Part shown: positions 1 through 63,751 of the stretch, piece by piece
How positions within the stretch are numbered: position 1 is the stretch's first letter
Layout of the letters: every line of letters begins with the position of its first letter
Source of the DNA: Candidatus Micrarchaeum sp.
GTDB taxonomy: Archaea > SpSt-1190 > DYHY01
Assembly: GCA_020723935.1 (NCBI GenBank)
Contig: DYHY01000001.1
Location: forward strand, 51,265 to 115,015
Direction: 5' to 3'
DNA: 63,751 nucleotides
Notes under the pieces: model-generated
The model's input: only the letters and a program-made list of their open reading frames with translations
Database searches by the model: none
Told to the model about the DNA's origin: nothing
Position numbers and translations under genes: made by a program

Positions 1-268
1 GCCCGCCGATCTTCTGCGTGGCGGACGTCACGACGAGCGTCTTGTAGGACCCGGCGGAGACCGAGAAGTCGGGCGAGTTGACGGAGCTGAAGGAAGCGGC
101 GTCGCCCGCAAGGGTGATGTGGAAATACGCCGCGGAATCTCCGGTGTTGTCGACGGAAACCTAGAAAGTCCCTCCCTTCGCCGAATCGAAGGTGAAGGTC
201 CCGCCCGACGGCGAGATCCCGTAGCCGGCAAGGGAAGGGGTGAGGAGGAGGATGAAGGCAAGGAGCAT
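1..268 (-). pseudogene. Secreted beta-sandwich (CARDB/S-layer-like) protein. Only the 5' part is in the window, and it is interrupted by an in-frame TAG at 161-163.
   Basis: Own translation from ATG 268: MLLAFILLLTPSLAGYGISPSGGTFTFDSAKGGTF*VSVDNTGDSAAYFHITLAGDAASFSSVNSPDFSVSAGSYKTLVVTSATQKIGG. A signal peptide is followed by coding-like sequence on both sides of the stop. Absent from the ORF track because both pieces are short. Confidence 0.5.
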
Positions 269-412
269 TAGGCGCGCCGCCGGAAACGGAGGCAAGGCTT
301 GGCCATTTCTGACCGCCCTTCTTCCTAGCCCCAAATCTAACCAGCCATCCTAGCGAATGCTTATTTCACAGTGGAAACTCGGCCCCTTTTTTAGGTTTTG
401 TCAGAAAAGGGC

Positions 413-1756
413 TTAACCAGTCCTGCGCAAAATACGGATTCTCCCGACGACGGGCTCGATGACCTCCCCGGCCTGCGAATAGCTGGAAGGATCGGCATAC
501 GCCGCATAGGGGGCCTGGCCGTAATAGTAGTCGGAAACCACGAGGACGTCGGGCCTGCGCGACGGCGGGCCCGTTATCGAGACGCTTGTGGGCGTGAGGT
601 CAATCTCGCCCCCGGCGAGCGGCACGCCGGATTCGAGCGAAGCAAGGACTGCCTCCGGTGTGCCCCAGACGCTTCCGCCCGCTCCCGCCGACTCGCGCAC
701 GAGGGCCGCGATCTCAGGTAGGTGCGGCGCGCCGTCCGAGAGGAGATCGCCGCGCGCAAGCATCGCCGCGGTCGCCATCGCGAAGAGGAGCGCGAAGACA
801 GCCCCTATCCTCCGGAACCGCGAGCCCGAGAGGGCGGTTGAGGCCGAGATTGCGAGGAAAGGGATGAGGAACTGGGGCGTGTTGTTGGTCACGCCGGGGA
901 AGAGGGCGAGAAGGACGGCGCCGCAGACCGCCGCGGAGACGAACAGCGGGTCCTTGGCGCGCAGGAGGGCGACCGCGATCAGAGGGAGGGCGTAGACAAG
1001 GAGGAACGAGTAGAACACGGACGCGTTGTCTGCCCCCTGGGAGGCGCGGGCCCGTCCGATCGTCTGCGAGAGGACGGCCTGGGAGAGGAAGGCTCCGCCC
1101 GTCGCTACACCGATCAGCAGGGCGGCCGCGGCGCAGATCGCGACAGCGAGGAGAATCTCACGCGCGTTCCTGCGGAAGGCTGCAAGATATGCCGCCGCCC
1201 ATATCGCCGCGGAGAATTCCGTGAGGATCGCGGCGCAGAGGAAGAGACCGGCTGCTCGGGGGGCGCGTCTCACCTCGAGGAAATGATGAGCGAGGAGGAG
1301 GAGGAGCGAGAGGAGGGGGAGGGGGAGGGAGAGGGAATGCCAATAGAAGAAGCCGAAGGAAGCGCAGAAGAGCGCCGCTGCGAGGAGGCCCGCGCCGCGC
1401 CCTGCATAGGACGACGCGGTCTTGTAGACGACCAGGGCCGAGAGGGCAGAGAGGATCAGCGAGAGGATCTTCGAGGACAGGAGCGGGGGGAGGCCGGTGG
1501 CGAGGAGGAAAGCCGCATTCGCGTAGATGAAAGCGGGCGGATGCGCGTAGAAGAATCCCGCATAGGGGGCGGCCCCGCCGGCAATCGCCCTCGCCGCAGC
1601 GGCTCCTAGGGCCTCCTCGGCGTAGTATGTCGGGCGCAGGAAGAGGTGTGTGCGCGCCGCGAAGGAGGCGGCGATGACGTGGATGAGGGTGAGAAATGCG
1701 GCAAGATGCCCCGTCCGGAGGGGCTCGCGCGCCCCCTCTCCCCTTTCGTCTCCCAT
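413..1756 (-). CDS. Polytopic membrane protein, GT-C fold glycosyltransferase-like (PMT_2/ArnT-like)
   Basis: 447-aa ORF with many hydrophobic helices and a soluble C-terminal tail. Overall architecture resembles dolichyl/undecaprenyl-phosphate sugar transferases. TAA stop. Confidence 0.55.
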   Translation of the reverse strand: MGDERGEGAREPLRTGHLAAFLTLIHVIAASFAARTHLFLRPTYYAEEALGAAAARAIAGGAAPYAGFFYAHPPAFIYANAAFLLATGLPPLLSSKILSLILSALSALVVYKTASSYAGRGAGLLAAALFCASFGFFYWHSLSLPLPLLSLLLLLAHHFLEVRRAPRAAGLFLCAAILTEFSAAIWAAAYLAAFRRNAREILLAVAICAAAALLIGVATGGAFLSQAVLSQTIGRARASQGADNASVFYSFLLVYALPLIAVALLRAKDPLFVSAAVCGAVLLALFPGVTNNTPQFLIPFLAISASTALSGSRFRRIGAVFALLFAMATAAMLARGDLLSDGAPHLPEIAALVRESAGAGGSVWGTPEAVLASLESGVPLAGGEIDLTPTSVSITGPPSRRPDVLVVSDYYYGQAPYAAYADPSSYSQAGEVIEPVVGRIRILRRTG

Positions 1757-1759
1757 CTC

Positions 1760-1921
1760 CTATTTCTTGCCCTTTTCCGTCTTCTCTTTCCCGTCGCCGG
1801 CGCCGATCGCCTGCGCGATGCGCTCCACCGAGCCAGATATCCGCCTGAACTCCAGGTAGAACAGGAAGGCGAACACCACGAGCGGCAGCTGGCTTATCAT
1901 CACGGCGATTGACGTGTTCAT
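1760..1921 (-). CDS. Small single-pass membrane protein (53 aa)
   Basis: Internal ATG at 1921 gives MNTSIAVMISQLPLVVFAFLFYLEFRRISG...KEKTEKGKK. An AT-rich box (about 1941-1950) lies about 20 nt upstream. The rest of the 162-aa track ORF looks like shadow sequence. Confidence 0.35.
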   Translation of the reverse strand: MNTSIAVMISQLPLVVFAFLFYLEFRRISGSVERIAQAIGAGDGKEKTEKGKK

Positions 1922-1962
1922 GGTGGCGGGGCGGGGCCCGAATAAAAGAATGCCGGCTTCCT

Positions 1963-3275
1963 CTACGCCGCGGGGTGGTCGAGGAGGCCGCGCCACAGCT
2001 CCAGGGTCCCTTGCAAGTAGTCCCTCAAGCGCTTCCAGCTCCTGACGGATGCGGCCGCCCGGGCGACGGACGCCGGTTTCGAATAGAACCTGCGGAACGC
2101 GCGGCGGCATGCGCCTTCCGATATTGAGGGGCGTTCTCCCGCAAGCGGCGTCCAGGGGTGCGGGATGAACACGTCGAAGGAGGCGAGGGTCGGCTCCAAG
2201 GACAGGACGAACTCCACACAGGAATCTAGGTCTGCGTCCCTCTGCCACGGGAGGCCCACTATCACGTGCGCCATTGTCTCTATGCCTGCTGCCCGGCAGC
2301 CGGCGAACGCGCGCATTATCCGGCGGATGGTAGTGCCCTTGCTCATCCTATTCAGGTCCTGCTGGAGCCCCGATTCCACGCCGAACTTGAGCATGTGGCA
2401 GCCGGCCCTCGCCATCAGGGCGAGGAGGCCGGAATCGACCGAATCCACCCTGCTGTTGGAGATCCAGGAAAGGCCCAGGCGCCGGGAGATCATCCCCTCG
2501 CACAGGTCCCTCGCGAAGGCGCGGTCGAGGGCCAGGTTCTCGTCGCGGAAGAAGACCTCCTTGAACCCCTGCGAGCGTATCTCCTCCAGCTCAGCGAGGA
2601 CGTTCCCCGCCGACCTGCGCCGGAAGGGCGTGCGCCTCGCGGTGCAGAAGGAGCACCCGTGCGGGCATCCGCGCGTCGCGAGGACGGTGGTCACGGGCTC
2701 GCGCAGGGCGATGGGGTTCGAATACATAGCATGGTCGACCAGGTCGCGGGCCGCGAAGGGAAGGGAATCGAGGTCGCGCACGTACGCCGGCTTCCTGACC
2801 GAGCGTGGCCGTGCGAGGAAGGAGGGCAGGCTCGCCTCAATGTCGCCCGCGAGGACGTAGTCGACGCCGGCCGGAAGCCGTGCCTGGCGAGCTTGCGCGA
2901 GATTATCCCCTTGGAGGCTGCGCGGAAGAGGCCGCTGGAGCCTAAATCCCCGAGCTTGTATTCCACAAGCTTGTTCGCCGAGTCGAAGGCGGGCTTGCCC
3001 ATTGACCTTCGGGAATACGCATAGAAGCCGTCCTTCATCCCGGGAAAGACGCGCGTGAGGAAGTTCGTGAAGTCGGACGTGCATCCGGCGACGGAATCGA
3101 AGTCGGAGGGCGAAAGTTTGAGGACCGCGAGGGCAGAGAGGAGGGCCTTGTCGGGGAAGCAGTTCTCCTGCTTCCGCCTCGTGAACCGCTCCTCGTTCGC
3201 CGCGAAGAGGATTTTCCCGTCCTCCACGACCGCGACGCCCGAGTCGTGGCCGTCCCATATCCCCAGCGTGAGCAT
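1963..3275 (-). pseudogene. Chimera: about 135 aa of a NodU/CmcH-type carbamoyltransferase N-terminus joined out of frame to a 5'-truncated B12-binding radical SAM core
   Basis: Frame A from ATG 3275 reads MLTLGIWDGHDSGVAVVEDGKILFAANEERFTRRK... (carbamoyltransferase/ASKHA N-terminal signature). Frame B from about 2876 reads GVDYVLAGDIEASLPSF...ATRGCPHGCSFCT...GVESG (end of the B12 domain, then CX3CX2C). The frames differ by 1 nt around 2865-2876. Confidence 0.6.
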
Positions 3276-3335
3276 GCCGGCGGAGGGGCCGCGCCCCGGA
3301 TATAAATCCCTCGCCCGGCCGCCCCGCGGCGCCGC

Positions 3336-4331
3336 TCAGAAATAGTTGGAAGCGTAGTGCAGGACGCTTCGCGGGTCAAGGAACAGCAGGGAGTTCCATT
3401 CTGAGTGGCAGTTGAAATAGCAGTTGCACTTGTCGTAGGCCGGGAGCCTGCGGAAGGCTTCCAGGAACCCCCTCTTCCTGCCGTCGACGGACGCCTCCTC
3501 CTTGATGAAGCACGGGGAGACCATCCCGTCCGGGAACACGTAGCAGAAGAGGAGGCCTGCGTTGCAGGGCCCGGCCTTCGTCCCGAAGAGCTTGGAGACG
3601 TACGCGCCCGACATCCGGAAGAGCTTCGGGGTCTTCTCCAGTTCCCTTTGTATGATCCCTAGCGCCATCCTGTAATTGGGATGCTTGGATGCGAACGGCT
3701 CGTAGCTGGAACTGCCGGCCAGCCTGTTGTACCGGTCGCCGTATATCGGCTGGAAAGCCACCTGGACGCCCAGCTTCCTCGAGAGCGCTATCAGCTCGCG
3801 CACGCCCCTGCAGCCGTCCGCCATGGTCGCCGGGGAGAGGACCGACATCATCGAGACGCGCACGCCCCTGCTCTTGGCGAGTTTCACGCCCGCGATCGCC
3901 TGCCTGAAGGAGCCCTTGCCGCGCATGAGGTCGTGCTCCCTTTGCGGTCCGTCGACCGAGATGCTGAGGAGGTCCAGGGCCCGGCAGGCTTCGATGTGCT
4001 CGCCCATCAGGAAGCCGTTGCTGTTGACCGAGACGGCCATCCCGAGGTCCTTCCCCCTGAAGATGACGTCGTCTATGTCGTCCTTGAGGAAGGCCTCGCC
4101 CCCGGTCATGTTCCATGAGATGCACCCGGCGCGCGCGAACTCGCCCATCATCCGGAAGGTTTCCGCCGTCGTCATCTCCTTCCTGGGTGTGCTCCAGATC
4201 CCGCAGTACTTGCAGGAGAGGTTGCAGCGGAAGGTTATGTTGTGGCCGACGATCAGCGGGGTCTTTGCTTCGGCCTTCGACATCAGGACCGCGGACGCGG
4301 CCCTTGCAAGCTTGCACAGCCTTCCCCGCAT
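3336..4331 (-). CDS. Radical SAM protein with a SPASM-type C-terminal Cys cluster
   Basis: Start at internal ATG 4331 (MRGRLCKLA...). Contains NITFRCNLSCKYCG (CX3CX2C) and the C-terminal CNAGLLFCYVFPDGMVSPC...CNCYFNC. TATA-like ttttataa lies 24 nt upstream. TGA stop. Confidence 0.8.
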   Translation of the reverse strand: MRGRLCKLARAASAVLMSKAEAKTPLIVGHNITFRCNLSCKYCGIWSTPRKEMTTAETFRMMGEFARAGCISWNMTGGEAFLKDDIDDVIFRGKDLGMAVSVNSNGFLMGEHIEACRALDLLSISVDGPQREHDLMRGKGSFRQAIAGVKLAKSRGVRVSMMSVLSPATMADGCRGVRELIALSRKLGVQVAFQPIYGDRYNRLAGSSSYEPFASKHPNYRMALGIIQRELEKTPKLFRMSGAYVSKLFGTKAGPCNAGLLFCYVFPDGMVSPCFIKEEASVDGRKRGFLEAFRRLPAYDKCNCYFNCHSEWNSLLFLDPRSVLHYASNYF

Positions 4332-4354
4332 GACGCCAGGAGCCCTAGGCCCAG

Positions 4355-4362
4355 TTTTATAA
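4355..4362 (-). promoter_or_regulatory. TATA-like box for the SPASM radical SAM gene
   Basis: ttttataa lies 24 nt from ATG 4331, in a GC-rich background. Confidence 0.5.
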
Positions 4363-4391
4363 CACTTCCAGCCGCCCCCGGGGCCGACAAG

Positions 4392-4399
4392 AATAAAAG
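4392..4399 (+). promoter_or_regulatory. TATA-like box (aataaaag) for the B12-radical SAM gene
   Basis: Lies 24 nt upstream of ATG 4423. The same aataaaagcg motif recurs upstream of ATG 10923. Confidence 0.5.
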
Positions 4400-4422
4400 C
4401 GTCGGCAAGGGGCCCCGGCGAA

Positions 4423-5856
4423 ATGAGAGTCCTTCTCCTCAACCCGCCGCCCGTCGGCCAGCCTGCGTTCGTGCGCGAGGGCCGCTGCATGAACAGGCAG
4501 TCGACGTGGGAGTGCCTCTGGCCGCCCCTGACGCTCATGTACCTCTCGTCCGTCCTGAGGAGGGCCGGCCACGAGACGAGGATCTTCGACGGGATTGTGG
4601 AGAAGGGCGGGATCGCCGGCGTCAAGTCCGTCGCCGGGGAGTTCCGGCCCGACCTTGCGATACTGAACACGTCCACACCCACCATAGGCGGGGATCTAAA
4701 GTCCGCGCGGCTCCTCAAGGCCAGGGGCGTGAAGGTCGCCCTCGTCGGCGTGCATCCGACGGGGGAGCACCTGAGCCTCGTCAGGGACCCTGCGGTCGAT
4801 TTCGTGATAAGGAACGAGCCCGAGGAGACGGCGCGCGAGCTGGCCGGGGCGCTCTCCAAGGGGAAGCCCCTCTCGAAGGTCGCCGGGATAACCTACAAGG
4901 CCTCAGGGGGGAAGGTGAGGGCGAACGCGCCGCGCCCGTTCATAGCAGACATCACTTCCCTTCCCTGGCCCGACAGGGAGGAGGTAGACAACTCCCGCTA
5001 CAAGCTCCCCTTCTCGGGCCGCAGGTTCACGCTCATAAACACTTCCCGCGGCTGCCCGTATTCCTGCACCTACTGCACGGCTTCGGTCTACTACGGCAAG
5101 AGGTTCCGCGCGAGGGACGCGAAGAGCATCGCCGACGAGATGGCGGACGCCAAGGCCCGCTACGGGATAAGCGACTTCCTTTTCTGGGCCGACGAGTTCA
5201 CGTTCGACAGGAAGGCGGTCGTCTCGCTGTGCGAGGAGCTGATAGATCGCAAGATGAACGCGAAGTGGTTCGCCAACAGCCGCGTGGATTCCGCCGACGA
5301 GGGCCTCCTGAAGCTCATGAGGAAAGCGGGTTGCTGGATGGTGTCCTTCGGGATAGAGTCGGCGAGCCAAGAGATCCTCGACAACGTGAAGAAGGGTGCG
5401 AAGGTCGGGCGGGCCGTCGAGGCGGTGCGGGCCGCGAAGAGGGCGGGGCTCAAGACAATAGGCCATTTCATACTGGGCCTCCCCGGCGAGACGCGCGAGA
5501 CGGCCCTCAGGACAATACGCTTCGCGCGGGAGCTGGACGTGGACTATGCGCAGTTCTACGTCGCGACGCCCTACGTCGGCACGCCGTTCCACGACTACTG
5601 CGCGAGGAACGGCCTGATACTCGAGAGCGACACAGCCAAGCACGAGATAAACAACGCGGTCATACGCGAGGGTGCCCTCTCGCGAGCGGACCTCACCGCC
5701 CTCAGGAACTCCGCTTTCAAGGAGTTCTACCTGCGCCCCTCCTACATCGTGAAGACTGTGGCGGAGGCCGCGATGTCGCCGGCGACCCTCCTCGCGACGG
5801 CGGTCCAGTCGGCGACGTATCTCACGGACTGGGGCGCGAGGAAGGTCCAGAAGTAA
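4423..5856 (+). CDS. B12-binding domain radical SAM protein
   Basis: 477 aa. The N-terminal Rossmann-like cobalamin domain begins MRVLLLNPP. Also has TSRGCPYSCTYC and FGIESASQEIL. TAA stop. Confidence 0.85.
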   Translation: MRVLLLNPPPVGQPAFVREGRCMNRQSTWECLWPPLTLMYLSSVLRRAGHETRIFDGIVEKGGIAGVKSVAGEFRPDLAILNTSTPTIGGDLKSARLLKARGVKVALVGVHPTGEHLSLVRDPAVDFVIRNEPEETARELAGALSKGKPLSKVAGITYKASGGKVRANAPRPFIADITSLPWPDREEVDNSRYKLPFSGRRFTLINTSRGCPYSCTYCTASVYYGKRFRARDAKSIADEMADAKARYGISDFLFWADEFTFDRKAVVSLCEELIDRKMNAKWFANSRVDSADEGLLKLMRKAGCWMVSFGIESASQEILDNVKKGAKVGRAVEAVRAAKRAGLKTIGHFILGLPGETRETALRTIRFARELDVDYAQFYVATPYVGTPFHDYCARNGLILESDTAKHEINNAVIREGALSRADLTALRNSAFKEFYLRPSYIVKTVAEAAMSPATLLATAVQSATYLTDWGARKVQK

Positions 5857-5868
5857 GCCCCTTTCTAA

Positions 5869-6657
5869 GGCATGCCGCCCGGAAGAAGGACTGCTGCTGC
5901 GAGGCGCAGGAGCAGCTCCTCCCTCCCAAGGAGCCTCGTCCTCAGAGCCGAAAAGCCCGAGGGCGCGCGGGCGCCGAGGATCATAAGGAGCCTTCCCGTC
6001 CCGAACAGCAAGGAGATCGCGAGGCTCGCTCCGCGCAGGAGGAGGAGGAGGAAGGGGGGAGGAGCGCTGCGCCGAGGGCGCCGGCCTTCCCGAAGGAGGC
6101 GAAAGTCGTGAGCCTTCCCGCTCCAGCGTCCGTTTCCGCGTGGGCGATCTCATGAACGGCTTCCGACAGGACGTAGAAGGAGAGGACGCAGAGGAGGAAG
6201 GGCAGCAGGCGATCGGAGAGCGGGGGGAGGGAATTCGCGAATGCCGATTTCACGAGCACGAGGGAGAATCCTGCGACGTTGGATGCCACGTCAGCTAGCT
6301 TGCGGTTCCTGAGGCCAGAGGCGGGGCGGAATAGGCCAGGAATATCAGGAGTATCGCAAGGAGGGAGACGAATGCCGGCCCCGGGAGAAGGAGGAGGGCT
6401 CCGGCGAGGACCGCGAGGATCGCCGGGAGGAACGCGAGGAACGCCGCAAGGGGCGCGCCGTTTCTAGCCGCGAACTCCCCGACCGCGTTGTCCTCGCCCT
6501 CGATCGCCGAGTCGAAGAGATCGTTCACGGAGTAGGCGAAACAGAGCGCGAGGAACGTGCAGAGGGCGTCTGCCAGAAGGACCGTCCAACCGCTGCGGGC
6601 GCCGGCTATCGCGAAGGGCACGACGCAGAGGAAGAGTATTGGCAGGTGGTCTCGCAC
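5869..6657 (-). pseudogene. UbiA-family prenyltransferase disrupted by two frameshifts
   Basis: The first Asp-rich motif YSVNDLFDSAIEGED is in ORF 6295-6657. YSAPPL continues as ..LRNRKLADVASNVAGFSL only after a 1-nt shift near 6305-6320. The second motif AETDAGAGRLTTFASFGKAGA is in ORF 5981-6289. A hydrophobic C-terminus (FLLLLLRGASLAISLLFGTGRLLMILGA...GGMP*) appears in a third frame after the G6 run at 6054-6059 and ends at TAG 5869. Confidence 0.6.
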
Positions 6658-6763
6658 GCGGTAGAATTCCGGCAGGGCTGGCGCACGGCCGATGCTGTCG
6701 CTTGCGGGCTCTCCAGGGCATCTCGGAGGGGGATGCGGCGGCCTGCTTAATATGTGCTCCTTC

Positions 6764-8539
6764 TCAGGCCGACTGGTAGTAGTATTCGCCCGAACCCTTC
6801 TGCTCCCTGTCCAGGCGGCTCGCCTCCTTGTTGGAGCGCGGGCGCTTGGTGTCCGGGTCCCTGCGGAAGGTGACGCCCAGGTCCTTGAGGAAAGCGTTCA
6901 TCCCCTCGCGCATCGGGAGTGGGGCGCTCGCGCTGCACGAGACAGAGGGCTCGCCCGAGAAGACCATCAGGCTCTCGGAGACGTAGTCTATGAAGAGTAT
7001 GTCGTGGTCGACCACCATTACCGCGGCCCCGCGCTTCTCGTTGATGCGCCGGATGAACTTGGCGACCGAGAGCCTCTGCTCCGCGTCGAGGTTGGCGGAG
7101 GGCTCGTCAAGGAGGTAGATGTCGGCCTTCCTCGCCATCGCCGAGGCGATTGACACCCTCTGGATCTCCCCGCCCGAGAGGTTGCCCATCCTCTTCGTCA
7201 TGAGCAGGCGCAGGGAGAGGGGCTCGACGACCTCGCTCTCGAAGTTCAGGTCGCTTGCCGCCGCCGCGGCCGCGTTGAGGACGGACTTCACCGTCGCCGA
7301 CCTGTCCGGGATCTCCAGGTACTGCGGCTTGTAGGAGAGGGATTTGGGGGAGTCTATCTCGCCGGAATCAGGGGCGATTTCCCCGGCGAGCATCCTCACG
7401 AGCGTCGTCTTCCCGGTCCCGTTCTCGCCGAGGATCCCGATGAGGTCGCCCTTGTGGATCTTCCCGGCGCCGACCTTGAGGGAGAAGGCGCCCAGGCGCT
7501 TCTCTAGGGCCGAGAACGACTGCACGACCGCCCGCTTCCTGCCGTGCTCGTAGGGGGCGCGCTCGACGAACCTTATCTGCGTGCTCCTGAAGCGCACGTT
7601 CTCGTCGGGCGAATAGCCGGAGAGGTAGACGTTTATCCCGACGCGCTGGGTCTTAGGGAGGGAAACTATCCCGTATATCATCGGCTCGCCGTAGAAGACG
7701 TGCACGAGGTCGGATGCGGAGTCAAGAAGCGTGAGGTCGTGCTCGACGAGGACGACGCCCTTCCTCTTCTCCTCGGAGAGGCTGCGCAGGCGCCCGGAGA
7801 GGGCCAGGCGCTCCTTGATGTCCAGGTAAGAGGAGGGCTCGTCGAAGAAGTAGATGTCTGCCTTCCTGGAGTAGGCGAGCGCTATTGAGAGGCGCTGCAG
7901 CTCGCCGCCGGAAAGCTCGCCCATCTTCCTGTCGGATATCAGGGCGAGGCGGAACTCCGAGACCGCCCCGGGAGGGAGCTTGGAGATGACGTCGGAGACC
8001 CTCTTTTCCAGGATCTTGGGCGGAAGGTCGGAAATCATCTGGGGCTTCACGGAGACCTCCAGCTTCCCGTCCTTGACGAGGAGGAAGTGCTTCTGGACCT
8101 CCTTGCCTGCGAAGAACTTCACGACGTCATCTATCTTCGCGCCGCGGTTCAGGTTCGGCACCACCTTCCCCGAGAGGATGTCCACGACCGTGCTCTTGCC
8201 GCAGCCGTTGGGGCCCAGGAACCCTATGACCTCGCCGGCCTTGGGCAGGGGAAGGCTCGCCCCGTAGAGCGCGAAGCCGTTCCTCCCGAACCGATGGAGC
8301 GGCTCGTCGAGGGCCTTGGGCAGGTTGACGATGGAAATCGCGTCGAATGGGCACGTCTTTATGCACAGGCCGCAGCCTATGCAAGTCTCCTCCTCTATTA
8401 TGATCTTCTTGTTCTCGGGGCTGGCCGATATCGTGTTCTTGCCGCTCCTTACGGGCGGGCAGACCTTGATGCACAAATACGGGCAGTCGGTAGGCGCCTT
8501 GCACTTGTCCAGGCGCACTATCGCTATTCTCCTAACCAT
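6764..8539 (-). CDS. abcE1: ABCE1 / RNase L inhibitor-type ribosome recycling ATPase
   Basis: Start at internal ATG 8539 (MVRRIAIVRLDKC). Has two ferredoxin-type Cys clusters (CPYLCIKVCP, CIGCGLCIKTCP) and two ABC cassettes (GPNGCGKST, GENGTGKTT, LSGGELQR, LSGGEIQR). 591 aa, TGA stop. Confidence 0.95.
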   Translation of the reverse strand: MVRRIAIVRLDKCKAPTDCPYLCIKVCPPVRSGKNTISASPENKKIIIEEETCIGCGLCIKTCPFDAISIVNLPKALDEPLHRFGRNGFALYGASLPLPKAGEVIGFLGPNGCGKSTVVDILSGKVVPNLNRGAKIDDVVKFFAGKEVQKHFLLVKDGKLEVSVKPQMISDLPPKILEKRVSDVISKLPPGAVSEFRLALISDRKMGELSGGELQRLSIALAYSRKADIYFFDEPSSYLDIKERLALSGRLRSLSEEKRKGVVLVEHDLTLLDSASDLVHVFYGEPMIYGIVSLPKTQRVGINVYLSGYSPDENVRFRSTQIRFVERAPYEHGRKRAVVQSFSALEKRLGAFSLKVGAGKIHKGDLIGILGENGTGKTTLVRMLAGEIAPDSGEIDSPKSLSYKPQYLEIPDRSATVKSVLNAAAAAASDLNFESEVVEPLSLRLLMTKRMGNLSGGEIQRVSIASAMARKADIYLLDEPSANLDAEQRLSVAKFIRRINEKRGAAVMVVDHDILFIDYVSESLMVFSGEPSVSCSASAPLPMREGMNAFLKDLGVTFRRDPDTKRPRSNKEASRLDREQKGSGEYYYQSA

Positions 8540-8625
8540 TTTCGTCGTTCGGGCCGCGCGCTTCTTCCTCCCGCGCAAGCCCCTTTTGCCCTTTTTATTA
8601 CTAGTTTCCCGGCTCCAGGGAAGGG

Positions 8626-8633
8626 TTTTTATT
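8626..8633 (+). promoter_or_regulatory. TATA-like box for the NMNAT gene
   Basis: tttttatt lies 25 nt upstream of GTG 8658. Confidence 0.45.
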
Positions 8634-8657
8634 GGGCGTCTGGCGGTCCCCTGTCCC

Positions 8658-9155
8658 GTGAGGACGATACTCGTCGTCGGCCGCTTCCAGCCGCTGCACC
8701 TGGGCCACCTGTACCTCCTCAGGCGTCTTTCGAGGCGCAACCGCAACCTCCTGAAAATCGTGATAGGCTCAAGCAACGAGAAGGGGACAAAAAGCAACCC
8801 TTTCCCGGCGGCCGTGAGGGGGCGGATGGTGAAGCGCGCCCTCGCGGCGGTCGGCGTGAGGGCCTATTCCCTGTTCTTCATACCCGACGTGCACAACGAC
8901 GCCAAGTGGCTTGACCTCCTCCTGAGGCGCGCCGGAAAGTTCGACTACGCCGTATCGGGGAACGACTGGGTGCTCGGGATACTGCGCAGGGCCGGCCTCG
9001 AAGCCAGGGGCCACGCCTACTTCAGGAAGAGGACGTACAACGGGACGAGGATCAGGGGACTCATGTCGGCTGGGGGGAGATGGCAGGGCCTCGTCCATCC
9101 GGAAGTCGCTAGACTCATCGGCAAGGTTCCGGCCAAGAAGCGACGGAGGGGGTGA
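8658..9155 (+). CDS. nadM: Nicotinamide-nucleotide adenylyltransferase (archaeal NadM type)
   Basis: GTG start followed by RTILVVGRFQPLHLGH. SNPFPAAVR motif present. 165 aa, TGA stop. Confidence 0.85.
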   Translation: MRTILVVGRFQPLHLGHLYLLRRLSRRNRNLLKIVIGSSNEKGTKSNPFPAAVRGRMVKRALAAVGVRAYSLFFIPDVHNDAKWLDLLLRRAGKFDYAVSGNDWVLGILRRAGLEARGHAYFRKRTYNGTRIRGLMSAGGRWQGLVHPEVARLIGKVPAKKRRRG

Positions 9156-9177
9156 GGGGGACACGGCCGCCTCCGAC

Positions 9178-10870
9178 GTGACGGTCTTCGCTGCGGCGTG
9201 CGCGGCCGCAGTCGTCCTCCTCGTTCTCCTGGCGTCGTCCGGCAGGGGGAACGCGATCGGGACGTGCGCGGGCTGCAACATCCTAATCGTCGAGATAGAT
9301 CTCTGAACCCGTCCCACATCGGCGCGTACGGCTACGCCCGCAACACGACGCCCAACATTGATTCGATCGCATCCCGAGGCGTGCTCTTCGAGCAGGCATA
9401 CTCTCCCGCCAAATACACGTTCGAGGCCAACCTGTCCATCTTCACCGGGAGGAGACCCTCGGAGCACGCCAGCTCCTTCATCTACTACAACGAGACGTTC
9501 TACAAGCGGCGCCTCGGGGCGTCGGAGGAGACCCTTGCAAAGAGCCTCGCCGCCGCCGGTTACAGGACGGCTGCTTTCACGACCTCCGAGGTATACGACG
9601 AGGAGGATGTGTGTCTGCTGGGCTTCGGCGAATCCGCGCTCTACGACCGCAGGCCCTACGACGAGGAGGAGCACCCGATGCGCGACGCGCAGAGATGGAT
9701 AGGCGCGGGCGGCAGCGGCAAGCCGCCGTTCTTCGCATTGGTGCACGACGTCAGCATCCACTATCCCTGAAAGGGGGCAGGCGAGCACGCGTTCGATCCC
9801 AGATACTCCGGTCCTGTGGACAACCTGAGCCTGATGTGGGGCGCGGCGTACAACGAAGTGACGCGGGGCGAAGACGGCGCGTATTACTATTCGGGATCCG
9901 ACCTGAACGGCTCCAGAATCCGCCTTTCCGGGGCCGACGTGGCGCACATAACATCCAACTACGACTCGAGGCTGCGCAGGGCGGATGCGTTGCTTGGCGA
10001 ACTCCTGGGTTTCCTCAGGAAGGAGGGGCTCATGGAGAACACTGTGATAGCCTTCACGGCCGAGCACGGCACCGTCGTCGGGGAGGAGGACGCGTACATG
10101 TTCAGGAACAACTGGCTATGGAGGGAGAACTTCGCCGTCCCGCTGATATTGAGCATCCCGGGAGGAAGGAACGCGAGGGTCGGCGGCGGGAAATTCTCGA
10201 CAATAGAGCTCAAAGATTCCCTGCTCTCGATCGTCGGCCTCCCGTACTACGCGGCCGCCCGGGTCGAGCAGATGGGCCGCGAGGTGGCGGGGCTCCTTTC
10301 CCGGAGCGGATGCGCCAACCTCGACATAGGGATAGAATCCGGGAACGAGCGGCTGAGGAGGAACGTCCTCAAGAGGAACTACACGAACGCGACGGTCGTC
10401 AGGGCCTTCGGCAACGCGGCGAAGGCGGGCCTGAGGACGAGCTCGGAGAACATCATAGGCATACCCTACGAGACGCCGGAAAACGTCATCGAGACGATAA
10501 AGCTCAACGCGAAGGTCTCGCCGTTCAAGAGCTCGGTGAACATCCTCTACCCATTCAAGGGGACGGAGCTAGCGACCTCTGCTACCGGAACGGGTGGGTG
10601 GACGAGGGGGCGCGGGAGGGGGCGGTCCTCGCGTACATGACGTCCGTCCTGAGGCTCCCGACGATAAGCTGCAGGCAGATAGAGTACTTCCGCTACAACT
10701 TCCACGCTCTGCAGAACTTCTACGCGGGGAGGCATGGGAGGATGCTGCGCTACAAGCTGATAAGCGACGTGAAGACGTTCCTCAACGAGGGGGGCATGAC
10801 GAAGATGGGGCGCATAGGCTCGATACTCCCCCTCTGGCGCGCGGTCGGCAGGTTCTTCTGGCATTTCTAG
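9178..10870 (+). pseudogene. Sulfatase-like (alkaline-phosphatase superfamily) gene with a frameshift and an in-frame TGA, fused to the 3' third of a radical SAM paralog that is itself frameshifted
   Basis: GTG 9178 opens a TM anchor and NILIVEID. A 1-nt shift at about 9298-9303 leads into SLNPSHIGAYGYARNTTPNID. An in-frame TGA sits at 9768-9770 (HYP*KGAGEHAFDP). At about 10250-10262 sulfatase similarity ends and ARVEQMGREVAGLLSRSGCANLDIGIESGNERLRRNV begins, parallel to 11770-11880 of the next gene. A 1-nt deletion at about 10572 lies within GTEL(G)DLCYRNGWV. Confidence 0.65.
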
Positions 10871-10922
10871 GCTGCCGGAGGAAGCAATAAAAGCGGGCCG
10901 GCGGGGGTGGGACCCGACACAG

Positions 10923-11882
10923 ATGCCCTTGAAGGTCCTCTTCGTGCTCCTGGATTTCTACATGGAGGGCCGCAGGCCTCACAACGGCCTCGCCGCCCTT
11001 TCCGCCAGCCTCAAGGCCGCCGGGCACAGGACGGCACTCTGCCACGTCTGGCTCTCGGACCACAACAGGTTGAGGGGGATGATCTCCTCAAAAGTGGCCT
11101 CGTTCAAGCCGGACGTCGTCGCGTTCTCCTGCACGGAAGTGGAGCACCGGCTCCTCTCCGACGCAGCTAGGTTCGTGCGCGAGGAGTTCCCGCATATCCC
11201 GGTGGTCGTCGGCGGGGCGTACGCGACCCTCGCGCCCGAGGAGGTCCTCGCCGCGACCGGCGCGCACTGCGTCTTCGTGGGCGAGGCCGATGTCAGCTTC
11301 CCGGAGTTCCTGAGGAGAATGGAGGAGGCAGGCAGGCCCCCGGCGGACGTGCGGGGGACGTGCGCCATCAGGAACGGGAAGCTGGCGCGCATACCTCCGG
11401 CGAGGCTCCCGGACCCGTGCACTCTGCCCGAGCCCGACCTCTCCCTCTTCGACAAGTCGTCCGTCGTCTTCGACGCGAGCCGCGGCGGCATGAGCAGGCG
11501 CTCCATCTATTTCGTCGCGAAGCGCGGCTGCCCCTTCCAGTACACGTACTGCGTAAACAAGCACGCGGCGGCCCTCCACGACAGGAGCGGCTCCTATCTC
11601 AGGAGCCTGGAGGTCGGGCGGGTGATAGGCGAGATAAGGCGCCTGAAGGAGCGGTACTCCTTCAACGAGATCGTCTTCAACGACGAGGTCTTCACGGGCG
11701 ACCGCGAGTGGCTGCGGGAGTTCTCGGCGGCGTACCGGCGCGAGATCGCGATCCCCTTTTTCGCCTCCTCGAGGGTCGAGTCCGTGGATTCCGAGGCAGT
11801 CTCCCTCCTCTCCGGGAGCGGGTGCAAGTGCCTGGACATGGGGATAGAGTCCGGGAACGAGTGGATAAGGAGGAACGTGTGA
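10923..11882 (+). CDS. B12-binding radical SAM protein, N-terminal ORF (cluster motif degenerate: C-x3-Y-x2-C)
   Basis: Begins MPLKVLFVLLDFYMEG (B12 domain). Reads KRGCPFQYTYC where CX3CX2C is expected. Ends ...LDMGIESGNEWIRRNV at TGA 11880-11882. aataaaag box lies 30 nt upstream. Confidence 0.7.
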   Translation: MPLKVLFVLLDFYMEGRRPHNGLAALSASLKAAGHRTALCHVWLSDHNRLRGMISSKVASFKPDVVAFSCTEVEHRLLSDAARFVREEFPHIPVVVGGAYATLAPEEVLAATGAHCVFVGEADVSFPEFLRRMEEAGRPPADVRGTCAIRNGKLARIPPARLPDPCTLPEPDLSLFDKSSVVFDASRGGMSRRSIYFVAKRGCPFQYTYCVNKHAAALHDRSGSYLRSLEVGRVIGEIRRLKERYSFNEIVFNDEVFTGDREWLREFSAAYRREIAIPFFASSRVESVDSEAVSLLSGSGCKCLDMGIESGNEWIRRNV

Positions 11883-12385
11883 TGGGCCGGCGGTATTCGA
11901 ACTCCACCGTCATCAAGGCCTTCTCGAAGGTCAAGGGCGCCGGGATGAGCACGAGCTCGGAGAACGTGATAGGCGTCCCGCACGAGACGGTGCGCTCGAT
12001 GCTCGAGACGGTGAAGCTCAACGCGAAGGTTGATCCCCTCAGCGCGAACGTCAACGTCTTCTACCCGTTCAGGGGGACGGAGCTAGGCGACCTCTGCCAC
12101 AAGAACGGATGGGTGGAATCGGACCTCAGGAAGATAGCCCTCTTCCCGTTCACCTCGTCGATACTGCGGATCCCGACCGCCTCCAAGGGCCAGATAGACT
12201 TCTTCTGGAACAACTTCCACGCGATGCAGAGCTTCTATTCCGGGAGGCACGGGAGGATGCTGCGCTACAAGATATCTGCGAGCGTCAAGGAAGCTCTCGG
12301 AAGCACGGGCTTCTCGGAGTTCGGCAGGTTCCAGGCCTTCGCGGGGCCCTGGAACAGAGTCAGGGCCGCGTTCAGGACGAGGTGA
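11882..12385 (+). CDS. C-terminal part of the same radical SAM protein, in a separate ORF overlapping by 1 nt (TGATG)
   Basis: MGRRYSNSTVIKAFSKVKGAGMSTSSENVIGVPHET... continues the TIM-barrel sequence. It is colinear with the fragment at 10360-10870. Confidence 0.6.
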   Translation: MGRRYSNSTVIKAFSKVKGAGMSTSSENVIGVPHETVRSMLETVKLNAKVDPLSANVNVFYPFRGTELGDLCHKNGWVESDLRKIALFPFTSSILRIPTASKGQIDFFWNNFHAMQSFYSGRHGRMLRYKISASVKEALGSTGFSEFGRFQAFAGPWNRVRAAFRTR

Positions 12386-12396
12386 GGCAGGGGAAG

Positions 12397-13479
12397 ATGG
12401 GAACGACCGGCGCAGGGGAGGAGACGTCTGAGATACGCGAGGGCGAGACGACTCTCGTCGTCCCCGCCGTCGCAAGGCCGGAGGAGGGCGAAGTCTTCTA
12501 CAACCCGGTGCAGCGCCTCGCCAGGGACGTCTCCATCTGCGTCTACAAATGCCTTGCGCCCGAGACATTGTGCGATGCCCTGGCCGCGAGCGGCGCGAGG
12601 GGGGTGAGGATAGCAAAGGAGGTCGGCGCGCGTGTGACATGCTGCGACAGGAGCGAGGCCGCATGCAGCCTCATCCGCAGGAACGCTGATCTCAACGGCG
12701 TCGAGGTGGAGGTCGTGCGCTCGGACGCAAGCGCCGCTCTCTCGGCCGGCCACTGGGACGCGGTCGATGTCGACCCGTTCGGAAGTCCGGTCGGGTTCTT
12801 CGATCTCGCCGCCCGGGCGGCGAGGAGGCACCTTGCAATAACCGCGACCGACCCGGCGGCGCTCTGCGGGGTGTATCCGCGCGTGACGCGCAGGAGGTAT
12901 CTTGCGGACGTCGTGAAGACGGAGTTCTACCACGAGGTCGGCGTGAGGATCCTCGCCGGCTTCGCCGTGCGCACCGCCGCCAAATACGACGTCGCGCTCA
13001 GGCCGATCTTCGCCCATTCCTCCGACCACTACTACAGGATCTATTTCTCCAAGGAGACTGGCGGAAGGCGCGCGGACGCCGCGCTCGAAAGCCTCGGGAC
13101 GCTGCGCTGGTGCAGGAAGTGTCTCGCAAGGGGCCTCGGGGGCACCGGCTGCTCGTGCGGGGCGGACGCCCCAATAGGCCCCTTATATGCGGGCGAGCTC
13201 TTCGACTGGGACCTCGCGCGGCGCGCCCTCGCGGAGGCGCAGGCAAGGGGCTTCTCGGAAGCAGCGGGGCTCCTGGGCGCCATAGCAGGCGAGAGCAGGA
13301 TGCCGGCCTTCCACTACGACCATCACGCGCTCTGCAAGGCGAAGGGCGTCCCCCCCAGGAAGCTCTCCAAAGTCCTCGCCGCCCTCGCGGCAGCCGGCTT
13401 CCGGGCCGGGAGGACGCATTTCTCCGAGACGGGCTTCAGGACCGACGCCGCGCTGTCCGAGATAATGAAGGCGGTCTAG
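12397..13479 (+). CDS. trm1: tRNA (guanine26-N2)-dimethyltransferase Trm1
   Basis: Internal ATG 12397. Contains FYNPVQRLARDVS, DALAASGARGVR, DVDPFGSP and a C-terminal Cys-rich insert. 360 aa, TAG stop. Confidence 0.9.
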   Translation: MGTTGAGEETSEIREGETTLVVPAVARPEEGEVFYNPVQRLARDVSICVYKCLAPETLCDALAASGARGVRIAKEVGARVTCCDRSEAACSLIRRNADLNGVEVEVVRSDASAALSAGHWDAVDVDPFGSPVGFFDLAARAARRHLAITATDPAALCGVYPRVTRRRYLADVVKTEFYHEVGVRILAGFAVRTAAKYDVALRPIFAHSSDHYYRIYFSKETGGRRADAALESLGTLRWCRKCLARGLGGTGCSCGADAPIGPLYAGELFDWDLARRALAEAQARGFSEAAGLLGAIAGESRMPAFHYDHHALCKAKGVPPRKLSKVLAALAAAGFRAGRTHFSETGFRTDAALSEIMKAV

Positions 13480-13491
13480 CAGCGGGCGCGT

Positions 13492-14466
13492 TCACTCTTC
13501 GATCTGCAGGTTCGTGAGGGTCTTGAGCTCGCGGACCAGCTCCTTGTAGCGGTTCCTGATGGTGACTTCGGTGACCCCGGCGATGTCGGCGACCTGCCTC
13601 TGCGTCCTCTTCTCGCCAACCATATAGGCGGCGATGTAGAGCACCGCCGCGGCGACGCCCGTCGGGCCCCTGCCGCTCGTGAGCTCCTTCTCCTTGGACT
13701 GCTTGAGGATTTCAAGGGCCTTCGTCACAACCACGCCCGAAAGCTGCAGCTGCGAGGCGAAGCGCGGGATGTAGTCGGCGGGATCTGTCGGGAGGATCCG
13801 CAGGCCCACCTGCCTTGCGAGGAACCTGTAAGTCCTGCCTATCTCGCGCTTGGGGACGTGGGAGACCTCCGATATCTCGTCAAGCGTGCGGGGCGTGCCG
13901 TGCTCGCGGCAGGCCGCGTAGAGGGCGCCCGCGATGACCGATTCCATGCTCCTGCCGCGCACGAGCTCCTTTGCGACCGCCTTCCTGTAGAGGAGGGCTA
14001 TTGTCTCCTCGACGGAGTGCGGGAGGTTGAGGAACGAGGTGTAGCGCTTGAGCTCGGCGAGGGCGTACTTGAGGTTCCTCTCGGTCGCCGTCGATATCCT
14101 CTGCTGCCATTTCTTCAGGCGGAAGAACTTGGGCCGCTTGCTCGCCGGGAGCTTGAAGATGTCGGAGTAGCCCATCCCTATCTCCGTCGAGATGCCCTTG
14201 TCGTGGCGGGCGAGGGATATCGGGGCGCCGGAGCGCCTCTTCTTGTCGCTGTCGCCCGAGTCGAACTCGCGCCATTCCTGGGAGAAATCCACCATGTCGT
14301 CCTCAATGACGAGGCCGCAGGACGCGCAGACGACCTCGCCGCGCGTCTTGTCCTTGAAGATCTTCTTGCTTCCGCATTCGGGGCACTCGAGAGTCCCCTC
14401 CATGTCTTTCTCTAGGAGCACCCCGGTCGAAGCGGAGCCGCCACCTGTCGCGTTGAGAGCGGGCAT
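13492..14466 (-). CDS. tfb: Transcription initiation factor TFB
   Basis: Zn ribbon CPECGS...CASCG followed by two cyclin-fold repeats. A GGTGGAGGT Shine-Dalgarno-like element lies about 13 nt upstream of ATG 14466. TGA stop. Confidence 0.95.
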   Translation of the reverse strand: MPALNATGGGSASTGVLLEKDMEGTLECPECGSKKIFKDKTRGEVVCASCGLVIEDDMVDFSQEWREFDSGDSDKKRRSGAPISLARHDKGISTEIGMGYSDIFKLPASKRPKFFRLKKWQQRISTATERNLKYALAELKRYTSFLNLPHSVEETIALLYRKAVAKELVRGRSMESVIAGALYAACREHGTPRTLDEISEVSHVPKREIGRTYRFLARQVGLRILPTDPADYIPRFASQLQLSGVVVTKALEILKQSKEKELTSGRGPTGVAAAVLYIAAYMVGEKRTQRQVADIAGVTEVTIRNRYKELVRELKTLTNLQIEE

Positions 14467-14562
14467 TCGTTCTTGCTACCTCCACCAAAAAGTATTAATA
14501 TCGAAAGGAAAACCTCTTTTTAAATATTGCGTAGCTGATAAAAAGCTAAGTTAGGCCCTTAT

Positions 14563-15660
14563 TCAGGTCTTCTTTTCCAGGTCGTCGGCTATCTTTGAGA
14601 TTTTGATCATTGTCTTCTTGAGGGCGGCGATCCTCTCCAGGGTGGAAAGGCTCCTTGGCGCCTCGCGCGAAACGGGGACCCTTGTCGGGACGCGGCCCAG
14701 CACCCTGTCGCGTATGCCTTCTGCCTCGGGAAGGCTCTGGATAGGGGCTGCCTGGGGCAGGAAAGAAGAGGGCGCGACGGGCTGCTGGGGCGCCGGCTGC
14801 GGCAGGTATTGTGCCTGCGCCGGCTGCCGGCGCGGCGGCAGGGAGGAGACCTTCCTGACTGCGAATATCACGAGGAGGATCCCGGCCAGGCCCAGCAGGA
14901 TTCCGCCTGCGATCGGCCCGTACTGCTGGAGCAGGCCCTGCCCTGTCTCCGGCGAGCCGAAGATGAGGTCTCCCAGGTCCATCCCGCCGGCGGTCGTCTG
15001 CGTCGCGCAGGCGCTGCAGTCGGCCGAGCACGTCGCGCAGGACTCGTTTCCGCCGCACGTCCCGTCGCCGCAGGTCTGCGTCCAGCAGACCCCGCAGTCC
15101 TTGGGGCACGCGGAGCATGATTCGGCTCCGGCGCACCTGCCGTCGCCGCAAACCGCGGCCTCGGCGGGCGGGCCTATCCTGATTGCAGTCGTCTTCGAAT
15201 TGAAGCCGCCGGGATAGATCCAGAGCGTGACGACGCTGTGCTCCGAGCCGTTCTGGGCGCCGGAGGGGATGGAGAGCTGATAGGAAAGGACGATCGAATT
15301 CGCGAACTCCGATGAGAACTTCCAGTGGTAGGCGTTGTAGACCTTCCCCTGGTATGAGCGGCTCCTTGTGTCTATGCTGATGTGGTCCTTGGGGTAGCCC
15401 GAAATTGACCAGTTGGTTATCGTCCATCCGGACGGGACGAACTCGGCGAGGTCGAAGGCGGAGAGGGGGCTGTCCCCGGCCGATATTGTGAAGGCCACAG
15501 GGAAGGAGGATCCGGGGAGGTTTGCGACCTGCCCGCTCCTCTCGACGGCCGGGTCGGCGAAGGCCGGGGCGCAGAGGGCGAGGACCGCTGCCAGGGCTAG
15601 GGCCAGGGCTAGCGGGAACGGCGCGCGCGCTGGAAGCTTATCAGTTAGAGTTAGCGGCAT
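14563..15660 (-). CDS. Type I membrane protein with an S-layer-like N-domain, two CGDGxC Cys-rich repeats, a TM helix and a Pro/Gln-rich cytoplasmic tail
   Basis: Signal peptide, then VPSGWTITNWS. CGDGRCAGAESCSACPKDCGVC and CGDGTCGGNESCATCSADCSAC occupy 15007-15150. TM helix is GPIAGGILLGLAGILLVIFAV. The start overlaps the upstream gene by 20 nt. Confidence 0.6.
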   Translation of the reverse strand: MPLTLTDKLPARAPFPLALALALAAVLALCAPAFADPAVERSGQVANLPGSSFPVAFTISAGDSPLSAFDLAEFVPSGWTITNWSISGYPKDHISIDTRSRSYQGKVYNAYHWKFSSEFANSIVLSYQLSIPSGAQNGSEHSVVTLWIYPGGFNSKTTAIRIGPPAEAAVCGDGRCAGAESCSACPKDCGVCWTQTCGDGTCGGNESCATCSADCSACATQTTAGGMDLGDLIFGSPETGQGLLQQYGPIAGGILLGLAGILLVIFAVRKVSSLPPRRQPAQAQYLPQPAPQQPVAPSSFLPQAAPIQSLPEAEGIRDRVLGRVPTRVPVSREAPRSLSTLERIAALKKTMIKISKIADDLEKKT

Positions 15661-17353
15661 AGTAGGAAGTCAGGGCGTCGAGGACCCTCCAGAAATCGAC
15701 GCCGGGCTCGCGGTTGTAGTAGCGCTCTATCAGGGATATTATGTCCCAGAAGGCGGTCCTCTGCTGGCCGGTTATCGCGAAGAGCGAGAGGCCCGGAGAG
15801 CTTGACCTAAAGTAATAGTATGTCGCATTCTCCCCGGCCGCGGTCGTCTCGAGCGGCTGCCAGGATCCGCCCGAGAACCTGAAGAGGGCAATCGTCGAGA
15901 CGTCAATGTTGTTGTCCCGAATCCAGGCCTTCGTCACGCGGAAGTCCAGCCTCACCGGCGGGATTATCTGCGAGTCCAGTATCTTCTCGTGCGTCACGTT
16001 GTCGTACTGGTAGAGCATCCCGGGCGGCGCGGGCGTGAAGTTCCCCAGGTTCAACTTCACGATGTATATGGTCGCGTTCGCTATGAACTGCCGGTAGCTG
16101 AAAAGTATTGTCGTTATCGCCTGCCTGCTCGCGTTGAAGCCGAAGCTCACCTGCGCGTTCACAGGGACCTGGCGGTAGGAGACGTCGGCGTCGGCGGGGA
16201 TCACCGTCCTGTTGGACGGGGGGATTCTGACGTCTCCAGGCCCGCCTCCGGAGCTCGTGCTGGTCGTGGTTACTGGCACAGCTATCGTCTGGCTGGAGTT
16301 GGAAACCTGCTCGCAGTTGTTCGGGAGGAGGCAGCTACTCGTGTAATAGACCAGGACGTCGCTTACGTTGAACGAGCCCAGGTACACCGAGTGGCTCGCC
16401 GAGAAGAGGCCGTCGCTGGCGTTCTGTATGGGGCCGCCGTTGAGGGCGTAGAAGAGTGTGGAGTTTGAGGACATATGGGTCGTCCAGCTGGCGGTGATGT
16501 TGGTCGTGGGCGCGGTCGTGCTGAAGGACACGCCCGACGCGCTGAAGCCTATCGTCGCGTTGATCGTCTGGTTCTCGCACGCGCCGTTGAGGCAGGAGCC
16601 CATGACGAACGACACGTTCTGCGTCGCGTTGAAGGCGGCGGAGGTCGCGGAATGGTTGAACGCCATTGTTGCGTTCCCGGCCGACCCAGCCCCCCAGTAG
16701 AGCGTCGCGTTCATGGCCGCGCGGGTGTTCCAGGTGGCGTTGACAACGTCGCCCGTCCTCGGGGACGCGGGCGAGAGGGCGGGCGAAAACATCGCCGGAC
16801 CGACCACGGGCGTTATCGTGCCGTTGGCCTGCGCCGTCGAGTTGACGCATATAGAAGTCGTCGTGTTGCAGCTCTTCACGAAGATCTCCATCTGGCAGCC
16901 GGAGGGCGGGCAGGTGTCGGGGGAGTAGGAGAAGGGCCCTATCTGAATGAGGTGGTTTTCCGAGACGGTCGCGTTCTGCACGAGGAGGACCTGCGTGCCG
17001 TTGGAGAACTTGCGCCACACCGAGGAGTTCAGGGGGTAGGGGTCCGTCCCGTTCGTCGTCGTGAACCACGTCACGTTCGACAGGACCCCGGTCACGAAGC
17101 CGTCGTTTATCCCGTTCGCCGGTGCAGCCATCATGTTGAGGATGCCGACGCCATCGACAGTGAGGTTGGGGCCCTGGCCGCACGTCCCGAGCGAGAGGCA
17201 TGCAGGGATGACCTCGAAGAGGCCCGGAAAAGTCTCGGCCTTCGCGACGTAGATGGCGAAGAGGAGGACGAGGAGGAGCGCAAGGGGCATGGCCAGAGCG
17301 AGCGCCAGCCTCATCGCCTTGCCTTTGCCCAAACGTCTCTCCGTTCCCATCAT
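15641..17353 (-). CDS. Secreted, sequon-rich protein with a C-terminal PGF-pre-PGF-like domain
   Basis: Signal/TM peptide, many N-x-S/T sites, and a C-terminal ...DFRVTKAWIRDNNIDVSTIALFRFSGGSWQPLETT...YYYFRSSSPGLSLFAITG typical of archaeal surface proteins. Confidence 0.6.
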   Translation of the reverse strand: MMGTERRLGKGKAMRLALALAMPLALLLVLLFAIYVAKAETFPGLFEVIPACLSLGTCGQGPNLTVDGVGILNMMAAPANGINDGFVTGVLSNVTWFTTTNGTDPYPLNSSVWRKFSNGTQVLLVQNATVSENHLIQIGPFSYSPDTCPPSGCQMEIFVKSCNTTTSICVNSTAQANGTITPVVGPAMFSPALSPASPRTGDVVNATWNTRAAMNATLYWGAGSAGNATMAFNHSATSAAFNATQNVSFVMGSCLNGACENQTINATIGFSASGVSFSTTAPTTNITASWTTHMSSNSTLFYALNGGPIQNASDGLFSASHSVYLGSFNVSDVLVYYTSSCLLPNNCEQVSNSSQTIAVPVTTTSTSSGGGPGDVRIPPSNRTVIPADADVSYRQVPVNAQVSFGFNASRQAITTILFSYRQFIANATIYIVKLNLGNFTPAPPGMLYQYDNVTHEKILDSQIIPPVRLDFRVTKAWIRDNNIDVSTIALFRFSGGSWQPLETTAAGENATYYYFRSSSPGLSLFAITGQQRTAFWDIISLIERYYNREPGVDFWRVLDALTSYYAANSN

Positions 17354-17398
17354 CTTCGCTTTCCTTTTTATCTGTTTAGTAGAGTCCTTCCCCGCCCA

Positions 17399-20300
17399 TC
17401 ACGGCCATACCGCCAGGATCTGCGCGATAGCGGTCGCGTTCCAGTTGCCCGCCGTGTCGTTGGCCCATACCTGCCAGCCTATGAACGTGTTGTTGGCGAC
17501 GCCCGTGGAGTTCGTCCAGGTGAAGTTGGACCATCCGCCTGTGAAGCCCTGCGTCGCGCCGGTGTAGTTGACCCACGCGCCCGTCTCGTTCGTTGAGAGG
17601 AAGCTTGAGCCCAGCGCCAGGTTGTCGATCCAGGAGGAGGAGAAGAGGACCGCATCGCCCGCCGAGGCGTTGAACTCCGTCACGTTCTGCGCGTAGGACG
17701 TGAACTGCGGGGCGACCGTGTCCAATGTTACCGTGCGCACGGAGGAGTCGACGGCGTTCTGGGCCTCGTCGGTGATGCTGACGAAGTACGTGTAGAGGCT
17801 GTTGGGCTGGCCCGTGACGTTGAAGAAGCAGTAGTTGTTCGCCGGCGGAGCCTTGGTGAGCGCCATCGTGTAGTTGGTCATCGCGTTGAACTGGAGGACG
17901 CAGGAGGCGGGGTTCGCCTCTGCGAAGGTCATGTTGACCTCGACGTAGGTCCTCGGGACGCTGGAGCCGTTCGCGAGCGTCGGGGCGACGTATGTCAGGC
18001 CTGCCGGGAAGATCGTGTCGACGAGGAACGTCCTGTTGGCCGAGAACGCCGGGTTCCCTGTTGTGTCGTTGGCGAATCCGGCCCAGACGTACCAGCCGTC
18101 TGCCAGGGCCGCCAGGGTCGTCCAGATGGAGTTGTTGTAGGGCGTTGAGTTGAGGACCTTGAGGCCCCAGCCTCCGGACCAGTTGCCGTAGACGGCCAGG
18201 GCGGAGAGTGCGAGATTGTCGGTAGCGCTCAAGGAGAACGAGACCTGTGAGGAGCTGATGTTCGCGAAGGCCGCCGGGGCGAAAAGCGTGACGAGCGGGC
18301 CCGTCGTGTCGGTGACAGTCACGTTCGTCGTGTTGGCGCCGGGCGACGCGGGGGGGGAGATTGTTGCCGGAAGGCCGGTGTTCCCGTCGATTGCCGAGGC
18401 TATGAAGGCTGACAGGGAGTCGTTGGACGAGAGCGGGGCAGTGACGTTGAACACCGCCGTCGCGGTCTGCCCGCTGTAGATCTGGGATATCGTGAAGGTC
18501 GGCGGATACACCGGCATTCCCTGGGCAGTGGTTAGGTTCACAACAACGTCGTCGGCGGTCGCTCCCAAGGGGGAGGACTTGACAGTGACGTAGGCGGTGT
18601 AGTTGGCCCCCGTCCCTGGGCTCGCCGGGAATATCGAGAGCCCGGTTATCGAGACGTTGGCTTTGGAGAGGTTGTGGGCGCCGGCCAGCCAGCTGTAAGT
18701 CCCGTTGTACTTCCCGACGGGGAGGCCCTCTGGGACGAGGAAGTTGAGGTAGACCGTCTGGTCGCGCACGTATGCAGTCGTCAGGTTGTCGTCGCAGAAC
18801 GTCGCCGGGGTGTCGCTAGTGGCCATCGAATCCCTCACCTGGGAGATCTGGTTCCCGCCCGAGAAGCAGTGCGCCTGGTCGCGGTAGACGAGGCCCGCCC
18901 AGCTGTTGATGAAGAACTGGTCGCAGTCGAAGCAGTCGGTGTTGTTGAGGTTAGATGAGGTGAGCTTGGAATAGTCGCCCTTCACCGACATGTCGAAGCG
19001 AACGAGGAAGTGGTCGGTGCCGGTCCCGTAGGCCGTCTGCTTGGAGATTGAGACTGCCGTCTCGTTGAAGCCGGGCCGGGAGAGGATTGACGCGTTGGAG
19101 GAGTTCAGGTTCCCCGATACGTCGGATGTATTGACGAGCGCAAAGAGCGTCCCGACGGGGAGGTTCGCGCCGTCGATCCCCGACATTTTGCAGGACGATC
19201 CGGCGCATCCGGACAAGGGGGCTGCAGCGCGCACTGTCTGGCCGGCCGAGTCCACTATTTTGTAGGCCGACGCGGTGAAGTTGACGCCCGAGGAGTCCAC
19301 CCCGTACTGCTCGTCGAAGGAGACGCTCAGGTTGAAGGTCTCGAAGCCCACGTAGCTCGTGCCGTTGTTGCCGCTGACGGAGACGAGGACCAGGGGAGCG
19401 ACATTGTCCTGCAAGTAGAGGAGGAAGCTCTGTGCGGTGGACGAAGTGAAGGCGAGGTTCGTCGCGTTCGGGGCGTAGCCGGCCTTGCTCGCGTTCAGGA
19501 GGAGGGGCGTCCCGTCGGATGTCTCGCTTCCCGAGACGAAATAATCAGACCCCGAGGGAGCGGCTGTATAATTGGGGATGAATGTGGCCACCCCCTCCGA
19601 GTCTGTCGAATTTGTCGCGATGGCTATTCCTGACGAGAGGAGCTTGACCGTCGCCCCCTGTACCGGGGCGTTCGCCCCCCAGGCCTGGCGCACCGTCACA
19701 TTTATCTTGGCCCCTATCTTGATTGTCCCGAGGTTGAGCGGCGCGGTGGCGTTCTCGGCGGCCTGGTAGGTGTAGTTGATGGGGTTTGACACCATCTCGC
19801 CGAAGGACTGCTTGCTCGTGACGAGGAACACCTTGCTGGCGTTCGTGAGCTCCGTGTTGTTGAAGAAGCCGTCGGATGGCGTGCTCTGCCCGTTCACGGA
19901 GAGGAAGTCGCAGCCCGAGGAGGTCGTGACGCACGAGGCGACGGGCGCCGAGAGGGTGTTGTTGTAGAGCGTCAGGAGGACGCCGCTGACGGCCGTCCCG
20001 GACCAGTCCGACACTGCCGCGTGGACGTTCTGGGCGTGGAACGTGAAGTTAGCGGCCTGCGTCAAGGAGGAGAGCGCCATCCCAGTCAGGCCGACCGTGT
20101 TGTAGCCGGACTTTGACACTATCGCGTTCACCGCCGGATACGCCGTCGGGTCAACGTCGAAATACGCGATGTTCGAGGCGTCGGAGAGGACGATCTGCGA
20201 TGCCCCGGACGTCGTCTGGCCGCTTATTGTGATGGTTGTCCCGTTGAGCGGCAGGCCACCCCAGTCACGGGAAGTTATCTCCAGGGTGTAGGGCAGGTTC

Positions 20301-23300
20301 ACCGTGAGCATGGTCTGGTTGTTCGGGTACGTCGTGTTGACGGCTATCGTCGGCGTGTTCATGGTCACGAACCCGGGCCTTGCGACGGAGGCGAGGTGGA
20401 AGCCCGTCGGGAGGTTGAGATAGTAGAGGGATTTGCCGACGTCCTGGACGACCTGCGCCGTGGCGTTGGGAGTCACCACGACGGATGTCGCTATCGGGAC
20501 CCCGTCCTTGCTCCTCACGTCCAGGCGCACGCCGAAGTCTAGGGCCTGGAAAGAGGTCGTCTGGGAGGAGGCGCTGGAATTGACGTCTGCCTTGCGCTCG
20601 ACATACCCAGTCTTGTTGATTATCACCGACCAGGGGCCGGCGGGCAGGGCGAAGTAGTAGGTGTTGTTGAGGGAGACCTCCGGGACTAGGGGTGCGCGGT
20701 CGGAGAAGTTGAAAAAGCCGACGCCCGAGGACATCTCCGCCATGGACTCTGCGTTGTTGGGGAAGCGCCTCACGTCGAAGATGATGGAGTACTGCGGCGC
20801 GCTCGCGTCGCTTGTGTTGAAGTAGACGGTCGTCTGGCTCTCCTGATCCACGCCGCTAGCGGTCTTGGACTTGGTGACGAAGCCGCTCTTTGAGACGGTT
20901 ATCTGTGGGCTTGCGACGGCCGGGTCGCAGAAGTAGTGGTGGCCCAGCTGGCCGGCGACGGAGCCGCACCACACCGAGGTGTTGGAGACCGATAGGACCG
21001 CGCTAGTGAGGTTGGCGCCGAGCTCGTCGTTCACTATCACCCTTAGGGAGAAGTCGCTTGAGCCGTTTAGCACGAACTGCGGCCCAGCGGGGGAGGGCGA
21101 GGTGGCGGCGGCCGAGGTGAAGGCCACGAAGCCGGGCTTGGAGATCGTCGCTGCGGCGAAGGTCCCCGACGGGGAGGGGCAGCCCCAGTCGTATATGCGC
21201 GAGGAGCTGTTGACGCACGACGTGGTGCCGAAGGATATGGCGCCCCCGTTCCTGAGGTCGCGCAGCACCCCGTAGGCATCGTACGTCTTCACGAGGATCG
21301 TGAAGCTGTTGGAGCTGCTGATTGCTAGCTGGCTCCCTGTGGTCGCCGGCGAAACGAACGACGAGTTGAAATCTACGTATCCAGAGAGCCCGACCGTCGC
21401 CCAGGAGGACGTCGACGCAGGGACGGGGCAGAACCAGTCGCTGAAGCTGGAGTTTGTGCAGGGTCCTGCGGAGAACGTCGTCAAGACCCCTGGGACATTC
21501 AGGAGCGCGCCGAACTCGGACTTTGCGTTCACCCTGACGGTGTACCTGTTGGCGGAGGTGTTCGTTATCTGCGGGCCCGCGACGGTCGCCGGCACCGTCT
21601 GCCCGAAGAAGTAGTAGTTGAGGCGTCCGCTCGAAGCAGCGGGGTTCACCGAGACCGCTGCCGGGGAGGTGCCCGGCGCGACGGGGCAGCCCCAGACAGC
21701 CGAGTTGTTCTTCACCTGGCAGGGCACCAGGCCGAAGGAAACCGTGGAGACGTTCCCGCCGACGAGGTCCAGGCCGAGCTCGTCCTTCGTGAAGATCTTG
21801 AGGGAATAGGGCAGGGGCACGAACGCGGTGGACTGGAAGTTGGGGTTGAATGGTATTATCGGGCTCGTCAGGCTGAGGTAGCCGCCCGAGGGGTTCGCGG
21901 TGATTATTATCCCGGGGGATTCGTCGCCGGAGACGGCGGGGCAGCCCCACTTCATGCCGCTCGCGGTGCAGTTCCCGGAGAGGAGCTTGACCATCGAGAC
22001 CTCGGAGGCTGTCAGGGTTGTCTCGTTGAACTCGTTCCTCGCGTACACTATGAGGTCGAAGAGGCTCGTAGAGTTCATCACGACCTGCGGGGCGGAGGTG
22101 TTCGCGGGCGGGACGGTCCCCTGGAAGAGGAGCGTGACGTAGCCGGGCTTTGCGACCGTGAGGTTCCCGCCCGACGCGAGGCCCATTGTGAGGTTGACGT
22201 CCTCGGCGACCGTCGGGACGGGGCAGCCGTACTGCGAGAAGTTGCCCTGGTTCTGCCTGCAGAAGATCGTGGCGTTCTTGTGCGCGAAGGAGACCGCCCC
22301 CGTCGAGGTGTTTATGAACTGGCCGAACTCGTTTGAGACCTTGAGGAAGATAGTGAAGTTGGCGGTGATGTTTATCGCCGCCTGGGTTATGTTGTTGGGG
22401 CTCACCCCCGCCTGCTGGACCATCAGGTAGCCGGGGTTGGTGTGGCTGAGGTTCGCGTTGAAAGAGATCGTGAAGGGGCTGGTGTGCATGCTTATGTCGA
22501 GGGGGAAGATCAGCACCCCGTCGGCGGTCCCGTTGTGGTCCATCGGCGTCCCGTCCTGGAAGTTCTTCTGCCAGGGCGTGACGGCCGAGTCGCGCACGGT
22601 GATGTTCGCGAACGGCACCTGGTTCCCGAACTGGTCGGTGACGACGACCTTGGTGTTCGGGTCAAGGAGGATGTTTGCGTTGTTCGCGCCCCCCGCGGGG
22701 AGGGTCGCGTTGCACGACGAGACGGTCCCGGAGCCCACGCACATCCGCGACGCGTCCACTGTCACGTTGTTCCTCACGTAGGCCGGCGAGAAGGCGGTTA
22801 TGTTGACTATCGTCCCGAGGGGCACCGGACAGAGGTGGCTGTTTGTCCCTGCGCGAACGGTGCACTGCCACTGGCCGGCCCCGGAGGTGTTCTGGGCGTA
22901 GACGGTGGCGTCGGAGAGGTCGGGCCCGCTCTTTATCTGGTCGCCGTTGAGCTTGTCGGTCGTGTTGACCACGAGGGTGTAGATCACGACGTCCCTGCTG
23001 CCCGTCCCGAGGTTGCCAACGGCGTCGGGGATGGAGACGACGAGGGGCTCGGTCCCGAAGAGCGACACGTCGTTGGGGACCAGGACGTTCCCCGAGCAGG
23101 CCCCGGACGAATACGAGACGTTGAGGGCCGTAGGTATCCCGCCGACCGTGACGGTGCACTGCGTGTCGCCCACCCCAGAGGACGTGTCAAAGACCGTCGC
23201 GTTCACGAACACAGTCTCGCCCTGCCTGAAGTGGCTGTTGCTCTGGGGCGATATCACGGTTATCGAGGGCATCGTGTTGTCGACCGTGAAGAGCGTCGCG

Positions 23301-24493
23301 TTGTTCCCTGTGGTGAGGGGCTGGCCTATCCCGGAGATCCCGTCGAAGTACGAGACGGACACGTTCCCGAACCGCGGCCCCTCCGTCGCCCCGCTCGCCG
23401 TGACGTCGAATGTCAGAGTCTCGAGGGCGCCGCCGCCTATCTGGACGACGGAATCCGTGTCGACTATGACGTACTGGCTGCTCAGGTTCGCGCCCTGGCC
23501 GTTCACGATGTAGAGGTGCTTGCTCGTGAGGTTGGCGGGCGCAGTCGTGCTCGAGCTGCCGGCGTTCTGCACCTGGACGGTGACCCGCGCCGTCCTGAAG
23601 TTGGGGTTGTTGGAGAGGAACGTGACGTTGGAGACCGTGGATGCAACCGTGAGGCTGGGCGGGTTGAGGACGGTCGAGAGGGAGGTCATGGGGTTGGACG
23701 TCGTGTTGAGCTGGCTGTTCTGGTCGGTGGCGTTCGCGGAGAAGGACACTGTGAGGGGCCCTTGGGTGGTGTTGGCGAGGACTGTGAAGGAAACGTTAAA
23801 GTCGCCGGAGCCTCCGCCCGCGATCGACCCGATCGTCGCCGGGAAGACGGCCGCCGGAAGCACCTGGTTGGCCGCCTGGACCGCCACGCTCGGTATCACG
23901 TTGAGCGCCGTGGCGCCGCCCTGGTTGACGATCCTGAACAGGGCCCATACGTTCGTTTGCCCCTTGGAGACCTGCACGGGAATCGGGGTCACGACGCTGG
24001 CGGCGAGCTGCACCTTCGCCTGTATCTGGACGGACGCAGTCGTGTTCACCGTGAAGTTGGTCGCGTTCAGGCTGAAGACGGGTATCGCCGCGGTCCCGGG
24101 GGCGGCGGGCGCCGACGTGAAGTTGAAGCGGATTATGGCCGAGGAGAGGGGGGCGAGCGTCCCGTTGTAGCAGCTCAGGAGGAGCGGGGGGGCGCCGCCG
24201 CCCGGGCTCGTCAGGCTGTAGAGCGGGAGGGACGCCGGGCAGGCTATGCTGTCGGAGACTATTGAGCCGCCCGAGTTGAAGGGCGACAGGTCTATCTTGA
24301 CGGCTGTTATGCCCTCCCCGCCGGTGTTGGTCACGTTGAAGATGAAGGACACGTTCTGGTCCGTGCTGACGATCGTCGGGGAGACCGAGGCGGTGTGGGC
24401 GGTCGCTGCGAAGGCAGGGGAGAACACCAAGAGCAGCGCGGCTAGGAAAAGGAGATGCCTTGCTGCTGCGGGCGGCCGGATGCGCCTGCTCAT
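17399..24493 (-). CDS. Giant secreted surface/adhesin-like glycoprotein (about 2364 aa)
   Basis: ATG 24493 overlaps the upstream stop (ATGA). Signal peptide ...FSPAFAATA. Has Ig-like D-T-x-x-P boundaries, six tandem C..WGCP modules and very many N-x-S/T sequons. No C-terminal TM helix. Paralogous to 24490-30441. Confidence 0.8.
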   Translation of the reverse strand: MSRRIRPPAAARHLLFLAALLLVFSPAFAATAHTASVSPTIVSTDQNVSFIFNVTNTGGEGITAVKIDLSPFNSGGSIVSDSIACPASLPLYSLTSPGGGAPPLLLSCYNGTLAPLSSAIIRFNFTSAPAAPGTAAIPVFSLNATNFTVNTTASVQIQAKVQLAASVVTPIPVQVSKGQTNVWALFRIVNQGGATALNVIPSVAVQAANQVLPAAVFPATIGSIAGGGSGDFNVSFTVLANTTQGPLTVSFSANATDQNSQLNTTSNPMTSLSTVLNPPSLTVASTVSNVTFLSNNPNFRTARVTVQVQNAGSSSTTAPANLTSKHLYIVNGQGANLSSQYVIVDTDSVVQIGGGALETLTFDVTASGATEGPRFGNVSVSYFDGISGIGQPLTTGNNATLFTVDNTMPSITVISPQSNSHFRQGETVFVNATVFDTSSGVGDTQCTVTVGGIPTALNVSYSSGACSGNVLVPNDVSLFGTEPLVVSIPDAVGNLGTGSRDVVIYTLVVNTTDKLNGDQIKSGPDLSDATVYAQNTSGAGQWQCTVRAGTNSHLCPVPLGTIVNITAFSPAYVRNNVTVDASRMCVGSGTVSSCNATLPAGGANNANILLDPNTKVVVTDQFGNQVPFANITVRDSAVTPWQKNFQDGTPMDHNGTADGVLIFPLDISMHTSPFTISFNANLSHTNPGYLMVQQAGVSPNNITQAAINITANFTIFLKVSNEFGQFINTSTGAVSFAHKNATIFCRQNQGNFSQYGCPVPTVAEDVNLTMGLASGGNLTVAKPGYVTLLFQGTVPPANTSAPQVVMNSTSLFDLIVYARNEFNETTLTASEVSMVKLLSGNCTASGMKWGCPAVSGDESPGIIITANPSGGYLSLTSPIIPFNPNFQSTAFVPLPYSLKIFTKDELGLDLVGGNVSTVSFGLVPCQVKNNSAVWGCPVAPGTSPAAVSVNPAASSGRLNYYFFGQTVPATVAGPQITNTSANRYTVRVNAKSEFGALLNVPGVLTTFSAGPCTNSSFSDWFCPVPASTSSWATVGLSGYVDFNSSFVSPATTGSQLAISSSNSFTILVKTYDAYGVLRDLRNGGAISFGTTSCVNSSSRIYDWGCPSPSGTFAAATISKPGFVAFTSAAATSPSPAGPQFVLNGSSDFSLRVIVNDELGANLTSAVLSVSNTSVWCGSVAGQLGHHYFCDPAVASPQITVSKSGFVTKSKTASGVDQESQTTVYFNTSDASAPQYSIIFDVRRFPNNAESMAEMSSGVGFFNFSDRAPLVPEVSLNNTYYFALPAGPWSVIINKTGYVERKADVNSSASSQTTSFQALDFGVRLDVRSKDGVPIATSVVVTPNATAQVVQDVGKSLYYLNLPTGFHLASVARPGFVTMNTPTIAVNTTYPNNQTMLTVNLPYTLEITSRDWGGLPLNGTTITISGQTTSGASQIVLSDASNIAYFDVDPTAYPAVNAIVSKSGYNTVGLTGMALSSLTQAANFTFHAQNVHAAVSDWSGTAVSGVLLTLYNNTLSAPVASCVTTSSGCDFLSVNGQSTPSDGFFNNTELTNASKVFLVTSKQSFGEMVSNPINYTYQAAENATAPLNLGTIKIGAKINVTVRQAWGANAPVQGATVKLLSSGIAIATNSTDSEGVATFIPNYTAAPSGSDYFVSGSETSDGTPLLLNASKAGYAPNATNLAFTSSTAQSFLLYLQDNVAPLVLVSVSGNNGTSYVGFETFNLSVSFDEQYGVDSSGVNFTASAYKIVDSAGQTVRAAAPLSGCAGSSCKMSGIDGANLPVGTLFALVNTSDVSGNLNSSNASILSRPGFNETAVSISKQTAYGTGTDHFLVRFDMSVKGDYSKLTSSNLNNTDCFDCDQFFINSWAGLVYRDQAHCFSGGNQISQVRDSMATSDTPATFCDDNLTTAYVRDQTVYLNFLVPEGLPVGKYNGTYSWLAGAHNLSKANVSITGLSIFPASPGTGANYTAYVTVKSSPLGATADDVVVNLTTAQGMPVYPPTFTISQIYSGQTATAVFNVTAPLSSNDSLSAFIASAIDGNTGLPATISPPASPGANTTNVTVTDTTGPLVTLFAPAAFANISSSQVSFSLSATDNLALSALAVYGNWSGGWGLKVLNSTPYNNSIWTTLAALADGWYVWAGFANDTTGNPAFSANRTFLVDTIFPAGLTYVAPTLANGSSVPRTYVEVNMTFAEANPASCVLQFNAMTNYTMALTKAPPANNYCFFNVTGQPNSLYTYFVSITDEAQNAVDSSVRTVTLDTVAPQFTSYAQNVTEFNASAGDAVLFSSSWIDNLALGSSFLSTNETGAWVNYTGATQGFTGGWSNFTWTNSTGVANNTFIGWQVWANDTAGNWNATAIAQILAVWP

Positions 24494-27400
24494 GGCCAAG
24501 GCGGGGAGGGACCTCCGTCGAAATCGTATGTCGCGGTGTAATTGTCAGATATCGTGCCGGCGGGGACAGCGACCCTCAGGATAACGGACTGCTCCCTCGC
24601 GTACTGGGTGGAGAGGTTCTGGTCGCAGATCGGCTCGGTGAAGACGCCGGTCGTGTAATTGTTAAGGATGGTGAAGCTCCTGTTCCCTTCCGCGCCGGCG
24701 GGCCCGCAGCTCGTGGAGTTGAAATATGCCAGGGTCGCGCAGAAGCCGCCGGGGCAGGAGGCATCCGTTATGTTGAGCTCGTTTCCGGGGTTGAACACCC
24801 CCTTGAAGTTGGAGAGGAGCATCCTCAGGGAGGTCCCCTTGAGCGTCACGTTGAGCATTATCTTCCAGACGTCGAAGCCGTTGGAGAACGCGTGGTAATC
24901 AAGGAAGGCCACGGAGTTCTTCCTGACGCCCGGGCGGGAGTTAAGGTCTATAGCCGTGACGTTCTGGTTGCCGACGACGTCGGAGCTGTTCACCTTCAGG
25001 AAGAGGTGGCCGGTCGGGAGGTCCAGGCCGCTGATCGCGAGCACCGAGCAGTTGGCGGCCCCGGTGCAGACGTTAGTCCAGTTCCTGACGGGGAAGCCAG
25101 TCAGGTTCTCTATCCGGTAGTAAGTCCTGTTGGTGTTGAGGCCGCTCCCGTCCGCACCGTAGGGGTCGCTCGTGCTGAAGTTGAGGTCGAAGCTGTTGAG
25201 AGTGAAAGCGGTGGCGTTCGCCGGGGTCGCGACAACTATCATCGGCGGCTCGTTGTCCGAGAGGCTCCTATTGAGGAGCGCGGGCGCCGAGCTGTTGAAG
25301 GAGAGGCTCGTGGAGTTCATGGCGTATCCGGCCTTCTGGACGAAGAGCGAGTAGGGCGAGAAGTCCGGGAGCTCCGAGGGGGCGATCTTTGCGTCCGCCG
25401 CCGAGGCCTCCGCGTAGAAGTCGGGGCTGATGATCGCGTAGCCCGAGGAGTTGGTCGTGACTTTCCCGACCGTCGCTGCGGTCGCGTTCGTGATGTAGAC
25501 CGAGGCGTTGGCGAGCGCTAGGAGCGATCCCCAGGACTGGAAGGCGTAGACGCGCACGTTCCCGCCAATCCTCACGTTCCCGGCGTCGAAGGGCGGTGTC
25601 GCGTTCTGGAAGTAGTACGTCCCGTCCGCCTTCTGCACGGGGCCGAAGTCCGTCTTGCTCGCGCCGACCACAAGGGTGTCGCCCTCGGAGAGCTCGTTAG
25701 AGTTGAAGATGGAATCGTCCGGGGTCGTCGGCCCGTAGGACGAGTTGAAGGTGCATATGCCCGAGGCGGGCGTGACGCATTCGGCGAACTTGCTCAAAGT
25801 GTTGTTCCTGAAGAGCTCGATCTTTGCGCCCGCCACCGCAGACAAGTGCCAATCGGTGAGGTTCACGACGATGTTCTGCGCGTGGAAGGATTCCCATTCT
25901 CTCGGCGAGGCTGAGGACACGGGGCTAGGGCCCAGCGAGAAAGTGTTGTAACTGGCCTTGGCGACGTTTGCCGAGAGGCTCGGGTATGTCAGGGGGTCTA
26001 TCTCGAAGTACGCGGTGTTGGCGTTCCCTTCCAGGGTGACGGAGTAGAGGAGCGTCCCGTTGGGGGCCTTGATGTTCACCGTCGTGGCGTTGAGCGCCTT
26101 TCCCCCGAAGTCGAGGGAGGATACCTTCACCGTGTGCGGGAGGCGGAGGACGTATTGGGACTGGCCCGACGGATAGGTGCCGTTCGCGGCGACGGGCGTG
26201 GAATTGGTGACGAACCCCGTGCGCGACGCGGTGACGGTGGCGGCGCCGTTCGCGAGCGGGAAGAAATAGCTTGAGGTCGACCCGTTCTGGAAGAAGGGTG
26301 TGGGGGAGAAGGAGGCGCCGGAGACTATCGCCGAGCCGTTGTCCGAGAGAAGGGTCACCTTGACGGTGAACTGGAGGTCCGCCGAATCGATGTACGGGGT
26401 GGAGGGGGCAGTGGAGAAGGAGAAGAGCTTGTCGACGTAGCCCGACTTCCTCGCTATCATCGACTGCGTGCCCGTTGGGAAAGCGAAATAGAAGATGTTG
26501 GAGCTTGAGGCGGAGGGTGCCACGGGCGAGCCGCTCGTGAAGTTGACAAAGGAGACGCCCTGCGACATCTGGGTCGCGTTGTTTGCGACCTCCCTGGCGA
26601 CGCTTATCTTGGCTGTGAAGGGCAGGCCGAAGCCGGTGTTGTTGGTCATCTGCAGGAGGACCTGGGGGCCCGCGGAGGACATCCCGGAGGCCGGCGCGGA
26701 GGTCGTGACGTAGCCGGTCTTTGACACGGAGACTGTGCTTGAGTCGGTGGAGACGGCGCAGTAGTATCTGTTGGAGTTTGCGATGCACGATGGCTGGGAG
26801 AGGCCGATAGGGGAGATTGTGGCTCCGGAGAGGTCAGATCCGAGCTCGTCTGTGAGGACGACTTTCAGGGTGTAATTGTTTAACGACGTCACATGGGTCT
26901 GCGGGCCGGCGGAGGAAGGGGTGGAGATGCCCGTGGCGTTCCAGTCTATGAAGCCGAGGCCGCGGACCGAGACGTTCCCGGCCGAAGACCAGGCCGCCGG
27001 GCAGCCCCACTGGGACGGGGTGCTGTTGGAAAACACACACTGCAGGCTGTTGAACGTGACGTTCCCGCCCGCGGTGATGTTCGGGTAGTTCCCGAGCTCG
27101 TCCCCGGTGCTCACCATGACGGTGAACTGGTTGCTGGAGTTCTGCACGAGCTGCGGGCCGAAGGAGTTGGGGGCGGTCACCGGCTGCGGGGTGTCGACGT
27201 AGCCGTTGGCGCTCGCCGTGACCGTCGTGGAGACGGGGAGCGATATCGGGCAGTGCCATTCGTAGAGCGTCGAGTTCATGCATGCGACAGTCGTGCTGCC
27301 GGAAGCAAACCTCACCGACACGCCCTGGAAGTTGAGGGGCTCCTGGAACTCGTCCGTCGCGAGGACCTTTACCGAGTATTTGTTGGCCGAGACCGCGACC

Positions 27401-30400
27401 GCCGAATAGGACGCGTTGATCTCGGTTGGCGGCGTGACGCTGGGCGTTATGTGGTTGATCAGGTATCCGGCAAGGGAGGTGTTCACGTGCACCGGCGAGG
27501 AGTTCGTCCCTATTGGCACGGCGCAGCCCCACGCCCAGCCCAGGGTCGCGTTGGGGTTCTGGACGCAGGAATATGTTATCGGCCCCGCGAACGTGACCGA
27601 GGAGATGTTCCCGGTCACGTTGCTCCCGAGCTCGTCCTTGGCGAAGAGCTGCACTGTGAACAGGTTCGCCGACTGATTCCTCTGCTGGAAGCCGTCGGAG
27701 GGGGCGAGGGCGAACGTGTTCTGCAGGAAGCCGCTGGAGTTCTTCGGGGTGACTGTTGCGTTCAGGTCTATCCCCGGCACCGCCGCGCAGCCCCACAGGT
27801 CCCCGGACGCCTTGCACTCGCCCGTCACGGGTAGCGTGACGGAGCTTATCATGGCAGATGTCAGGCTCCGGTTGTAGGAATCGCGCGGCTCCACTATTAT
27901 CGTGAAGTTGCTCACCGTGGTGTTCAGGACCTGGGGGCTTGAGGGGTTGACGGGCGGGGAGATCCTCCCGGTCAGCAGGTTGACGTAGCCCTGCTTTATG
28001 ACCGTGAGCCTCGCTCCGTTCGTCGCGTTGTAGCTTGAGTTCCCGATCTCGGCGGACGTCGGGATCTTGCATCCGTAGACGTTGTAGTTAGTGCCGTTGG
28101 ACTGGCACGCCACGGGCGGGAAGCCGAACTCGCCGTCGAGGTTGTAGATGACGGAGCCTCCGGAGATGTTTATTACGTCCCCGAACTGGTTCTTCGTGTT
28201 GATGATCATCGCGAACTTCACAGTCTTGTTTATCACCGTCTGCGTGAAGTTGTTGGGGTTTATCGGCCCCGTCTCCCAGGAGAGCATGCCGCGGTTGTTG
28301 AACGTGTTGTTGAGATTGAACCAGGCGAAGAACGGCGCGACGTGCTTTGTGGTGTCAAGGGGCATTATTATCATCCCGTTGAGTGTGCCGTCCTTGTCTC
28401 GCTCCTTCCCCTCCGTCACGTCCGTCTGCCAGCTGTCCGTGCTCGCGAGGGTGATGTTGAAGCCTAGGAGCGGGTTCCCGAACTCGTCGATCACGCGCAG
28501 GATGGTGTTGGGCTGGAGCGCTATCCCCTTGCTCACGAACCCCCCTGTGGGGGTCGCGGCCGAGCAGGACACGAGGGAGGGGAATTCGGGCCCGACGCAG
28601 GCGCGGTACTGGTCGAGGCTCGCGTTGTTCCTGACGTACGCAGGCGAGTAGGCTGTAATGTTCACGATCGTCCCGGGCGGCACGGGGCAGTAGTGGTCGA
28701 GCGTCTTGTTGACGAAGCAGGTTATCGGCGCGCCCACGCCCGACGTGTTGACCACGACGACTGTGGAGTCTGATATCTCCGGGGAGTCCTGGATCGCCTC
28801 GCCCGTCAGGGCGTCGGTCGTGTTGACGAGGAGCGTGTAGATGATGATGTCGCGGCTGCCCGCCCCCCCGGCGGGGGGGTTGTTTGCAACCCTGTCCGGG
28901 ACGAAGACGCGTATCGTCGTGAAGTCGTAGAGGGACGGGTCCGAGGGGATCGTCACGTTCCCGCTGCAGGCGCCCGAGACCGGCGTCCCCGCGTAGGAGA
29001 GGTTGGTTGACGTCTGGATGGGCTGGCCGGCGGCCTGGAAAGTGACGGTGCAGTAGCTGGCCGTGACTCCGGCGAGGTTGTCCGTGACGGTAGCGTTTAT
29101 GAAGAGCTGCTGGCCCTGCCTCGCGTACAGGTTGCTCGCGGGGACCGCCACGGCGACGTTGGGCGCGGCGGTGTCGTAGCTGAAGAGTGTCGCGTTGTTC
29201 CGGGTCGCTGCGAGGTATTCTATCCCGCTCGCAGGATCGATGTAGCTTATCGTCGTGTTCCCGTAGAAGAGGCCGTTAGCGAGCTGCTGGCCCGTGACCT
29301 CGAAGATGATGCTGGCGGTCTGGCCGGAGATGATCTGCGAGACGGAGTCGAGGGTCTGGATCGAGAAGTACGGCGCGGAGTTGCCCTGGGCGTCCGTCAC
29401 GACGAGGTTCTTGGAAGTTATGCTCGCCGGAGCCTCCCCCCAGTTCCTCACCTGGACTGTTATGTTGACCTTGTTGTTGAGCGCCTCGTCGGATATGAAC
29501 GGGGTGCTGTTGGCCACGGAGAGTATGGTGAGGTTGGGCGGCGCCAGGACATAGGTGCCGTTCTGGGCTGTCGTGGAGTCGTACGAGAGGAGGCTGTTGA
29601 GGTCGGTTGCCGTGAAGTTGAAGGTGTGTGTGAGGGTGCCGTTGGCGGCGTTCGCGGGGATCGTCAGGAAGAACGTGTACGTGGCGTCGCTGGAGACCCC
29701 GTTGTCGCTGAGCATCGGCGGGCTCCCCATTCCGTTTATCACGGGGGAGGGGCTCGGGATGATGTTTCCTGCCGCATCGACTATCCTGCTGACGAAGGAG
29801 GCGACCTGCGAGGGGGCGAGGGGGGAGTTGGCGTTGTTGCGCAGGCGGAAGGTCACTGGCACGTTCGGCTGGCCCTTGGAGACGTTCCTCGGATACGGGG
29901 AGAAAAGGCTCGAGTTGAGGACGGGCTTGAACTGGACCGTCACAGGCGCCCCGCGGGCGCTCTGGTTGCCCTGCGCGTCCCTCAGCGCGACGGAGACGTT
30001 TATCGGGGTGGCGCTCCCAAACGACTGCGCCGCGTCGAAGGAGACTGCGACGACTAGGGACGTGCCGCTGGGCGCGCCCAGGAACCCGTCCCTGCGGAAG
30101 CACACGAGGCGCGTGTTGTTCTCTATTCTGTAGGCGCTGAGGTCCCATCCGGCCCCGCTGGGGCAGTCGGGCGCGGGCGAGGTGAGTATCGCGCCCGACG
30201 GGTTGAAGCCGCCGAAATCCACAGTTATGTTCTCTATCGCGGCGTCGGATGTCATCTGGTCCGTCGAGAATCCGAAGCGCACGACCTGGTCTGTGCTCAC
30301 GATGTCGGAGACGCGCAGGCCGCCGGATATGACTGTCGAAGTGAAGTTGGGTGGTCCGGCGAGGGCGGGCGAGGCGAGGAGGGCCAGGGCGAGGAGCGGT

Positions 30401-30441
30401 AGCAGGAGGGCGAGGGCCAGCGCGCGTCTACTTCCTCTCAT
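24490..30441 (-). CDS. Giant secreted surface/adhesin-like glycoprotein (1983 aa), paralog of the downstream gene
   Basis: Signal peptide MRGSRRALALALLLPLLALALLASPALAG. Shares colinear blocks with the 2364-aa protein, for example SRDIIIYTLLVNTTD...CPVPPGTIVNITAYSPAYVRNN. Confidence 0.8.
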   Translation of the reverse strand: MRGSRRALALALLLPLLALALLASPALAGPPNFTSTVISGGLRVSDIVSTDQVVRFGFSTDQMTSDAAIENITVDFGGFNPSGAILTSPAPDCPSGAGWDLSAYRIENNTRLVCFRRDGFLGAPSGTSLVVAVSFDAAQSFGSATPINVSVALRDAQGNQSARGAPVTVQFKPVLNSSLFSPYPRNVSKGQPNVPVTFRLRNNANSPLAPSQVASFVSRIVDAAGNIIPSPSPVINGMGSPPMLSDNGVSSDATYTFFLTIPANAANGTLTHTFNFTATDLNSLLSYDSTTAQNGTYVLAPPNLTILSVANSTPFISDEALNNKVNITVQVRNWGEAPASITSKNLVVTDAQGNSAPYFSIQTLDSVSQIISGQTASIIFEVTGQQLANGLFYGNTTISYIDPASGIEYLAATRNNATLFSYDTAAPNVAVAVPASNLYARQGQQLFINATVTDNLAGVTASYCTVTFQAAGQPIQTSTNLSYAGTPVSGACSGNVTIPSDPSLYDFTTIRVFVPDRVANNPPAGGAGSRDIIIYTLLVNTTDALTGEAIQDSPEISDSTVVVVNTSGVGAPITCFVNKTLDHYCPVPPGTIVNITAYSPAYVRNNASLDQYRACVGPEFPSLVSCSAATPTGGFVSKGIALQPNTILRVIDEFGNPLLGFNITLASTDSWQTDVTEGKERDKDGTLNGMIIMPLDTTKHVAPFFAWFNLNNTFNNRGMLSWETGPINPNNFTQTVINKTVKFAMIINTKNQFGDVINISGGSVIYNLDGEFGFPPVACQSNGTNYNVYGCKIPTSAEIGNSSYNATNGARLTVIKQGYVNLLTGRISPPVNPSSPQVLNTTVSNFTIIVEPRDSYNRSLTSAMISSVTLPVTGECKASGDLWGCAAVPGIDLNATVTPKNSSGFLQNTFALAPSDGFQQRNQSANLFTVQLFAKDELGSNVTGNISSVTFAGPITYSCVQNPNATLGWAWGCAVPIGTNSSPVHVNTSLAGYLINHITPSVTPPTEINASYSAVAVSANKYSVKVLATDEFQEPLNFQGVSVRFASGSTTVACMNSTLYEWHCPISLPVSTTVTASANGYVDTPQPVTAPNSFGPQLVQNSSNQFTVMVSTGDELGNYPNITAGGNVTFNSLQCVFSNSTPSQWGCPAAWSSAGNVSVRGLGFIDWNATGISTPSSAGPQTHVTSLNNYTLKVVLTDELGSDLSGATISPIGLSQPSCIANSNRYYCAVSTDSSTVSVSKTGYVTTSAPASGMSSAGPQVLLQMTNNTGFGLPFTAKISVAREVANNATQMSQGVSFVNFTSGSPVAPSASSSNIFYFAFPTGTQSMIARKSGYVDKLFSFSTAPSTPYIDSADLQFTVKVTLLSDNGSAIVSGASFSPTPFFQNGSTSSYFFPLANGAATVTASRTGFVTNSTPVAANGTYPSGQSQYVLRLPHTVKVSSLDFGGKALNATTVNIKAPNGTLLYSVTLEGNANTAYFEIDPLTYPSLSANVAKASYNTFSLGPSPVSSASPREWESFHAQNIVVNLTDWHLSAVAGAKIELFRNNTLSKFAECVTPASGICTFNSSYGPTTPDDSIFNSNELSEGDTLVVGASKTDFGPVQKADGTYYFQNATPPFDAGNVRIGGNVRVYAFQSWGSLLALANASVYITNATAATVGKVTTNSSGYAIISPDFYAEASAADAKIAPSELPDFSPYSLFVQKAGYAMNSTSLSFNSSAPALLNRSLSDNEPPMIVVATPANATAFTLNSFDLNFSTSDPYGADGSGLNTNRTYYRIENLTGFPVRNWTNVCTGAANCSVLAISGLDLPTGHLFLKVNSSDVVGNQNVTAIDLNSRPGVRKNSVAFLDYHAFSNGFDVWKIMLNVTLKGTSLRMLLSNFKGVFNPGNELNITDASCPGGFCATLAYFNSTSCGPAGAEGNRSFTILNNYTTGVFTEPICDQNLSTQYAREQSVILRVAVPAGTISDNYTATYDFDGGPSPPWP

Positions 30442-30613
30442 TTCCTCCGATCCTCTCCATCTGAATCTTCCCGTTGCTCACTAGGTCAAGGAGCCTCCTC
30501 AGGAGCTCCGACTTGGAAATGCGCCTGGCGGTGGGCTTGTCCTTGTTGTAATTGAACAGAATCTCGTCTACGGAACGCATTTTTTCGTCCGCGTAGTCGA
30601 AACTAGCGCGCAT
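30428..30613 (-). CDS. Small ribbon-helix-helix (CopG/Arc-like) DNA-binding protein, 61 aa
   Basis: ...ARRISKSELLRRLLDLVSNG resembles the RHH helix pair. The 3' end overlaps the giant gene start by 14 nt. A TATA box lies 25 nt upstream. Confidence 0.5.
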   Translation of the reverse strand: MRASFDYADEKMRSVDEILFNYNKDKPTARRISKSELLRRLLDLVSNGKIQMERIGGNERK

Positions 30614-30636
30614 TGTCCATTTTTCGGCCGAATCCC

Positions 30637-30646
30637 CTTTTAAATC
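30637..30646 (-). promoter_or_regulatory. TATA box of the RHH/giant-protein operon
   Basis: Plus-strand cttttaaatc (minus strand gatttaaaag) lies 25 nt from ATG 30613. Confidence 0.55.
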
Positions 30647-30653
30647 TTTCGTA

Positions 30654-30721
30654 CCTCACTCAAATAAGTGGTCATTTCTTTCAGTGAGTAATTGAGGTGT
30701 TGAGCAATTGAGTGAGTGAGG
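30654..30721. promoter_or_regulatory. Operator-like repeat cluster upstream of the RHH promoter
   Basis: Inverted 9-mers cctcactca (30654-30662) and tgagtgagg (30713-30721). An additional gtgagta lies at 30684-30690. Direct aattgag repeats lie at 30690-30696 and 30705-30711. Confidence 0.45.
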
Positions 30722-30725
30722 CACT

Positions 30726-31343
30726 CTACGGGCGCCTTCTTCGCGGCCCAGCCCGCGGCCGGATGCCGAACCCGCGCAGGAAGCGCATCGTCTCGCGCTT
30801 GGGGAGGCCTATTATCGCGGAGCGCGACCCGCGCACGCAGAGCGTGCGCACGCCCCGCGCGTGGACGGTCCCTTTTATGGCGTACGATCCGGCCTTGTCC
30901 AGGGGCTCGCCAGTCGCGACGTAGCGCGCTATCTCGCCGGGGGAGAGGTGCGCGATCCTCACGGAGCACGAGACGCACGCGGTGCGCGACCTGCCGCTCC
31001 CGGTGTCTAGGACCGTGACGCCCGTGTGCGTCCTGTTCGTCCTGCCCGAGAGCATCGCAAGCGTCCTTCGCGCGTCGGCGGCATCCTCGGGCTTCCCCAG
31101 TATCTTCCCGCGGAAGGAGACGACGAGATCCGCCGCGACGATGACCGCCGGGCCGCCCGCCTTCCTCGCCGCGGCCTTCGCCTTGAGGACCGAGAGCCTC
31201 TTCACGAGCTTCCTTGGGTCCCTCTCGCCGATGTCCTCGGAAATTCCGGGCGGGACTACGTCGAAGCCGTGCAAGCCCCAGCTGCGCATGAGCGCGAGGC
31301 GCCTTGGTGAGGAGCTGGCGAGGACGAGCCTGGGCCTATCCAT
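30726..31343 (-). CDS. maf: Maf-like nucleoside triphosphate pyrophosphatase
   Basis: LASSSPRRLALM, DLVVSFRGKILGKP and GSYAIKG...IIGLP are present. Confidence 0.85.
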   Translation of the reverse strand: MDRPRLVLASSSPRRLALMRSWGLHGFDVVPPGISEDIGERDPRKLVKRLSVLKAKAAARKAGGPAVIVAADLVVSFRGKILGKPEDAADARRTLAMLSGRTNRTHTGVTVLDTGSGRSRTACVSCSVRIAHLSPGEIARYVATGEPLDKAGSYAIKGTVHARGVRTLCVRGSRSAIIGLPKRETMRFLRGFGIRPRAGPRRRRP

Positions 31344-32451
31344 AGTTGTGCCTCTCCTTTATCGCGAGGAAGACGAAGAAGTAGAGGAACGCGCACAGGG
31401 CGAGGGCGCGGTAGTACGATGCGAAGTCCTTCGCAAGTATCAGGGGCATGAAGATCATGAGGTGCGCGACCCTTCCGGAGTTGAGCGCCGCCTCGCGCAT
31501 CGCTATCATCATCGGATGGTGCTTCTTCTCGTACTCGTCGGCGTAGAGCGCGTCCCCCGTCCTCATCAGGGCCTGCGAGGCTCCGGAGAAGACGGACATC
31601 CCGACGACGGAGGAGATTGTCCTGGCTATGGAGAGCGAGAAATGCCAGAGCGCCTGGAGGGGGACGGAGAGGAGGAGGAAGAGCCGCCTCATCTTGAGCC
31701 GGTCCGAGAGGGCGCCGACGACGGGGAACATCGCGGCAGTGACAAGGGTCACCGACGCGGAGGCTAGGCCCATCTTGGAGGTGCTGCCGGCGGCGAGGGC
31801 CGAGAGGAAGAGTGTGTAGACGAGCCAGCCGGAGTCCGTGAGGCCGTTTATGAAATAGCTCCCGAGGAAGAGGAGGAGGTTCTTGTCGGCGAACCTCACG
31901 TGCCTGTCAACCTCCCCGCCCTCCTCGTCCGGGGCGAGGGACGCCCTGGAGAAGAAGCACATTGCGAGGAAGAACGACGCGAAGTAGACGAGGGAGGATA
32001 TCATCACGAGCCTCGAGAGGCCCAGGACGGAGGCGAGGAACCCGCCCGCTACGACCCCAACTATCGGCGTCGCGGTCATTATCGCGGATATGTAGCCAAG
32101 GAACGACGCGCGGTTCTCCGAATCCGTCATCTGGTAGCAGAGCCGGTGGTACGCTGGCCAGAAGAAAGCCATGGACAGGCCGTACGTCACGCCTATCATC
32201 ACAGGGTGCGCCGTGCGCGCGAGGAGGTAGAAGGCGGAGTAGAACATGAGGCCGAGGGCGAGGGTGTTTTTCCCCATGAAGAGGAAGGGGACGCTTCCTA
32301 GGACCGCGAAGGTCACGCAAAGGAGGAGGATCACCCCCGACAGAGGTATCCCGCGCGAGAGGTAGAAGAGCGGGAGGAAGATCCTGGACGTTGAGCTTGC
32401 CAGGGAGAAGAGGAACGTGAGGACAAGTATCGCCTTCTTCTGAGAATCCAT
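31336..32451 (-). CDS. MFS-type transporter
   Basis: 371 aa with about 10-12 predicted TM helices and a central loop. Overlaps maf by 8 nt. Confidence 0.65.
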   Translation of the reverse strand: MDSQKKAILVLTFLFSLASSTSRIFLPLFYLSRGIPLSGVILLLCVTFAVLGSVPFLFMGKNTLALGLMFYSAFYLLARTAHPVMIGVTYGLSMAFFWPAYHRLCYQMTDSENRASFLGYISAIMTATPIVGVVAGGFLASVLGLSRLVMISSLVYFASFFLAMCFFSRASLAPDEEGGEVDRHVRFADKNLLLFLGSYFINGLTDSGWLVYTLFLSALAAGSTSKMGLASASVTLVTAAMFPVVGALSDRLKMRRLFLLLSVPLQALWHFSLSIARTISSVVGMSVFSGASQALMRTGDALYADEYEKKHHPMMIAMREAALNSGRVAHLMIFMPLILAKDFASYYRALALCAFLYFFVFLAIKERHNYG

Positions 32452-32512
32452 CCCTTTCCGAGCCCCGTCAGGGTCCCCCCGGGCCGTTTAAAAAGAATTC
32501 CGGCGGGCGGCC

Positions 32513-33442
32513 CTAGCCGAAAACCGCGATCACGTCGCCGTCCCTGAGGGAAAAATCCAGTCCCACGCGCGAGCCCGAATGGGGCGAGTTCCTCCTCCAG
32601 ACGCGGGCGAAGCGGAAGGTCTCCAGGAAATCCTTGTGTATCATCCTCACCGCGTCGCGCACGGTGGAGTCGGGCTCCATCACCATCGGGCGCCTGTCGG
32701 TGTTCTCGCCCTTCCTCGTGTAGACGCGGATCTTCCCAAGGGACGCCCAGACCATTTCCGCGAGGCCCTCCAGGCCCCGCGCCTTGGAAGCCGAGGCTTT
32801 CAGGACCGGGAAGGGGCAGCTCTCCATGTGCAGCGACGATATGAGGTCGCACTTGTTGGCGACGACGAAGATGGTCTTCCCGGCGAGGCCCGCCTTGCGA
32901 AGCTCGTCCATGAGGCCTGAGAACTGCTCGGGAGCCTTCCTCGCGTCGACGACAAGGACTATGCACTCGGCGTTCCTCGCGCACCCGAAGAGCTCGCCCG
33001 CCTTGCCGGAGTCGTAGGTCCCGGGGACGATCGCGGGGAGCTCGACCATCTGGAAGTCCATCTCCGAGAACTTGAGAGCCCCTATCTGGGGCACCTTCGT
33101 CGTGTAGGGCGTCGGGGACACTTCCGGCCGCGCGTTCGTCAGCGCCGCGAGGACCGAAGACTTGCCCGCGCTCGGGTAGCCGACGAGGACGACCTGCGCG
33201 GGGCCCGTCTTCCTTATCGCGTAGAGGCTCGCCTTCCCTCCCCGCTTCTTCGCTGCGACTATCTGGGCGGCCTTGAGCTCCGCGAGCTTCTTCTTGAGCT
33301 GCCCGCGCATCTTCTCGGCGCCCTTGTGCGTCGGCGCGGCGCTTATGAGCTCCTCGAGGGCCGCGATCTTTTCCGCCGGCATCTTCGCCCGCTCGTATCT
33401 GTCCTTGGCGACGAAATAGGCGGCGTCGGCGTTGATCGGCAT
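32513..33442 (-). CDS. DRG/Obg-family GTPase with a C-terminal TGS domain
   Basis: Internal ATG 33442 (MPINADAAYF). Contains GYPSAGKSS (G1), NKCD (G4) and the TGS-like IRVYTRKGENTDRRPMVM...RDGDVIAVF. 309 aa. Confidence 0.85.
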   Translation of the reverse strand: MPINADAAYFVAKDRYERAKMPAEKIAALEELISAAPTHKGAEKMRGQLKKKLAELKAAQIVAAKKRGGKASLYAIRKTGPAQVVLVGYPSAGKSSVLAALTNARPEVSPTPYTTKVPQIGALKFSEMDFQMVELPAIVPGTYDSGKAGELFGCARNAECIVLVVDARKAPEQFSGLMDELRKAGLAGKTIFVVANKCDLISSLHMESCPFPVLKASASKARGLEGLAEMVWASLGKIRVYTRKGENTDRRPMVMEPDSTVRDAVRMIHKDFLETFRFARVWRRNSPHSGSRVGLDFSLRDGDVIAVFG

Positions 33443-33465
33443 TGCACTGGGGAGCGCAGGGCCTG

Positions 33466-33474
33466 TTTTAAAAA
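33466..33474. promoter_or_regulatory. Near-palindromic TATA box (ttttaaaaa) apparently shared by two divergent genes
   Basis: Lies 24 nt from minus-strand ATG 33442 and 23 nt from plus-strand ATG 33497. The intergenic spacer is only 54 bp. Confidence 0.55.
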
Positions 33475-33496
33475 GAAGCGCGGGGGGAGGTTCCTT

Positions 33497-35539
33497 ATGG
33501 AAGGAAGGGGGAAGGGCCCGGGGGTCGCCCGTCTTGTCCGGGGCGCTTCGGTCTTTGCTGTGCTCGTCTTGGCCCTCCTCGCGCATCCGGCCCTCTCGGC
33601 GGACGGGGCGCCGTCCGTCTCCGACGCGTCCTCCCTTGTCCTCGGGATATCCTTCAGCGGGACCGCCTCCGTCTCCGGCGCGCCCTTCGAGACGATGGAG
33701 TTCACAACCAAGGCAGTCCCGGCGACGGACGAGAGACAGCAGGCCTCGTGCAGCGTCGCGACGTCCGGGGGGATCGCGAGATTCTCCTGGGAAGGCGACT
33801 CCCCGGCGCCGGCGTTCTCCTACTCCTGCAACGTCTCCGCCGGCCGCATAGGCGCGCGCTTCGACGGCACAGAGAAGTTCCCGTTCCAGGCCCCGCCCGA
33901 AGTGGCAAAGTTCGTCGGCGGCTCGGAGAAGGTGAGGCTTTCCCCGGAAATAGTGTCCCTTTCCAGGGAGACCGTCGGCAACACGGAAAGCGAGTTCGAG
34001 GCCCTCGAGCGGATAGGCGCCTGGGTGCACAAGAACATCAAGTACGACTCGTCGTATTTCGGGAGGAGCCTCCCGAGCGACCAGGTCCTCCGGGAGCGCG
34101 CGGGCGTCTGCGAGGAGTTCGCGCACCTCTTCATAGCGATGGCGCGCTCCGTCGGCATCCCGACGCGCTACGTCTACGGATACGTCTGGGGCGTCTCCCA
34201 GGACAGGAGCCTGGGCGAGTCCTTCGGCCCGCACGGCTGGGCGGAGGCCTATTTCCTGGGCAGGGGATGGGTGCCGTTCGACCCGACCTTCGGGCAGTTC
34301 GGGTATGTTGATGCCAGCCACGTCAAGTTCTACACGTCAATGGACTCGGCGGAGTCCGAGGGGCAGCGCAAGTTCACGTACACCGGGGAGGTCCCGGACA
34401 TAAAGTGGAGCGTCGCGCATCCGGCCTTCTCCGTGCTCTCGCGCGGCGCCGACCAGATGGACGCGGCGGTGACGTCGGTCTCCGCGACCCCCGACAAGGC
34501 GAACGCCGGGGAATACGTCCTCGTTTCCGCGACGGTGAAGAGCTCGGTCGGGATACCCTCGTCGCCGCAGATGGGCCTCACCTACAAGGCGGGCAACGTC
34601 CCGGAGGACGAGAACATGCAGCTCGTCTACGACGGAAGCGGCGGCCTGATCCTCGCGCCCTCGGGGACGGGCGAGGCGAGGTACGTCCTCCAGGCGCGCG
34701 GGGCGGGGTACATCTTCCCGGTGATGGTAGGGGTCCTTGGCAGGGGCAAGGGCATGGAGACGGAGATAGAAGTCCACGACAAGCCCCCGCGGGCGACCGC
34801 TTCGTTTTCCGGCGGGAAGGTAGCGGTCCGCGGCCCGGCCGGCTCCTACCAAATAGTGGGCCTCTCCGACGGCAGGCGGGCGGGCTTCTCGATAGGCTCC
34901 TCGGGGTATTCCGAGATACCCCTCGCTGGGTTCTACGGGCCGGTGTTCCTCACGACCGGGAACTACCTCGAAATACCCAAGCCCACGGAGACCGTCTCCA
35001 TAGAGGTCCCGCAGTTCGTCTACGAGGGCGAGATAAACGCGACGATATCGTCCTCCGGGGGGACGGCGGTGTCCGGCAGGACGGACGGCCAGACCTTCAC
35101 CGTCCCCGGCGGCTCGAGCAGGACCATAACTATCAAGGCGCCCTCCAGCGGCGTCGTGGAGTTCTTCGTCGGCGGGGCGGGCGGGGCGGAGAGGAAGATC
35201 ACGCGCGCCGTGCAGAGGATACCCAGGCCCGACGCGTCGGTGGACCTCCCGGAGACTGTGGACCCAGGGACTGTGCGGCTCTCCGAGATCGTCAAGGTGG
35301 CCAACGGGCGGCTCGTTTCCGCGAGCTTCGAGTCCGATTCCGGGTCAAGCGAGACGAACGACCTCGTGCTTTCCGCCGGATCCTGCAAGGACATCTCGGT
35401 CGCCTATACGGTGAGCTACGAGGACCTCGGCGGGCGGCCGCAGTACAAGGAGGGCGTCTCCGTTGTCAGGACCTGGTGCAGCGGCGGGTTTTTGGACATC
35501 CTCGCCCGCTTCTTCGAATGGCTGTTTGGGAAAGGCTAA
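33497..35539 (+). CDS. Secreted transglutaminase-like cysteine protease domain protein with C-terminal beta-rich domains
   Basis: Signal peptide, then the core GVCEEFAHLF...GIPTRYVYGY...HGWAEAYFLGRGWVPFDPT (Cys-His-Asp). 680 aa, TAA TAA stop. Confidence 0.8.
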   Translation: MEGRGKGPGVARLVRGASVFAVLVLALLAHPALSADGAPSVSDASSLVLGISFSGTASVSGAPFETMEFTTKAVPATDERQQASCSVATSGGIARFSWEGDSPAPAFSYSCNVSAGRIGARFDGTEKFPFQAPPEVAKFVGGSEKVRLSPEIVSLSRETVGNTESEFEALERIGAWVHKNIKYDSSYFGRSLPSDQVLRERAGVCEEFAHLFIAMARSVGIPTRYVYGYVWGVSQDRSLGESFGPHGWAEAYFLGRGWVPFDPTFGQFGYVDASHVKFYTSMDSAESEGQRKFTYTGEVPDIKWSVAHPAFSVLSRGADQMDAAVTSVSATPDKANAGEYVLVSATVKSSVGIPSSPQMGLTYKAGNVPEDENMQLVYDGSGGLILAPSGTGEARYVLQARGAGYIFPVMVGVLGRGKGMETEIEVHDKPPRATASFSGGKVAVRGPAGSYQIVGLSDGRRAGFSIGSSGYSEIPLAGFYGPVFLTTGNYLEIPKPTETVSIEVPQFVYEGEINATISSSGGTAVSGRTDGQTFTVPGGSSRTITIKAPSSGVVEFFVGGAGGAERKITRAVQRIPRPDASVDLPETVDPGTVRLSEIVKVANGRLVSASFESDSGSSETNDLVLSAGSCKDISVAYTVSYEDLGGRPQYKEGVSVVRTWCSGGFLDILARFFEWLFGKG

Positions 35540-35590
35540 TAACCCAGCCAAGGCAGCCGTGGAGCAAGGGAATGAAGAGCGCAAACGAAA

Positions 35591-36361
35591 ATGGCTGATT
35601 CATCTGATCCTCCGGCGGCGGCTCGATCCGCGCCCGGCATCGGGATAGATTTCGTCGAGCTCGCCCTCTCGGAGCTGGAGAAATGGGACTCGCAGCTCGT
35701 GGAGCTCGTGAAGGAGTCCAAGATCAACCCCTGGGACATCGACATAACGGTCCTCACGTCCCGCTACCTCGAGCGCATAAGCGCGATGCAGCGCCTGGAC
35801 TTCCGCATCCCCGCCAAGGCGCTGATAACCGCCGCCGTCCTCCTCAAGCTCAAGAGCGAGAAGCTCTTTGCCGAGGAGCGGGTGAGGACGGAGCGCGAGG
35901 CGCGGGCGGAGGAGAGCGTCATCCCGATAAACATGCTCAAGGTCCCCGACCTCTTCCCGGTGAGGCGCATCGTCGAGAGGAAGATAACGATCGTCGAGCT
36001 CGTCGACGCCCTGAGGGGCGCCTTCGAGGTCGAGAAGAGGAAGCTCCTCCGGAAGAAGAGGATCGGGCAGATAGTCAAGATCGACACGACCAACATCGAG
36101 CGCGTTATGCAGGACCTGCGCGTCGTCCTCGACGACCTCTTCTACGCGCGTGAGACGATAGAGCTCTCGGATCTCGTGAAATACAAGGAGTTCTCGCTCC
36201 TCTTCATAACGATCCTCTACCTCGCGCACCGCGGGGAGATAGACCTAGAGCAGGAGGACTGGAACGGGCCTGTCAAGATACGCCGGCATCTGATCATCGC
36301 GGAGGAGGCGCGCGGGCAGGATGGCGCAGGAAGCCAAGCAGCCGCAGCAGCCGACGCGTAA
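35591..36361 (+). CDS. scpA: Segregation and condensation protein A (kleisin ScpA)
   Basis: ...INPWDIDITVLTSRYLERISAMQRLDFRIPAKALITAAVLLKLKSEKL matches the ScpA N-terminal signature. Confidence 0.8.
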   Translation: MADSSDPPAAARSAPGIGIDFVELALSELEKWDSQLVELVKESKINPWDIDITVLTSRYLERISAMQRLDFRIPAKALITAAVLLKLKSEKLFAEERVRTEREARAEESVIPINMLKVPDLFPVRRIVERKITIVELVDALRGAFEVEKRKLLRKKRIGQIVKIDTTNIERVMQDLRVVLDDLFYARETIELSDLVKYKEFSLLFITILYLAHRGEIDLEQEDWNGPVKIRRHLIIAEEARGQDGAGSQAAAAADA

Positions 36362-37145
36362 GGCCGAGGACGGGAAGGCCAAGCCCCCTGAGGGGACGGC
36401 GAGGCCCGCAGTCGACCTCCACAGGAAGCTTGCGGAGGCGGCGCTCTTCATGGCCGGCCGCGCCCTCACGGTAAAGGAGCTCCTGCGCGCGGTCCCGGGG
36501 ATAACGCCCGCGAGGGCGAGGAACGCCCTCGAGGACCTGGCCTCCTCGGCCAATCCCGAGAGCGCCCTGGAGATCGTCCGCGAGGGGGGCGAGGCGGGGG
36601 AGTCTTACAAGATGAAGGTGAAGGACGAGTTCCTCTCCCAGGTGCGGCGCCTCTCCAACGTCACGGACCTCTCGGACGGAGAGACGAAGACCCTCGCGGT
36701 CATCGCGTTCTACCAGCCGATAAAGCAGAGCGAGATAGTCAAGATCCGCGGCAACCGCGCCTATGAGCAGGTGAGAAACCTCGCCGAGGGCGGCCTCATA
36801 GTCGCCGAGTCGCGCGGGGTGACGAAGATCCTGACGACGACCGACAGGTTCAAGGACTATTTCGGCGAGCCCATCACGGCGCTGCGAGACAAGCTGGACC
36901 CGCGCGACAAGGCGATAATCGACGGGGAGCTCTCGCGCGTCTCGGCGGAGGTGGCGCGCGAGGAGGAAAGGGAAAGGGGACGGGCCGGGAAGGCTCCGGC
37001 CGCTCCGGCTTCTGCGGCCAAGGAAGAGGGAGGGAAGGGCCCGCCTCCTGCCGGGGAAAGCGAATCCGAAGAGGATGAGGGCGCAGGCGACCCGGCGGAA
37101 GGAGAAGATGGGGGGGAAATTGAGGAGGAAGATGAGGAGAAATGA
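36321..37145 (+). CDS. scpB: Segregation and condensation protein B (ScpB) with an acidic C-terminal tail
   Basis: AALFMAGRALTVKEL and TLAVIAFYQPIKQSEIVKIRG indicate tandem winged helices. Overlaps scpA by 41 nt. Confidence 0.8.
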   Translation: MAQEAKQPQQPTRKAEDGKAKPPEGTARPAVDLHRKLAEAALFMAGRALTVKELLRAVPGITPARARNALEDLASSANPESALEIVREGGEAGESYKMKVKDEFLSQVRRLSNVTDLSDGETKTLAVIAFYQPIKQSEIVKIRGNRAYEQVRNLAEGGLIVAESRGVTKILTTTDRFKDYFGEPITALRDKLDPRDKAIIDGELSRVSAEVAREEERERGRAGKAPAAPASAAKEEGGKGPPPAGESESEEDEGAGDPAEGEDGGEIEEEDEEK

Positions 37146-38092
37146 ACAGCCTCGACTTCTTCCTCGCGTGCGAATGGCTTTCGAAGAACCTTCCCGGCTC
37201 GCGCGTGCAGAAGGGGATATGGATTTCCGAGGAGATGGGAGCGGTCGCCCTCGAGCTCTATTCGCAGACCCTGGGCGGGAAGAGGATACTCCTCGCCGCG
37301 AAAGGGACACTGGGCTTCCTGGAGGGCAAGCCCGCGGAAGGGATGAGAACGTGGACCGCGGGGCGCGCGCTCCTCGGGGGGAGGATAGTCGGGAGGTGCG
37401 GCCAGACGGGCTTCGACAGGATCCTGCGCGCGGACTTTACCGACGGCACCTCGCTCGTCGCGGAGGTCTTCGACGGCAATCTCCTCGTCCTGAAGGACGG
37501 GGTGATAAGATACTGCGCCAACCAGCGCGAATGGTCGGGAAGGAAGCTCCTCCTAGGCGAGAAATACCTTCCTCCCAGGGGCCCGGCAAAGTCGCCCGGG
37601 GAGCTCTCCGCAGCTGACATGGCGGGAAGGGATGTCCCCCTGGGGAGGCTCCTTGCGGTCGAGCTCGGCTTCGGGCCGGAGGTTTCCGGGGTCATATGCG
37701 AGGGGGCGCATGTCGCAAAGGACGGGGTGCGCCTTTCGGGCGCAGAGGCGCAGGCAGTCGTCTCGGAGATATCACGGCTCTTCTCGCGCCCGCCCGGCTC
37801 TCCCCCGGCAGCAGTCCCGGCGGCCGGCGGCGGAGGGGGCGCGGCGGAAAGGACGGCCGCCGAGAGGGAGAAGCGAAAGAGGGAGAAGGTGGAGCGCTCC
37901 ATCGCGGAGTCCGAGAAGGAGGCAGCGAGGCTCGCCGCCGCCGGGGAGGCGATACTTTCGAACCTTCAGGCGGTCGATTCCGCGATAGCGTCCGCGCGCG
38001 CCGGCGCGTGGAAGCCAGGGGGGATCGTCAAGGCTGTCAGGAAGGTGGAAGGGAAACTGGTCCTGGCGCTTCCCAAGGAGCCAAATAGATAA
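37142..38092 (+). CDS. NFACT-N-like (Rqc2/FbpA N-terminal domain) protein
   Basis: The N-terminus MNSLDFFLACEWLSKNLPGSRVQK...ALELYS resembles NFACT-N. The C-terminus is coiled-coil. It is shorter than full-length NFACT proteins. Confidence 0.45.
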   Translation: MNSLDFFLACEWLSKNLPGSRVQKGIWISEEMGAVALELYSQTLGGKRILLAAKGTLGFLEGKPAEGMRTWTAGRALLGGRIVGRCGQTGFDRILRADFTDGTSLVAEVFDGNLLVLKDGVIRYCANQREWSGRKLLLGEKYLPPRGPAKSPGELSAADMAGRDVPLGRLLAVELGFGPEVSGVICEGAHVAKDGVRLSGAEAQAVVSEISRLFSRPPGSPPAAVPAAGGGGGAAERTAAEREKRKREKVERSIAESEKEAARLAAAGEAILSNLQAVDSAIASARAGAWKPGGIVKAVRKVEGKLVLALPKEPNR

Positions 38093-38117
38093 AAAGCGGG
38101 GCGTGAGGGGTCCCCGC

Positions 38118-39422
38118 ATGATGATGGAAGACCAGCCCATCGAGCACAGATACTACAGCAGGTTCATTGGCCCCATTTCGCGTGAGGCGACGTACCACTG
38201 GCGCGCCATAATGGTGCTCTCGCTCATCCTCCTCGTGGGCGGCATCTTCGCGGTGTCGGATCCCATCTACAGGACGCAGGGCGGGAAGGCTGTCACTCTC
38301 TTCTTCACAATACTCTTCGGCCTCGCGGTGCTCCTCACTGTGATGCTCAGGAGCTTCAGGAAGGCGTCCACCGTCCTCTATCCGGCGGTCCTCGCGGCCT
38401 CGCTCGTCCCGGCCCTGGCCTGGCTCCTCAAGGAGACAATATCTCCCCTCGAGGGAATCTACGCGTCCATCGTCCTCGCCACGGCCGCCGGTGTGAACTA
38501 CAGCCTCGTGAAGAAGTACATTGACGAGAGGCGCAAGCCCGCGACGGCAATGACGAGCGTCTTTGACTCGTTCTCAAAGCTCAGCAAGACGGTCGCAGGG
38601 GTCTACATCCTGGAGACGTTCACGTTCCTCGCGATTGCGGCGTTCACCGCCGAGATCACGGGGCTCCTTGGGATCTACGTCGCGGCGGGCCTCGTCGCCG
38701 CCCTGATGTGCACGATACTCGTCCTCCCCGCAAGCCTCTTCCTCTACGAGCACACGATGTCCTCGCGGGCGCTCACGGAGAAGGAGTCCAAGGTCCTAGG
38801 CTACACCCGCTCGTTCGGCGCGCACAAGAAGCACCATCCGATAGTCGCCGGGTGGCTCGGGATAGCTGTCTCGGAGGTGGAGACGGCGGTCGAAAGCCTC
38901 AAGGCCAAGGGCTTCCTCGGGAGCCATTTCTTCGCGATAGACGATCCCCTAGTGTGGTTCCTGCTCTTCGGGACTTACGTCCTCGGAGCCCTCTTCAGCC
39001 TGACCGCGCTCCCATCGGCCGTCTCGGTCTGGTACGACCTGGGCCTCGCGTTCCTCGTGACGGTGGGGATATGCCTCCTCTCGCCCCAGGCCCTGCAGGG
39101 GATACCCAAGTCCCTCAGGCGCTTCCTCGGCGTCCTCATAATAGGGATCACGCTCGTCCTCGCGGTAAGGACGTCCGTCCTCCTCACGGAGATAATCGCG
39201 ACGCTCCTCGTCCTCGGGATAATATCGCTCTACTTCGGCTCGAGCGGCGCGTGGCTCGTCGGGAACGTGGCAGTCTCGATATACTTCGCCCTGATCTTCC
39301 TGCTCGGGTGGCTGCAGTTCGACACCCTCTCCGCGCTCCCGAAGCTGTGGACCGTGGGGATAGGCGCCGTCCTGTTCCTCATGCAAATGGTTATGGAGGA
39401 AGAGGCTTACATCACCCTTTAG
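38118..39422 (+). CDS. Polytopic membrane protein with a central soluble winged-helix-like insert
   Basis: Multiple TM helices flank ...HPIVAGWLGIAVSEVETAVESLKAKGFLG. An alternative GTG start lies at 38103. Confidence 0.45.
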   Translation: MMMEDQPIEHRYYSRFIGPISREATYHWRAIMVLSLILLVGGIFAVSDPIYRTQGGKAVTLFFTILFGLAVLLTVMLRSFRKASTVLYPAVLAASLVPALAWLLKETISPLEGIYASIVLATAAGVNYSLVKKYIDERRKPATAMTSVFDSFSKLSKTVAGVYILETFTFLAIAAFTAEITGLLGIYVAAGLVAALMCTILVLPASLFLYEHTMSSRALTEKESKVLGYTRSFGAHKKHHPIVAGWLGIAVSEVETAVESLKAKGFLGSHFFAIDDPLVWFLLFGTYVLGALFSLTALPSAVSVWYDLGLAFLVTVGICLLSPQALQGIPKSLRRFLGVLIIGITLVLAVRTSVLLTEIIATLLVLGIISLYFGSSGAWLVGNVAVSIYFALIFLLGWLQFDTLSALPKLWTVGIGAVLFLMQMVMEEEAYITL

Positions 39423-40044
39423 GGGCGCGCAGGCGGCGAACCGACCTGATCTTCGCCGCGGCAGGGAACTCCTGGTAGCGGGCTTCCTCCGAATAGTGCC
39501 TCGCCCCCCTGACGAGGAGGAACTCCACCGGGCAGCCGCATGCGCGCACGAGCATCCGCGAGAACCTCCAGTCCTCCGTCGTGTCCCCGAAGAAGACGGC
39601 CGACGAGGGTTTGAGCCTCCTTGCGATCATCCTCGCGCCGGCCGGATCCTTGCGAAAGCCCGGCGTCTCGAAGGAGAACCAGCCCGCTGGGACGAGGCCG
39701 AACCTCGCGAGCTTCGGGGCCTGGAACTTCCTGAACGCGCTCGTGACGACAAACACGCGGTTCTTGCGCATCAGCTCCCGCGCGCCGGGCATCAGGCGGA
39801 GGCTCGCCGAGAACCTCCTGACGAGCGGCGCGTAGCGCGGGAGGCCGAGGGAAGAGAGGGCGACGTCGTAGTCGGGGTCCTTCCCCGGCGAGAAGAAGAT
39901 GCCTGAGACAATCCTCCTCGCGCGGGCGCGCGATATCCCCTTGGCTACGAGACGCGAGACGAGGAGCCTCTCTACCTTCCTATGCGCAGCTATCTGGTCG
40001 ACGAGCGTCCCGTCTATGTCGGAGAGTATTATCCGCCCGCCCAA
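39412..40044 (-). CDS. HAD-superfamily hydrolase
   Basis: Motif I LSDIDGTLVD is present. 210 aa, TGA stop. Confidence 0.7.
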   Translation of the reverse strand: MGGRIILSDIDGTLVDQIAAHRKVERLLVSRLVAKGISRARARRIVSGIFFSPGKDPDYDVALSSLGLPRYAPLVRRFSASLRLMPGARELMRKNRVFVVTSAFRKFQAPKLARFGLVPAGWFSFETPGFRKDPAGARMIARRLKPSSAVFFGDTTEDWRFSRMLVRACGCPVEFLLVRGARHYSEEARYQEFPAAAKIRSVRRLRAPKG

Positions 40045-40050
40045 AGGGTA

Positions 40051-40416
40051 TCAGCCGAACATCCTCATCGAGCTTGCGGCGGTCGATCCCGCCGCCGCGG
40101 AGGCGCCCGCGCCCTTCTTCTGCTGGGGCTCCTTGCTCTGCTCGCCGGGGAGCTCTATCTTCCTCACCTTCTTCTCGAAGTCCTTGACGAGGTTGTCGAG
40201 CCAGTTCCGGAGCTCCTTTGCCGCTATCGGCGAGAGCGTGACCTCCACCTTGGCCTCGGGCTGGAACCGCCCCGCATCGAAGAAGAGGATCCTGAAATCG
40301 TAGGGTGTGAAGCCCCCCGCGGCGCCTATTGCATAGACCTTCTGGAGGCTCTCGGGTATCTTCATCTCGCGTGAGGAGGCGCGGCCGGGCGCGGCCGCCT
40401 GGTTCTGGTTTTCCAT
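40051..40416 (-). CDS. Small conserved hypothetical protein (DUF3467-like)
   Basis: VYAIGAAGGFTPYDFRILFF resembles the DUF3467 core. A TATA-like gtttaaaaac lies 22 nt upstream. Confidence 0.4.
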   Translation of the reverse strand: MENQNQAAAPGRASSREMKIPESLQKVYAIGAAGGFTPYDFRILFFDAGRFQPEAKVEVTLSPIAAKELRNWLDNLVKDFEKKVRKIELPGEQSKEPQQKKGAGASAAAGSTAASSMRMFG

Positions 40417-40552
40417 GCGCCGAGGGGGCCGGATAAGTTTAAAAACAGTGCCTTCCGGCTCCCGATGCCCACTTTCTCAGGCGGCACATATGCGGCTTAG
40501 TTGGCCCAATATGGCGCCGGAGGAGGGCGGGGCGAGAGGAGAGAATCACACG

Positions 40553-41230
40553 ATGGCACAGGATGGCGAGGGCGCGATAAGGAAGGGAGAATTCGTATCG
40601 GTGAGCTACACGGGCCGCGTCGTGGACACCAAGGAGATCTTCGACCTCACGGACGAGGCGGCCGCGAAGGAGGCGGGCCTCTTCAGCGAGAGCGTGATAT
40701 ACGGCCCGATGGTCGTCGCGGTGGGCGAGGGCCAGATGCTGGCGGGCCTGGAGGAAGCCGTCGTCAGGATGGCTCCCGGCGAGAGGAAGACCGTGACTCT
40801 TACGCCCGAGCACGCCTTCGGGCAGAGGGATCCTGGGAAGGTCCAGACGGTGCCCGAGAAGGCGTTCCGTGACAGGGTCCCGAAGCCCGGGATTGTCCTC
40901 AACATCGACGGCCTCCTCGGGAAGGTCCAGTCCGCGAGCGCCGGGCGCGTCATGATCGACTTCAACCACCCCCTCGCGGGCAAGACGGTGGAATACGAGG
41001 TCACGCTCGAGAAGATCGTCACGGACCCCAAGGAGAAGTTCCTCGGGATCCTCCGCCTCCACTCCAGGAAGGGGCAAAACGACGCCGTGTCTTTCCCCTC
41101 CGAAGGCGAGGCGCTGGTCGCCCTCCCCGAGGCGCACCCGATGCCCCCAGAGGTCATGAAGAAGGTTGCCGGCGAAGCCAAGCGCCTGGTCCCGCAGATA
41201 AGAAGCGTTAAATTCGTATATTCGTTCTAG
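40553..41230 (+). CDS. FKBP-type peptidyl-prolyl isomerase (long archaeal/SlyD-like, with an IF insert)
   Basis: KGEFVSVSYTGRVVDTKEIFDLT, GEGQMLAGLEEAVVRMAPGE and IDFNHPLAGKTVEYEV are present. Alternative in-frame ATG starts lie at 40490 and 40511. Confidence 0.85.
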   Translation: MAQDGEGAIRKGEFVSVSYTGRVVDTKEIFDLTDEAAAKEAGLFSESVIYGPMVVAVGEGQMLAGLEEAVVRMAPGERKTVTLTPEHAFGQRDPGKVQTVPEKAFRDRVPKPGIVLNIDGLLGKVQSASAGRVMIDFNHPLAGKTVEYEVTLEKIVTDPKEKFLGILRLHSRKGQNDAVSFPSEGEALVALPEAHPMPPEVMKKVAGEAKRLVPQIRSVKFVYSF

Positions 41231-41236
41231 CCCGCC

Positions 41237-42406
41237 ATGATGAAGGGAATAATCCAGGCAGCGATCGGCAGGGCCGAGCAGCAGCAGCAAAAACAAGAGG
41301 GCGGCGGCGACCCGGACGAAACCCTCCTCAGCCACCGGGCAGTCATCAAGGTTGTGGGCTGCGGCGGGGCCGGGGGCAACAGCGTCGACAGGATGATGGA
41401 GGTCGGGATCCAGGGGACGGACACGATCGCCGTCAACACCGACGCGCAGGACCTCCTCAAAATAAAGGCAAACAGGAAGATACTCATAGGGAAGGAGGTC
41501 ACGGGGGGCCTGGGTGCCGGCGCGGACCCGGCCCTGGGCGAGCAGGCGGCGCGCGAGAACGAGCAGGACATCAGGGAATCCCTCTCCGGGGCGGACATGG
41601 TCTTCATAACGTGCGGCCTGGGCGGCGGCACCGGGACGGGGAGCGCTCCGGTCGTCGCGGAGATAGCGAAGAAGCTGGGCGCCCTGACAATAGGCGTCGT
41701 GACGCTGCCCTTCGAGATGGAGGGGCAGGGCAGGTGGACCAACGCGACCGGGGGCCTCACGAAGCTGGAAACGACCGTCGACACGCTGATAGTCATCCCC
41801 AACGACAAGCTCCTGCAAATAGTCCCAGACATCCCGATAGCGACCGCCTTCAAGGTCGCAGACGAGATACTTGTGAACGCCGTCAAGGGGATAGCGGAGC
41901 TGGTGACGCGCGCAGGCCTCATCAACCTGGATTTCGCCGACGTGCGCGCGATAATGAGGAACGGCGGCCTCGCGCTCATAGGCCTCGGCGAGAGCGACAC
42001 GGACAATCGGGCCGCGGAGTCGATACAGCGCGCGGTGAACAACCCGCTCCTGGACGTGGACATCACCGGCGCAAAGGGGGCCCTTGTCAACGTCATGGGC
42101 GGGCCGGACCTCACGCTTGAGGAGTCGCGCGAGATAGTCTCGGTCGTCTCGGAGAAGCTTGACCCGGACGCCAAAGTCATCTGGGGCGCGAGGGTTGAGG
42201 ACAACATGAAGGAGACGATAAAGGTGCTCCTGATAGTCACCGGGATACAGACTTCTCAGATACTCGCGCGCGGGAAGATCTTCGAGCAGAAGAGGAAGAG
42301 CAAGATGGAGAAGGAGCTCGGGATATCGTTCGTCGCCGGCGGGACGGGCGCGGGGAATAAGGAGGAGAAGAGCCTTGCTGAAGGAAAAATTAAGAGACTA
42401 TCTTAG
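41237..42406 (+). CDS. ftsZ: Cell division GTPase FtsZ
   Basis: VVGCGGAGGNSV, GGLGAGADP, CGLGGGTGTGSAPVVA and NDKLL are present. 389 aa, TAG stop. Confidence 0.95.
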   Translation: MMKGIIQAAIGRAEQQQQKQEGGGDPDETLLSHRAVIKVVGCGGAGGNSVDRMMEVGIQGTDTIAVNTDAQDLLKIKANRKILIGKEVTGGLGAGADPALGEQAARENEQDIRESLSGADMVFITCGLGGGTGTGSAPVVAEIAKKLGALTIGVVTLPFEMEGQGRWTNATGGLTKLETTVDTLIVIPNDKLLQIVPDIPIATAFKVADEILVNAVKGIAELVTRAGLINLDFADVRAIMRNGGLALIGLGESDTDNRAAESIQRAVNNPLLDVDITGAKGALVNVMGGPDLTLEESREIVSVVSEKLDPDAKVIWGARVEDNMKETIKVLLIVTGIQTSQILARGKIFEQKRKSKMEKELGISFVAGGTGAGNKEEKSLAEGKIKRLS

Positions 42407-42539
42407 GGTCCTGAAGGTCGCCAAGCGGCCGACCTGGAAGGAATACTGGCAGATAGCGAAGCTCACGGGCCTCGGGAGCGTGCTGATAGGCGCGATCGGC
42501 CTCATAATAACGCTCGTGTTCACGCTGGTCGGATTGTAG
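42375..42539 (+). CDS. secE: Preprotein translocase subunit SecE (Sec61-gamma), 54 aa. Not in the ORF track.
   Basis: Own translation: (TTG)LKEKLRDYLRVLKVAKRPTWKEYWQIAKLTGLGSVLIGAIGLIITLVFTLVGL*. It sits at the canonical position between ftsZ and spt5. The start is uncertain, with TTG 42375 overlapping the ftsZ 3' end. Confidence 0.7.
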   Translation: MLKEKLRDYLRVLKVAKRPTWKEYWQIAKLTGLGSVLIGAIGLIITLVFTLVGL

Positions 42540-42567
42540 GAAGAAGGGGAAAACGGTGAATTGAGAA

Positions 42568-43041
42568 ATGACGGTAATATACGCTGTAAGGACGACTGTG
42601 GGGCGCGAGGAAGGGGTCCTCGAGAAGATAGACGCCGTGATGGCGGCGGGCCACTACAAGGTGAAGGCGGTCCTCCTCCCGAAGGAAATCAAGGGCTACA
42701 TGCTCGTGGAGGCGGACAACGTCTCGGAGATCGAGAACGCGGTGCAGGGCATAAACCACGTGCGCGGGATAGTGCGCCAGCTCATTAAGATAGACGAGAT
42801 TAAGCGTTTCCTGGAATCCAAGCAGACGAAGGTGCAGATAGACAAGGGCGACATCGTTGAGATAGTCTCGGGGCCGTTCAAGGGCGAGAAGGCGAAGATA
42901 ACGCGCGTTGACTCGGGCAAGCGCGAGGTCACGATCGAGTTCCTGGAATCCGCGGTGGCGATCCCGGTGACGGTCGCCCTCGAGGCGGTGCGCGTGATCC
43001 AGCACCTGAACAAGTCCGACGAGGGGAAGACGCAGCAATAA
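42568..43041 (+). CDS. spt5: Transcription elongation factor Spt5 (NusG)
   Basis: NGN domain MTVIYAVRTTVGREE and KOW motif GDIVEIVSGPFKGEKAKI. TAA stop. Confidence 0.9.
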   Translation: MTVIYAVRTTVGREEGVLEKIDAVMAAGHYKVKAVLLPKEIKGYMLVEADNVSEIENAVQGINHVRGIVRQLIKIDEIKRFLESKQTKVQIDKGDIVEIVSGPFKGEKAKITRVDSGKREVTIEFLESAVAIPVTVALEAVRVIQHLNKSDEGKTQQ

Positions 43042-43048
43042 CGGCCCG

Positions 43049-43061
43049 TTTTCCTCTTTTT
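43049..43061 (+). terminator. Oligo-T tracts downstream of spt5
   Basis: tttt (43049-43052) and ttttt (43057-43061) directly follow the stop, matching archaeal intrinsic terminator style. Confidence 0.4.
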
Positions 43062-43101
43062 GGCCCTTATTTGTTTCGTCATTCAGTTTGGCTGTTGGTC
43101 T

Positions 43102-43116
43102 GTTCATTTTTATAAA
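43102..43116 (+). repeat. 15-mer gttcatttttataaa (copy 1), a promoter-like element
   Basis: Identical 15-mer occurs at 44633-44647. AT-rich in a GC-rich genome. Confidence 0.6.
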
Positions 43117-43333
43117 GTTCATCATTCGGACGTAGTAGAACTTTATTAAGCCTGAAAGCCCTAAATATCGGAGGTCAAAGCGCAAGTTCGATTCGAATCA
43201 GGACGTGATAATCACGAGGATCACCAATCCCGACAATCCCCTTCTCAAGCGGGCGCACTACAAGCTCAACAGGGACTTCTCGGTCGGGGACCATACAAGG
43301 GTGTAGTCGGGGGAGCTGGAAGGCAAAGCCAAG

Positions 43334-44044
43334 ATGCGCGAATACGTCGCGGAGGAATTGGAGAGCGGGGACAACGCGTATGTCTGGGTCGTCGCCCAGA
43401 GGAAAGGGGTGGACGGGCGCGCGGGGAACGTCGTGGGCACCGCGGTCTTCGAGCGCTATTCGGGTGCGGATTCGGCATCACGGGACGTGGACCTGTTCTC
43501 GTACGTGGGGGTCCAGGACGGGAAGCGCGACTACCGCCGCAAGGGCGTGGCTACCACCCTCGTCGACGCCGGGAAGAGGGAGCTTGCGGCGGCGGCGGCA
43601 GGCTCCGACGTGAACTCGTATTCCACTCATCTGGTGACCGAAGTCGAGCCGGTCTCCCGCGGCGAGACCGCGAACGGGATAAGCAAGGCGGGACGCGCCC
43701 GCTTCCACGAGAGGCTGGGCGAGAGGATCGTGGCGGTGAGGACGGGCGACGGAAGGCTCGTTGCTGCGCCCTATTTCATCCCGGACCAGAACAACCCTTC
43801 GAAGACGTACAAAATGGACTTCTACGAGGTGAACACAGGGGAGCTTCGCACCGTCGGCGACGTCAGGAGCGCGATAAGGACCGTCCATGAGAACGGGTAC
43901 GAGGGAATAAACAACACGGCAGTCAAGAGGAACGCCGTGGCGTACGGAGGCTTTGCGAAGAGCGCAGTGACCGACAGCTCGCCCATCAAGTGGGTGACGC
44001 CGACGGAGCTGTACGGAAAAAAGGTTTCCGAGGCGAAGAAGTAG
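43334..44044 (+). CDS. GNAT-family N-acetyltransferase-like protein. The coding-like N-terminal extension (43205-43303) is cut off by an in-frame TAG at 43304-43306.
   Basis: Motif A-like YRRKGVATTLVDAGKREL is present. Upstream in the same frame: VIITRITNPDNPLLKRAHYKLNRDFSVGDHTRV*SGELEGKAKM, plausibly the GNAT beta1-alpha1 region. Confidence 0.55.
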   Translation: MREYVAEELESGDNAYVWVVAQRKGVDGRAGNVVGTAVFERYSGADSASRDVDLFSYVGVQDGKRDYRRKGVATTLVDAGKRELAAAAAGSDVNSYSTHLVTEVEPVSRGETANGISKAGRARFHERLGERIVAVRTGDGRLVAAPYFIPDQNNPSKTYKMDFYEVNTGELRTVGDVRSAIRTVHENGYEGINNTAVKRNAVAYGGFAKSAVTDSSPIKWVTPTELYGKKVSEAKK

Positions 44045-44095
44045 GCAAGCCCCGTCCGAAGGCTCCGGAACCCCCAAGAAACCCTTAGGGAAACC

Positions 44096-44105
44096 AATAA
44101 AAAGC
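44096..44105 (+). promoter_or_regulatory. TATA-like box (aataaaaagc) for rpl11
   Basis: Lies 24 nt upstream of ATG 44129. Confidence 0.5.
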
Positions 44106-44128
44106 CGCGTTTTCGGGGCTTTCCCGCA

Positions 44129-44608
44129 ATGGCAACATCGAAAATCAGGCTTCTAGTTGATGCGGGAAAGGCTACCGCCGGACCGCCCCTCGGGCCGGCT
44201 CTCGCGCCCATGGGCGTCAACCCCGGGCAGGTCGTCGCGCAGATAAACACGCAGACCAAGCAGTACGACGGGATGACAGTCCCGGTGACGATAGTCGTCA
44301 ACACCTCCGACAAGAGCTTCGCCCTTGAGATAGGGATGCCTCCCACTAGCTCCTTCATCAAGAAGGCGATAGGGGTGGAGCTCGGCGCCAAGGGCGAGGC
44401 GGAGAAGGGCCAGGAGACTGTCGGGAACATCACGATGAAGCAGATCCACGAGCTCCTCGAGAAGAAGGAGACAGTCCTCCTCTTCAAGAACAAGAAGAAC
44501 GCGGTGAAGCAGTTCATCGGGACGTGCGTCTCGATGGGGGTCACTGTCGAGGGCCTGCCTGCAAAGAAGGCCTTGAAGAGCCTGGAAGACGGCTCGCTTT
44601 CACTCTAG
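44129..44608 (+). CDS. rpl11: Ribosomal protein uL11
   Basis: AGKATAGPPLGPALAPMGVN and PPTSSFIKKA are present. 159 aa, TAG stop. Confidence 0.95.
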   Translation: MATSKIRLLVDAGKATAGPPLGPALAPMGVNPGQVVAQINTQTKQYDGMTVPVTIVVNTSDKSFALEIGMPPTSSFIKKAIGVELGAKGEAEKGQETVGNITMKQIHELLEKKETVLLFKNKKNAVKQFIGTCVSMGVTVEGLPAKKALKSLEDGSLSL

Positions 44609-44632
44609 ACTGGGTGTCCTGCGTCGGGAAAG

Positions 44633-44647
44633 GTTCATTTTTATAAA
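44633..44647 (+). repeat. 15-mer gttcatttttataaa (copy 2)
   Basis: Identical to 43102-43116. Lies directly after the rpl11 stop. Confidence 0.6.
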
Positions 44648-44906
44648 ATGGTAATTATCCCCCGAAGGAATGGGGACTTACTTCTTCGTCCGGCGGCATA
44701 ATCGTCCATTCGTCCCCGCTTCTTGAGCCCATAGGCTTCTACCAGGAGGAGGGGGCGCTCACCGAAATCCTGGACACGCGCTACGCAGCCGGCCGCCCCG
44801 ACGGCTTCTATCTCGTGGACAATTTCACCTGCTTCACGGGCGGGGCGATGCGGTGCCCAAGGCGATAGAGGCGCTTAACATCTAGGAGCTGAGGCTTTCC
44901 GAGGAG

Positions 44907-45326
44907 ATGAAATGGATCGCGAAGAAAGGGAGGCGCGCCAAGATCCCCGACGCGCAGGACGCCCTCGTCTTGGGCGCGATGGTGGGCGTCGCGGAGGACT
45001 TCGTCGGCTGGTACGCCGCCCTCGCGGGCATCGCGCCGGAAGCCCCGAAGGTCGCCGCCGACCCGCAGACGGGGATCGTGCGCGTCTGGCCGCCGCAGGA
45101 AGTCACAAGCTATGTCCAGCTCTTCCCGACCGCCGAGAAGGCTGCGGAGTTCTTCCTCCTAGAGCGCTACTGTATCGGCGGGATGTTTGACGTCTTCCGG
45201 CCGGACGACTCCGTGGCGGATCTCATGGGGCCGCTCATCGGATACCACGACTCGGCGATAAGGCGCGACTTCGGCGTGGCGCCTCCAGTGATCGCCGAGC
45301 CGTTCTGGATAAAGCCCGTCAAGTAA
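44907..45326 (+). CDS. Hypothetical protein (139 aa)
   Basis: ORF with coding-like composition and no motif I recognise. It is preceded by start-less coding-like fragments (44650-44885). Confidence 0.35.
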   Translation: MKWIAKKGRRAKIPDAQDALVLGAMVGVAEDFVGWYAALAGIAPEAPKVAADPQTGIVRVWPPQEVTSYVQLFPTAEKAAEFFLLERYCIGGMFDVFRPDDSVADLMGPLIGYHDSAIRRDFGVAPPVIAEPFWIKPVK

Positions 45327-45382
45327 GAAGCGAGTGAGGCTGGGGCGTAGACCGGGCCTCCGATGAGGCCCCGTTCACTGGC

Positions 45383-46051
45383 TTAGGGCGTAGCGCGGGT
45401 TATCTGGAAATAGGTGGTGTCCCCTTCCCCGTCGACCACGGCGAGCCACAGGATCTTCCTCACCGAATGCGAGAGGCGCACGAACCGCGACAGCTCCGCG
45501 ATACTGTACACCGCGGACTCGGGTATCCCGTGCGCGAGGAACTTGGCGTGCTCCCACTCTTCCCTCTCGCCGCGCTTGGGCTTGACGCCGCGGTCGTACA
45601 CGCGGAAGTGCGTGCCGTACTTGAGGCCGCTCCTCACCACGTAGCCGCGGTCGCGGAGGTCCGCGTACACCTGGAAGCGTATGTATATGTCGGGGAGGAC
45701 GCGGGTCATCCTCGAGAGGAGCTCGTCGATCGTAGCCGCGCTCTTCCCGTCCTCCGTGACTATTGAGAGCTTTCCCTTCTTGAAGAGGTAGAGCGCCTCC
45801 TCGGCGGAAAGCTCGGTCTCGGCGCCCTCCTCGGCCGTCGGCTCGCCGAAGCCCCCGCGCTCATAGAAGAAGATCCCGTCCGGGACGAGAACCTTGTCGC
45901 CCCGCAGGCGCCCGGCCCTCTGGGAATCCCCCAGGTCCGAGGGGACCAGCCCGTCCTCAATTTCCACGGGCTCGACGGAGATCCTGTCCCCGTCGTCCTC
46001 TTCCCCCTTCCCGGAACCCCGCCCGCCGAATGAACGCGAAACCTTCGCCAT
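45383..46051 (-). CDS. endA: tRNA-splicing endonuclease EndA
   Basis: YADLRDRGYVVRSGLKYGTHFRVY...HAKFL...KILWLAVVD is the catalytic C-terminal domain pattern. Confidence 0.85.
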   Translation of the reverse strand: MAKVSRSFGGRGSGKGEEDDGDRISVEPVEIEDGLVPSDLGDSQRAGRLRGDKVLVPDGIFFYERGGFGEPTAEEGAETELSAEEALYLFKKGKLSIVTEDGKSAATIDELLSRMTRVLPDIYIRFQVYADLRDRGYVVRSGLKYGTHFRVYDRGVKPKRGEREEWEHAKFLAHGIPESAVYSIAELSRFVRLSHSVRKILWLAVVDGEGDTTYFQITRATP

Positions 46052-46103
46052 CTCGCAGGGGGGAGCCCGGCGCCCTATTTAACGGTTGACTGCCGAGGGA
46101 ACG

Positions 46104-46574
46104 CTACTGCACGACGAAGGTGCGCTTCACGAGGATGAACGTCTTGTCCGCCTCGTTGTAGCCGACATACCCCTTCTCGACTGCGCCCTTGAGCCTGTTG
46201 AGCAGCGTGTCGCGCAGGCCCTCGTCTATCCTCCTCGTCGCCTTGAGGTAGGAGTTCACCTGGTCCAGGGTCGATGACTTGTCTATTTCCTTGAGCGCCA
46301 TGCAGACCGTGAGCTCGCGCTCGGTGAGCGGCTCGCTCTCGTCTTCCTGCTCGGCTGGCTTCGCGGGTGCGGCCGAAACGGCGGCGGCTGCTGCCGCGGC
46401 CGGAGCAGCCTGGCGCGCGGACCTGTCCGCCACATCCATCCTTTCCTCCAGGTCCTCCATCCTTTTCCAGAGCTCCTGGAGCTTGTGGACCCAGTAGGTC
46501 CAGTAGTTCGCGTCCGTCGGGGATACGGTAGGTGACGCCGCCGCGGTCGCGGCGGGCGGGGGCTGGTCTGCCAT
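46104..46574 (-). CDS. Hypothetical protein with a coiled-coil and a C-terminal winged-helix-like domain
   Basis: 156-aa ORF. A TATA-like box lies 26 nt upstream of ATG 46574. Confidence 0.45.
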   Translation of the reverse strand: MADQPPPAATAAASPTVSPTDANYWTYWVHKLQELWKRMEDLEERMDVADRSARQAAPAAAAAAAVSAAPAKPAEQEDESEPLTERELTVCMALKEIDKSSTLDQVNSYLKATRRIDEGLRDTLLNRLKGAVEKGYVGYNEADKTFILVKRTFVVQ

Positions 46575-46599
46575 CGTGCGGCTACGTGGAGCTCCCGTC

Positions 46600-46608
46600 T
46601 TTTTAAAC
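46600..46608. promoter_or_regulatory. Shared TATA-like box (tttttaaac) between divergent genes
   Basis: Lies 26 nt from minus-strand ATG 46574 and 26 nt from plus-strand ATG 46634. Confidence 0.5.
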
Positions 46609-46633
46609 AGTCGGGCCGGCTATAAAATCCGAA

Positions 46634-46900
46634 ATGGCGGCAGCAACGCTTTCGCTCTCGCTCGCCCTCGTCGGCGCCGCGCTCCTCGGGATGGAGAGGG
46701 CGAACCCGACGAAATACCTGGGCCCCATAGGCTTCGCGTGCCTAGCCTCCGCCCTCGCATCCTTCCTCGGAGCCGGCCCGGCATTCCTGTTCGCGCTCTT
46801 CCTGGCATCGTCCCTGGCCGCGCTCCTCTTCTGGCGCGCCGTGCGCCCCGGGCGGGGAATGCGTTTTAAACGGCCCGGGAAGGCGGTGGGCCCCAGATGA
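46634..46900 (+). CDS. Small membrane protein (88 aa)
   Basis: Three hydrophobic segments. Its stop overlaps the signal peptidase start (ATGA). Confidence 0.4.
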   Translation: MAAATLSLSLALVGAALLGMERANPTKYLGPIGFACLASALASFLGAGPAFLFALFLASSLAALLFWRAVRPGRGMRFKRPGKAVGPR

Positions 46901-47490
46901 GCGGCGCGGAAAAGAAGAAGGGCCCGGCGTTCAAAATGGGCCCGCTCGTGGAGGAGATAAAGGAGTGGGCGGTCTGGATAGGCCTCGCAGTCATCCTCTC
47001 CTTCGTCATCGGGAACGTCCTCAACATCGCCCTCGGGAACACGACGCCCCTCGTCGCCGTCATGAGCGGCAGCATGGTCCACGACGCGACCCTCGAATCC
47101 AGCCACTACTCCTACCTCTCGGGCCTCGGCTTCTCGCGTTCCGACATTGACGCCTTCCCCCTAAAAGGGGGCTTCAACAAGGGCGACGTCCTCGTCATCA
47201 AGGGCGAGCGGCAGGAGACTCTCAAGATAGGCGACGTCATCGTCTTCAACGCGCCCGGGGCGCACTACCCGATAATACACAGGCTAATTGGCGTCCAGAA
47301 GGATTCGGCGGGGGCCGCCCACTACAGGACGAAGGGCGACCACAACCCGCAGGCCGACCCGTGGCTCACGCCCTACAAACAGGTGCAGGGGAGGGCGGTG
47401 CTGCGCATACCCTTCATAGGATACGCCAAGGTGATCCCCCTGGAGTTCTGCACGAGCATCGGCTTCTGCGCGAGGCTGTTCGGCGGCTAG
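46897..47490 (+). CDS. Signal peptidase I, archaeal/eukaryotic Sec11 type (S26B)
   Basis: TM anchor, then VMSGSMVH, IIHRLIG and KGDHNPQADPW. Confidence 0.8.
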   Translation: MSGAEKKKGPAFKMGPLVEEIKEWAVWIGLAVILSFVIGNVLNIALGNTTPLVAVMSGSMVHDATLESSHYSYLSGLGFSRSDIDAFPLKGGFNKGDVLVIKGERQETLKIGDVIVFNAPGAHYPIIHRLIGVQKDSAGAAHYRTKGDHNPQADPWLTPYKQVQGRAVLRIPFIGYAKVIPLEFCTSIGFCARLFGG

Positions 47491-47506
47491 GCGCCCGCGG
47501 GACAAG

Positions 47507-47516
47507 GTTTTTAAAC
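47507..47516 (+). promoter_or_regulatory. TATA-like box for tfs
   Basis: gtttttaaac lies 25 nt upstream of ATG 47541. Confidence 0.5.
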
Positions 47517-47540
47517 GGCTGGAAACGTCCCCCGAACCGG

Positions 47541-47873
47541 ATGAAATTCTGCAAAAAGTGCAGAGGGCTCATGCTTCCCGTCGACGAGGGCAAGGACGGC
47601 AAGATCAAGATCGCCTGCAGGAAGTGCGGGGCCAAGGACGTCTCCAGGGACGGCTTCACGACGACCAAGAGCTTCTCGCAGGCGGAGAGCGCGATACCGG
47701 TCGTGGACTCCGAGCGCGAGATGAAGAACGTCTCAAAGATCGCGGTCGAGTGCCCGCGCTGCAAGAACATCGGGGCGATCTGGTGGATGCTCCAGACGCG
47801 CGCGGCCGACGAGGCGGCGACGACGTTCTACAAGTGCATCAAGTGTAGCTACACTTGGAAGGCGTACCAGTAG
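47541..47873 (+). CDS. tfs: Transcript cleavage factor TFS (RpoM/TFIIS-like)
   Basis: Two Zn ribbons (CKKCRG...CRKCG and CPRCKN...CIKCSYTW) and the acidic loop QTRAADEAATTFY. Ends with TAG TAG. Confidence 0.9.
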   Translation: MKFCKKCRGLMLPVDEGKDGKIKIACRKCGAKDVSRDGFTTTKSFSQAESAIPVVDSEREMKNVSKIAVECPRCKNIGAIWWMLQTRAADEAATTFYKCIKCSYTWKAYQ

Positions 47874-47892
47874 TAGGGGCAGGGCGGACGCT

Positions 47893-49329
47893 TCAGTCTT
47901 TCCCGGAAAGATAGCGGGCGAGGAGCCGCACCCCGAAGCCGCTAGCGCCGGCGGAAAGATACGCGCCCCCCTTTGGGGCGGCATCCATCCCGGCGATGTC
48001 AAGGTGCGCCCAGCGCGCCCCGCCCGACACGGCGGTCCTCAGGAACTCGGCGGCAAGTATCGCGTCCTCGTCCCTCGTCCAGGAGGCGTTGGAAATGTCC
48101 GCGACATCGCTCTTTATCCCCTCCGCGTAGTCCGGCCAGCCGAGGGGGAGCTCCCAGAGCCGCTCGCCGCTCTCGAGGCCCGCTCGGTAGAGATCCTTCG
48201 CCAGGGCCTCGTCGTTGGAGAAGAGGCCCGCGGCGACGTCGCCCAAGGCGACGACGCACGCGCCGGTGAGCGTCGCGAGGTCTATCACAACGTCGGGCTT
48301 GTGGTCCTTGCACGCGAAGGCGAGAGCGTCGGAGAGGATGAGCCTGCCTTCCGCGTCGGTGTTGAGTATCTCTATTGTCTTCCCCGAATAGGATTTCACG
48401 ATGTCCCCGGGCCTCGTCGCGGTCCCCGAGGGCATGTTCTCGACGGCCGGGACGATCGCGACGATGTGCATCGGGAGCTTTAGGAGCGCCGCGAGGCGGA
48501 CGATGGCGAGCGCTGCCACCCCTCCGTTCTTGTCGAACTTCATCTCGTCCATCGCCTTGGCCGGCTTGATGGAGATGCCGCCGGAATCGAAGCACACGCC
48601 CTTGCCGACGATCGCGACCTTCCTCTTGGCGATCCCGGACTTGGGGACGTATTCGAGGACTATGAGCTTCGGCTCCTCGGCGCTGCCCTTGGCAACCGCG
48701 AGCATCGCGCCGAAGCCTATCTTCTCCAGCTCCTGGCGCGAGTACGCTTTGTAGGAGAGGCCCAGGACCTTGGCTTCCCTGGCCGCGACGAGCGAGAGCA
48801 TCGTGGGCGTCGCGACGTTCGCCGGCTCGTTCTGGATCTCCCTCGCCCAGTTCGTCCCCTCGGCGACGGCTTTCGCCGTGACAATCTCGGGCGAGCTCGG
48901 CACCGGGAGGTGGACCGTCTTGAGGAACACCTGATCCTTACCGTTTCCGTTCCCGCCGCCAGAGGCGCCGTCGCTGGAAGTCTTGTATTTCACGAAGGAG
49001 TAGGACGCGAGGATCGCGCCCTCGACGAAGGCGGCGACGAGCCTCCTGTCGGAGAGGACCGCCCTTGCGGTGTCGCCCGAGAGGCGAAGGCTCCCCTTGC
49101 CGAGGGCCGCGCGCGCATAGGTGACGGCCTTTCCCGCCGCGCGCCTCACGGTCTCAGCGTCCAGCCCCTTGCGCGGGCCCAGGCCCACCGAGAACGAAAG
49201 CCTGCCCGTGGGAAGGACCCTTAGGAGCTTTCCGTGCTCGCCGGATTCCTCAAGAAGGACGAGGCGCGCGCAGGGGCCGGGCGACGGGGGAGAAGAGCGC
49301 CCTGCCTTTGCGAAGGAGACGTCCACCAT
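47893..49329 (-). CDS. pepA: M17 leucyl aminopeptidase, paralog 1
   Basis: Internal ATG 49329 (MVDVSFAKAG). VGKGVCFDSGG and NTDAEGRL are present. 478 aa. Confidence 0.85.
   Translation of the reverse strand: MVDVSFAKAGRSSPPSPGPCARLVLLEESGEHGKLLRVLPTGRLSFSVGLGPRKGLDAETVRRAAGKAVTYARAALGKGSLRLSGDTARAVLSDRRLVAAFVEGAILASYSFVKYKTSSDGASGGGNGNGKDQVFLKTVHLPVPSSPEIVTAKAVAEGTNWAREIQNEPANVATPTMLSLVAAREAKVLGLSYKAYSRQELEKIGFGAMLAVAKGSAEEPKLIVLEYVPKSGIAKRKVAIVGKGVCFDSGGISIKPAKAMDEMKFDKNGGVAALAIVRLAALLKLPMHIVAIVPAVENMPSGTATRPGDIVKSYSGKTIEILNTDAEGRLILSDALAFACKDHKPDVVIDLATLTGACVVALGDVAAGLFSNDEALAKDLYRAGLESGERLWELPLGWPDYAEGIKSDVADISNASWTRDEDAILAAEFLRTAVSGGARWAHLDIAGMDAAPKGGAYLSAGASGFGVRLLARYLSGKD
48145..49033. 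repeat. 889-bp near-identical segment, copy 1, shared by the two aminopeptidase genes
   Basis: Aligns with 49620-50508 at an offset of 1475 nt. One mismatch was seen (49006 c versus 50481 t). Off-frame ORFs in the track are identical between copies. Confidence 0.85.
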
Positions 49330-49358
49330 TTCCCGGGCGCCGGAGGTCCTCCCGTTCC

Positions 49359-50804
49359 CTACTTGGCCTTGCCGGCGGATTCCTGCAGGTATCTCGTGAC
49401 TATCCGTATCCCGAAGCCGGTCGCGCCCTTGGAAAGGTAGGGCTTGGGCGACGTCGCCCAAGCCGTGCCCGCGATGTCAAGGTGGGCCCATTTCCGATCG
49501 TCTATGAATGCCTTGAGGAAGCTGGCCCCCGCCGTGGCGCCGGCCTGGCCCTCCTGGCCCAGGTTCTTGAGGTCGGCGATGTCGCTCTTCACCTTCTCGT
49601 CGTAGTCCTTCCACATGACGGGGAGCTCCCAGAGCCGCTCGCCGCTCTCGAGGCCCGCTCGGTAGAGATCCTTCGCCAGGGCCTCGTCGTTGGAGAAGAG
49701 GCCCGCGGCGACGTCGCCCAAGGCGACGACGCACGCGCCGGTGAGCGTCGCGAGGTCTATCACAACGTCGGGCTTGTGGTCCTTGCACGCGAAGGCGAGA
49801 GCGTCGGAGAGGATGAGCCTGCCTTCCGCGTCGGTGTTGAGTATCTCTATTGTCTTCCCCGAATAGGATTTCACGATGTCCCCGGGCCTCGTCGCGGTCC
49901 CCGAGGGCATGTTCTCGACGGCCGGGACGATCGCGACGATGTGCATCGGGAGCTTTAGGAGCGCCGCGAGGCGGACGATGGCGAGCGCTGCCACCCCTCC
50001 GTTCTTGTCGAACTTCATCTCGTCCATCGCCTTGGCCGGCTTGATGGAGATGCCGCCGGAATCGAAGCACACGCCCTTGCCGACGATCGCGACCTTCCTC
50101 TTGGCGATCCCGGACTTGGGGACGTATTCGAGGACTATGAGCTTCGGCTCCTCGGCGCTGCCCTTGGCAACCGCGAGCATCGCGCCGAAGCCTATCTTCT
50201 CCAGCTCCTGGCGCGAGTACGCTTTGTAGGAGAGGCCCAGGACCTTGGCTTCCCTGGCCGCGACGAGCGAGAGCATCGTGGGCGTCGCGACGTTCGCCGG
50301 CTCGTTCTGGATCTCCCTCGCCCAGTTCGTCCCCTCGGCGACGGCTTTCGCCGTGACAATCTCGGGCGAGCTCGGCACCGGGAGGTGGACCGTCTTGAGG
50401 AACACCTGATCCTTACCGTTTCCGTTCCCGCCGCCAGAGGCGCCGTCGCTGGAAGTCTTGTATTTCACGAAGGAGTAGGATGCGAGGATCGCGCCCTCGA
50501 CGAAGGCGCAGAGGAGCTGCCTGCTCGCGAGGAGCTTCTTGGAGCTCTTGGGCGAGAGGACGAGGTCCTCCTTCTGGAGGACGGACTGGGCGTACGTCAC
50601 CGCCTTTCCCGCCGCGCGCCTCACGGCCTCCGCGTCAAGGCTCTTGGCATCCCCAAGGCCCACGGAGAACTCGTGGGGCCCCAAGGGGGTGATTTTCAGG
50701 GCCTTCCCGGCGTCCGCCGACTCCTCGTGCAGGACGAGCGAGACGAGGGGATTCTTGCCTTTCGCAGCGGAAGCCTTCCTTTCCGAGAAAACCAGGTCAA
50801 CCAT
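49359..50804 (-). CDS. pepA: M17 leucyl aminopeptidase, paralog 2
   Basis: 481 aa with the same catalytic motifs. The N- and C-terminal thirds have diverged from paralog 1. Confidence 0.9.
   Translation of the reverse strand: MVDLVFSERKASAAKGKNPLVSLVLHEESADAGKALKITPLGPHEFSVGLGDAKSLDAEAVRRAAGKAVTYAQSVLQKEDLVLSPKSSKKLLASRQLLCAFVEGAILASYSFVKYKTSSDGASGGGNGNGKDQVFLKTVHLPVPSSPEIVTAKAVAEGTNWAREIQNEPANVATPTMLSLVAAREAKVLGLSYKAYSRQELEKIGFGAMLAVAKGSAEEPKLIVLEYVPKSGIAKRKVAIVGKGVCFDSGGISIKPAKAMDEMKFDKNGGVAALAIVRLAALLKLPMHIVAIVPAVENMPSGTATRPGDIVKSYSGKTIEILNTDAEGRLILSDALAFACKDHKPDVVIDLATLTGACVVALGDVAAGLFSNDEALAKDLYRAGLESGERLWELPVMWKDYDEKVKSDIADLKNLGQEGQAGATAGASFLKAFIDDRKWAHLDIAGTAWATSPKPYLSKGATGFGIRIVTRYLQESAGKAK
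49620..50508. repeat. 889-bp near-identical segment, copy 2
   Basis: See copy 1. Confidence 0.85.
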
Positions 50805-50825
50805 GGCGCGGGGAGGGGGGGAACC

Positions 50826-50834
50826 ATTTTAAAC
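50826..50834. promoter_or_regulatory. Shared TATA-like box (attttaaac) between divergent genes
   Basis: Lies 22 nt from minus-strand ATG 50804 and 22 nt from plus-strand in-frame GTG 50856. Confidence 0.45.
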
Positions 50835-50855
50835 TTTGCCGCAAACCCGCCTGGC

Positions 50856-51266
50856 GTGGCCGAAGGCGAAGAGGAGTCATCAGGAAGCGGAATGAGCGAC
50901 GGTTCCCAGTCCCAGCAGATGAAGAGGCGCAATCCCGCCATCCACAGGAAGATAAGGGGCATCTCCCCGGCGGGTGATCGGCGCGTCCGGCTCGTCGGGA
51001 CGGTTTCCAAGAAGGCGGGGAACGGGGCGATCGTCCTCGACGACGGGTCGGATGGCAAGGCCGAGGTCTTCTTCGACAACCTTGACCTCATCGAGAGGAT
51101 AGAGAAGGAGTATTCGGTCGGCGACTACATCCTCGTGACGGGCCTCGTGGTCCCGCGCGACGGCGGGTCCTTCGACATAAGCGGCGAGATAATCAGGAAG
51201 CATCCCAAGACGGCCCTACCGCAAGACTTAATAAAGCGGGCGGAGAGCCTCCTCGGAGGCAACTAG
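50856..51266 (+). CDS. Small OB-fold (RPA-like) nucleic-acid-binding protein
   Basis: ...VRLVGTVSKKAGNGAIVLDDGSDGKAEVFF...GDYILVTGLVVPRDGG is an OB-fold pattern. Lies immediately upstream of PCNA. An alternative ATG start is at 50892. Confidence 0.5.
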   Translation: MAEGEEESSGSGMSDGSQSQQMKRRNPAIHRKIRGISPAGDRRVRLVGTVSKKAGNGAIVLDDGSDGKAEVFFDNLDLIERIEKEYSVGDYILVTGLVVPRDGGSFDISGEIIRKHPKTALPQDLIKRAESLLGGN

Positions 51267-51269
51267 AAG

Positions 51270-52049
51270 ATGGTTGAAGGAGCCACCGTCCTGTTCGAAG
51301 GGAAGCTCAAGAGCGCGGGCCTGCTGAAGGACGCGATAGCTGCGGTCTACGAGATAGTCAAGGAGGACGTGTCATTCAAGCTCACGAAGGACGGCCTGTT
51401 CCTCTCGGCGATGGACCCGGCGAACGTGAGCATGGTGATATTCAAGTTCCTCGTCCCGGCCTTCGAGACGTACAGCCTCAAGGACGAGACGCTCGTGGGC
51501 GTGGACATGGAGCGCCTCATGCAGGTGATGAAGCAGGCGGGCTCCTCGGACGCCGTCACGATAAAGATGGAGAAGGGCGCGGCGAACGTCTCCCTCGTCT
51601 TCAGGGACAACAGCACGAGGCGGTTCCAGATCCCCCTCCTCAACAACCCGTCCGAGGGGAGGAAGCCTCCCAACATCACGTTCGAGGCCACGGCGGTCCT
51701 CAGGAGCGACGTCCTCGCGCAGGGCGTCTCCGACGCGGAGGTGTTCTCCGACTCGGTGATCCTCATGGCCGACAAGACCAGGTTCTCGATGGAGACGGCC
51801 GGCGAGATGGGCAAGTCGACGCTGGAGCTGGAGAAGGGGCGGGATGACGCGCTCGTCGAGATCTCCGCGGAAGCCCCGGCCAAGGCGCGCTACGCCGTCG
51901 ACTACCTCAAGAAGATGCTCAAGGGGGCGAAGCTGGCGGAGAACGTGCGGCTCCAGTTCAAGACCGACTTCCCAATACAAGTCGAGTACGCCGTCACGGA
52001 CACGCTGCAGCTCAAGTTCGTGCTGGCGCCCAGGATCGAGACCGACTAG
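51270..52049 (+). CDS. pcn: DNA polymerase sliding clamp PCNA
   Basis: 259 aa. LKDAIAAVYEIVKEDVSFKLTKDGLFLSAMDPANVSMV and AVDYLKKMLKG are present. TAG stop. Confidence 0.95.
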   Translation: MVEGATVLFEGKLKSAGLLKDAIAAVYEIVKEDVSFKLTKDGLFLSAMDPANVSMVIFKFLVPAFETYSLKDETLVGVDMERLMQVMKQAGSSDAVTIKMEKGAANVSLVFRDNSTRRFQIPLLNNPSEGRKPPNITFEATAVLRSDVLAQGVSDAEVFSDSVILMADKTRFSMETAGEMGKSTLELEKGRDDALVEISAEAPAKARYAVDYLKKMLKGAKLAENVRLQFKTDFPIQVEYAVTDTLQLKFVLAPRIETD

Positions 52050-52060
52050 GGGGATGCGCG

Positions 52061-52450
52061 GTGGTCCCCGACATCCTCTTCGGCAGCATCATCGGCGCGT
52101 CCGTCGCCCTCATCGGGGTGGTCGGGTCGATAGGCTACTAGGAGTACTCCTTCAGGCGGGCCCGCGCGAGGGAGACTGCCAGGTCGCGCCTGGGGAAGAT
52201 CTACGGGCCGCTCATGCTCGTACTCAAGACGAACAAGAACTCCGGCGAGGACACCTTCAGGTGGACGGCCGAGGAGGGGAAGGCCATAGACGCGATACTC
52301 CTGGACAACTACTACCTCATCGAGGACAGGTACAGGGAGGCGCTCTCCGACCTCTACAGCCACAAGAAGTTCAGCACCGGCAAGGAGCGCGAGATCGTGT
52401 GCTCGATAAGGGAAGGCTTCGAGGACAACGAGCGGCTCCTCAAGAAGTGA
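52061..52450 (+). pseudogene. Small N-terminally anchored membrane protein interrupted by an in-frame TAG at 52139-52141
   Basis: Own translation from GTG 52061: VVPDILFGSIIGASVALIGVVGSIGY*EYSFRRARARETARSRLGKIYGPLMLVLKTNK... A TM helix precedes the stop and a positive-inside stretch follows it. It continues into track ORF 52214-52450. Confidence 0.45.
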
Positions 52451-52499
52451 CCTGCAAAGATTAACTTATTAAAGAGAAAAAGGAGGGGTGTGCGCGGCA

Positions 52500-52775
52500 A
52501 TGGATGAATCTTCGCAGGCCCAGCAGCAGCAGCAGCAGCAAGCACAGGAACAATCCCAGGGCGGGGCGCCGCAGGCTCCCGGCGCAGGGCAGCCCCAACA
52601 GCAGCCCAAGAAGATAATCCCGAGCAGCCCCCTGTCGCTTCCCGTCATCCTCATGGTCCTCGGGGGCATCCTCGCTGTCTTCCCGTGGGCCCTCGGGGGC
52701 GGCTTCCTCTTCAAGGCGGGGCTCTTCGCGGCGGGCCTGGTCCTCCTCGGCGTCGGGTTCATGACGTCCAAATAG
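52500..52775 (+). CDS. Small membrane protein with a poly-Gln N-terminus
   Basis: MDESSQAQQQQQQQAQEQ is encoded by (CAG)6CAA at 52521-52541. Two TM helices follow. Confidence 0.4.
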   Translation: MDESSQAQQQQQQQAQEQSQGGAPQAPGAGQPQQQPKKIIPSSPLSLPVILMVLGGILAVFPWALGGGFLFKAGLFAAGLVLLGVGFMTSK

Positions 52776-52824
52776 GCCCTTGGAAAAACTTTAAGAAGGG
52801 TCAGAGGAGGGCTTGCGCCGAATC

Positions 52825-53754
52825 ATGGCAGGACCTAGGTATGTGCTTTTCGCGGCCCTTGTGGCAGTCCTAATCGTCGCGCTCGTCGCGGCGCCGGCGT
52901 TCCCCGCGGGTGACGAGCCGGGCAGGGTGCAGGTCAGCGTCTACATCCTCAACATCGGCAAGTACAGCATAGAGAACGGGGCTTTCTCGGCCGACTTCTA
53001 CCTGGGCTTCAAGTGCCCCGCAGGCGACTGCAAGGACCTGAGGTTTGAGTTCATGAACGGCAAGGCCGACAGCATGGACAAGATGATAGACAAGGACAAC
53101 GAGACGTTCTACCGGGTGCAGGCGAGCCTCGTCACCCCGCCGGACCTCAAGAAGTTCCCGCTCGACAGCCAGAGGATCGAGATGCTCATCGAGGAGAAGA
53201 ACAGGGACAGCACCGAGGTCCTCTTCGAGCCCGACACGGCGGAGAGCGGGATAGACCCTGGGATCGCCTTCACCGGCTGGAAGATATCGGGCTGGAACGC
53301 CACGACCCGCGACCACGACTATCCGGTCTACGGCCAAACGTACAGCCAGTACGTCTTCTCAATAGGCCTCACGCGCATAATAATGAGCGCCGTCATGAAG
53401 ACGTTCCTACCCGTCCTCTTCATCCTCTTCTCGGCCTCCTTCGCCTTCCTCCTTGACCCCAAGGACGCGTCGACCAGGCTCACCGTCGCGATGTCCAGCC
53501 TCGTCGCGAGTGTCATGTACCACATATCGATATCGAGCCAGCTCCCGCCCGTGAGCTACCTAACGTTCGCGGACAGGTTCATGCTCGTCACGTACGTGAT
53601 ACTTATCCTCACCCTCCTCAATAGCATCGCCCTCCTGAAGGTGAGCAAGGAGAAGGACGACGAGAAGACGAGGAAGTTCGACCTCGCGACGAGGTACGTT
53701 TTCATCTTCCTCGCGCCCCTCGCGTACGCGCTGCTCTTCGTCTTTTTCAGATGA
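52825..53754 (+). CDS. Pentameric ligand-gated ion channel (GLIC/ELIC-like, Cys-loop receptor superfamily) homolog
   Basis: Signal peptide and a beta-rich ectodomain. FPLDSQRIEMLIE, IAFTGWKISGW, M1 LTRIIMSAVMKTFLPVLFILFSASFAFLL, M2-M3 ...LPPVSYLTFADRFMLVTYVIL, a short M3-M4 loop and M4 are all colinear with GLIC as I recall it. Confidence 0.75.
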   Translation: MAGPRYVLFAALVAVLIVALVAAPAFPAGDEPGRVQVSVYILNIGKYSIENGAFSADFYLGFKCPAGDCKDLRFEFMNGKADSMDKMIDKDNETFYRVQASLVTPPDLKKFPLDSQRIEMLIEEKNRDSTEVLFEPDTAESGIDPGIAFTGWKISGWNATTRDHDYPVYGQTYSQYVFSIGLTRIIMSAVMKTFLPVLFILFSASFAFLLDPKDASTRLTVAMSSLVASVMYHISISSQLPPVSYLTFADRFMLVTYVILILTLLNSIALLKVSKEKDDEKTRKFDLATRYVFIFLAPLAYALLFVFFR

Positions 53755-54497
53755 AAGGACGGCGCGGCGGCATAGTCGCGATAGGCGGCGGGGACCTTGG
53801 GAAGCTAGAGACCCTTCCAATAGACAGGAGGATCGTCGGGCTCTCGCGCAAGGCGCGGCCGCGCGCGCTCTTCGTGCCCACCGCCAGCGGCGATTCCGAA
53901 GGCTACTGGGAGGCGTTCAAGCAGGTGTATGGCGGGCGGCTGGGCTGCAGGACGGACGTGCTGTTCCTCCTGGGGAAAAGGAGGCCCGCCAGGAAGGAGA
54001 TCGGGCGGAAGATTTCCATCGCGGACATAATCTATGTCGGGGGCGGCAACACCCTCAGGATGATCAGGCTCTGGAGGCGCCTGGGCATCGACGTGCTCCT
54101 TGCCGGGGCGCTGTCGAAGGGATGCGTCCTCTGCGGCCTTTCCGCCGGGGCGATATGCTGGTTTAGGTACGGGACGAGCGACTCGAGGAAGTTCTGGGCG
54201 AAGCCCAGCAGCAGGGCGATGCGCGTCTCGGGCCTCGGGTTCGTGTGGGCGACTTTCAGCCCGCACCACAGGCGCGAGAAGGTGTGGAGGGACCGGGCGA
54301 TCGCAAGGACAATTGGAAGGACGCCGGGCGCGGGCCTGGCGGTCGACGACTGCGCGGCGATAGAAATCTCGGGCAGTAGGTACAGGATCCTGCGCTCAAG
54401 GAAGTCGGCGCGCGTCTTCAAGGTGATGCGCCGCGGACGGAAGATTTCCCGGACGAGGCCGCCCGGGAGCGGGGCCCTCGCGGATCTCCTGTCCTAG
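53751..54497 (+). CDS. Peptidase S51 family (dipeptidase E/cyanophycinase-like)
   Basis: YVGGGNT and the CGLSAGAICW nucleophile elbow are present. Its start overlaps the channel gene stop by 4 nt. Confidence 0.7.
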   Translation: MKGRRGGIVAIGGGDLGKLETLPIDRRIVGLSRKARPRALFVPTASGDSEGYWEAFKQVYGGRLGCRTDVLFLLGKRRPARKEIGRKISIADIIYVGGGNTLRMIRLWRRLGIDVLLAGALSKGCVLCGLSAGAICWFRYGTSDSRKFWAKPSSRAMRVSGLGFVWATFSPHHRREKVWRDRAIARTIGRTPGAGLAVDDCAAIEISGSRYRILRSRKSARVFKVMRRGRKISRTRPPGSGALADLLS

Positions 54498-56269
54498 GGC
54501 GCCTCGTTCCTTTCACGCCGGGGCTTCTTCCCCTTCTTTTCCTGGGGCCTGAGCTCGGGAAGCCAGGAGAACTTCTTCTGGAGGGACGCTGCGTAGAGCT
54601 TCCTCGGCTCCATGCCCATCGCCTTGGCCCAGGCGGAGTAGACGCGCGGGTCGATGTAGTTCCTCAGGGACGTGTTCAGGTTGTAGTCGCGCACGGCGAC
54701 GGAAAGCTCCAGCTCCCGCTTCACCCTGCCTATCCGCTTCGCTGCCTTCTTCCCCGCCGGCCCCTTCTCGAGGCCCGCGAGCTTCTCCCTCTTCTTCGCG
54801 AGCGCATCCTCCCACCCCTTGGGCGGCGTGCGCTTGTGGTTGCACACCTTCGCGGCGTCAAGGTTCGCCATCCTGCCCCAGTAGATCTTCTCGAACTCCG
54901 GAGCGGACCTGTCGACTGGCGCCCTGGCGAGGGACTCCCGGACGGTGCTCGTCGCGTGGAACGTCCTGAAGACCTTTGCAGACAGGCCCTTGGCGCAGGA
55001 CGAGAGGAAGCGGTTGACGCGCGAGGACGTGACACCGTCGAAGAGCGGGTCCTGCGGCCTCTTGCGCGAGAGCGCCTCCCTCAGGTAGGCTTCGAGGAGC
55101 CCGTCCTCTTCGGTCACGACCGATATCTCCTTCTGCCAACGCACGGAATCCTTCCCCAGGAAATCGAAGAGTATCTTCCCGCCGGAGAGCGAGACGTGCT
55201 CGGCGCGCAGGGTGGATGCGCCGACGGTGTCCGCCTCGTCCTTCTCCTTCTCGTCGCCGACGCGCATCGCCAGGCGGTCTATCAGGTAGGCGACGGCGGC
55301 AAGCTTCCTCGTCTCGGCATCCCTGGAACGCAGGGACCCGCTTATCGCGGAGCGCACCTGGGCGATCTTCTTGGAGAGCAGGCGGGCCTTGTCGTACTTG
55401 GCCATCTCGTTCTCCTGGCGGATCCGCGAGAGCTCGGATAGCCACATGTACTTCTCCTTCCCGGTGAGGCCGTCGATCCATGACGCGAGCCACGTCGACG
55501 TGTGATCGTGGACGACCGCCTTCCATTTCCCGGGCGGGACGGGCGCGCCCTCCCCGAGGTTGAGTATTATCTCCTCCGCGCACGCCTGGGGTTTCCAGCG
55601 CCCGCGCAGGGGATGCTGCCCGCGGCCCATGAAGAGCCCCGCGGGCTCCACGACGTATCCCGCACGCTCGACCCTCTGGCCGTCAACCTGCGCCCAGCCG
55701 TACCTCTCCTTGAGCTTCTCGCGGGCGGCCTTCCTTTCGGCGGCGATCGCCTTCTTCTCCTCCTTGGTCACCGCCGCTGCCGCGGCGCGCTCCTCGGCCT
55801 GCGCCCTCTCGATTTCAGAGATGTTCATCTCGCCGATCCCCAGGCCCTGCTGGAGTTCCGGCGGGAGGGTCTTTGCGAAATCGGAAAGGAAATTGTCGAC
55901 GAACGCGGGGTCGTCGCAGTAGGGCGTGCCCTTCTTCCTCGCAAAGGAAGCGAGCATCTCCTCCTGGAGGGGCGAGAGCTTGAATTGCTTCCCGCGGATT
56001 TTGACAAGGAAGCCGCGGAAAGCATAGGGCGGAGGGAATGCGACGCCCGCGTGGACAAGGGTCTTCCAGCGCGGCTTCTTGGAGGGGGCTTTGGGCGCGC
56101 CGGCTCCTGCGGCTCCTGCGGCTCCTGCGGCTCCTGTGGCTCCTGCGGCTCCTGCGGCTCCTGTGGCTCCTGTGGCTCCTGTGGCTCCTGTGGCTCCTGT
56201 GGCTCCTGCGGCTCCGCCGTCCTTCTCCTCCCTGCGCGCATCCTCTGCGGGGGTGTTTTCCGAAGACAT
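54494..56269 (-). CDS. top1: Eukaryote-type (long form) DNA topoisomerase IB
   Basis: [67 protein letters not shown] and the catalytic-Tyr region [11 protein letters not shown] are present. The N-terminus carries a Gly-Ala-Thr/Ala repeat. Confidence 0.9.
56102..56215. repeat. Tandem 9-bp repeat ggctcctgy, about 12 units, inside the topoisomerase IB 5' coding region
   Basis: Read directly from the sequence. It encodes GATGATGATGATGATGAAGAAGATGAAGAAGAAGAG on the minus strand. Confidence 0.9.
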
Positions 56270-56294
56270 CGTCGTCGGATGCGCCCGGCCGCGC

Positions 56295-56305
56295 CTTTAA
56301 ATTAG
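56295..56305 (-). promoter_or_regulatory. TATA-like box for the topoisomerase IB gene
   Basis: cctttaaatta lies about 27 nt from ATG 56269. Confidence 0.45.
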
Positions 56306-56622
56306 TTTTTCGCGCTCTTCTCCTCCCGCCGTTCCCCGGCAGGACGCCCTGGCAAAGCCGGTAAATGGCGCCTCGCAAGCCCATTCAGGGCCATGAAATA
56401 AAAGGGGCGGGCGCGGCCAATGGGGGGAGAAGGGGGAAGATAGCGGACATAGAAGCAATCAAGAGGGCGGCTTTCGCGGCCCTTGCGGCAGGCTGGCGGG
56501 AGGAGGCGTCCGGAGCGCAGGCGGCTCCCTGCGAGCCGGAGGGATTCCCCTCGACGGAAAGATGAGGTCGCCCCCGGGGCGGCAATAACAGTTAATAATC
56601 CGGCCAGCGAGCGGACGGGGGC

Positions 56623-57585
56623 ATGGAAAGGCGCGCTCTCGGAAGGACCGGCCTGAAGGTCTCGGAAATCGGCTTCGGCTGCTGGGGGATAGGCAAGGGG
56701 ATGTGGAAGGCCGAGGACGCGACGTCGCGCCTCGCCCTGCAGGAAGCCCTCGGGTGCGGCATGAACTTCTTCGACACCGCCTTCGTCTACGGGAACGGCC
56801 ACAGCGAAAGCCTCGTCGCCGCCGAGACCGCCGGCGAGAAGGGCGTCGTCATAGCCTCCAAAGTCCCGCCCAAGAACAGGGAGTGGCCCGCACGCCTCGA
56901 CGCGCCCATAGGCGAGGTGTTCCCTGAGGAATACGTCTACGAGATGGGGATGCGCTCCTTCGAGAACCTGGGCCGGCGCAAGATGGACATTCTCCAGCTG
57001 CACGTGTGGAGCGACAGGTGGACGGACGAGCCGGCGTGGCGCAGGGCCTTCGCGCGCCTGAAGGACGAGGGCGCATGCGACTTCTTCGGCGTCTCGGTGA
57101 ACGACCACGCGCCCGGGACGGCGGTGAAGCTCGCAAAGAGCGGCTTCGTCGACAGCCTGCAGGTGATATACAACATCTTCGACCAGTCGCCGGAGGACGA
57201 GCTCTTCGACGCGGCGCGCGAGAACGGCGTCGGGATAATCGCGCGCGTGCCTCTGGACGAGGGCTCGCTTTCGGGGAAGTTCACCGAGGGGACGCGCTTC
57301 GACGACTGGAGGAGCCGCTACTTCACGCCCGAGCGGATGCCGGAGGTCGTGAGGCGGGTGGAGGCGCTGAGGAAGCTTCTGGAGAAGCCGGGAAGGACGC
57401 TCCCCCAGGCGGCCCTTGCGTTCTGCCTCTCCAACAAGGCCGTCTCGTCGGTGATACCGGGCATGAGGACCCTGGAGCACGTTAGGGCCAACGCGGCCGT
57501 CTCCGGGATGAGGCTTTCGAAGGGCGAACTCTCGGAAATCAAGAAGCACAGGTGGGACAGGAATTTCTACGGCAAGGACTACTAG
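56623..57585 (+). CDS. Aldo/keto reductase
   Basis: LGRTGLKVSEIGFGCWGIG, FFDTAFVYGNGHSE and VIPGMRTLEHV are present. 320 aa. Confidence 0.9.
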   Translation: MERRALGRTGLKVSEIGFGCWGIGKGMWKAEDATSRLALQEALGCGMNFFDTAFVYGNGHSESLVAAETAGEKGVVIASKVPPKNREWPARLDAPIGEVFPEEYVYEMGMRSFENLGRRKMDILQLHVWSDRWTDEPAWRRAFARLKDEGACDFFGVSVNDHAPGTAVKLAKSGFVDSLQVIYNIFDQSPEDELFDAARENGVGIIARVPLDEGSLSGKFTEGTRFDDWRSRYFTPERMPEVVRRVEALRKLLEKPGRTLPQAALAFCLSNKAVSSVIPGMRTLEHVRANAAVSGMRLSKGELSEIKKHRWDRNFYGKDY

Positions 57586-57616
57586 GTCCGGCGGCGGGAG
57601 AAAGGCGGGGCCGCGC

Positions 57617-58582
57617 GGCAGGATAGCAGTCATCGTCCCCGCTTTCAGGGACGAGGCGACGATAGGGAAATGCCTGCGGGCGGTTCTCTCTCAGAAGAAT
57701 GCCCCGCCGTTCTCCGTCTTCGTCGTGCTCGCGAAGGGGGCCAGCGAAGGCACCGTGCGCGAGGCGGAGGGGCTAGGCGGGCGCGTGAGGACGGTGAGGA
57801 CGAACAAGTCCACCGTTTCGGGCCAGCGCAACTTCGCCCTCGGCCTGGACGAGCGCAAGTACCCCCTCGTCGCATACACCGACCCAGACTGCATACCGGA
57901 AAAGGGATGGCTTTCAAGGCTTTCAGGAGAGCTTCCCGCCGACGCATCCGCGATCGGCGGCTCGGACCCATTCGAGGAGTTCCCGGGCAGGGCGTTCAAC
58001 GAGTTCGCGAGGGCGGACTGGAAGGGCAGGGTCTCGCCCAGGGGCTACACGAAGTGGCTGGACAGCAACAACCTGCTCCTTCGCACGGCCGACCTGAAGG
58101 CTGCGCGCGGCTTCGACGAGAGCTTCTCGTTCTGCTCGGACAGCGAGCTCTCCGCCCGGCTCGTGCGCTCCGGAAGGCGGCTCTATTTCGACCCGGCCGT
58201 GACATCCCAGCACCTGAAGAACTATACTGCGAGGTCGTTCGCGCGGGAGGCTTTCAAGTACGGCAGGAGCCACGCGATACTCTTCCTCTCGGGGCGCACG
58301 CACGGCGGCACGACTTCAGTCCATCCGGGCCTGTTCCTCGCGCTCCAGCCGGTCGCGATATCCTGCGCCGCCCTCCTCTGCGCCTTCGGGATGCGGGCCT
58401 GGGCGGCGGGAATCCTCGCGGTCCTTTCGATGGGGTGGCTCGCGTCGGCCGCCAAGGCGGGCCTGGGTCCCCGGAGATGGCCCGGGTTCCTCGCCCTGTC
58501 CGCGATGCGCTCGCTCATCTGGACGGCCGGCGGCCTTTCAGGCTCCCTAGAATTCGCCTTCCGGCGGCTTCATAGAAAATGA
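57617..58582 (+). CDS. Family 2 glycosyltransferase with C-terminal TM helices. No canonical start codon precedes the conserved N-terminus.
   Basis: Own translation upstream of track ORF 57725 in the same frame: RIAVIVPAFRDEATIGKCLRAVLSQ... (GT2 N-terminal motif). AYTDPDCIP (DxD-like) follows. There is no in-frame ATG, GTG or TTG between the AKR stop (57585) and 57725. Confidence 0.6.
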   Translation, partial: GRIAVIVPAFRDEATIGKCLRAVLSQKNAPPFSVFVVLAKGASEGTVREAEGLGGRVRTVRTNKSTVSGQRNFALGLDERKYPLVAYTDPDCIPEKGWLSRLSGELPADASAIGGSDPFEEFPGRAFNEFARADWKGRVSPRGYTKWLDSNNLLLRTADLKAARGFDESFSFCSDSELSARLVRSGRRLYFDPAVTSQHLKNYTARSFAREAFKYGRSHAILFLSGRTHGGTTSVHPGLFLALQPVAISCAALLCAFGMRAWAAGILAVLSMGWLASAAKAGLGPRRWPGFLALSAMRSLIWTAGGLSGSLEFAFRRLHRK

Positions 58583-59643
58583 CGCACGCGGCAGTCAGGC
58601 TGAAGGCGGCCGTAGCCAGGCGGGACGTCGCCGGCGCCTCGAACTTGAGCACCACGCGGCGAGGCGTCGGGGAGAACTATTTCCGTGAATATGTCCCCTG
58701 CCGCCGGCCCCACCGGGAGATCATTCCCGTCCGAATCGCGCGCCCTCCACTGCGGGGAATAGCGGGAGAGGACAACGAAGCTGTTCACGCCTCCGGACGA
58801 GAGGAATTCGAAGCGCCCCGCCTGCGCGCTCAGCGTGGAGACGCTGTCGGCGGGCCGCGCGTAGTTCTCCTCCGCGCCCCTGAGGACGAACCCGTAGATC
58901 CTCGCCTCGCCCCCCGCGGGGCTTTCGAAGAACTCCTCGAACGCTGGATCCGCCGAAAGGGCGTCCCTGAACTGGCCGCTCCAGACGTAGAGATATTTCA
59001 CGTTCGCCTTCCCGATCTCGGCGGAAAGCTCCCCGGGGGAGAAGGAGCTCACGGGGCGGCCGAAGACGGTCCCGTCGTAGGAGTTGGCGATCCTTCCCGT
59101 CCCTATGACCATCGAGGCCATCGGCCCCCCGAGGACCCATTTCCCAGTCAGGGTCGGGACGAGCGGGATCTGCCAGCCGCCGTAAATCTCCCTGGAAGAA
59201 TCCTCGAAAAGCACCTGGTAGTTCCCGGCGGGAAGGGACGCGACTGATTTGAGCGCCGAGCCGAAGGCCGCGTCCGGATGGGCCGCGAAGATCCCGTCCC
59301 GGGGCGAGACGTTCCCGTACCACGTCCCGAACACGCCCTTCCAGCCAGTCTCCGGCGGGGAGTTCACGTCGTCGAAGAGACCGTCCCCGCAGGCGGACGG
59401 GCAGCGCCAAGCGGACAGGAGGTATATTGAGAAGAACGCCGCGAAATACGCGACCGGGAGGATCGCCACGAACCTGGAGGCCGCGCGCCGCGAAGAGGAG
59501 ATCATCTTGTCCAGGAAGAGGACCGTGACGAAGGCGAGGCCAGGGAGTATCGCTAGGAACACACGCTCCAGGACAGCGAGCTTGAATATGACAGAAATGT
59601 CGAGCGCCTGGGCCACCGCTATGGCAGCGGCGGAGACGAACAC
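58570..59643 (-). CDS. Membrane-anchored protein with a large extracytoplasmic domain. A probable N-terminal extension runs to ATG 59735 in another frame.
   Basis: 357-aa ORF with two or three N-terminal TM helices. Upstream, MVWLPTYASFVLLAALSAAFFARRR (ATG 59735, TATA-like box at about 59760-59771) joins only after a 1-nt shift near 59651-59675. Confidence 0.45.
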   Translation of the reverse strand: MFVSAAAIAVAQALDISVIFKLAVLERVFLAILPGLAFVTVLFLDKMISSSRRAASRFVAILPVAYFAAFFSIYLLSAWRCPSACGDGLFDDVNSPPETGWKGVFGTWYGNVSPRDGIFAAHPDAAFGSALKSVASLPAGNYQVLFEDSSREIYGGWQIPLVPTLTGKWVLGGPMASMVIGTGRIANSYDGTVFGRPVSSFSPGELSAEIGKANVKYLYVWSGQFRDALSADPAFEEFFESPAGGEARIYGFVLRGAEENYARPADSVSTLSAQAGRFEFLSSGGVNSFVVLSRYSPQWRARDSDGNDLPVGPAAGDIFTEIVLPDASPRGAQVRGAGDVPPGYGRLQPDCRVRHFL

Positions 59644-59769
59644 GGCGAGGACCCCGAGGGCCGCCTCCTCGCGAAGAAGGCTGCCGAGAGGGCCGCGAGG
59701 AGGACGAAGCTTGCGTACGTCGGGAGCCAGACCATCTGGTGAGGGGAGGGCGGACGCACGCCTTTTAGA

Positions 59770-61236
59770 TTATTTCCTTCCCGGGGAGCGGGCGAGCGCC
59801 CCCTTGACGAAGATTCCGGCGGCTTCCGCGGCCTTCCTCGCGTAGAAGGCCGCCATCCCGGGGTTGAAATTCCCCCCCGAAAGGAGGGCGCGGCCCTGCA
59901 AGGACATCGCCTCCTTCTTCACCCGCAGAATCTCGGCCTCGGTTATCCCGGGAAGTCTGAGGACCGGCTCGTGGGAGGTCGAGCGGCGGTAGTCGTCGTC
60001 CGAATACAAGTGGAGGCAGTGCCTCTTCGCGATGAGGTAGAGCTCGGAGGCGGGATAGGGCGTCGGGATGGAGAAGGTGAAGTAGTCTATGAGCTTCTCG
60101 TCCAGGAGCTTCCCGATGAAGCGCAGCGTCGAGTGCGACTCCGCGACGCCCTCGTAGCGCAGCCTGCCCCGCTCCTCCCACACGTTGAAGCCCATGAAGA
60201 ACCCGAGGACCTTGACGCCGTTCCTCTTGAGCTTGCGGCAGGCGGAGATGATCTGGCGGACCGTTACCTGCTTCCTTATCCCCCGCAGGGTCGCCGGGTT
60301 CCCGCTCTCCATCCCGACGTTGGCGAGCCAGAAGCCTGCGGCCTTCATCTCGCGGGCGAGCTCCTCCGTCATCAGGTCCGCGCGGAACTGGGATTTGAGG
60401 GCGACGTCCAGATTGCGCGAGCGGATCTCCCTCAGCATCTCGACCGCCTTCTTGGGCACGAGGTTGAACTCGTCGCACCAGTCGTAGATCTCGCGTATTT
60501 TGTACTCCTTCGCGAGGATCTCGATCTCGTCGGCGACGTTCCCCGCGCTCCTCGGGCGGTAGACGGGGTTTCCCGAATCCCATGTCTTGGAGCAGAAGGT
60601 GCATTTGTACGGGCAGCCGCGCGAGGACATGATGGAGGTCTCGGGCTTTCTCAGGGCGTAGTAGTAGCCCGGATAGGACCTGATGTCCATGAGGTCGCGG
60701 GCGGGGAAGGGGAGGAGGTCGAGGTTTTTGATGAATTCCCGCGGTCGGTTGATGCGGACAGCGCCCTTCCCGTCCTTCCATGCGAGGCCGTCGATCCCGC
60801 CGAGGCGCGGGACGGGCTTGGAAATCTCGGCAAGGAGGGCGGGGAAAGTCTGCTCGGCCTCGCCCATCACGGCGTAATCGAACTCGCCCTTCGAGAGGGT
60901 TTCGCGCGGAAGGTAGGACGGGTGCGTGCCGCCGGCGATGAGGACGGCGCCGGGAAGGTCGTCCTTCAGCATCCGCGAGACGGCGAAAGCGTCGCCGGAG
61001 AAGAGGCTCTGGAAGGAGAGCCCTATGGCGTCGGGGGAGAATGAGCGCGCCTCGGAAAGGAACCGCTTGAGCCCGGACTTTTGGCCGTCGATCACCCTCA
61101 CCTCCCAGTCGGGGAGCCTCGCGCGGATCAAGGCCGCGAGATAGAGTATCCCCAGGGGCGGGTAGATGGGGGGATACGCTGTCACGCCCCCGCGGTCTAC
61201 CGCCGAGGGCGCCGTCGCAAGGAGGATTTTTCGCAT
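59770..61236 (-). CDS. B12-binding domain radical SAM protein
   Basis: MRKILLATAP... is the B12 domain. SSRGCPYKCTFC and VGMESGNPATL are present. 488 aa. ataaaagc box lies 26 nt upstream. Confidence 0.85.
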   Translation of the reverse strand: MRKILLATAPSAVDRGGVTAYPPIYPPLGILYLAALIRARLPDWEVRVIDGQKSGLKRFLSEARSFSPDAIGLSFQSLFSGDAFAVSRMLKDDLPGAVLIAGGTHPSYLPRETLSKGEFDYAVMGEAEQTFPALLAEISKPVPRLGGIDGLAWKDGKGAVRINRPREFIKNLDLLPFPARDLMDIRSYPGYYYALRKPETSIMSSRGCPYKCTFCSKTWDSGNPVYRPRSAGNVADEIEILAKEYKIREIYDWCDEFNLVPKKAVEMLREIRSRNLDVALKSQFRADLMTEELAREMKAAGFWLANVGMESGNPATLRGIRKQVTVRQIISACRKLKRNGVKVLGFFMGFNVWEERGRLRYEGVAESHSTLRFIGKLLDEKLIDYFTFSIPTPYPASELYLIAKRHCLHLYSDDDYRRSTSHEPVLRLPGITEAEILRVKKEAMSLQGRALLSGGNFNPGMAAFYARKAAEAAGIFVKGALARSPGRK

Positions 61237-61302
61237 TCCTGTCGCGGCAGCTCGGAGTGCGGCTTTTATCTCTTTTCGGGGGAAAGAAGCGGCGGGCCTC
61301 TT

Positions 61303-61908
61303 TCAGTTGGGCCCTTCCATGTAGGAGGGGAGCTCGTCCATCGTCTCCCAGGTCTGGACCTCGCCCTCAACGTCGAGGGCGACCTTGTACTTCTTGCCGA
61401 TGCCGTCCTTCAGGTAGACGTTCCAGAGCTTGAACTCCTTCTCGCTGGCGATGATCTTGAGGCCGGGCGGGTTGAACTTGCGCTTGACGGTGTCGAGGGC
61501 TATCTTCTCGGCGTCCTCGATCTTTATCCCCTTGCGCACGCGGGTGATGTAGTCGCGGCGCTCCTCCTCAAGGCCCAGGAGCTCCTTCTTCTTGAGCTTC
61601 TGGAGGATCCAGTCGACGACTATGAAGGCGACGCCGAAGATGACGAGCCAGAGAGCGAACTTGAGGAAAGTCTCCTTGGCGATGGCGGCCGTGAAGAGCT
61701 TGTAGACCCCGCTCTGGGCCACGACGAAAAGGAGGGCGCCGAGGACTATCATCGTCGCCCCGAAGCCCTTCGCCCCCGATTCCTTCAGGTAGGTCGCGTA
61801 TTTCCTGACGCGGATGGAGAGGTAGAATAGGCCAAAAAGAATGGCCAAAATGACAAGTATCTTCTCGATCGAAAAGCTCCCAAAGAGAGGAAGTCCCGCC
61901 CAGAGCAT
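61303..61908 (-). CDS. Membrane protein (3-4 TM helices) with a small C-terminal soluble domain
   Basis: 201-aa ORF directly downstream of rpoH. Confidence 0.45.
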   Translation of the reverse strand: MLWAGLPLFGSFSIEKILVILAILFGLFYLSIRVRKYATYLKESGAKGFGATMIVLGALLFVVAQSGVYKLFTAAIAKETFLKFALWLVIFGVAFIVVDWILQKLKKKELLGLEEERRDYITRVRKGIKIEDAEKIALDTVKRKFNPPGLKIIASEKEFKLWNVYLKDGIGKKYKVALDVEGEVQTWETMDELPSYMEGPN

Positions 61909-61909
61909 A

Positions 61910-62323
61910 CTAGATGCTCTTCACGACCAATCTATAATAGTATGCTTGGCCCGCAGTGGGGCTTTTCCTGCATATCCTCACGACGTTGCTCGCCTTGGCT
62001 CCGATCTTGAGGCACATAGGGTCCGTGTCAAACATCCTGGGGAAGTCCGATATCTTGCAGTGGTGCTCGGCGAGGACTTGGGAGACCTCGTCTGGCTTCA
62101 TGATCTCGTGCTTGGGGACGAAATCGTGTTCGGCGATGTCGACTTTTATTCCCTTGGCCCCCTTGAAGAACTTGCGGATGTCCTCCTCGTCAACCTTCTC
62201 CAGGATTGCTGCTATGAGCTTGGCTTTGTTGCCTTTCGCCTCGAGCTTCTGGTCCTTCCCGAGCTGGATTATCTCGTTGTAGCGCAGCTTCTCAAGGAGG
62301 TGCTCCACCTCGGAGTCAGCCAT
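61910..62323 (-). CDS. rpoH: RNA polymerase subunit Rpo5/RpoH with an N-terminal SAP/HeH-like extension of about 60 aa
   Basis: The C-terminal HDFVPKHEIMKPDEVSQVLAEHHCKISDFPRMFDTDPMCLKIGAKASNVVRICRKSPTAGQAYYYRLVV is the RpoH/Rpb5 C-domain signature. The N-terminal LRYNEIIQLGKDQKLEAKGNKAKLIAAIL fits the helix-extended-helix pattern. Confidence 0.8.
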   Translation of the reverse strand: MADSEVEHLLEKLRYNEIIQLGKDQKLEAKGNKAKLIAAILEKVDEEDIRKFFKGAKGIKVDIAEHDFVPKHEIMKPDEVSQVLAEHHCKISDFPRMFDTDPMCLKIGAKASNVVRICRKSPTAGQAYYYRLVVKSI

Positions 62324-63368
62324 GGCGGACCCTCCTTTCGAGCGTTCTTAAAGCTTCCGATGTCGCCGAAAGGGGGTCGAAGCCTGACGCGCCGACGCTC
62401 GTCTTCCTCCCGTCCGTCTGCTCGAGGGAGAGCTTTATCTCCCAGCCCTTCGCTATCCTCTTGAAGACGACCTTGGTCGTGGACGGGCCCAGGGACTTGC
62501 CGAGCTTCCTCATGCTGTCGAAGATGAGCGCGTTGATGGACGCCCTCTCGAAGGACTCGAGACCCACGAGGCCGACTATCTGGACGGAGATCCCGCTCGT
62601 CGGCATCTGCGCGTCCAGGTACTTCCTTATCAGGTGCTTGCATTCTATCTCCCCGATGAGGCGACCGCCGTCGGCGACCGCTACGGCCTGCACGCCGTGC
62701 TTGACCATCGCTGCGACCGCCTTCTTCAGGGGGTCTGAGGGGGACACAAAGAAGACGTCGTGGAACATCACTTCGGAGACGCGCCTCTCGTCCTTCCTCT
62801 GGAAGGGCTTGGAGAGGATGGCGCTGTGCGTGACGACCCCGGAAAGGTCCCCCGATGGGGCGACGACGTAGACGCGCCTCACCCTCCCGCGGCTCATGAG
62901 CTCGCGCAGGTCCGCGACCTTGGAGGAATCGCCGACCGTGTACGGATGCCTGTTCATGACCTCGTCCGTCGTTATTCTGGAGAAGTCCAGCGCGGAGAGT
63001 ATCGTCGTCACCTTCACCTCGCCTACGAGGTTCCCCTTGTCGACGACCGGGAGCTCCTGCAGGCCGGAGGATGCGAAGAATTCCAGGGCGTCCTTGACTG
63101 TGGACGTCGCGGAGAGGACCGGCGGGCTGAACGCGATGGTCTTCGCCTTCTCCCCGGGCTCGGCGAGGAGGATTGCGCTCTCCAGGACCATACCGTAGAA
63201 CTTCTTTTCATCCGTCACGACGAAGAAGTTCCTGCCCTTCCTCGCGACCGAGGACACCGACTCCTTGGCGTCTATCGCGGAGGGCTTCCCTGAAAAGCCC
63301 GGAAAAACTTTGCCTGAAAGCTGGACTGTGCCCGCCTGCGCGCGCGCCGTTGTCGTAGTGGTTGCCAT
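62316..63368 (-). CDS. CBS-domain protein (tandem CBS pairs) with a C-terminal alpha/beta domain
   Basis: Repeated ...LPVVDKGNLVGEV... and ...VAVADGGRLIGEI... CBS patterns. 350 aa. Confidence 0.7.
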   Translation of the reverse strand: MATTTTTARAQAGTVQLSGKVFPGFSGKPSAIDAKESVSSVARKGRNFFVVTDEKKFYGMVLESAILLAEPGEKAKTIAFSPPVLSATSTVKDALEFFASSGLQELPVVDKGNLVGEVKVTTILSALDFSRITTDEVMNRHPYTVGDSSKVADLRELMSRGRVRRVYVVAPSGDLSGVVTHSAILSKPFQRKDERRVSEVMFHDVFFVSPSDPLKKAVAAMVKHGVQAVAVADGGRLIGEIECKHLIRKYLDAQMPTSGISVQIVGLVGLESFERASINALIFDSMRKLGKSLGPSTTKVVFKRIAKGWEIKLSLEQTDGRKTSVGASGFDPLSATSEALRTLERRVRHG

Positions 63369-63388
63369 GTCGGTCCTCCGGCGTGATT

Positions 63389-63751
63389 TCAGCCCGATTT
63401 AAGCCTTTTTGTCATGTAGGGGCCGTCCCTGGAATAGCCCAGCTTCGCGTAATAGCCGCGCACCCCGACGCCGCTAGTTATCGCAAGCTTCCGGAAGCCC
63501 GCCTCAAGGGAGAGTTCCTCGGCCCGCAAAAGGAGACCCTTCCCGAAGCCCCGGTGCTGGAACCCGGAAGCTGCCATCTGGCTGTCGGACGCCGCGCCAG
63601 AGACGGGGAGGGACCAGCCGTAGACGTGCAGCTCGCGCACGATTGCCGCGCCCTCGAGCTCGCGGCGCAGGGGCCGCTGCGGCATCCTCAGGCGCAGGAG
63701 GCCGACGAGGAGGACGTGCCCCTGCTCCGGGCAGAGCAGGAGCGCCGCGAA
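63389..63751 (-). CDS. elp3: Elp3-type radical SAM/GNAT tRNA-modifying enzyme. Only the C-terminal acetyltransferase domain is in the window.
   Basis: VRELHVYG, FQHRGFGKGLLLRAEE and GVGVRGYYAKLGYSRDGPYMTKRL are present. The ORF stays open to the window edge. Confidence 0.75.
   Translation of the reverse strand, partial: FAALLLCPEQGHVLLVGLLRLRMPQRPLRRELEGAAIVRELHVYGWSLPVSGAASDSQMAASGFQHRGFGKGLLLRAEELSLEAGFRKLAITSGVGVRGYYAKLGYSRDGPYMTKRLKSG

Follow-up and report, generated by a model that had tools for sequence, protein, structure and literature searches.

The window, a 63,751-nt stretch of a Candidatus Micrarchaeum sp. contig, carries on its minus strand a cluster of five genes for which a second archaeal MAG has a syntenic locus (L081): a small ORF, two genes for giant proteins, here termed B and A, and genes for a 570-aa and a 365-aa protein (Table 1). 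The 61-aa ORF overlaps the start codon region of B by 14 nt and is 85% identical over 55 aa to the 62-aa ORF that occupies the corresponding position in L081, where the 14-nt overlap recurs. The ORF of A spans 17399-24499 and encodes 2366 aa from a TTG start or 2364 aa from an ATG at 24493, and this ATG overlaps the TGA of B (ATGA). The PGF-pre-PGF domain of the 570-aa protein matches TIGR04213 (90.6 bits, E 9.8e-26); PGF-CTERM is absent from this protein, and its L081 orthologue is 50% identical. The 365-aa protein contains two Cys-rich repeats of the form CGDGxC...C..C..DC..C, matches nothing in Pfam or NCBIfam, and has a 39% identical orthologue in L081; no other product of the five genes is obviously membrane-anchored, which makes it a candidate anchor. 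Scans of the window for Rfam families and tRNA genes gave no match. For ABCE1, the highest identity among the species-representative genomes returned was 49%, with matches scattered across Thermoplasmata, Hydrothermarchaeota, Nanoarchaeia, and methanogens, which gave the organism no placement.

Table 1. Features of the giant-protein cluster. Residues and Cys pairs of the six Cys-pair modules of A are in TTG numbering.
Feature	Position	Strand	Residues	Cys pairs	Description or basis
61-aa ORF	30428..30613	(-)			first gene of conserved cluster, directly upstream of B
Giant protein B, 1983 aa	24490..30441	(-)			signal-peptide-like N-terminus; 85 N-X-S/T sequons
B, divergent upstream module	28618..28839	(-)	535-608	575/585	family HMM, 25.5 bits, i-E 6.5e-10; sequon in loop (CFVNKTLDHYCPV)
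B, six Cys-pair modules	26662..28221	(-)	741-837, 843-916, 924-1008, 1018-1097, 1102-1181, 1186-1260	779/791, 876/885, 959/973, 1054/1064, 1135/1147, 1219/1228	HMM and alignment
B, three Cys-free modules	25915..26625	(-)	1273-1348, 1356-1418, 1434-1509		32.3, 26.3, 5.9 bits
Giant protein A, 2364 aa from ATG 24493	17399..24493	(-)			putatively secreted; 104 sequons
A, divergent upstream module	22760..22981	(-)	507-580	546/557	family HMM, 17.1 bits, i-E 2.6e-7; ...WQCTVRAGTNSHLCPVP...
A, six Cys-pair modules	20834..22366	(-)	712-805, 810-887, 897-977, 982-1057, 1062-1141, 1147-1222	747/759, 844/853, 927/938, 1014/1024, 1095/1107, 1178/1191	HMM and alignment
A, three Cys-free modules	20096..20794	(-)	1278-1310, 1319-1390, 1401-1468		HMM matches; first match is C-terminal half only, span start (~residue 1236) set by eye from strand YSIIFDV
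570-aa protein	15641..17353	(-)	390-529 (PGF-pre-PGF domain)		putatively secreted, sequon-rich; downstream cluster member
365-aa protein	14563..15660	(-)			signal peptide, one transmembrane helix, cytoplasmic tail

A and B are colinear paralogues that are 35% identical over ~1900 residues, with a ~420-aa C-terminal extension that is present in A and absent from B. Their orthologues in the second MAG are P0006 for A (42-44% identical) and P0008, in the syntenic locus, for B. Signal-peptide-like N-termini are readable in both sequences, Ser, Thr, and Asn make up 30% of residues, and the sequon counts in Table 1 represent a 2.6-fold excess over shuffled sequences in each case (39.7 +/- 5.4 in shuffles of A and 32.7 +/- 5.0 in shuffles of B; z about 10-12). 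The 30 Cys residues of A occur as close local pairs, as do all 28 Cys residues of B. Neither protein ends in a hydrophobic tail (...AQILAVWP in A, ...GGPSPPWP in B), and no PGF-CTERM or transmembrane helix was recognisable as a membrane anchor; NCBIfam models, including those for PGF-CTERM/archaeosortase anchoring, matched neither. An exact look-up of the protein B sequence returned no record, and scanning GTDB genomes with back-translated patterns from protein A turned up no relative. The sequences suggest that A and B are secreted, probably N-glycosylated archaeal surface proteins, which may be anchored to the cell.

The first-pass annotation had described, in each giant protein, six tandem modules with a conserved Cys pair, at 20855-22363 on the minus strand (A residues 713-1215) and at 26662-28218 (residues 742-1260 of the 1983-aa paralogue). 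The coordinates and module boundaries are right for both proteins, and the motifs listed for the second Cys are all present, six in A (QYGCP, KWGCP, VWGCP, DWFCP, DWGCP, YFCD) and six in B (VYGCK, LWGCA, AWGCA, EWHCP, QWGCP, RYYCA). Alignment shows that both Cys residues, on whose conservation that description depended, are invariant in 12 of 12 modules, as is the Gly of the terminal G-Y/F-V; that the reported F/Y start and (D/N)-E-(L/F)-G are largely common to the 12 (consensus FT..V...DE.G); and that most modules close, as described, with P-Q, in the form GPQ. The spacing inside the Cys pair is 8-13 residues. The six modules are real in each giant, but the array is longer: the family HMM detects ~10 copies per protein, comprising one upstream copy with a Cys pair, the six reported copies, and three downstream Cys-free copies, such that 7 of the ~10 have the pair. 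The Cys-free copies of A have an aromatic residue at the second Cys position (e.g., NNTYYFALP).

Tandem Repeats Finder detected no DNA-level tandem repeat in either giant gene, which indicates that the modules are old, diverged duplicates; identities to a reference module are 21-37%. Module number and order are conserved. In 5 of 6 cases, a module of A finds its best match in the module at the same position in the A orthologue, and the top matches also include the corresponding module of B or of the B orthologue.

The profile search that the first-pass annotation had suggested, carried out with exhaustive HMMER against 1.84 billion proteins and counted as one protein per 50%-identity cluster, identified the module in 146 proteins, every one annotated as hypothetical. 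The matches include the syntenic archaeal MAG and other sequon-rich archaeal proteins (small archaea from subsurface samples being among the archaeal carriers), a Candidatus Peregrinibacteria S-layer-homology (SLH) protein, bacterial giants with 17-24 module copies each, and other bacterial proteins encoded on contigs of 0.55-1.2 Mb; some bacterial homologues terminate, outside the repeat region, in C-terminal Big_1 / Invasin_D3 domains. Across 148 diverse modules both Cys residues and one Gly are at least 90% conserved. A word-index homology search returned nothing for the array region or for the 148-module alignment; since it missed the query protein itself and HMMER found 146 proteins, this null reflects a limit of sensitivity and not absence. 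We conclude that the module is not peculiar to the Candidatus Micrarchaeum genome. We found no description of it in the literature.

According to the explanation that we consider probable, the module is an independently folding, disulfide-stapled variant of the CarboxypepD_reg/transthyretin-like fold that serves as a rigid, glycan-coated spacer in giant surface proteins. Each module would be a ~80-residue beta-sandwich folding on its own; of its central hairpin, one strand would hold the first Cys and the returning strand, in the aromatic-x-C-P/A-V motif, the second, with a buried intradomain disulfide closing a variable loop that in archaea usually bears an N-glycosylation sequon. Connected in series through short linkers that are rich in Pro and Ser and end in GPQ, ~10 such modules, 7 with the disulfide, would form a stiff, protease-resistant, glycan-coated rod mid-way along two paralogous secreted giants, which would be co-transcribed and translationally coupled with the small ORF, the PGF-pre-PGF protein, and the membrane-anchored Cys-rich protein. 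The proposed rod and its setting in a cluster of putative surface proteins suggest that the module acts as a structural spacer within an assembly of the cell envelope, or one for adhesion, of this subsurface archaeon.

The Cys loop bears on the alternative that the modules function mainly in ligand binding, contacting carbohydrate or a host surface through this loop, and that the giants serve an episymbiont as multivalent adhesins. Within the module, length varies most in this loop (8-13 residues); the giants evolve fast, with 38-44% identity vs. 95% for TFIIB; and the family occurs in a Candidatus Peregrinibacteria protein, on bacterial contigs of 0.55-1.2 Mb, and in small subsurface archaea, organisms in which attachment proteins are expected (PMC4736985). 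We nevertheless consider this reading rather unlikely: binding-site residues are not conserved, the conserved number and order of modules fit a spacer, and the archaeal loop, which often reads C-x-x-N-x-T/S-...-W-G-C, usually holds a sequon (42 of 59 archaeal Cys loops, 71%, vs. 3 of 140 in other proteins), such that a glycan would mask a binding site. The bacterial loop is acidic and free of sequons. A further reading, that the Cys-closed hairpin serves as a dedicated display loop giving disulfide-framed N-glycan presentation in archaea, and that the module family is a shared, possibly horizontally exchanged attachment building block of ultrasmall subsurface symbionts of both domains (Candidatus Peregrinibacteria-type bacteria and small archaea), we regard as doubtful.

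The spacer explanation further holds that the module belongs to a known fold. The first-pass annotation had recognised no named domain family, which holds at curated thresholds: searches of the modules against Pfam, NCBIfam, and PDB sequences gave nothing at threshold, neither Pfam nor NCBIfam matched the modules even of a 24-copy homologue, and no module of the family set (n=148, best E 9.7e-5) reached the gathering threshold of PF13620 (CarboxypepD_reg), 32.3 bits. The module does not, however, appear to be an orphan fold. Sub-threshold matches (E<=1) to PF13620 occur in 25 of 148 modules vs. at most 4 for any other family (TIG PF01833, 4; PEGA, 3, best E 0.0059; CarbopepD_reg_2, 2; Big_3, 1), and we take PEGA, CarbopepD_reg_2, and CarboxypepD_reg to belong to the same Pfam clan. 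In a PF13620 scan of 8 of the 12 reported modules and 2 Cys-free copies the one match was module A6 (16.4 bits, E 0.012, profile positions 2-76 of 82), and the whole giant proteins scored 14.9 bits. An AlphaFold2 model of a single module, an approach that the first-pass annotation had also suggested, was built on the 148-sequence alignment and is a small all-beta sandwich with pLDDT 86.3. (A first run on the 12 window modules gave pLDDT 65.9 and was discarded, its Foldseek matches being meaningless.) The best PDB TM-scores of the model are to transthyretin-like domains, of carboxypeptidase D in 1qmu_A (TMq 0.58, rmsd 2.6, Foldseek probability 0.90) and in 5aq0_B (TMq 0.58 / TMt 0.56, 75 columns), each at Foldseek E 0.7-1.0, with Ig-like folds scoring similarly. 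In a viral structure library the best E-value is to a PEGA protein, and the top ten include a 'Carboxypeptidase regulatory-like domain protein' (probability 0.96) and SusC (probability 0.94). The recurrence of remote PF13620 similarity across the family amounts to a superfamily-level relationship, as judged from sequence profiles, and this recurrence, together with the best TM-scores, suggests that the module, which lacks a curated model, is a variant of a known superfamily with a putative disulfide. The module thus looks like a new, disulfide-stapled, distant cousin of CarboxypepD_reg/transthyretin-like domains.

The fold comparisons also bear on the alternative that the module is immunoglobulin-like (Big, IPT/TIG, or PorM), with the same beads-on-a-string role and another evolutionary home. 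Foldseek against the PDB gave no significant match, and its lowest E-values are to Ig-like structures, PorM (7cmg_B, E 0.19) followed by the IPT/TIG domains of Met and EBF3; the sub-threshold TIG and Big_3 matches point the same way, as does 4uid_A, deposited as 'surface layer protein' (59 columns aligned, E 0.036). Many weaker matches of the large search are confined to profile positions 4-31, 'tvtvtDelGN..tg', a first-strand pattern that we take to be typical of Big domains. Against this, PF13620 is matched six times as often as TIG, the TM-scores of PorM and TIG are 0.41-0.48 vs. 0.58 for the carboxypeptidase D domains, no Big or TIG Pfam match (PF02369, PF01833, etc.) occurs on the window modules, and the C-terminal K-x-G-Y-V strand and the Cys-free Y-Y-F-x-L-P presumably resemble the CarboxypepD_reg consensus. 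We regard an immunoglobulin-like origin as unlikely. Searching PDB sequences gave nothing for the 12-module profile or for the full length of protein A; for the 148-module profile it gave matches of E>0.02 only, mostly nanobodies through a short '...YYC...' stretch, which we regard as convergent.

The first-pass annotation had proposed one disulfide per module, a proposal that is now strongly, albeit indirectly, supported and falls short of proof. Among 649 module copies (from 146 proteins, which are not phylogenetically independent), 409 have both Cys residues, 227 have neither, and 13 have one. The joint presence or loss of the two residues argues strongly for an intradomain disulfide, and the replacement of the second Cys by Phe, Ile, Tyr, or Trp in copies without the pair suggests a core-facing position. 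Orthologues that are only 39-44% identical overall retain 26 of 30 and 26 of 28 Cys residues, a rate well above this background; in the model, C34 is on strand 32-36 and C46 on strand 43-46, which neighbour each other in one hairpin. It is conceivable that the pair instead forms intermolecular disulfides that cross-link a lattice, or binds metal, as proteins with no recognisable anchor of their own could need covalent networking; this is very improbable, given that the two Cys residues, separated by 8-13 residues, sit on adjacent strands within a single modelled hairpin, are lost jointly in favour of hydrophobic, core-type residues, and have as counterparts in the rest of A and B other close local pairs. 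Two thiols alone do not constitute a usual metal site.

The repeat itself is robust in cross-validation: an HMM built from the modules of B recovers the six modules of A with E 5e-14 to 2e-7, and leave-one-position-out HMMs give E 4e-9 to 5e-18. That low-complexity, S/T/N-rich sequence merely looks periodic, as the composition of the proteins and the empty word-index search might suggest, is ruled out by these HMMs, by shuffles of A (n=200; at most 9.7 bits vs. 18-39 bits for real modules), and by 65 independent proteins that match at E<=1e-10, with the confident structure model and the presence of the same module in homologues of quite different, acidic composition further against it.

The module reveals no new biological principle. 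It accounts for about 680 copies, spread over 146 proteins when each 50%-identity cluster is counted once, that annotation currently leaves blank. The gap lies in giant surface proteins, listed as 'hypothetical', of candidate-phyla bacteria and poorly known archaea; a profile from the family alignment would annotate their central third. At ~80 residues, the module offers a tractable handle on the envelopes of uncultivated subsurface archaea, for glycoproteomics as well as for structural studies.

Among known systems, CarboxypepD_reg PF13620 and the carboxypeptidase D domains (1QMU, 5AQ0) share with the module a ~80-residue all-beta sandwich, a first strand followed by D-x-x-G, a G-Y strand in the C-terminal part, and frequent tandem occurrence in surface proteins; the module differs in staying below the gathering score. 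The consensus of the module family includes the GPQ linker, the Cys pair, and the aromatic-x-C-P/A-V motif around its second Cys, and in the Cys-free sister copies a Y-Y-F hairpin replaces the putative disulfide. The PEGA domain (PF08308), which has been described in S-layer proteins, is likewise a small beta-sandwich, with three sub-threshold modules and the top viral-library fold match, but these matches are weak and the module alignment contains no P-E-G-A motif. Ig-like repeats (Big_1 of invasin and intimin, IPT/TIG, PorM) share the first-strand 'tvtvtDelGN.ltg' and the lowest Foldseek E-values, and genuine Big_1 / Invasin_D3 domains end some bacterial homologues, but Ig-like repeats differ in their lack of matches at threshold, their lower TM-scores, and their C-terminal half. 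SlaA/SlaB of Sulfolobales and PGF-CTERM S-layer glycoproteins are, like A and B, large sequon-rich proteins encoded beside a membrane-anchored partner, and a PGF-pre-PGF protein lies in the same putative operon as A and B; no sequence similarity to them was detected, A and B lack a recognisable PGF-CTERM or transmembrane anchor, and a lattice of A and B would be hypothetical. In Cna-B and SdrD B-repeats of Gram-positive adhesins, intramolecular isopeptide bonds yield a mechanically and proteolytically robust stalk. The module resembles these repeats as a tandem small beta-sandwich putatively locked by one internal covalent bond, and differs in showing no sequence match to them, in its hosts (archaea and Candidatus Peregrinibacteria-type bacteria), and in the nature of the bond, a putative disulfide vs. 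a Lys-Asn/Asp isopeptide. The module would thus add, beside isopeptide bonds, a disulfide-based example of locking tandem stalk domains.

The neighbouring minus-strand giant proteins A and B, which adjoin each other in the window, are colinear paralogues (35% identity over ~1900 aligned residues), with a C-terminal region of ~420 aa extra in A. The first-pass annotation had described six modules of ~75-95 residues in each protein (A1-A6, B1-B6), each with a Cys pair whose second Cys lies in a W-G-C-P-type motif, and the sequences bear this out: the arrays occupy exactly residues 713-1215 of A and 742-1260 of B, 12 of 12 quoted second-Cys motifs are found, and neither of the Cys nor the Gly of G-Y/F-V varies in the 12-module alignment (consensus S.N.FT..V...DE.G..L.......V.F....C..S......WGCP............TV...GYV.........P...GPQ), with 8-13 residues between the paired Cys. 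An HMM of the B modules detects six modules in A with scores of 18-39 bits (E 2e-7 to 5e-14), as compared to a top score of 9.7 bits on 200 shuffles of A, and when one position is left out, HMMs of the remaining ten modules recover its module pair at E 4e-9 to 5e-18. We conclude that the regular six-module repeat is cross-validated and that its periodicity is not a composition effect. The A and B genes contain no tandem repeat at the DNA level, and the modules are therefore old, diverged copies. Searches with the 12-module HMM, and then with a profile of the module family (family HMM), show that the array is longer than six in both proteins, with further copies upstream and downstream (see table) that bring the total to ~10 modules per giant protein, of which seven have the Cys pair; where the pair is missing downstream, an aromatic hairpin (e.g. 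N-N-T-Y-Y-F-A-L-P) takes the place of the W-G-C-P hairpin. The C-terminal extension of A, missing from B, contains '...NDT.GN...' and 'DNLAL' as repeated motifs and, at residues 2234-2264, a further weak match to the module first strand; additional copies of this region are apparently present in P0006, the orthologue of A.

Features of the surface-protein cluster and its flank, module copies outside the six-module arrays, and identity to the orthologue in GCA_043803745.1
Feature	Position	Strand	Description	Identity
365-aa protein	14563-15660	-	two Cys-rich CGDGxC repeats, one TM helix, charged cytoplasmic tail	39%
570-aa protein	15641-17353	-	secreted, sequon-rich; PGF-pre-PGF domain (TIGR04213, 90.6 bits)	50%
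Giant protein A	17399-24499	-	ORF 2366 aa from TTG, 2364 aa from ATG at 24493	42%
A C-terminal extension	17399-18680	-	residues ~1940-2366	
Giant protein B	24490-30441	-	ORF 1983 aa	38%
61-aa ORF	30428-30613	-	MRASFDYADEKMRSVDEILFNYNKDKPTARRISKSELLRRLLDLVSNGKIQMERIGGNERK; directly upstream of B, its end overlapping the B start by 14 nt	85%
ABCE1	6764-8797	-	listed as 677 aa from TTG	65%
TFIIB				95%
Upstream copy in A	residues 507-580	-	divergent, Cys pair present (12-module/family HMM)	
Upstream copy in B	residues 535-608	-	divergent, Cys pair present (12-module/family HMM)	
Three downstream copies in A	residues 1278-1310, 1319-1390, 1401-1468	-	Cys-free (HMM); first copy, C-terminal half only	
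Three downstream copies in B	residues 1273-1348, 1356-1418, 1434-1509	-	Cys-free (HMM)	

An exhaustive search of 1.84 billion representative proteins with the 12-module profile matched 146 proteins at E<=1e-3, 65 at E<=1e-10, and 19 at E<=1e-30, the 146 including the window's own proteins (P0004, P0005); source names were all 'hypothetical' or equivalent, except for the S-layer-homology (SLH) label of P0028. The best matches outside the window, P0001-P0003, are acidic proteins of 3307-3588 aa with few N-X-S/T sequons, Big_1 domains close to the C-terminus, and 17-24 near-identical module copies (repeat 'FTLRVNVEDELGNALTGATVAQ.VGSTV.CTEDGATGQYYCAVPDGE.T.V.VSKAGYVTK...TAGNAA.AGPQ'); the P0001 gene lies on a 3.17 Mb bacterial-looking contig, and the P0001 repeat region has no Pfam match. 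A second group (P0006-P0011, P0024, and others) is sequon-rich and is taken as the archaeal type; P0006 and P0008, the orthologues of A and B, are encoded by neighbouring genes in an NCBI MAG labelled only 'archaeon', and the source of P0024 is 'uncultured archaeon'. The third group comprises bacterial proteins, some on contigs of 0.55-1.2 Mb, with SLH, Big_5 (P0012 and P0021), or PG_binding_1 (P0044) domains; SLH is present by name only in P0028, a Candidatus Peregrinibacteria SLH protein, and the C-termini of P0031 and P0033 are SLH-like as read by eye.

Searches of whole A and B against Pfam and NCBIfam gave only sub-threshold bMG3, Big_7, and CarboxypepD_reg matches, all outside the six modules. 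When 8 of the 12 modules first described, plus two of the Cys-free copies downstream, were scanned singly against Pfam, 9 of these 10 had no match; module A6 matched PF13620 (CarboxypepD_reg) with 16.4 bits, below the gathering score of 32.3, in an alignment covering profile positions 2-76 of 82. A one-by-one Pfam scan of 148 diverse modules defines a specific, remote CarboxypepD_reg-like similarity: PF13620 is matched by 25 of 148 modules at E<=1 (best 9.7e-5) and every other family by at most four, these few including PEGA and CarbopepD_reg_2, which belong to the same Pfam clan as CarboxypepD_reg. With the alignment of these 148 modules, AlphaFold2 yields a confident, all-beta sandwich model of module A5 (pLDDT 86.3, pTM 0.69); a model from 12 sequences was poor (pLDDT 65.9) and was set aside. 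Foldseek comparison of the A5 model with the PDB gave no significant E-value (best 0.19). The main alternative, that the module is Ig-like instead of transthyretin-like, follows the ranking by E-value, in which Ig-like PorM and IPT/TIG domains come first. However, the ranking by TM-score and probability, still without significant E-values, places carboxypeptidase D domains best, namely domain II of the duck enzyme (1qmu_A; TMq 0.58, rmsd 2.6, prob 0.90) and, from human carboxypeptidase D, the isolated transthyretin-like domain (5aq0_B; TMq 0.58, TMt 0.56, 75 columns), and the preponderance of PF13620 among Pfam matches likewise argues against an Ig-like module. In the comparison with predicted viral structures, the lowest E-value belongs to a PEGA-domain protein. 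The top ten also includes a SusC receptor (prob 0.94), SusC having a CarboxypepD_reg-like domain at its N-terminus, as well as a 'Carboxypeptidase regulatory-like domain protein' (prob 0.96). The structural matches and the independent 148-module Pfam scan therefore make a divergent CarboxypepD_reg/transthyretin-like superfamily member the most likely identity of the module. The first-pass interpretation is largely right: that the module is not recognised as a named family stands insofar as no curated model covers it, but its remote CarboxypepD_reg similarity means that it is no orphan. PDB sequence searches were empty or gave chance-level matches to a nanobody 'YYC' stretch; with the 148-module alignment, the bacterial second-Cys motif T.VYYC.VP resembles framework-3 'TAVYYC' of camelid nanobodies (E 0.02-1), which we take as a short convergent motif at a disulfide Cys and not as homology.

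The family HMM identifies 679 module copies in the 146 proteins, of which 649 span both Cys columns; these copies, which are not phylogenetically independent, have both Cys in 409 cases and lack both in 227, a lone Cys occurring in just 13. Where the pair is missing, the second Cys position mostly holds F, I, Y, or W, as would be expected of a side chain facing into the core. The motif around the second Cys is aromatic-x-C-[PA]-[VAI], mostly W-G-C in sequon-rich proteins and Y-Y-C in others. Between orthologues, 26/30 and 26/28 Cys are kept, against an overall identity of only 39-44%. In the A5 model, C34 lies inside strand segment 32-36 and C46 ends strand 43-46, on the two arms of one hairpin. 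The very one-sided co-variation pattern suggests that the pair behaves as a disulfide. The proposal of one disulfide per module thus gains strong indirect support from a conserved, co-varying Cys pair on modelled hairpin arms; the bond itself is what we infer. All 30 Cys of A and all 28 of B occur as close local pairs, which suggests one local disulfide per domain over the full length of both proteins. Partners lie within ~10-30 residues along the whole of A (15 pairs) and B (14 pairs), also outside the six modules.

By sequence, both N-termini are signal-peptide-like, and neither protein has a C-terminal hydrophobic anchor. Sequons are strongly enriched, with 104 in A and 85 in B vs. 39.7 +/- 5.4 and 32.7 +/- 5.0, respectively, in composition-preserving shuffles. 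A peculiarity of the archaeal type is seen in the Cys-closed loops, which contain a sequon in 42/59 cases in sequon-rich proteins and in only 3/140 in others; in sequon-rich proteins there are 8.2 sequons per 100 residues in these loops vs. 5.2 in the module remainder. Four of six core loops in A, and four of six in B, carry predicted sites (e.g. CVNSSSRIYDWGC, CMNSTLYEWHC).

The window is an archaeal chromosome fragment (64% GC) encoding TFIIB, Trm1, and ABCE1; for ABCE1, identity does not exceed 49% to any species-representative genome among the matches listed, and the exact window DNA occurs in just one subsurface metagenome run. Gene order in the minus-strand cluster is 61-aa ORF, B, A, 570-aa protein, 365-aa protein. 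All five genes recur in the NCBI archaeal MAG GCA_043803745.1 (locus L081), with their order and flanks (GTPase-MFS-Maf on one side, TFIIB-Trm1-ABCE1 on the other) unchanged, defining a conserved operon with surface-protein neighbours. The B TGA and A ATG overlap as ATGA (24490-24493), which suggests translational coupling of B and A; the L081 orthologues overlap by 1 nt. The low identities of A and B to their L081 orthologues indicate that the two giants evolve fast, as exposed surface proteins do. Despite this, module number and order are kept between A and its orthologue: the best match of A module i is the orthologue's module i in 5/6 cases, and the top matches to A module i include the equivalent module of B or of the B orthologue. 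The array is therefore older than the A/B duplication, and its length appears constrained. The 61-aa ORF, far better conserved than the giants downstream, has no Pfam or NCBIfam match and no signal peptide; it is therefore possibly cytoplasmic and may be a regulator or chaperone. The 570-aa protein is without a PGF-CTERM tail. In the 365-aa protein, two copies of CGDGxCxxxExCxxCxxDCxxC, a motif with no curated family match, precede the TM helix; the L081 orthologue has one strict copy, then a degenerate second. The C-terminus of P0032, a module-bearing homologue, has a similar Cys-rich motif and a TM helix.

Several further features of the window were observed. Close to the operon (413-4859 and 10923-11882) are three radical-SAM genes, of which one has a B12-binding domain, and a membrane protein of weak PMT_2 type (dolichyl-phosphate-mannose protein mannosyltransferase-like); the glycosyltransferase could be related to heavy glycosylation of the surface proteins. 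GC skew is ~0.12-0.18 over the cluster (16001-32000) vs. 0.03-0.07 in the flanks, probably reflecting biased Ser/Thr/Asn-rich codon usage of the minus-strand genes. Homologues align to the listed ABCE1 ORF only from residue 80-90, and the L081 orthologue has 591 aa; translation probably begins downstream of the TTG.

We propose that each module would be locked by a buried hairpin disulfide and that short P/S-rich GPQ linkers would join ~10 modules as a stiff rod coated with glycans, its length estimated at a few tens of nanometres if each sandwich measures 3-4 nm. Such a rod would set the N- and C-terminal domains of the giants apart in a cell-envelope or attachment structure, which the operon's 365-aa TM protein may anchor. 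We consider this mechanism reasonably probable overall, and hold its structural part more confidently than the stalk or envelope role. The module is common to ~146 protein clusters (50% identity) of uncultivated archaea and bacteria, and it would justify building a new family model and undertaking a structural study. No new kind of biological system is indicated; the module is a disulfide-stapled variant, without a curated model, of a very common small beta-sandwich.
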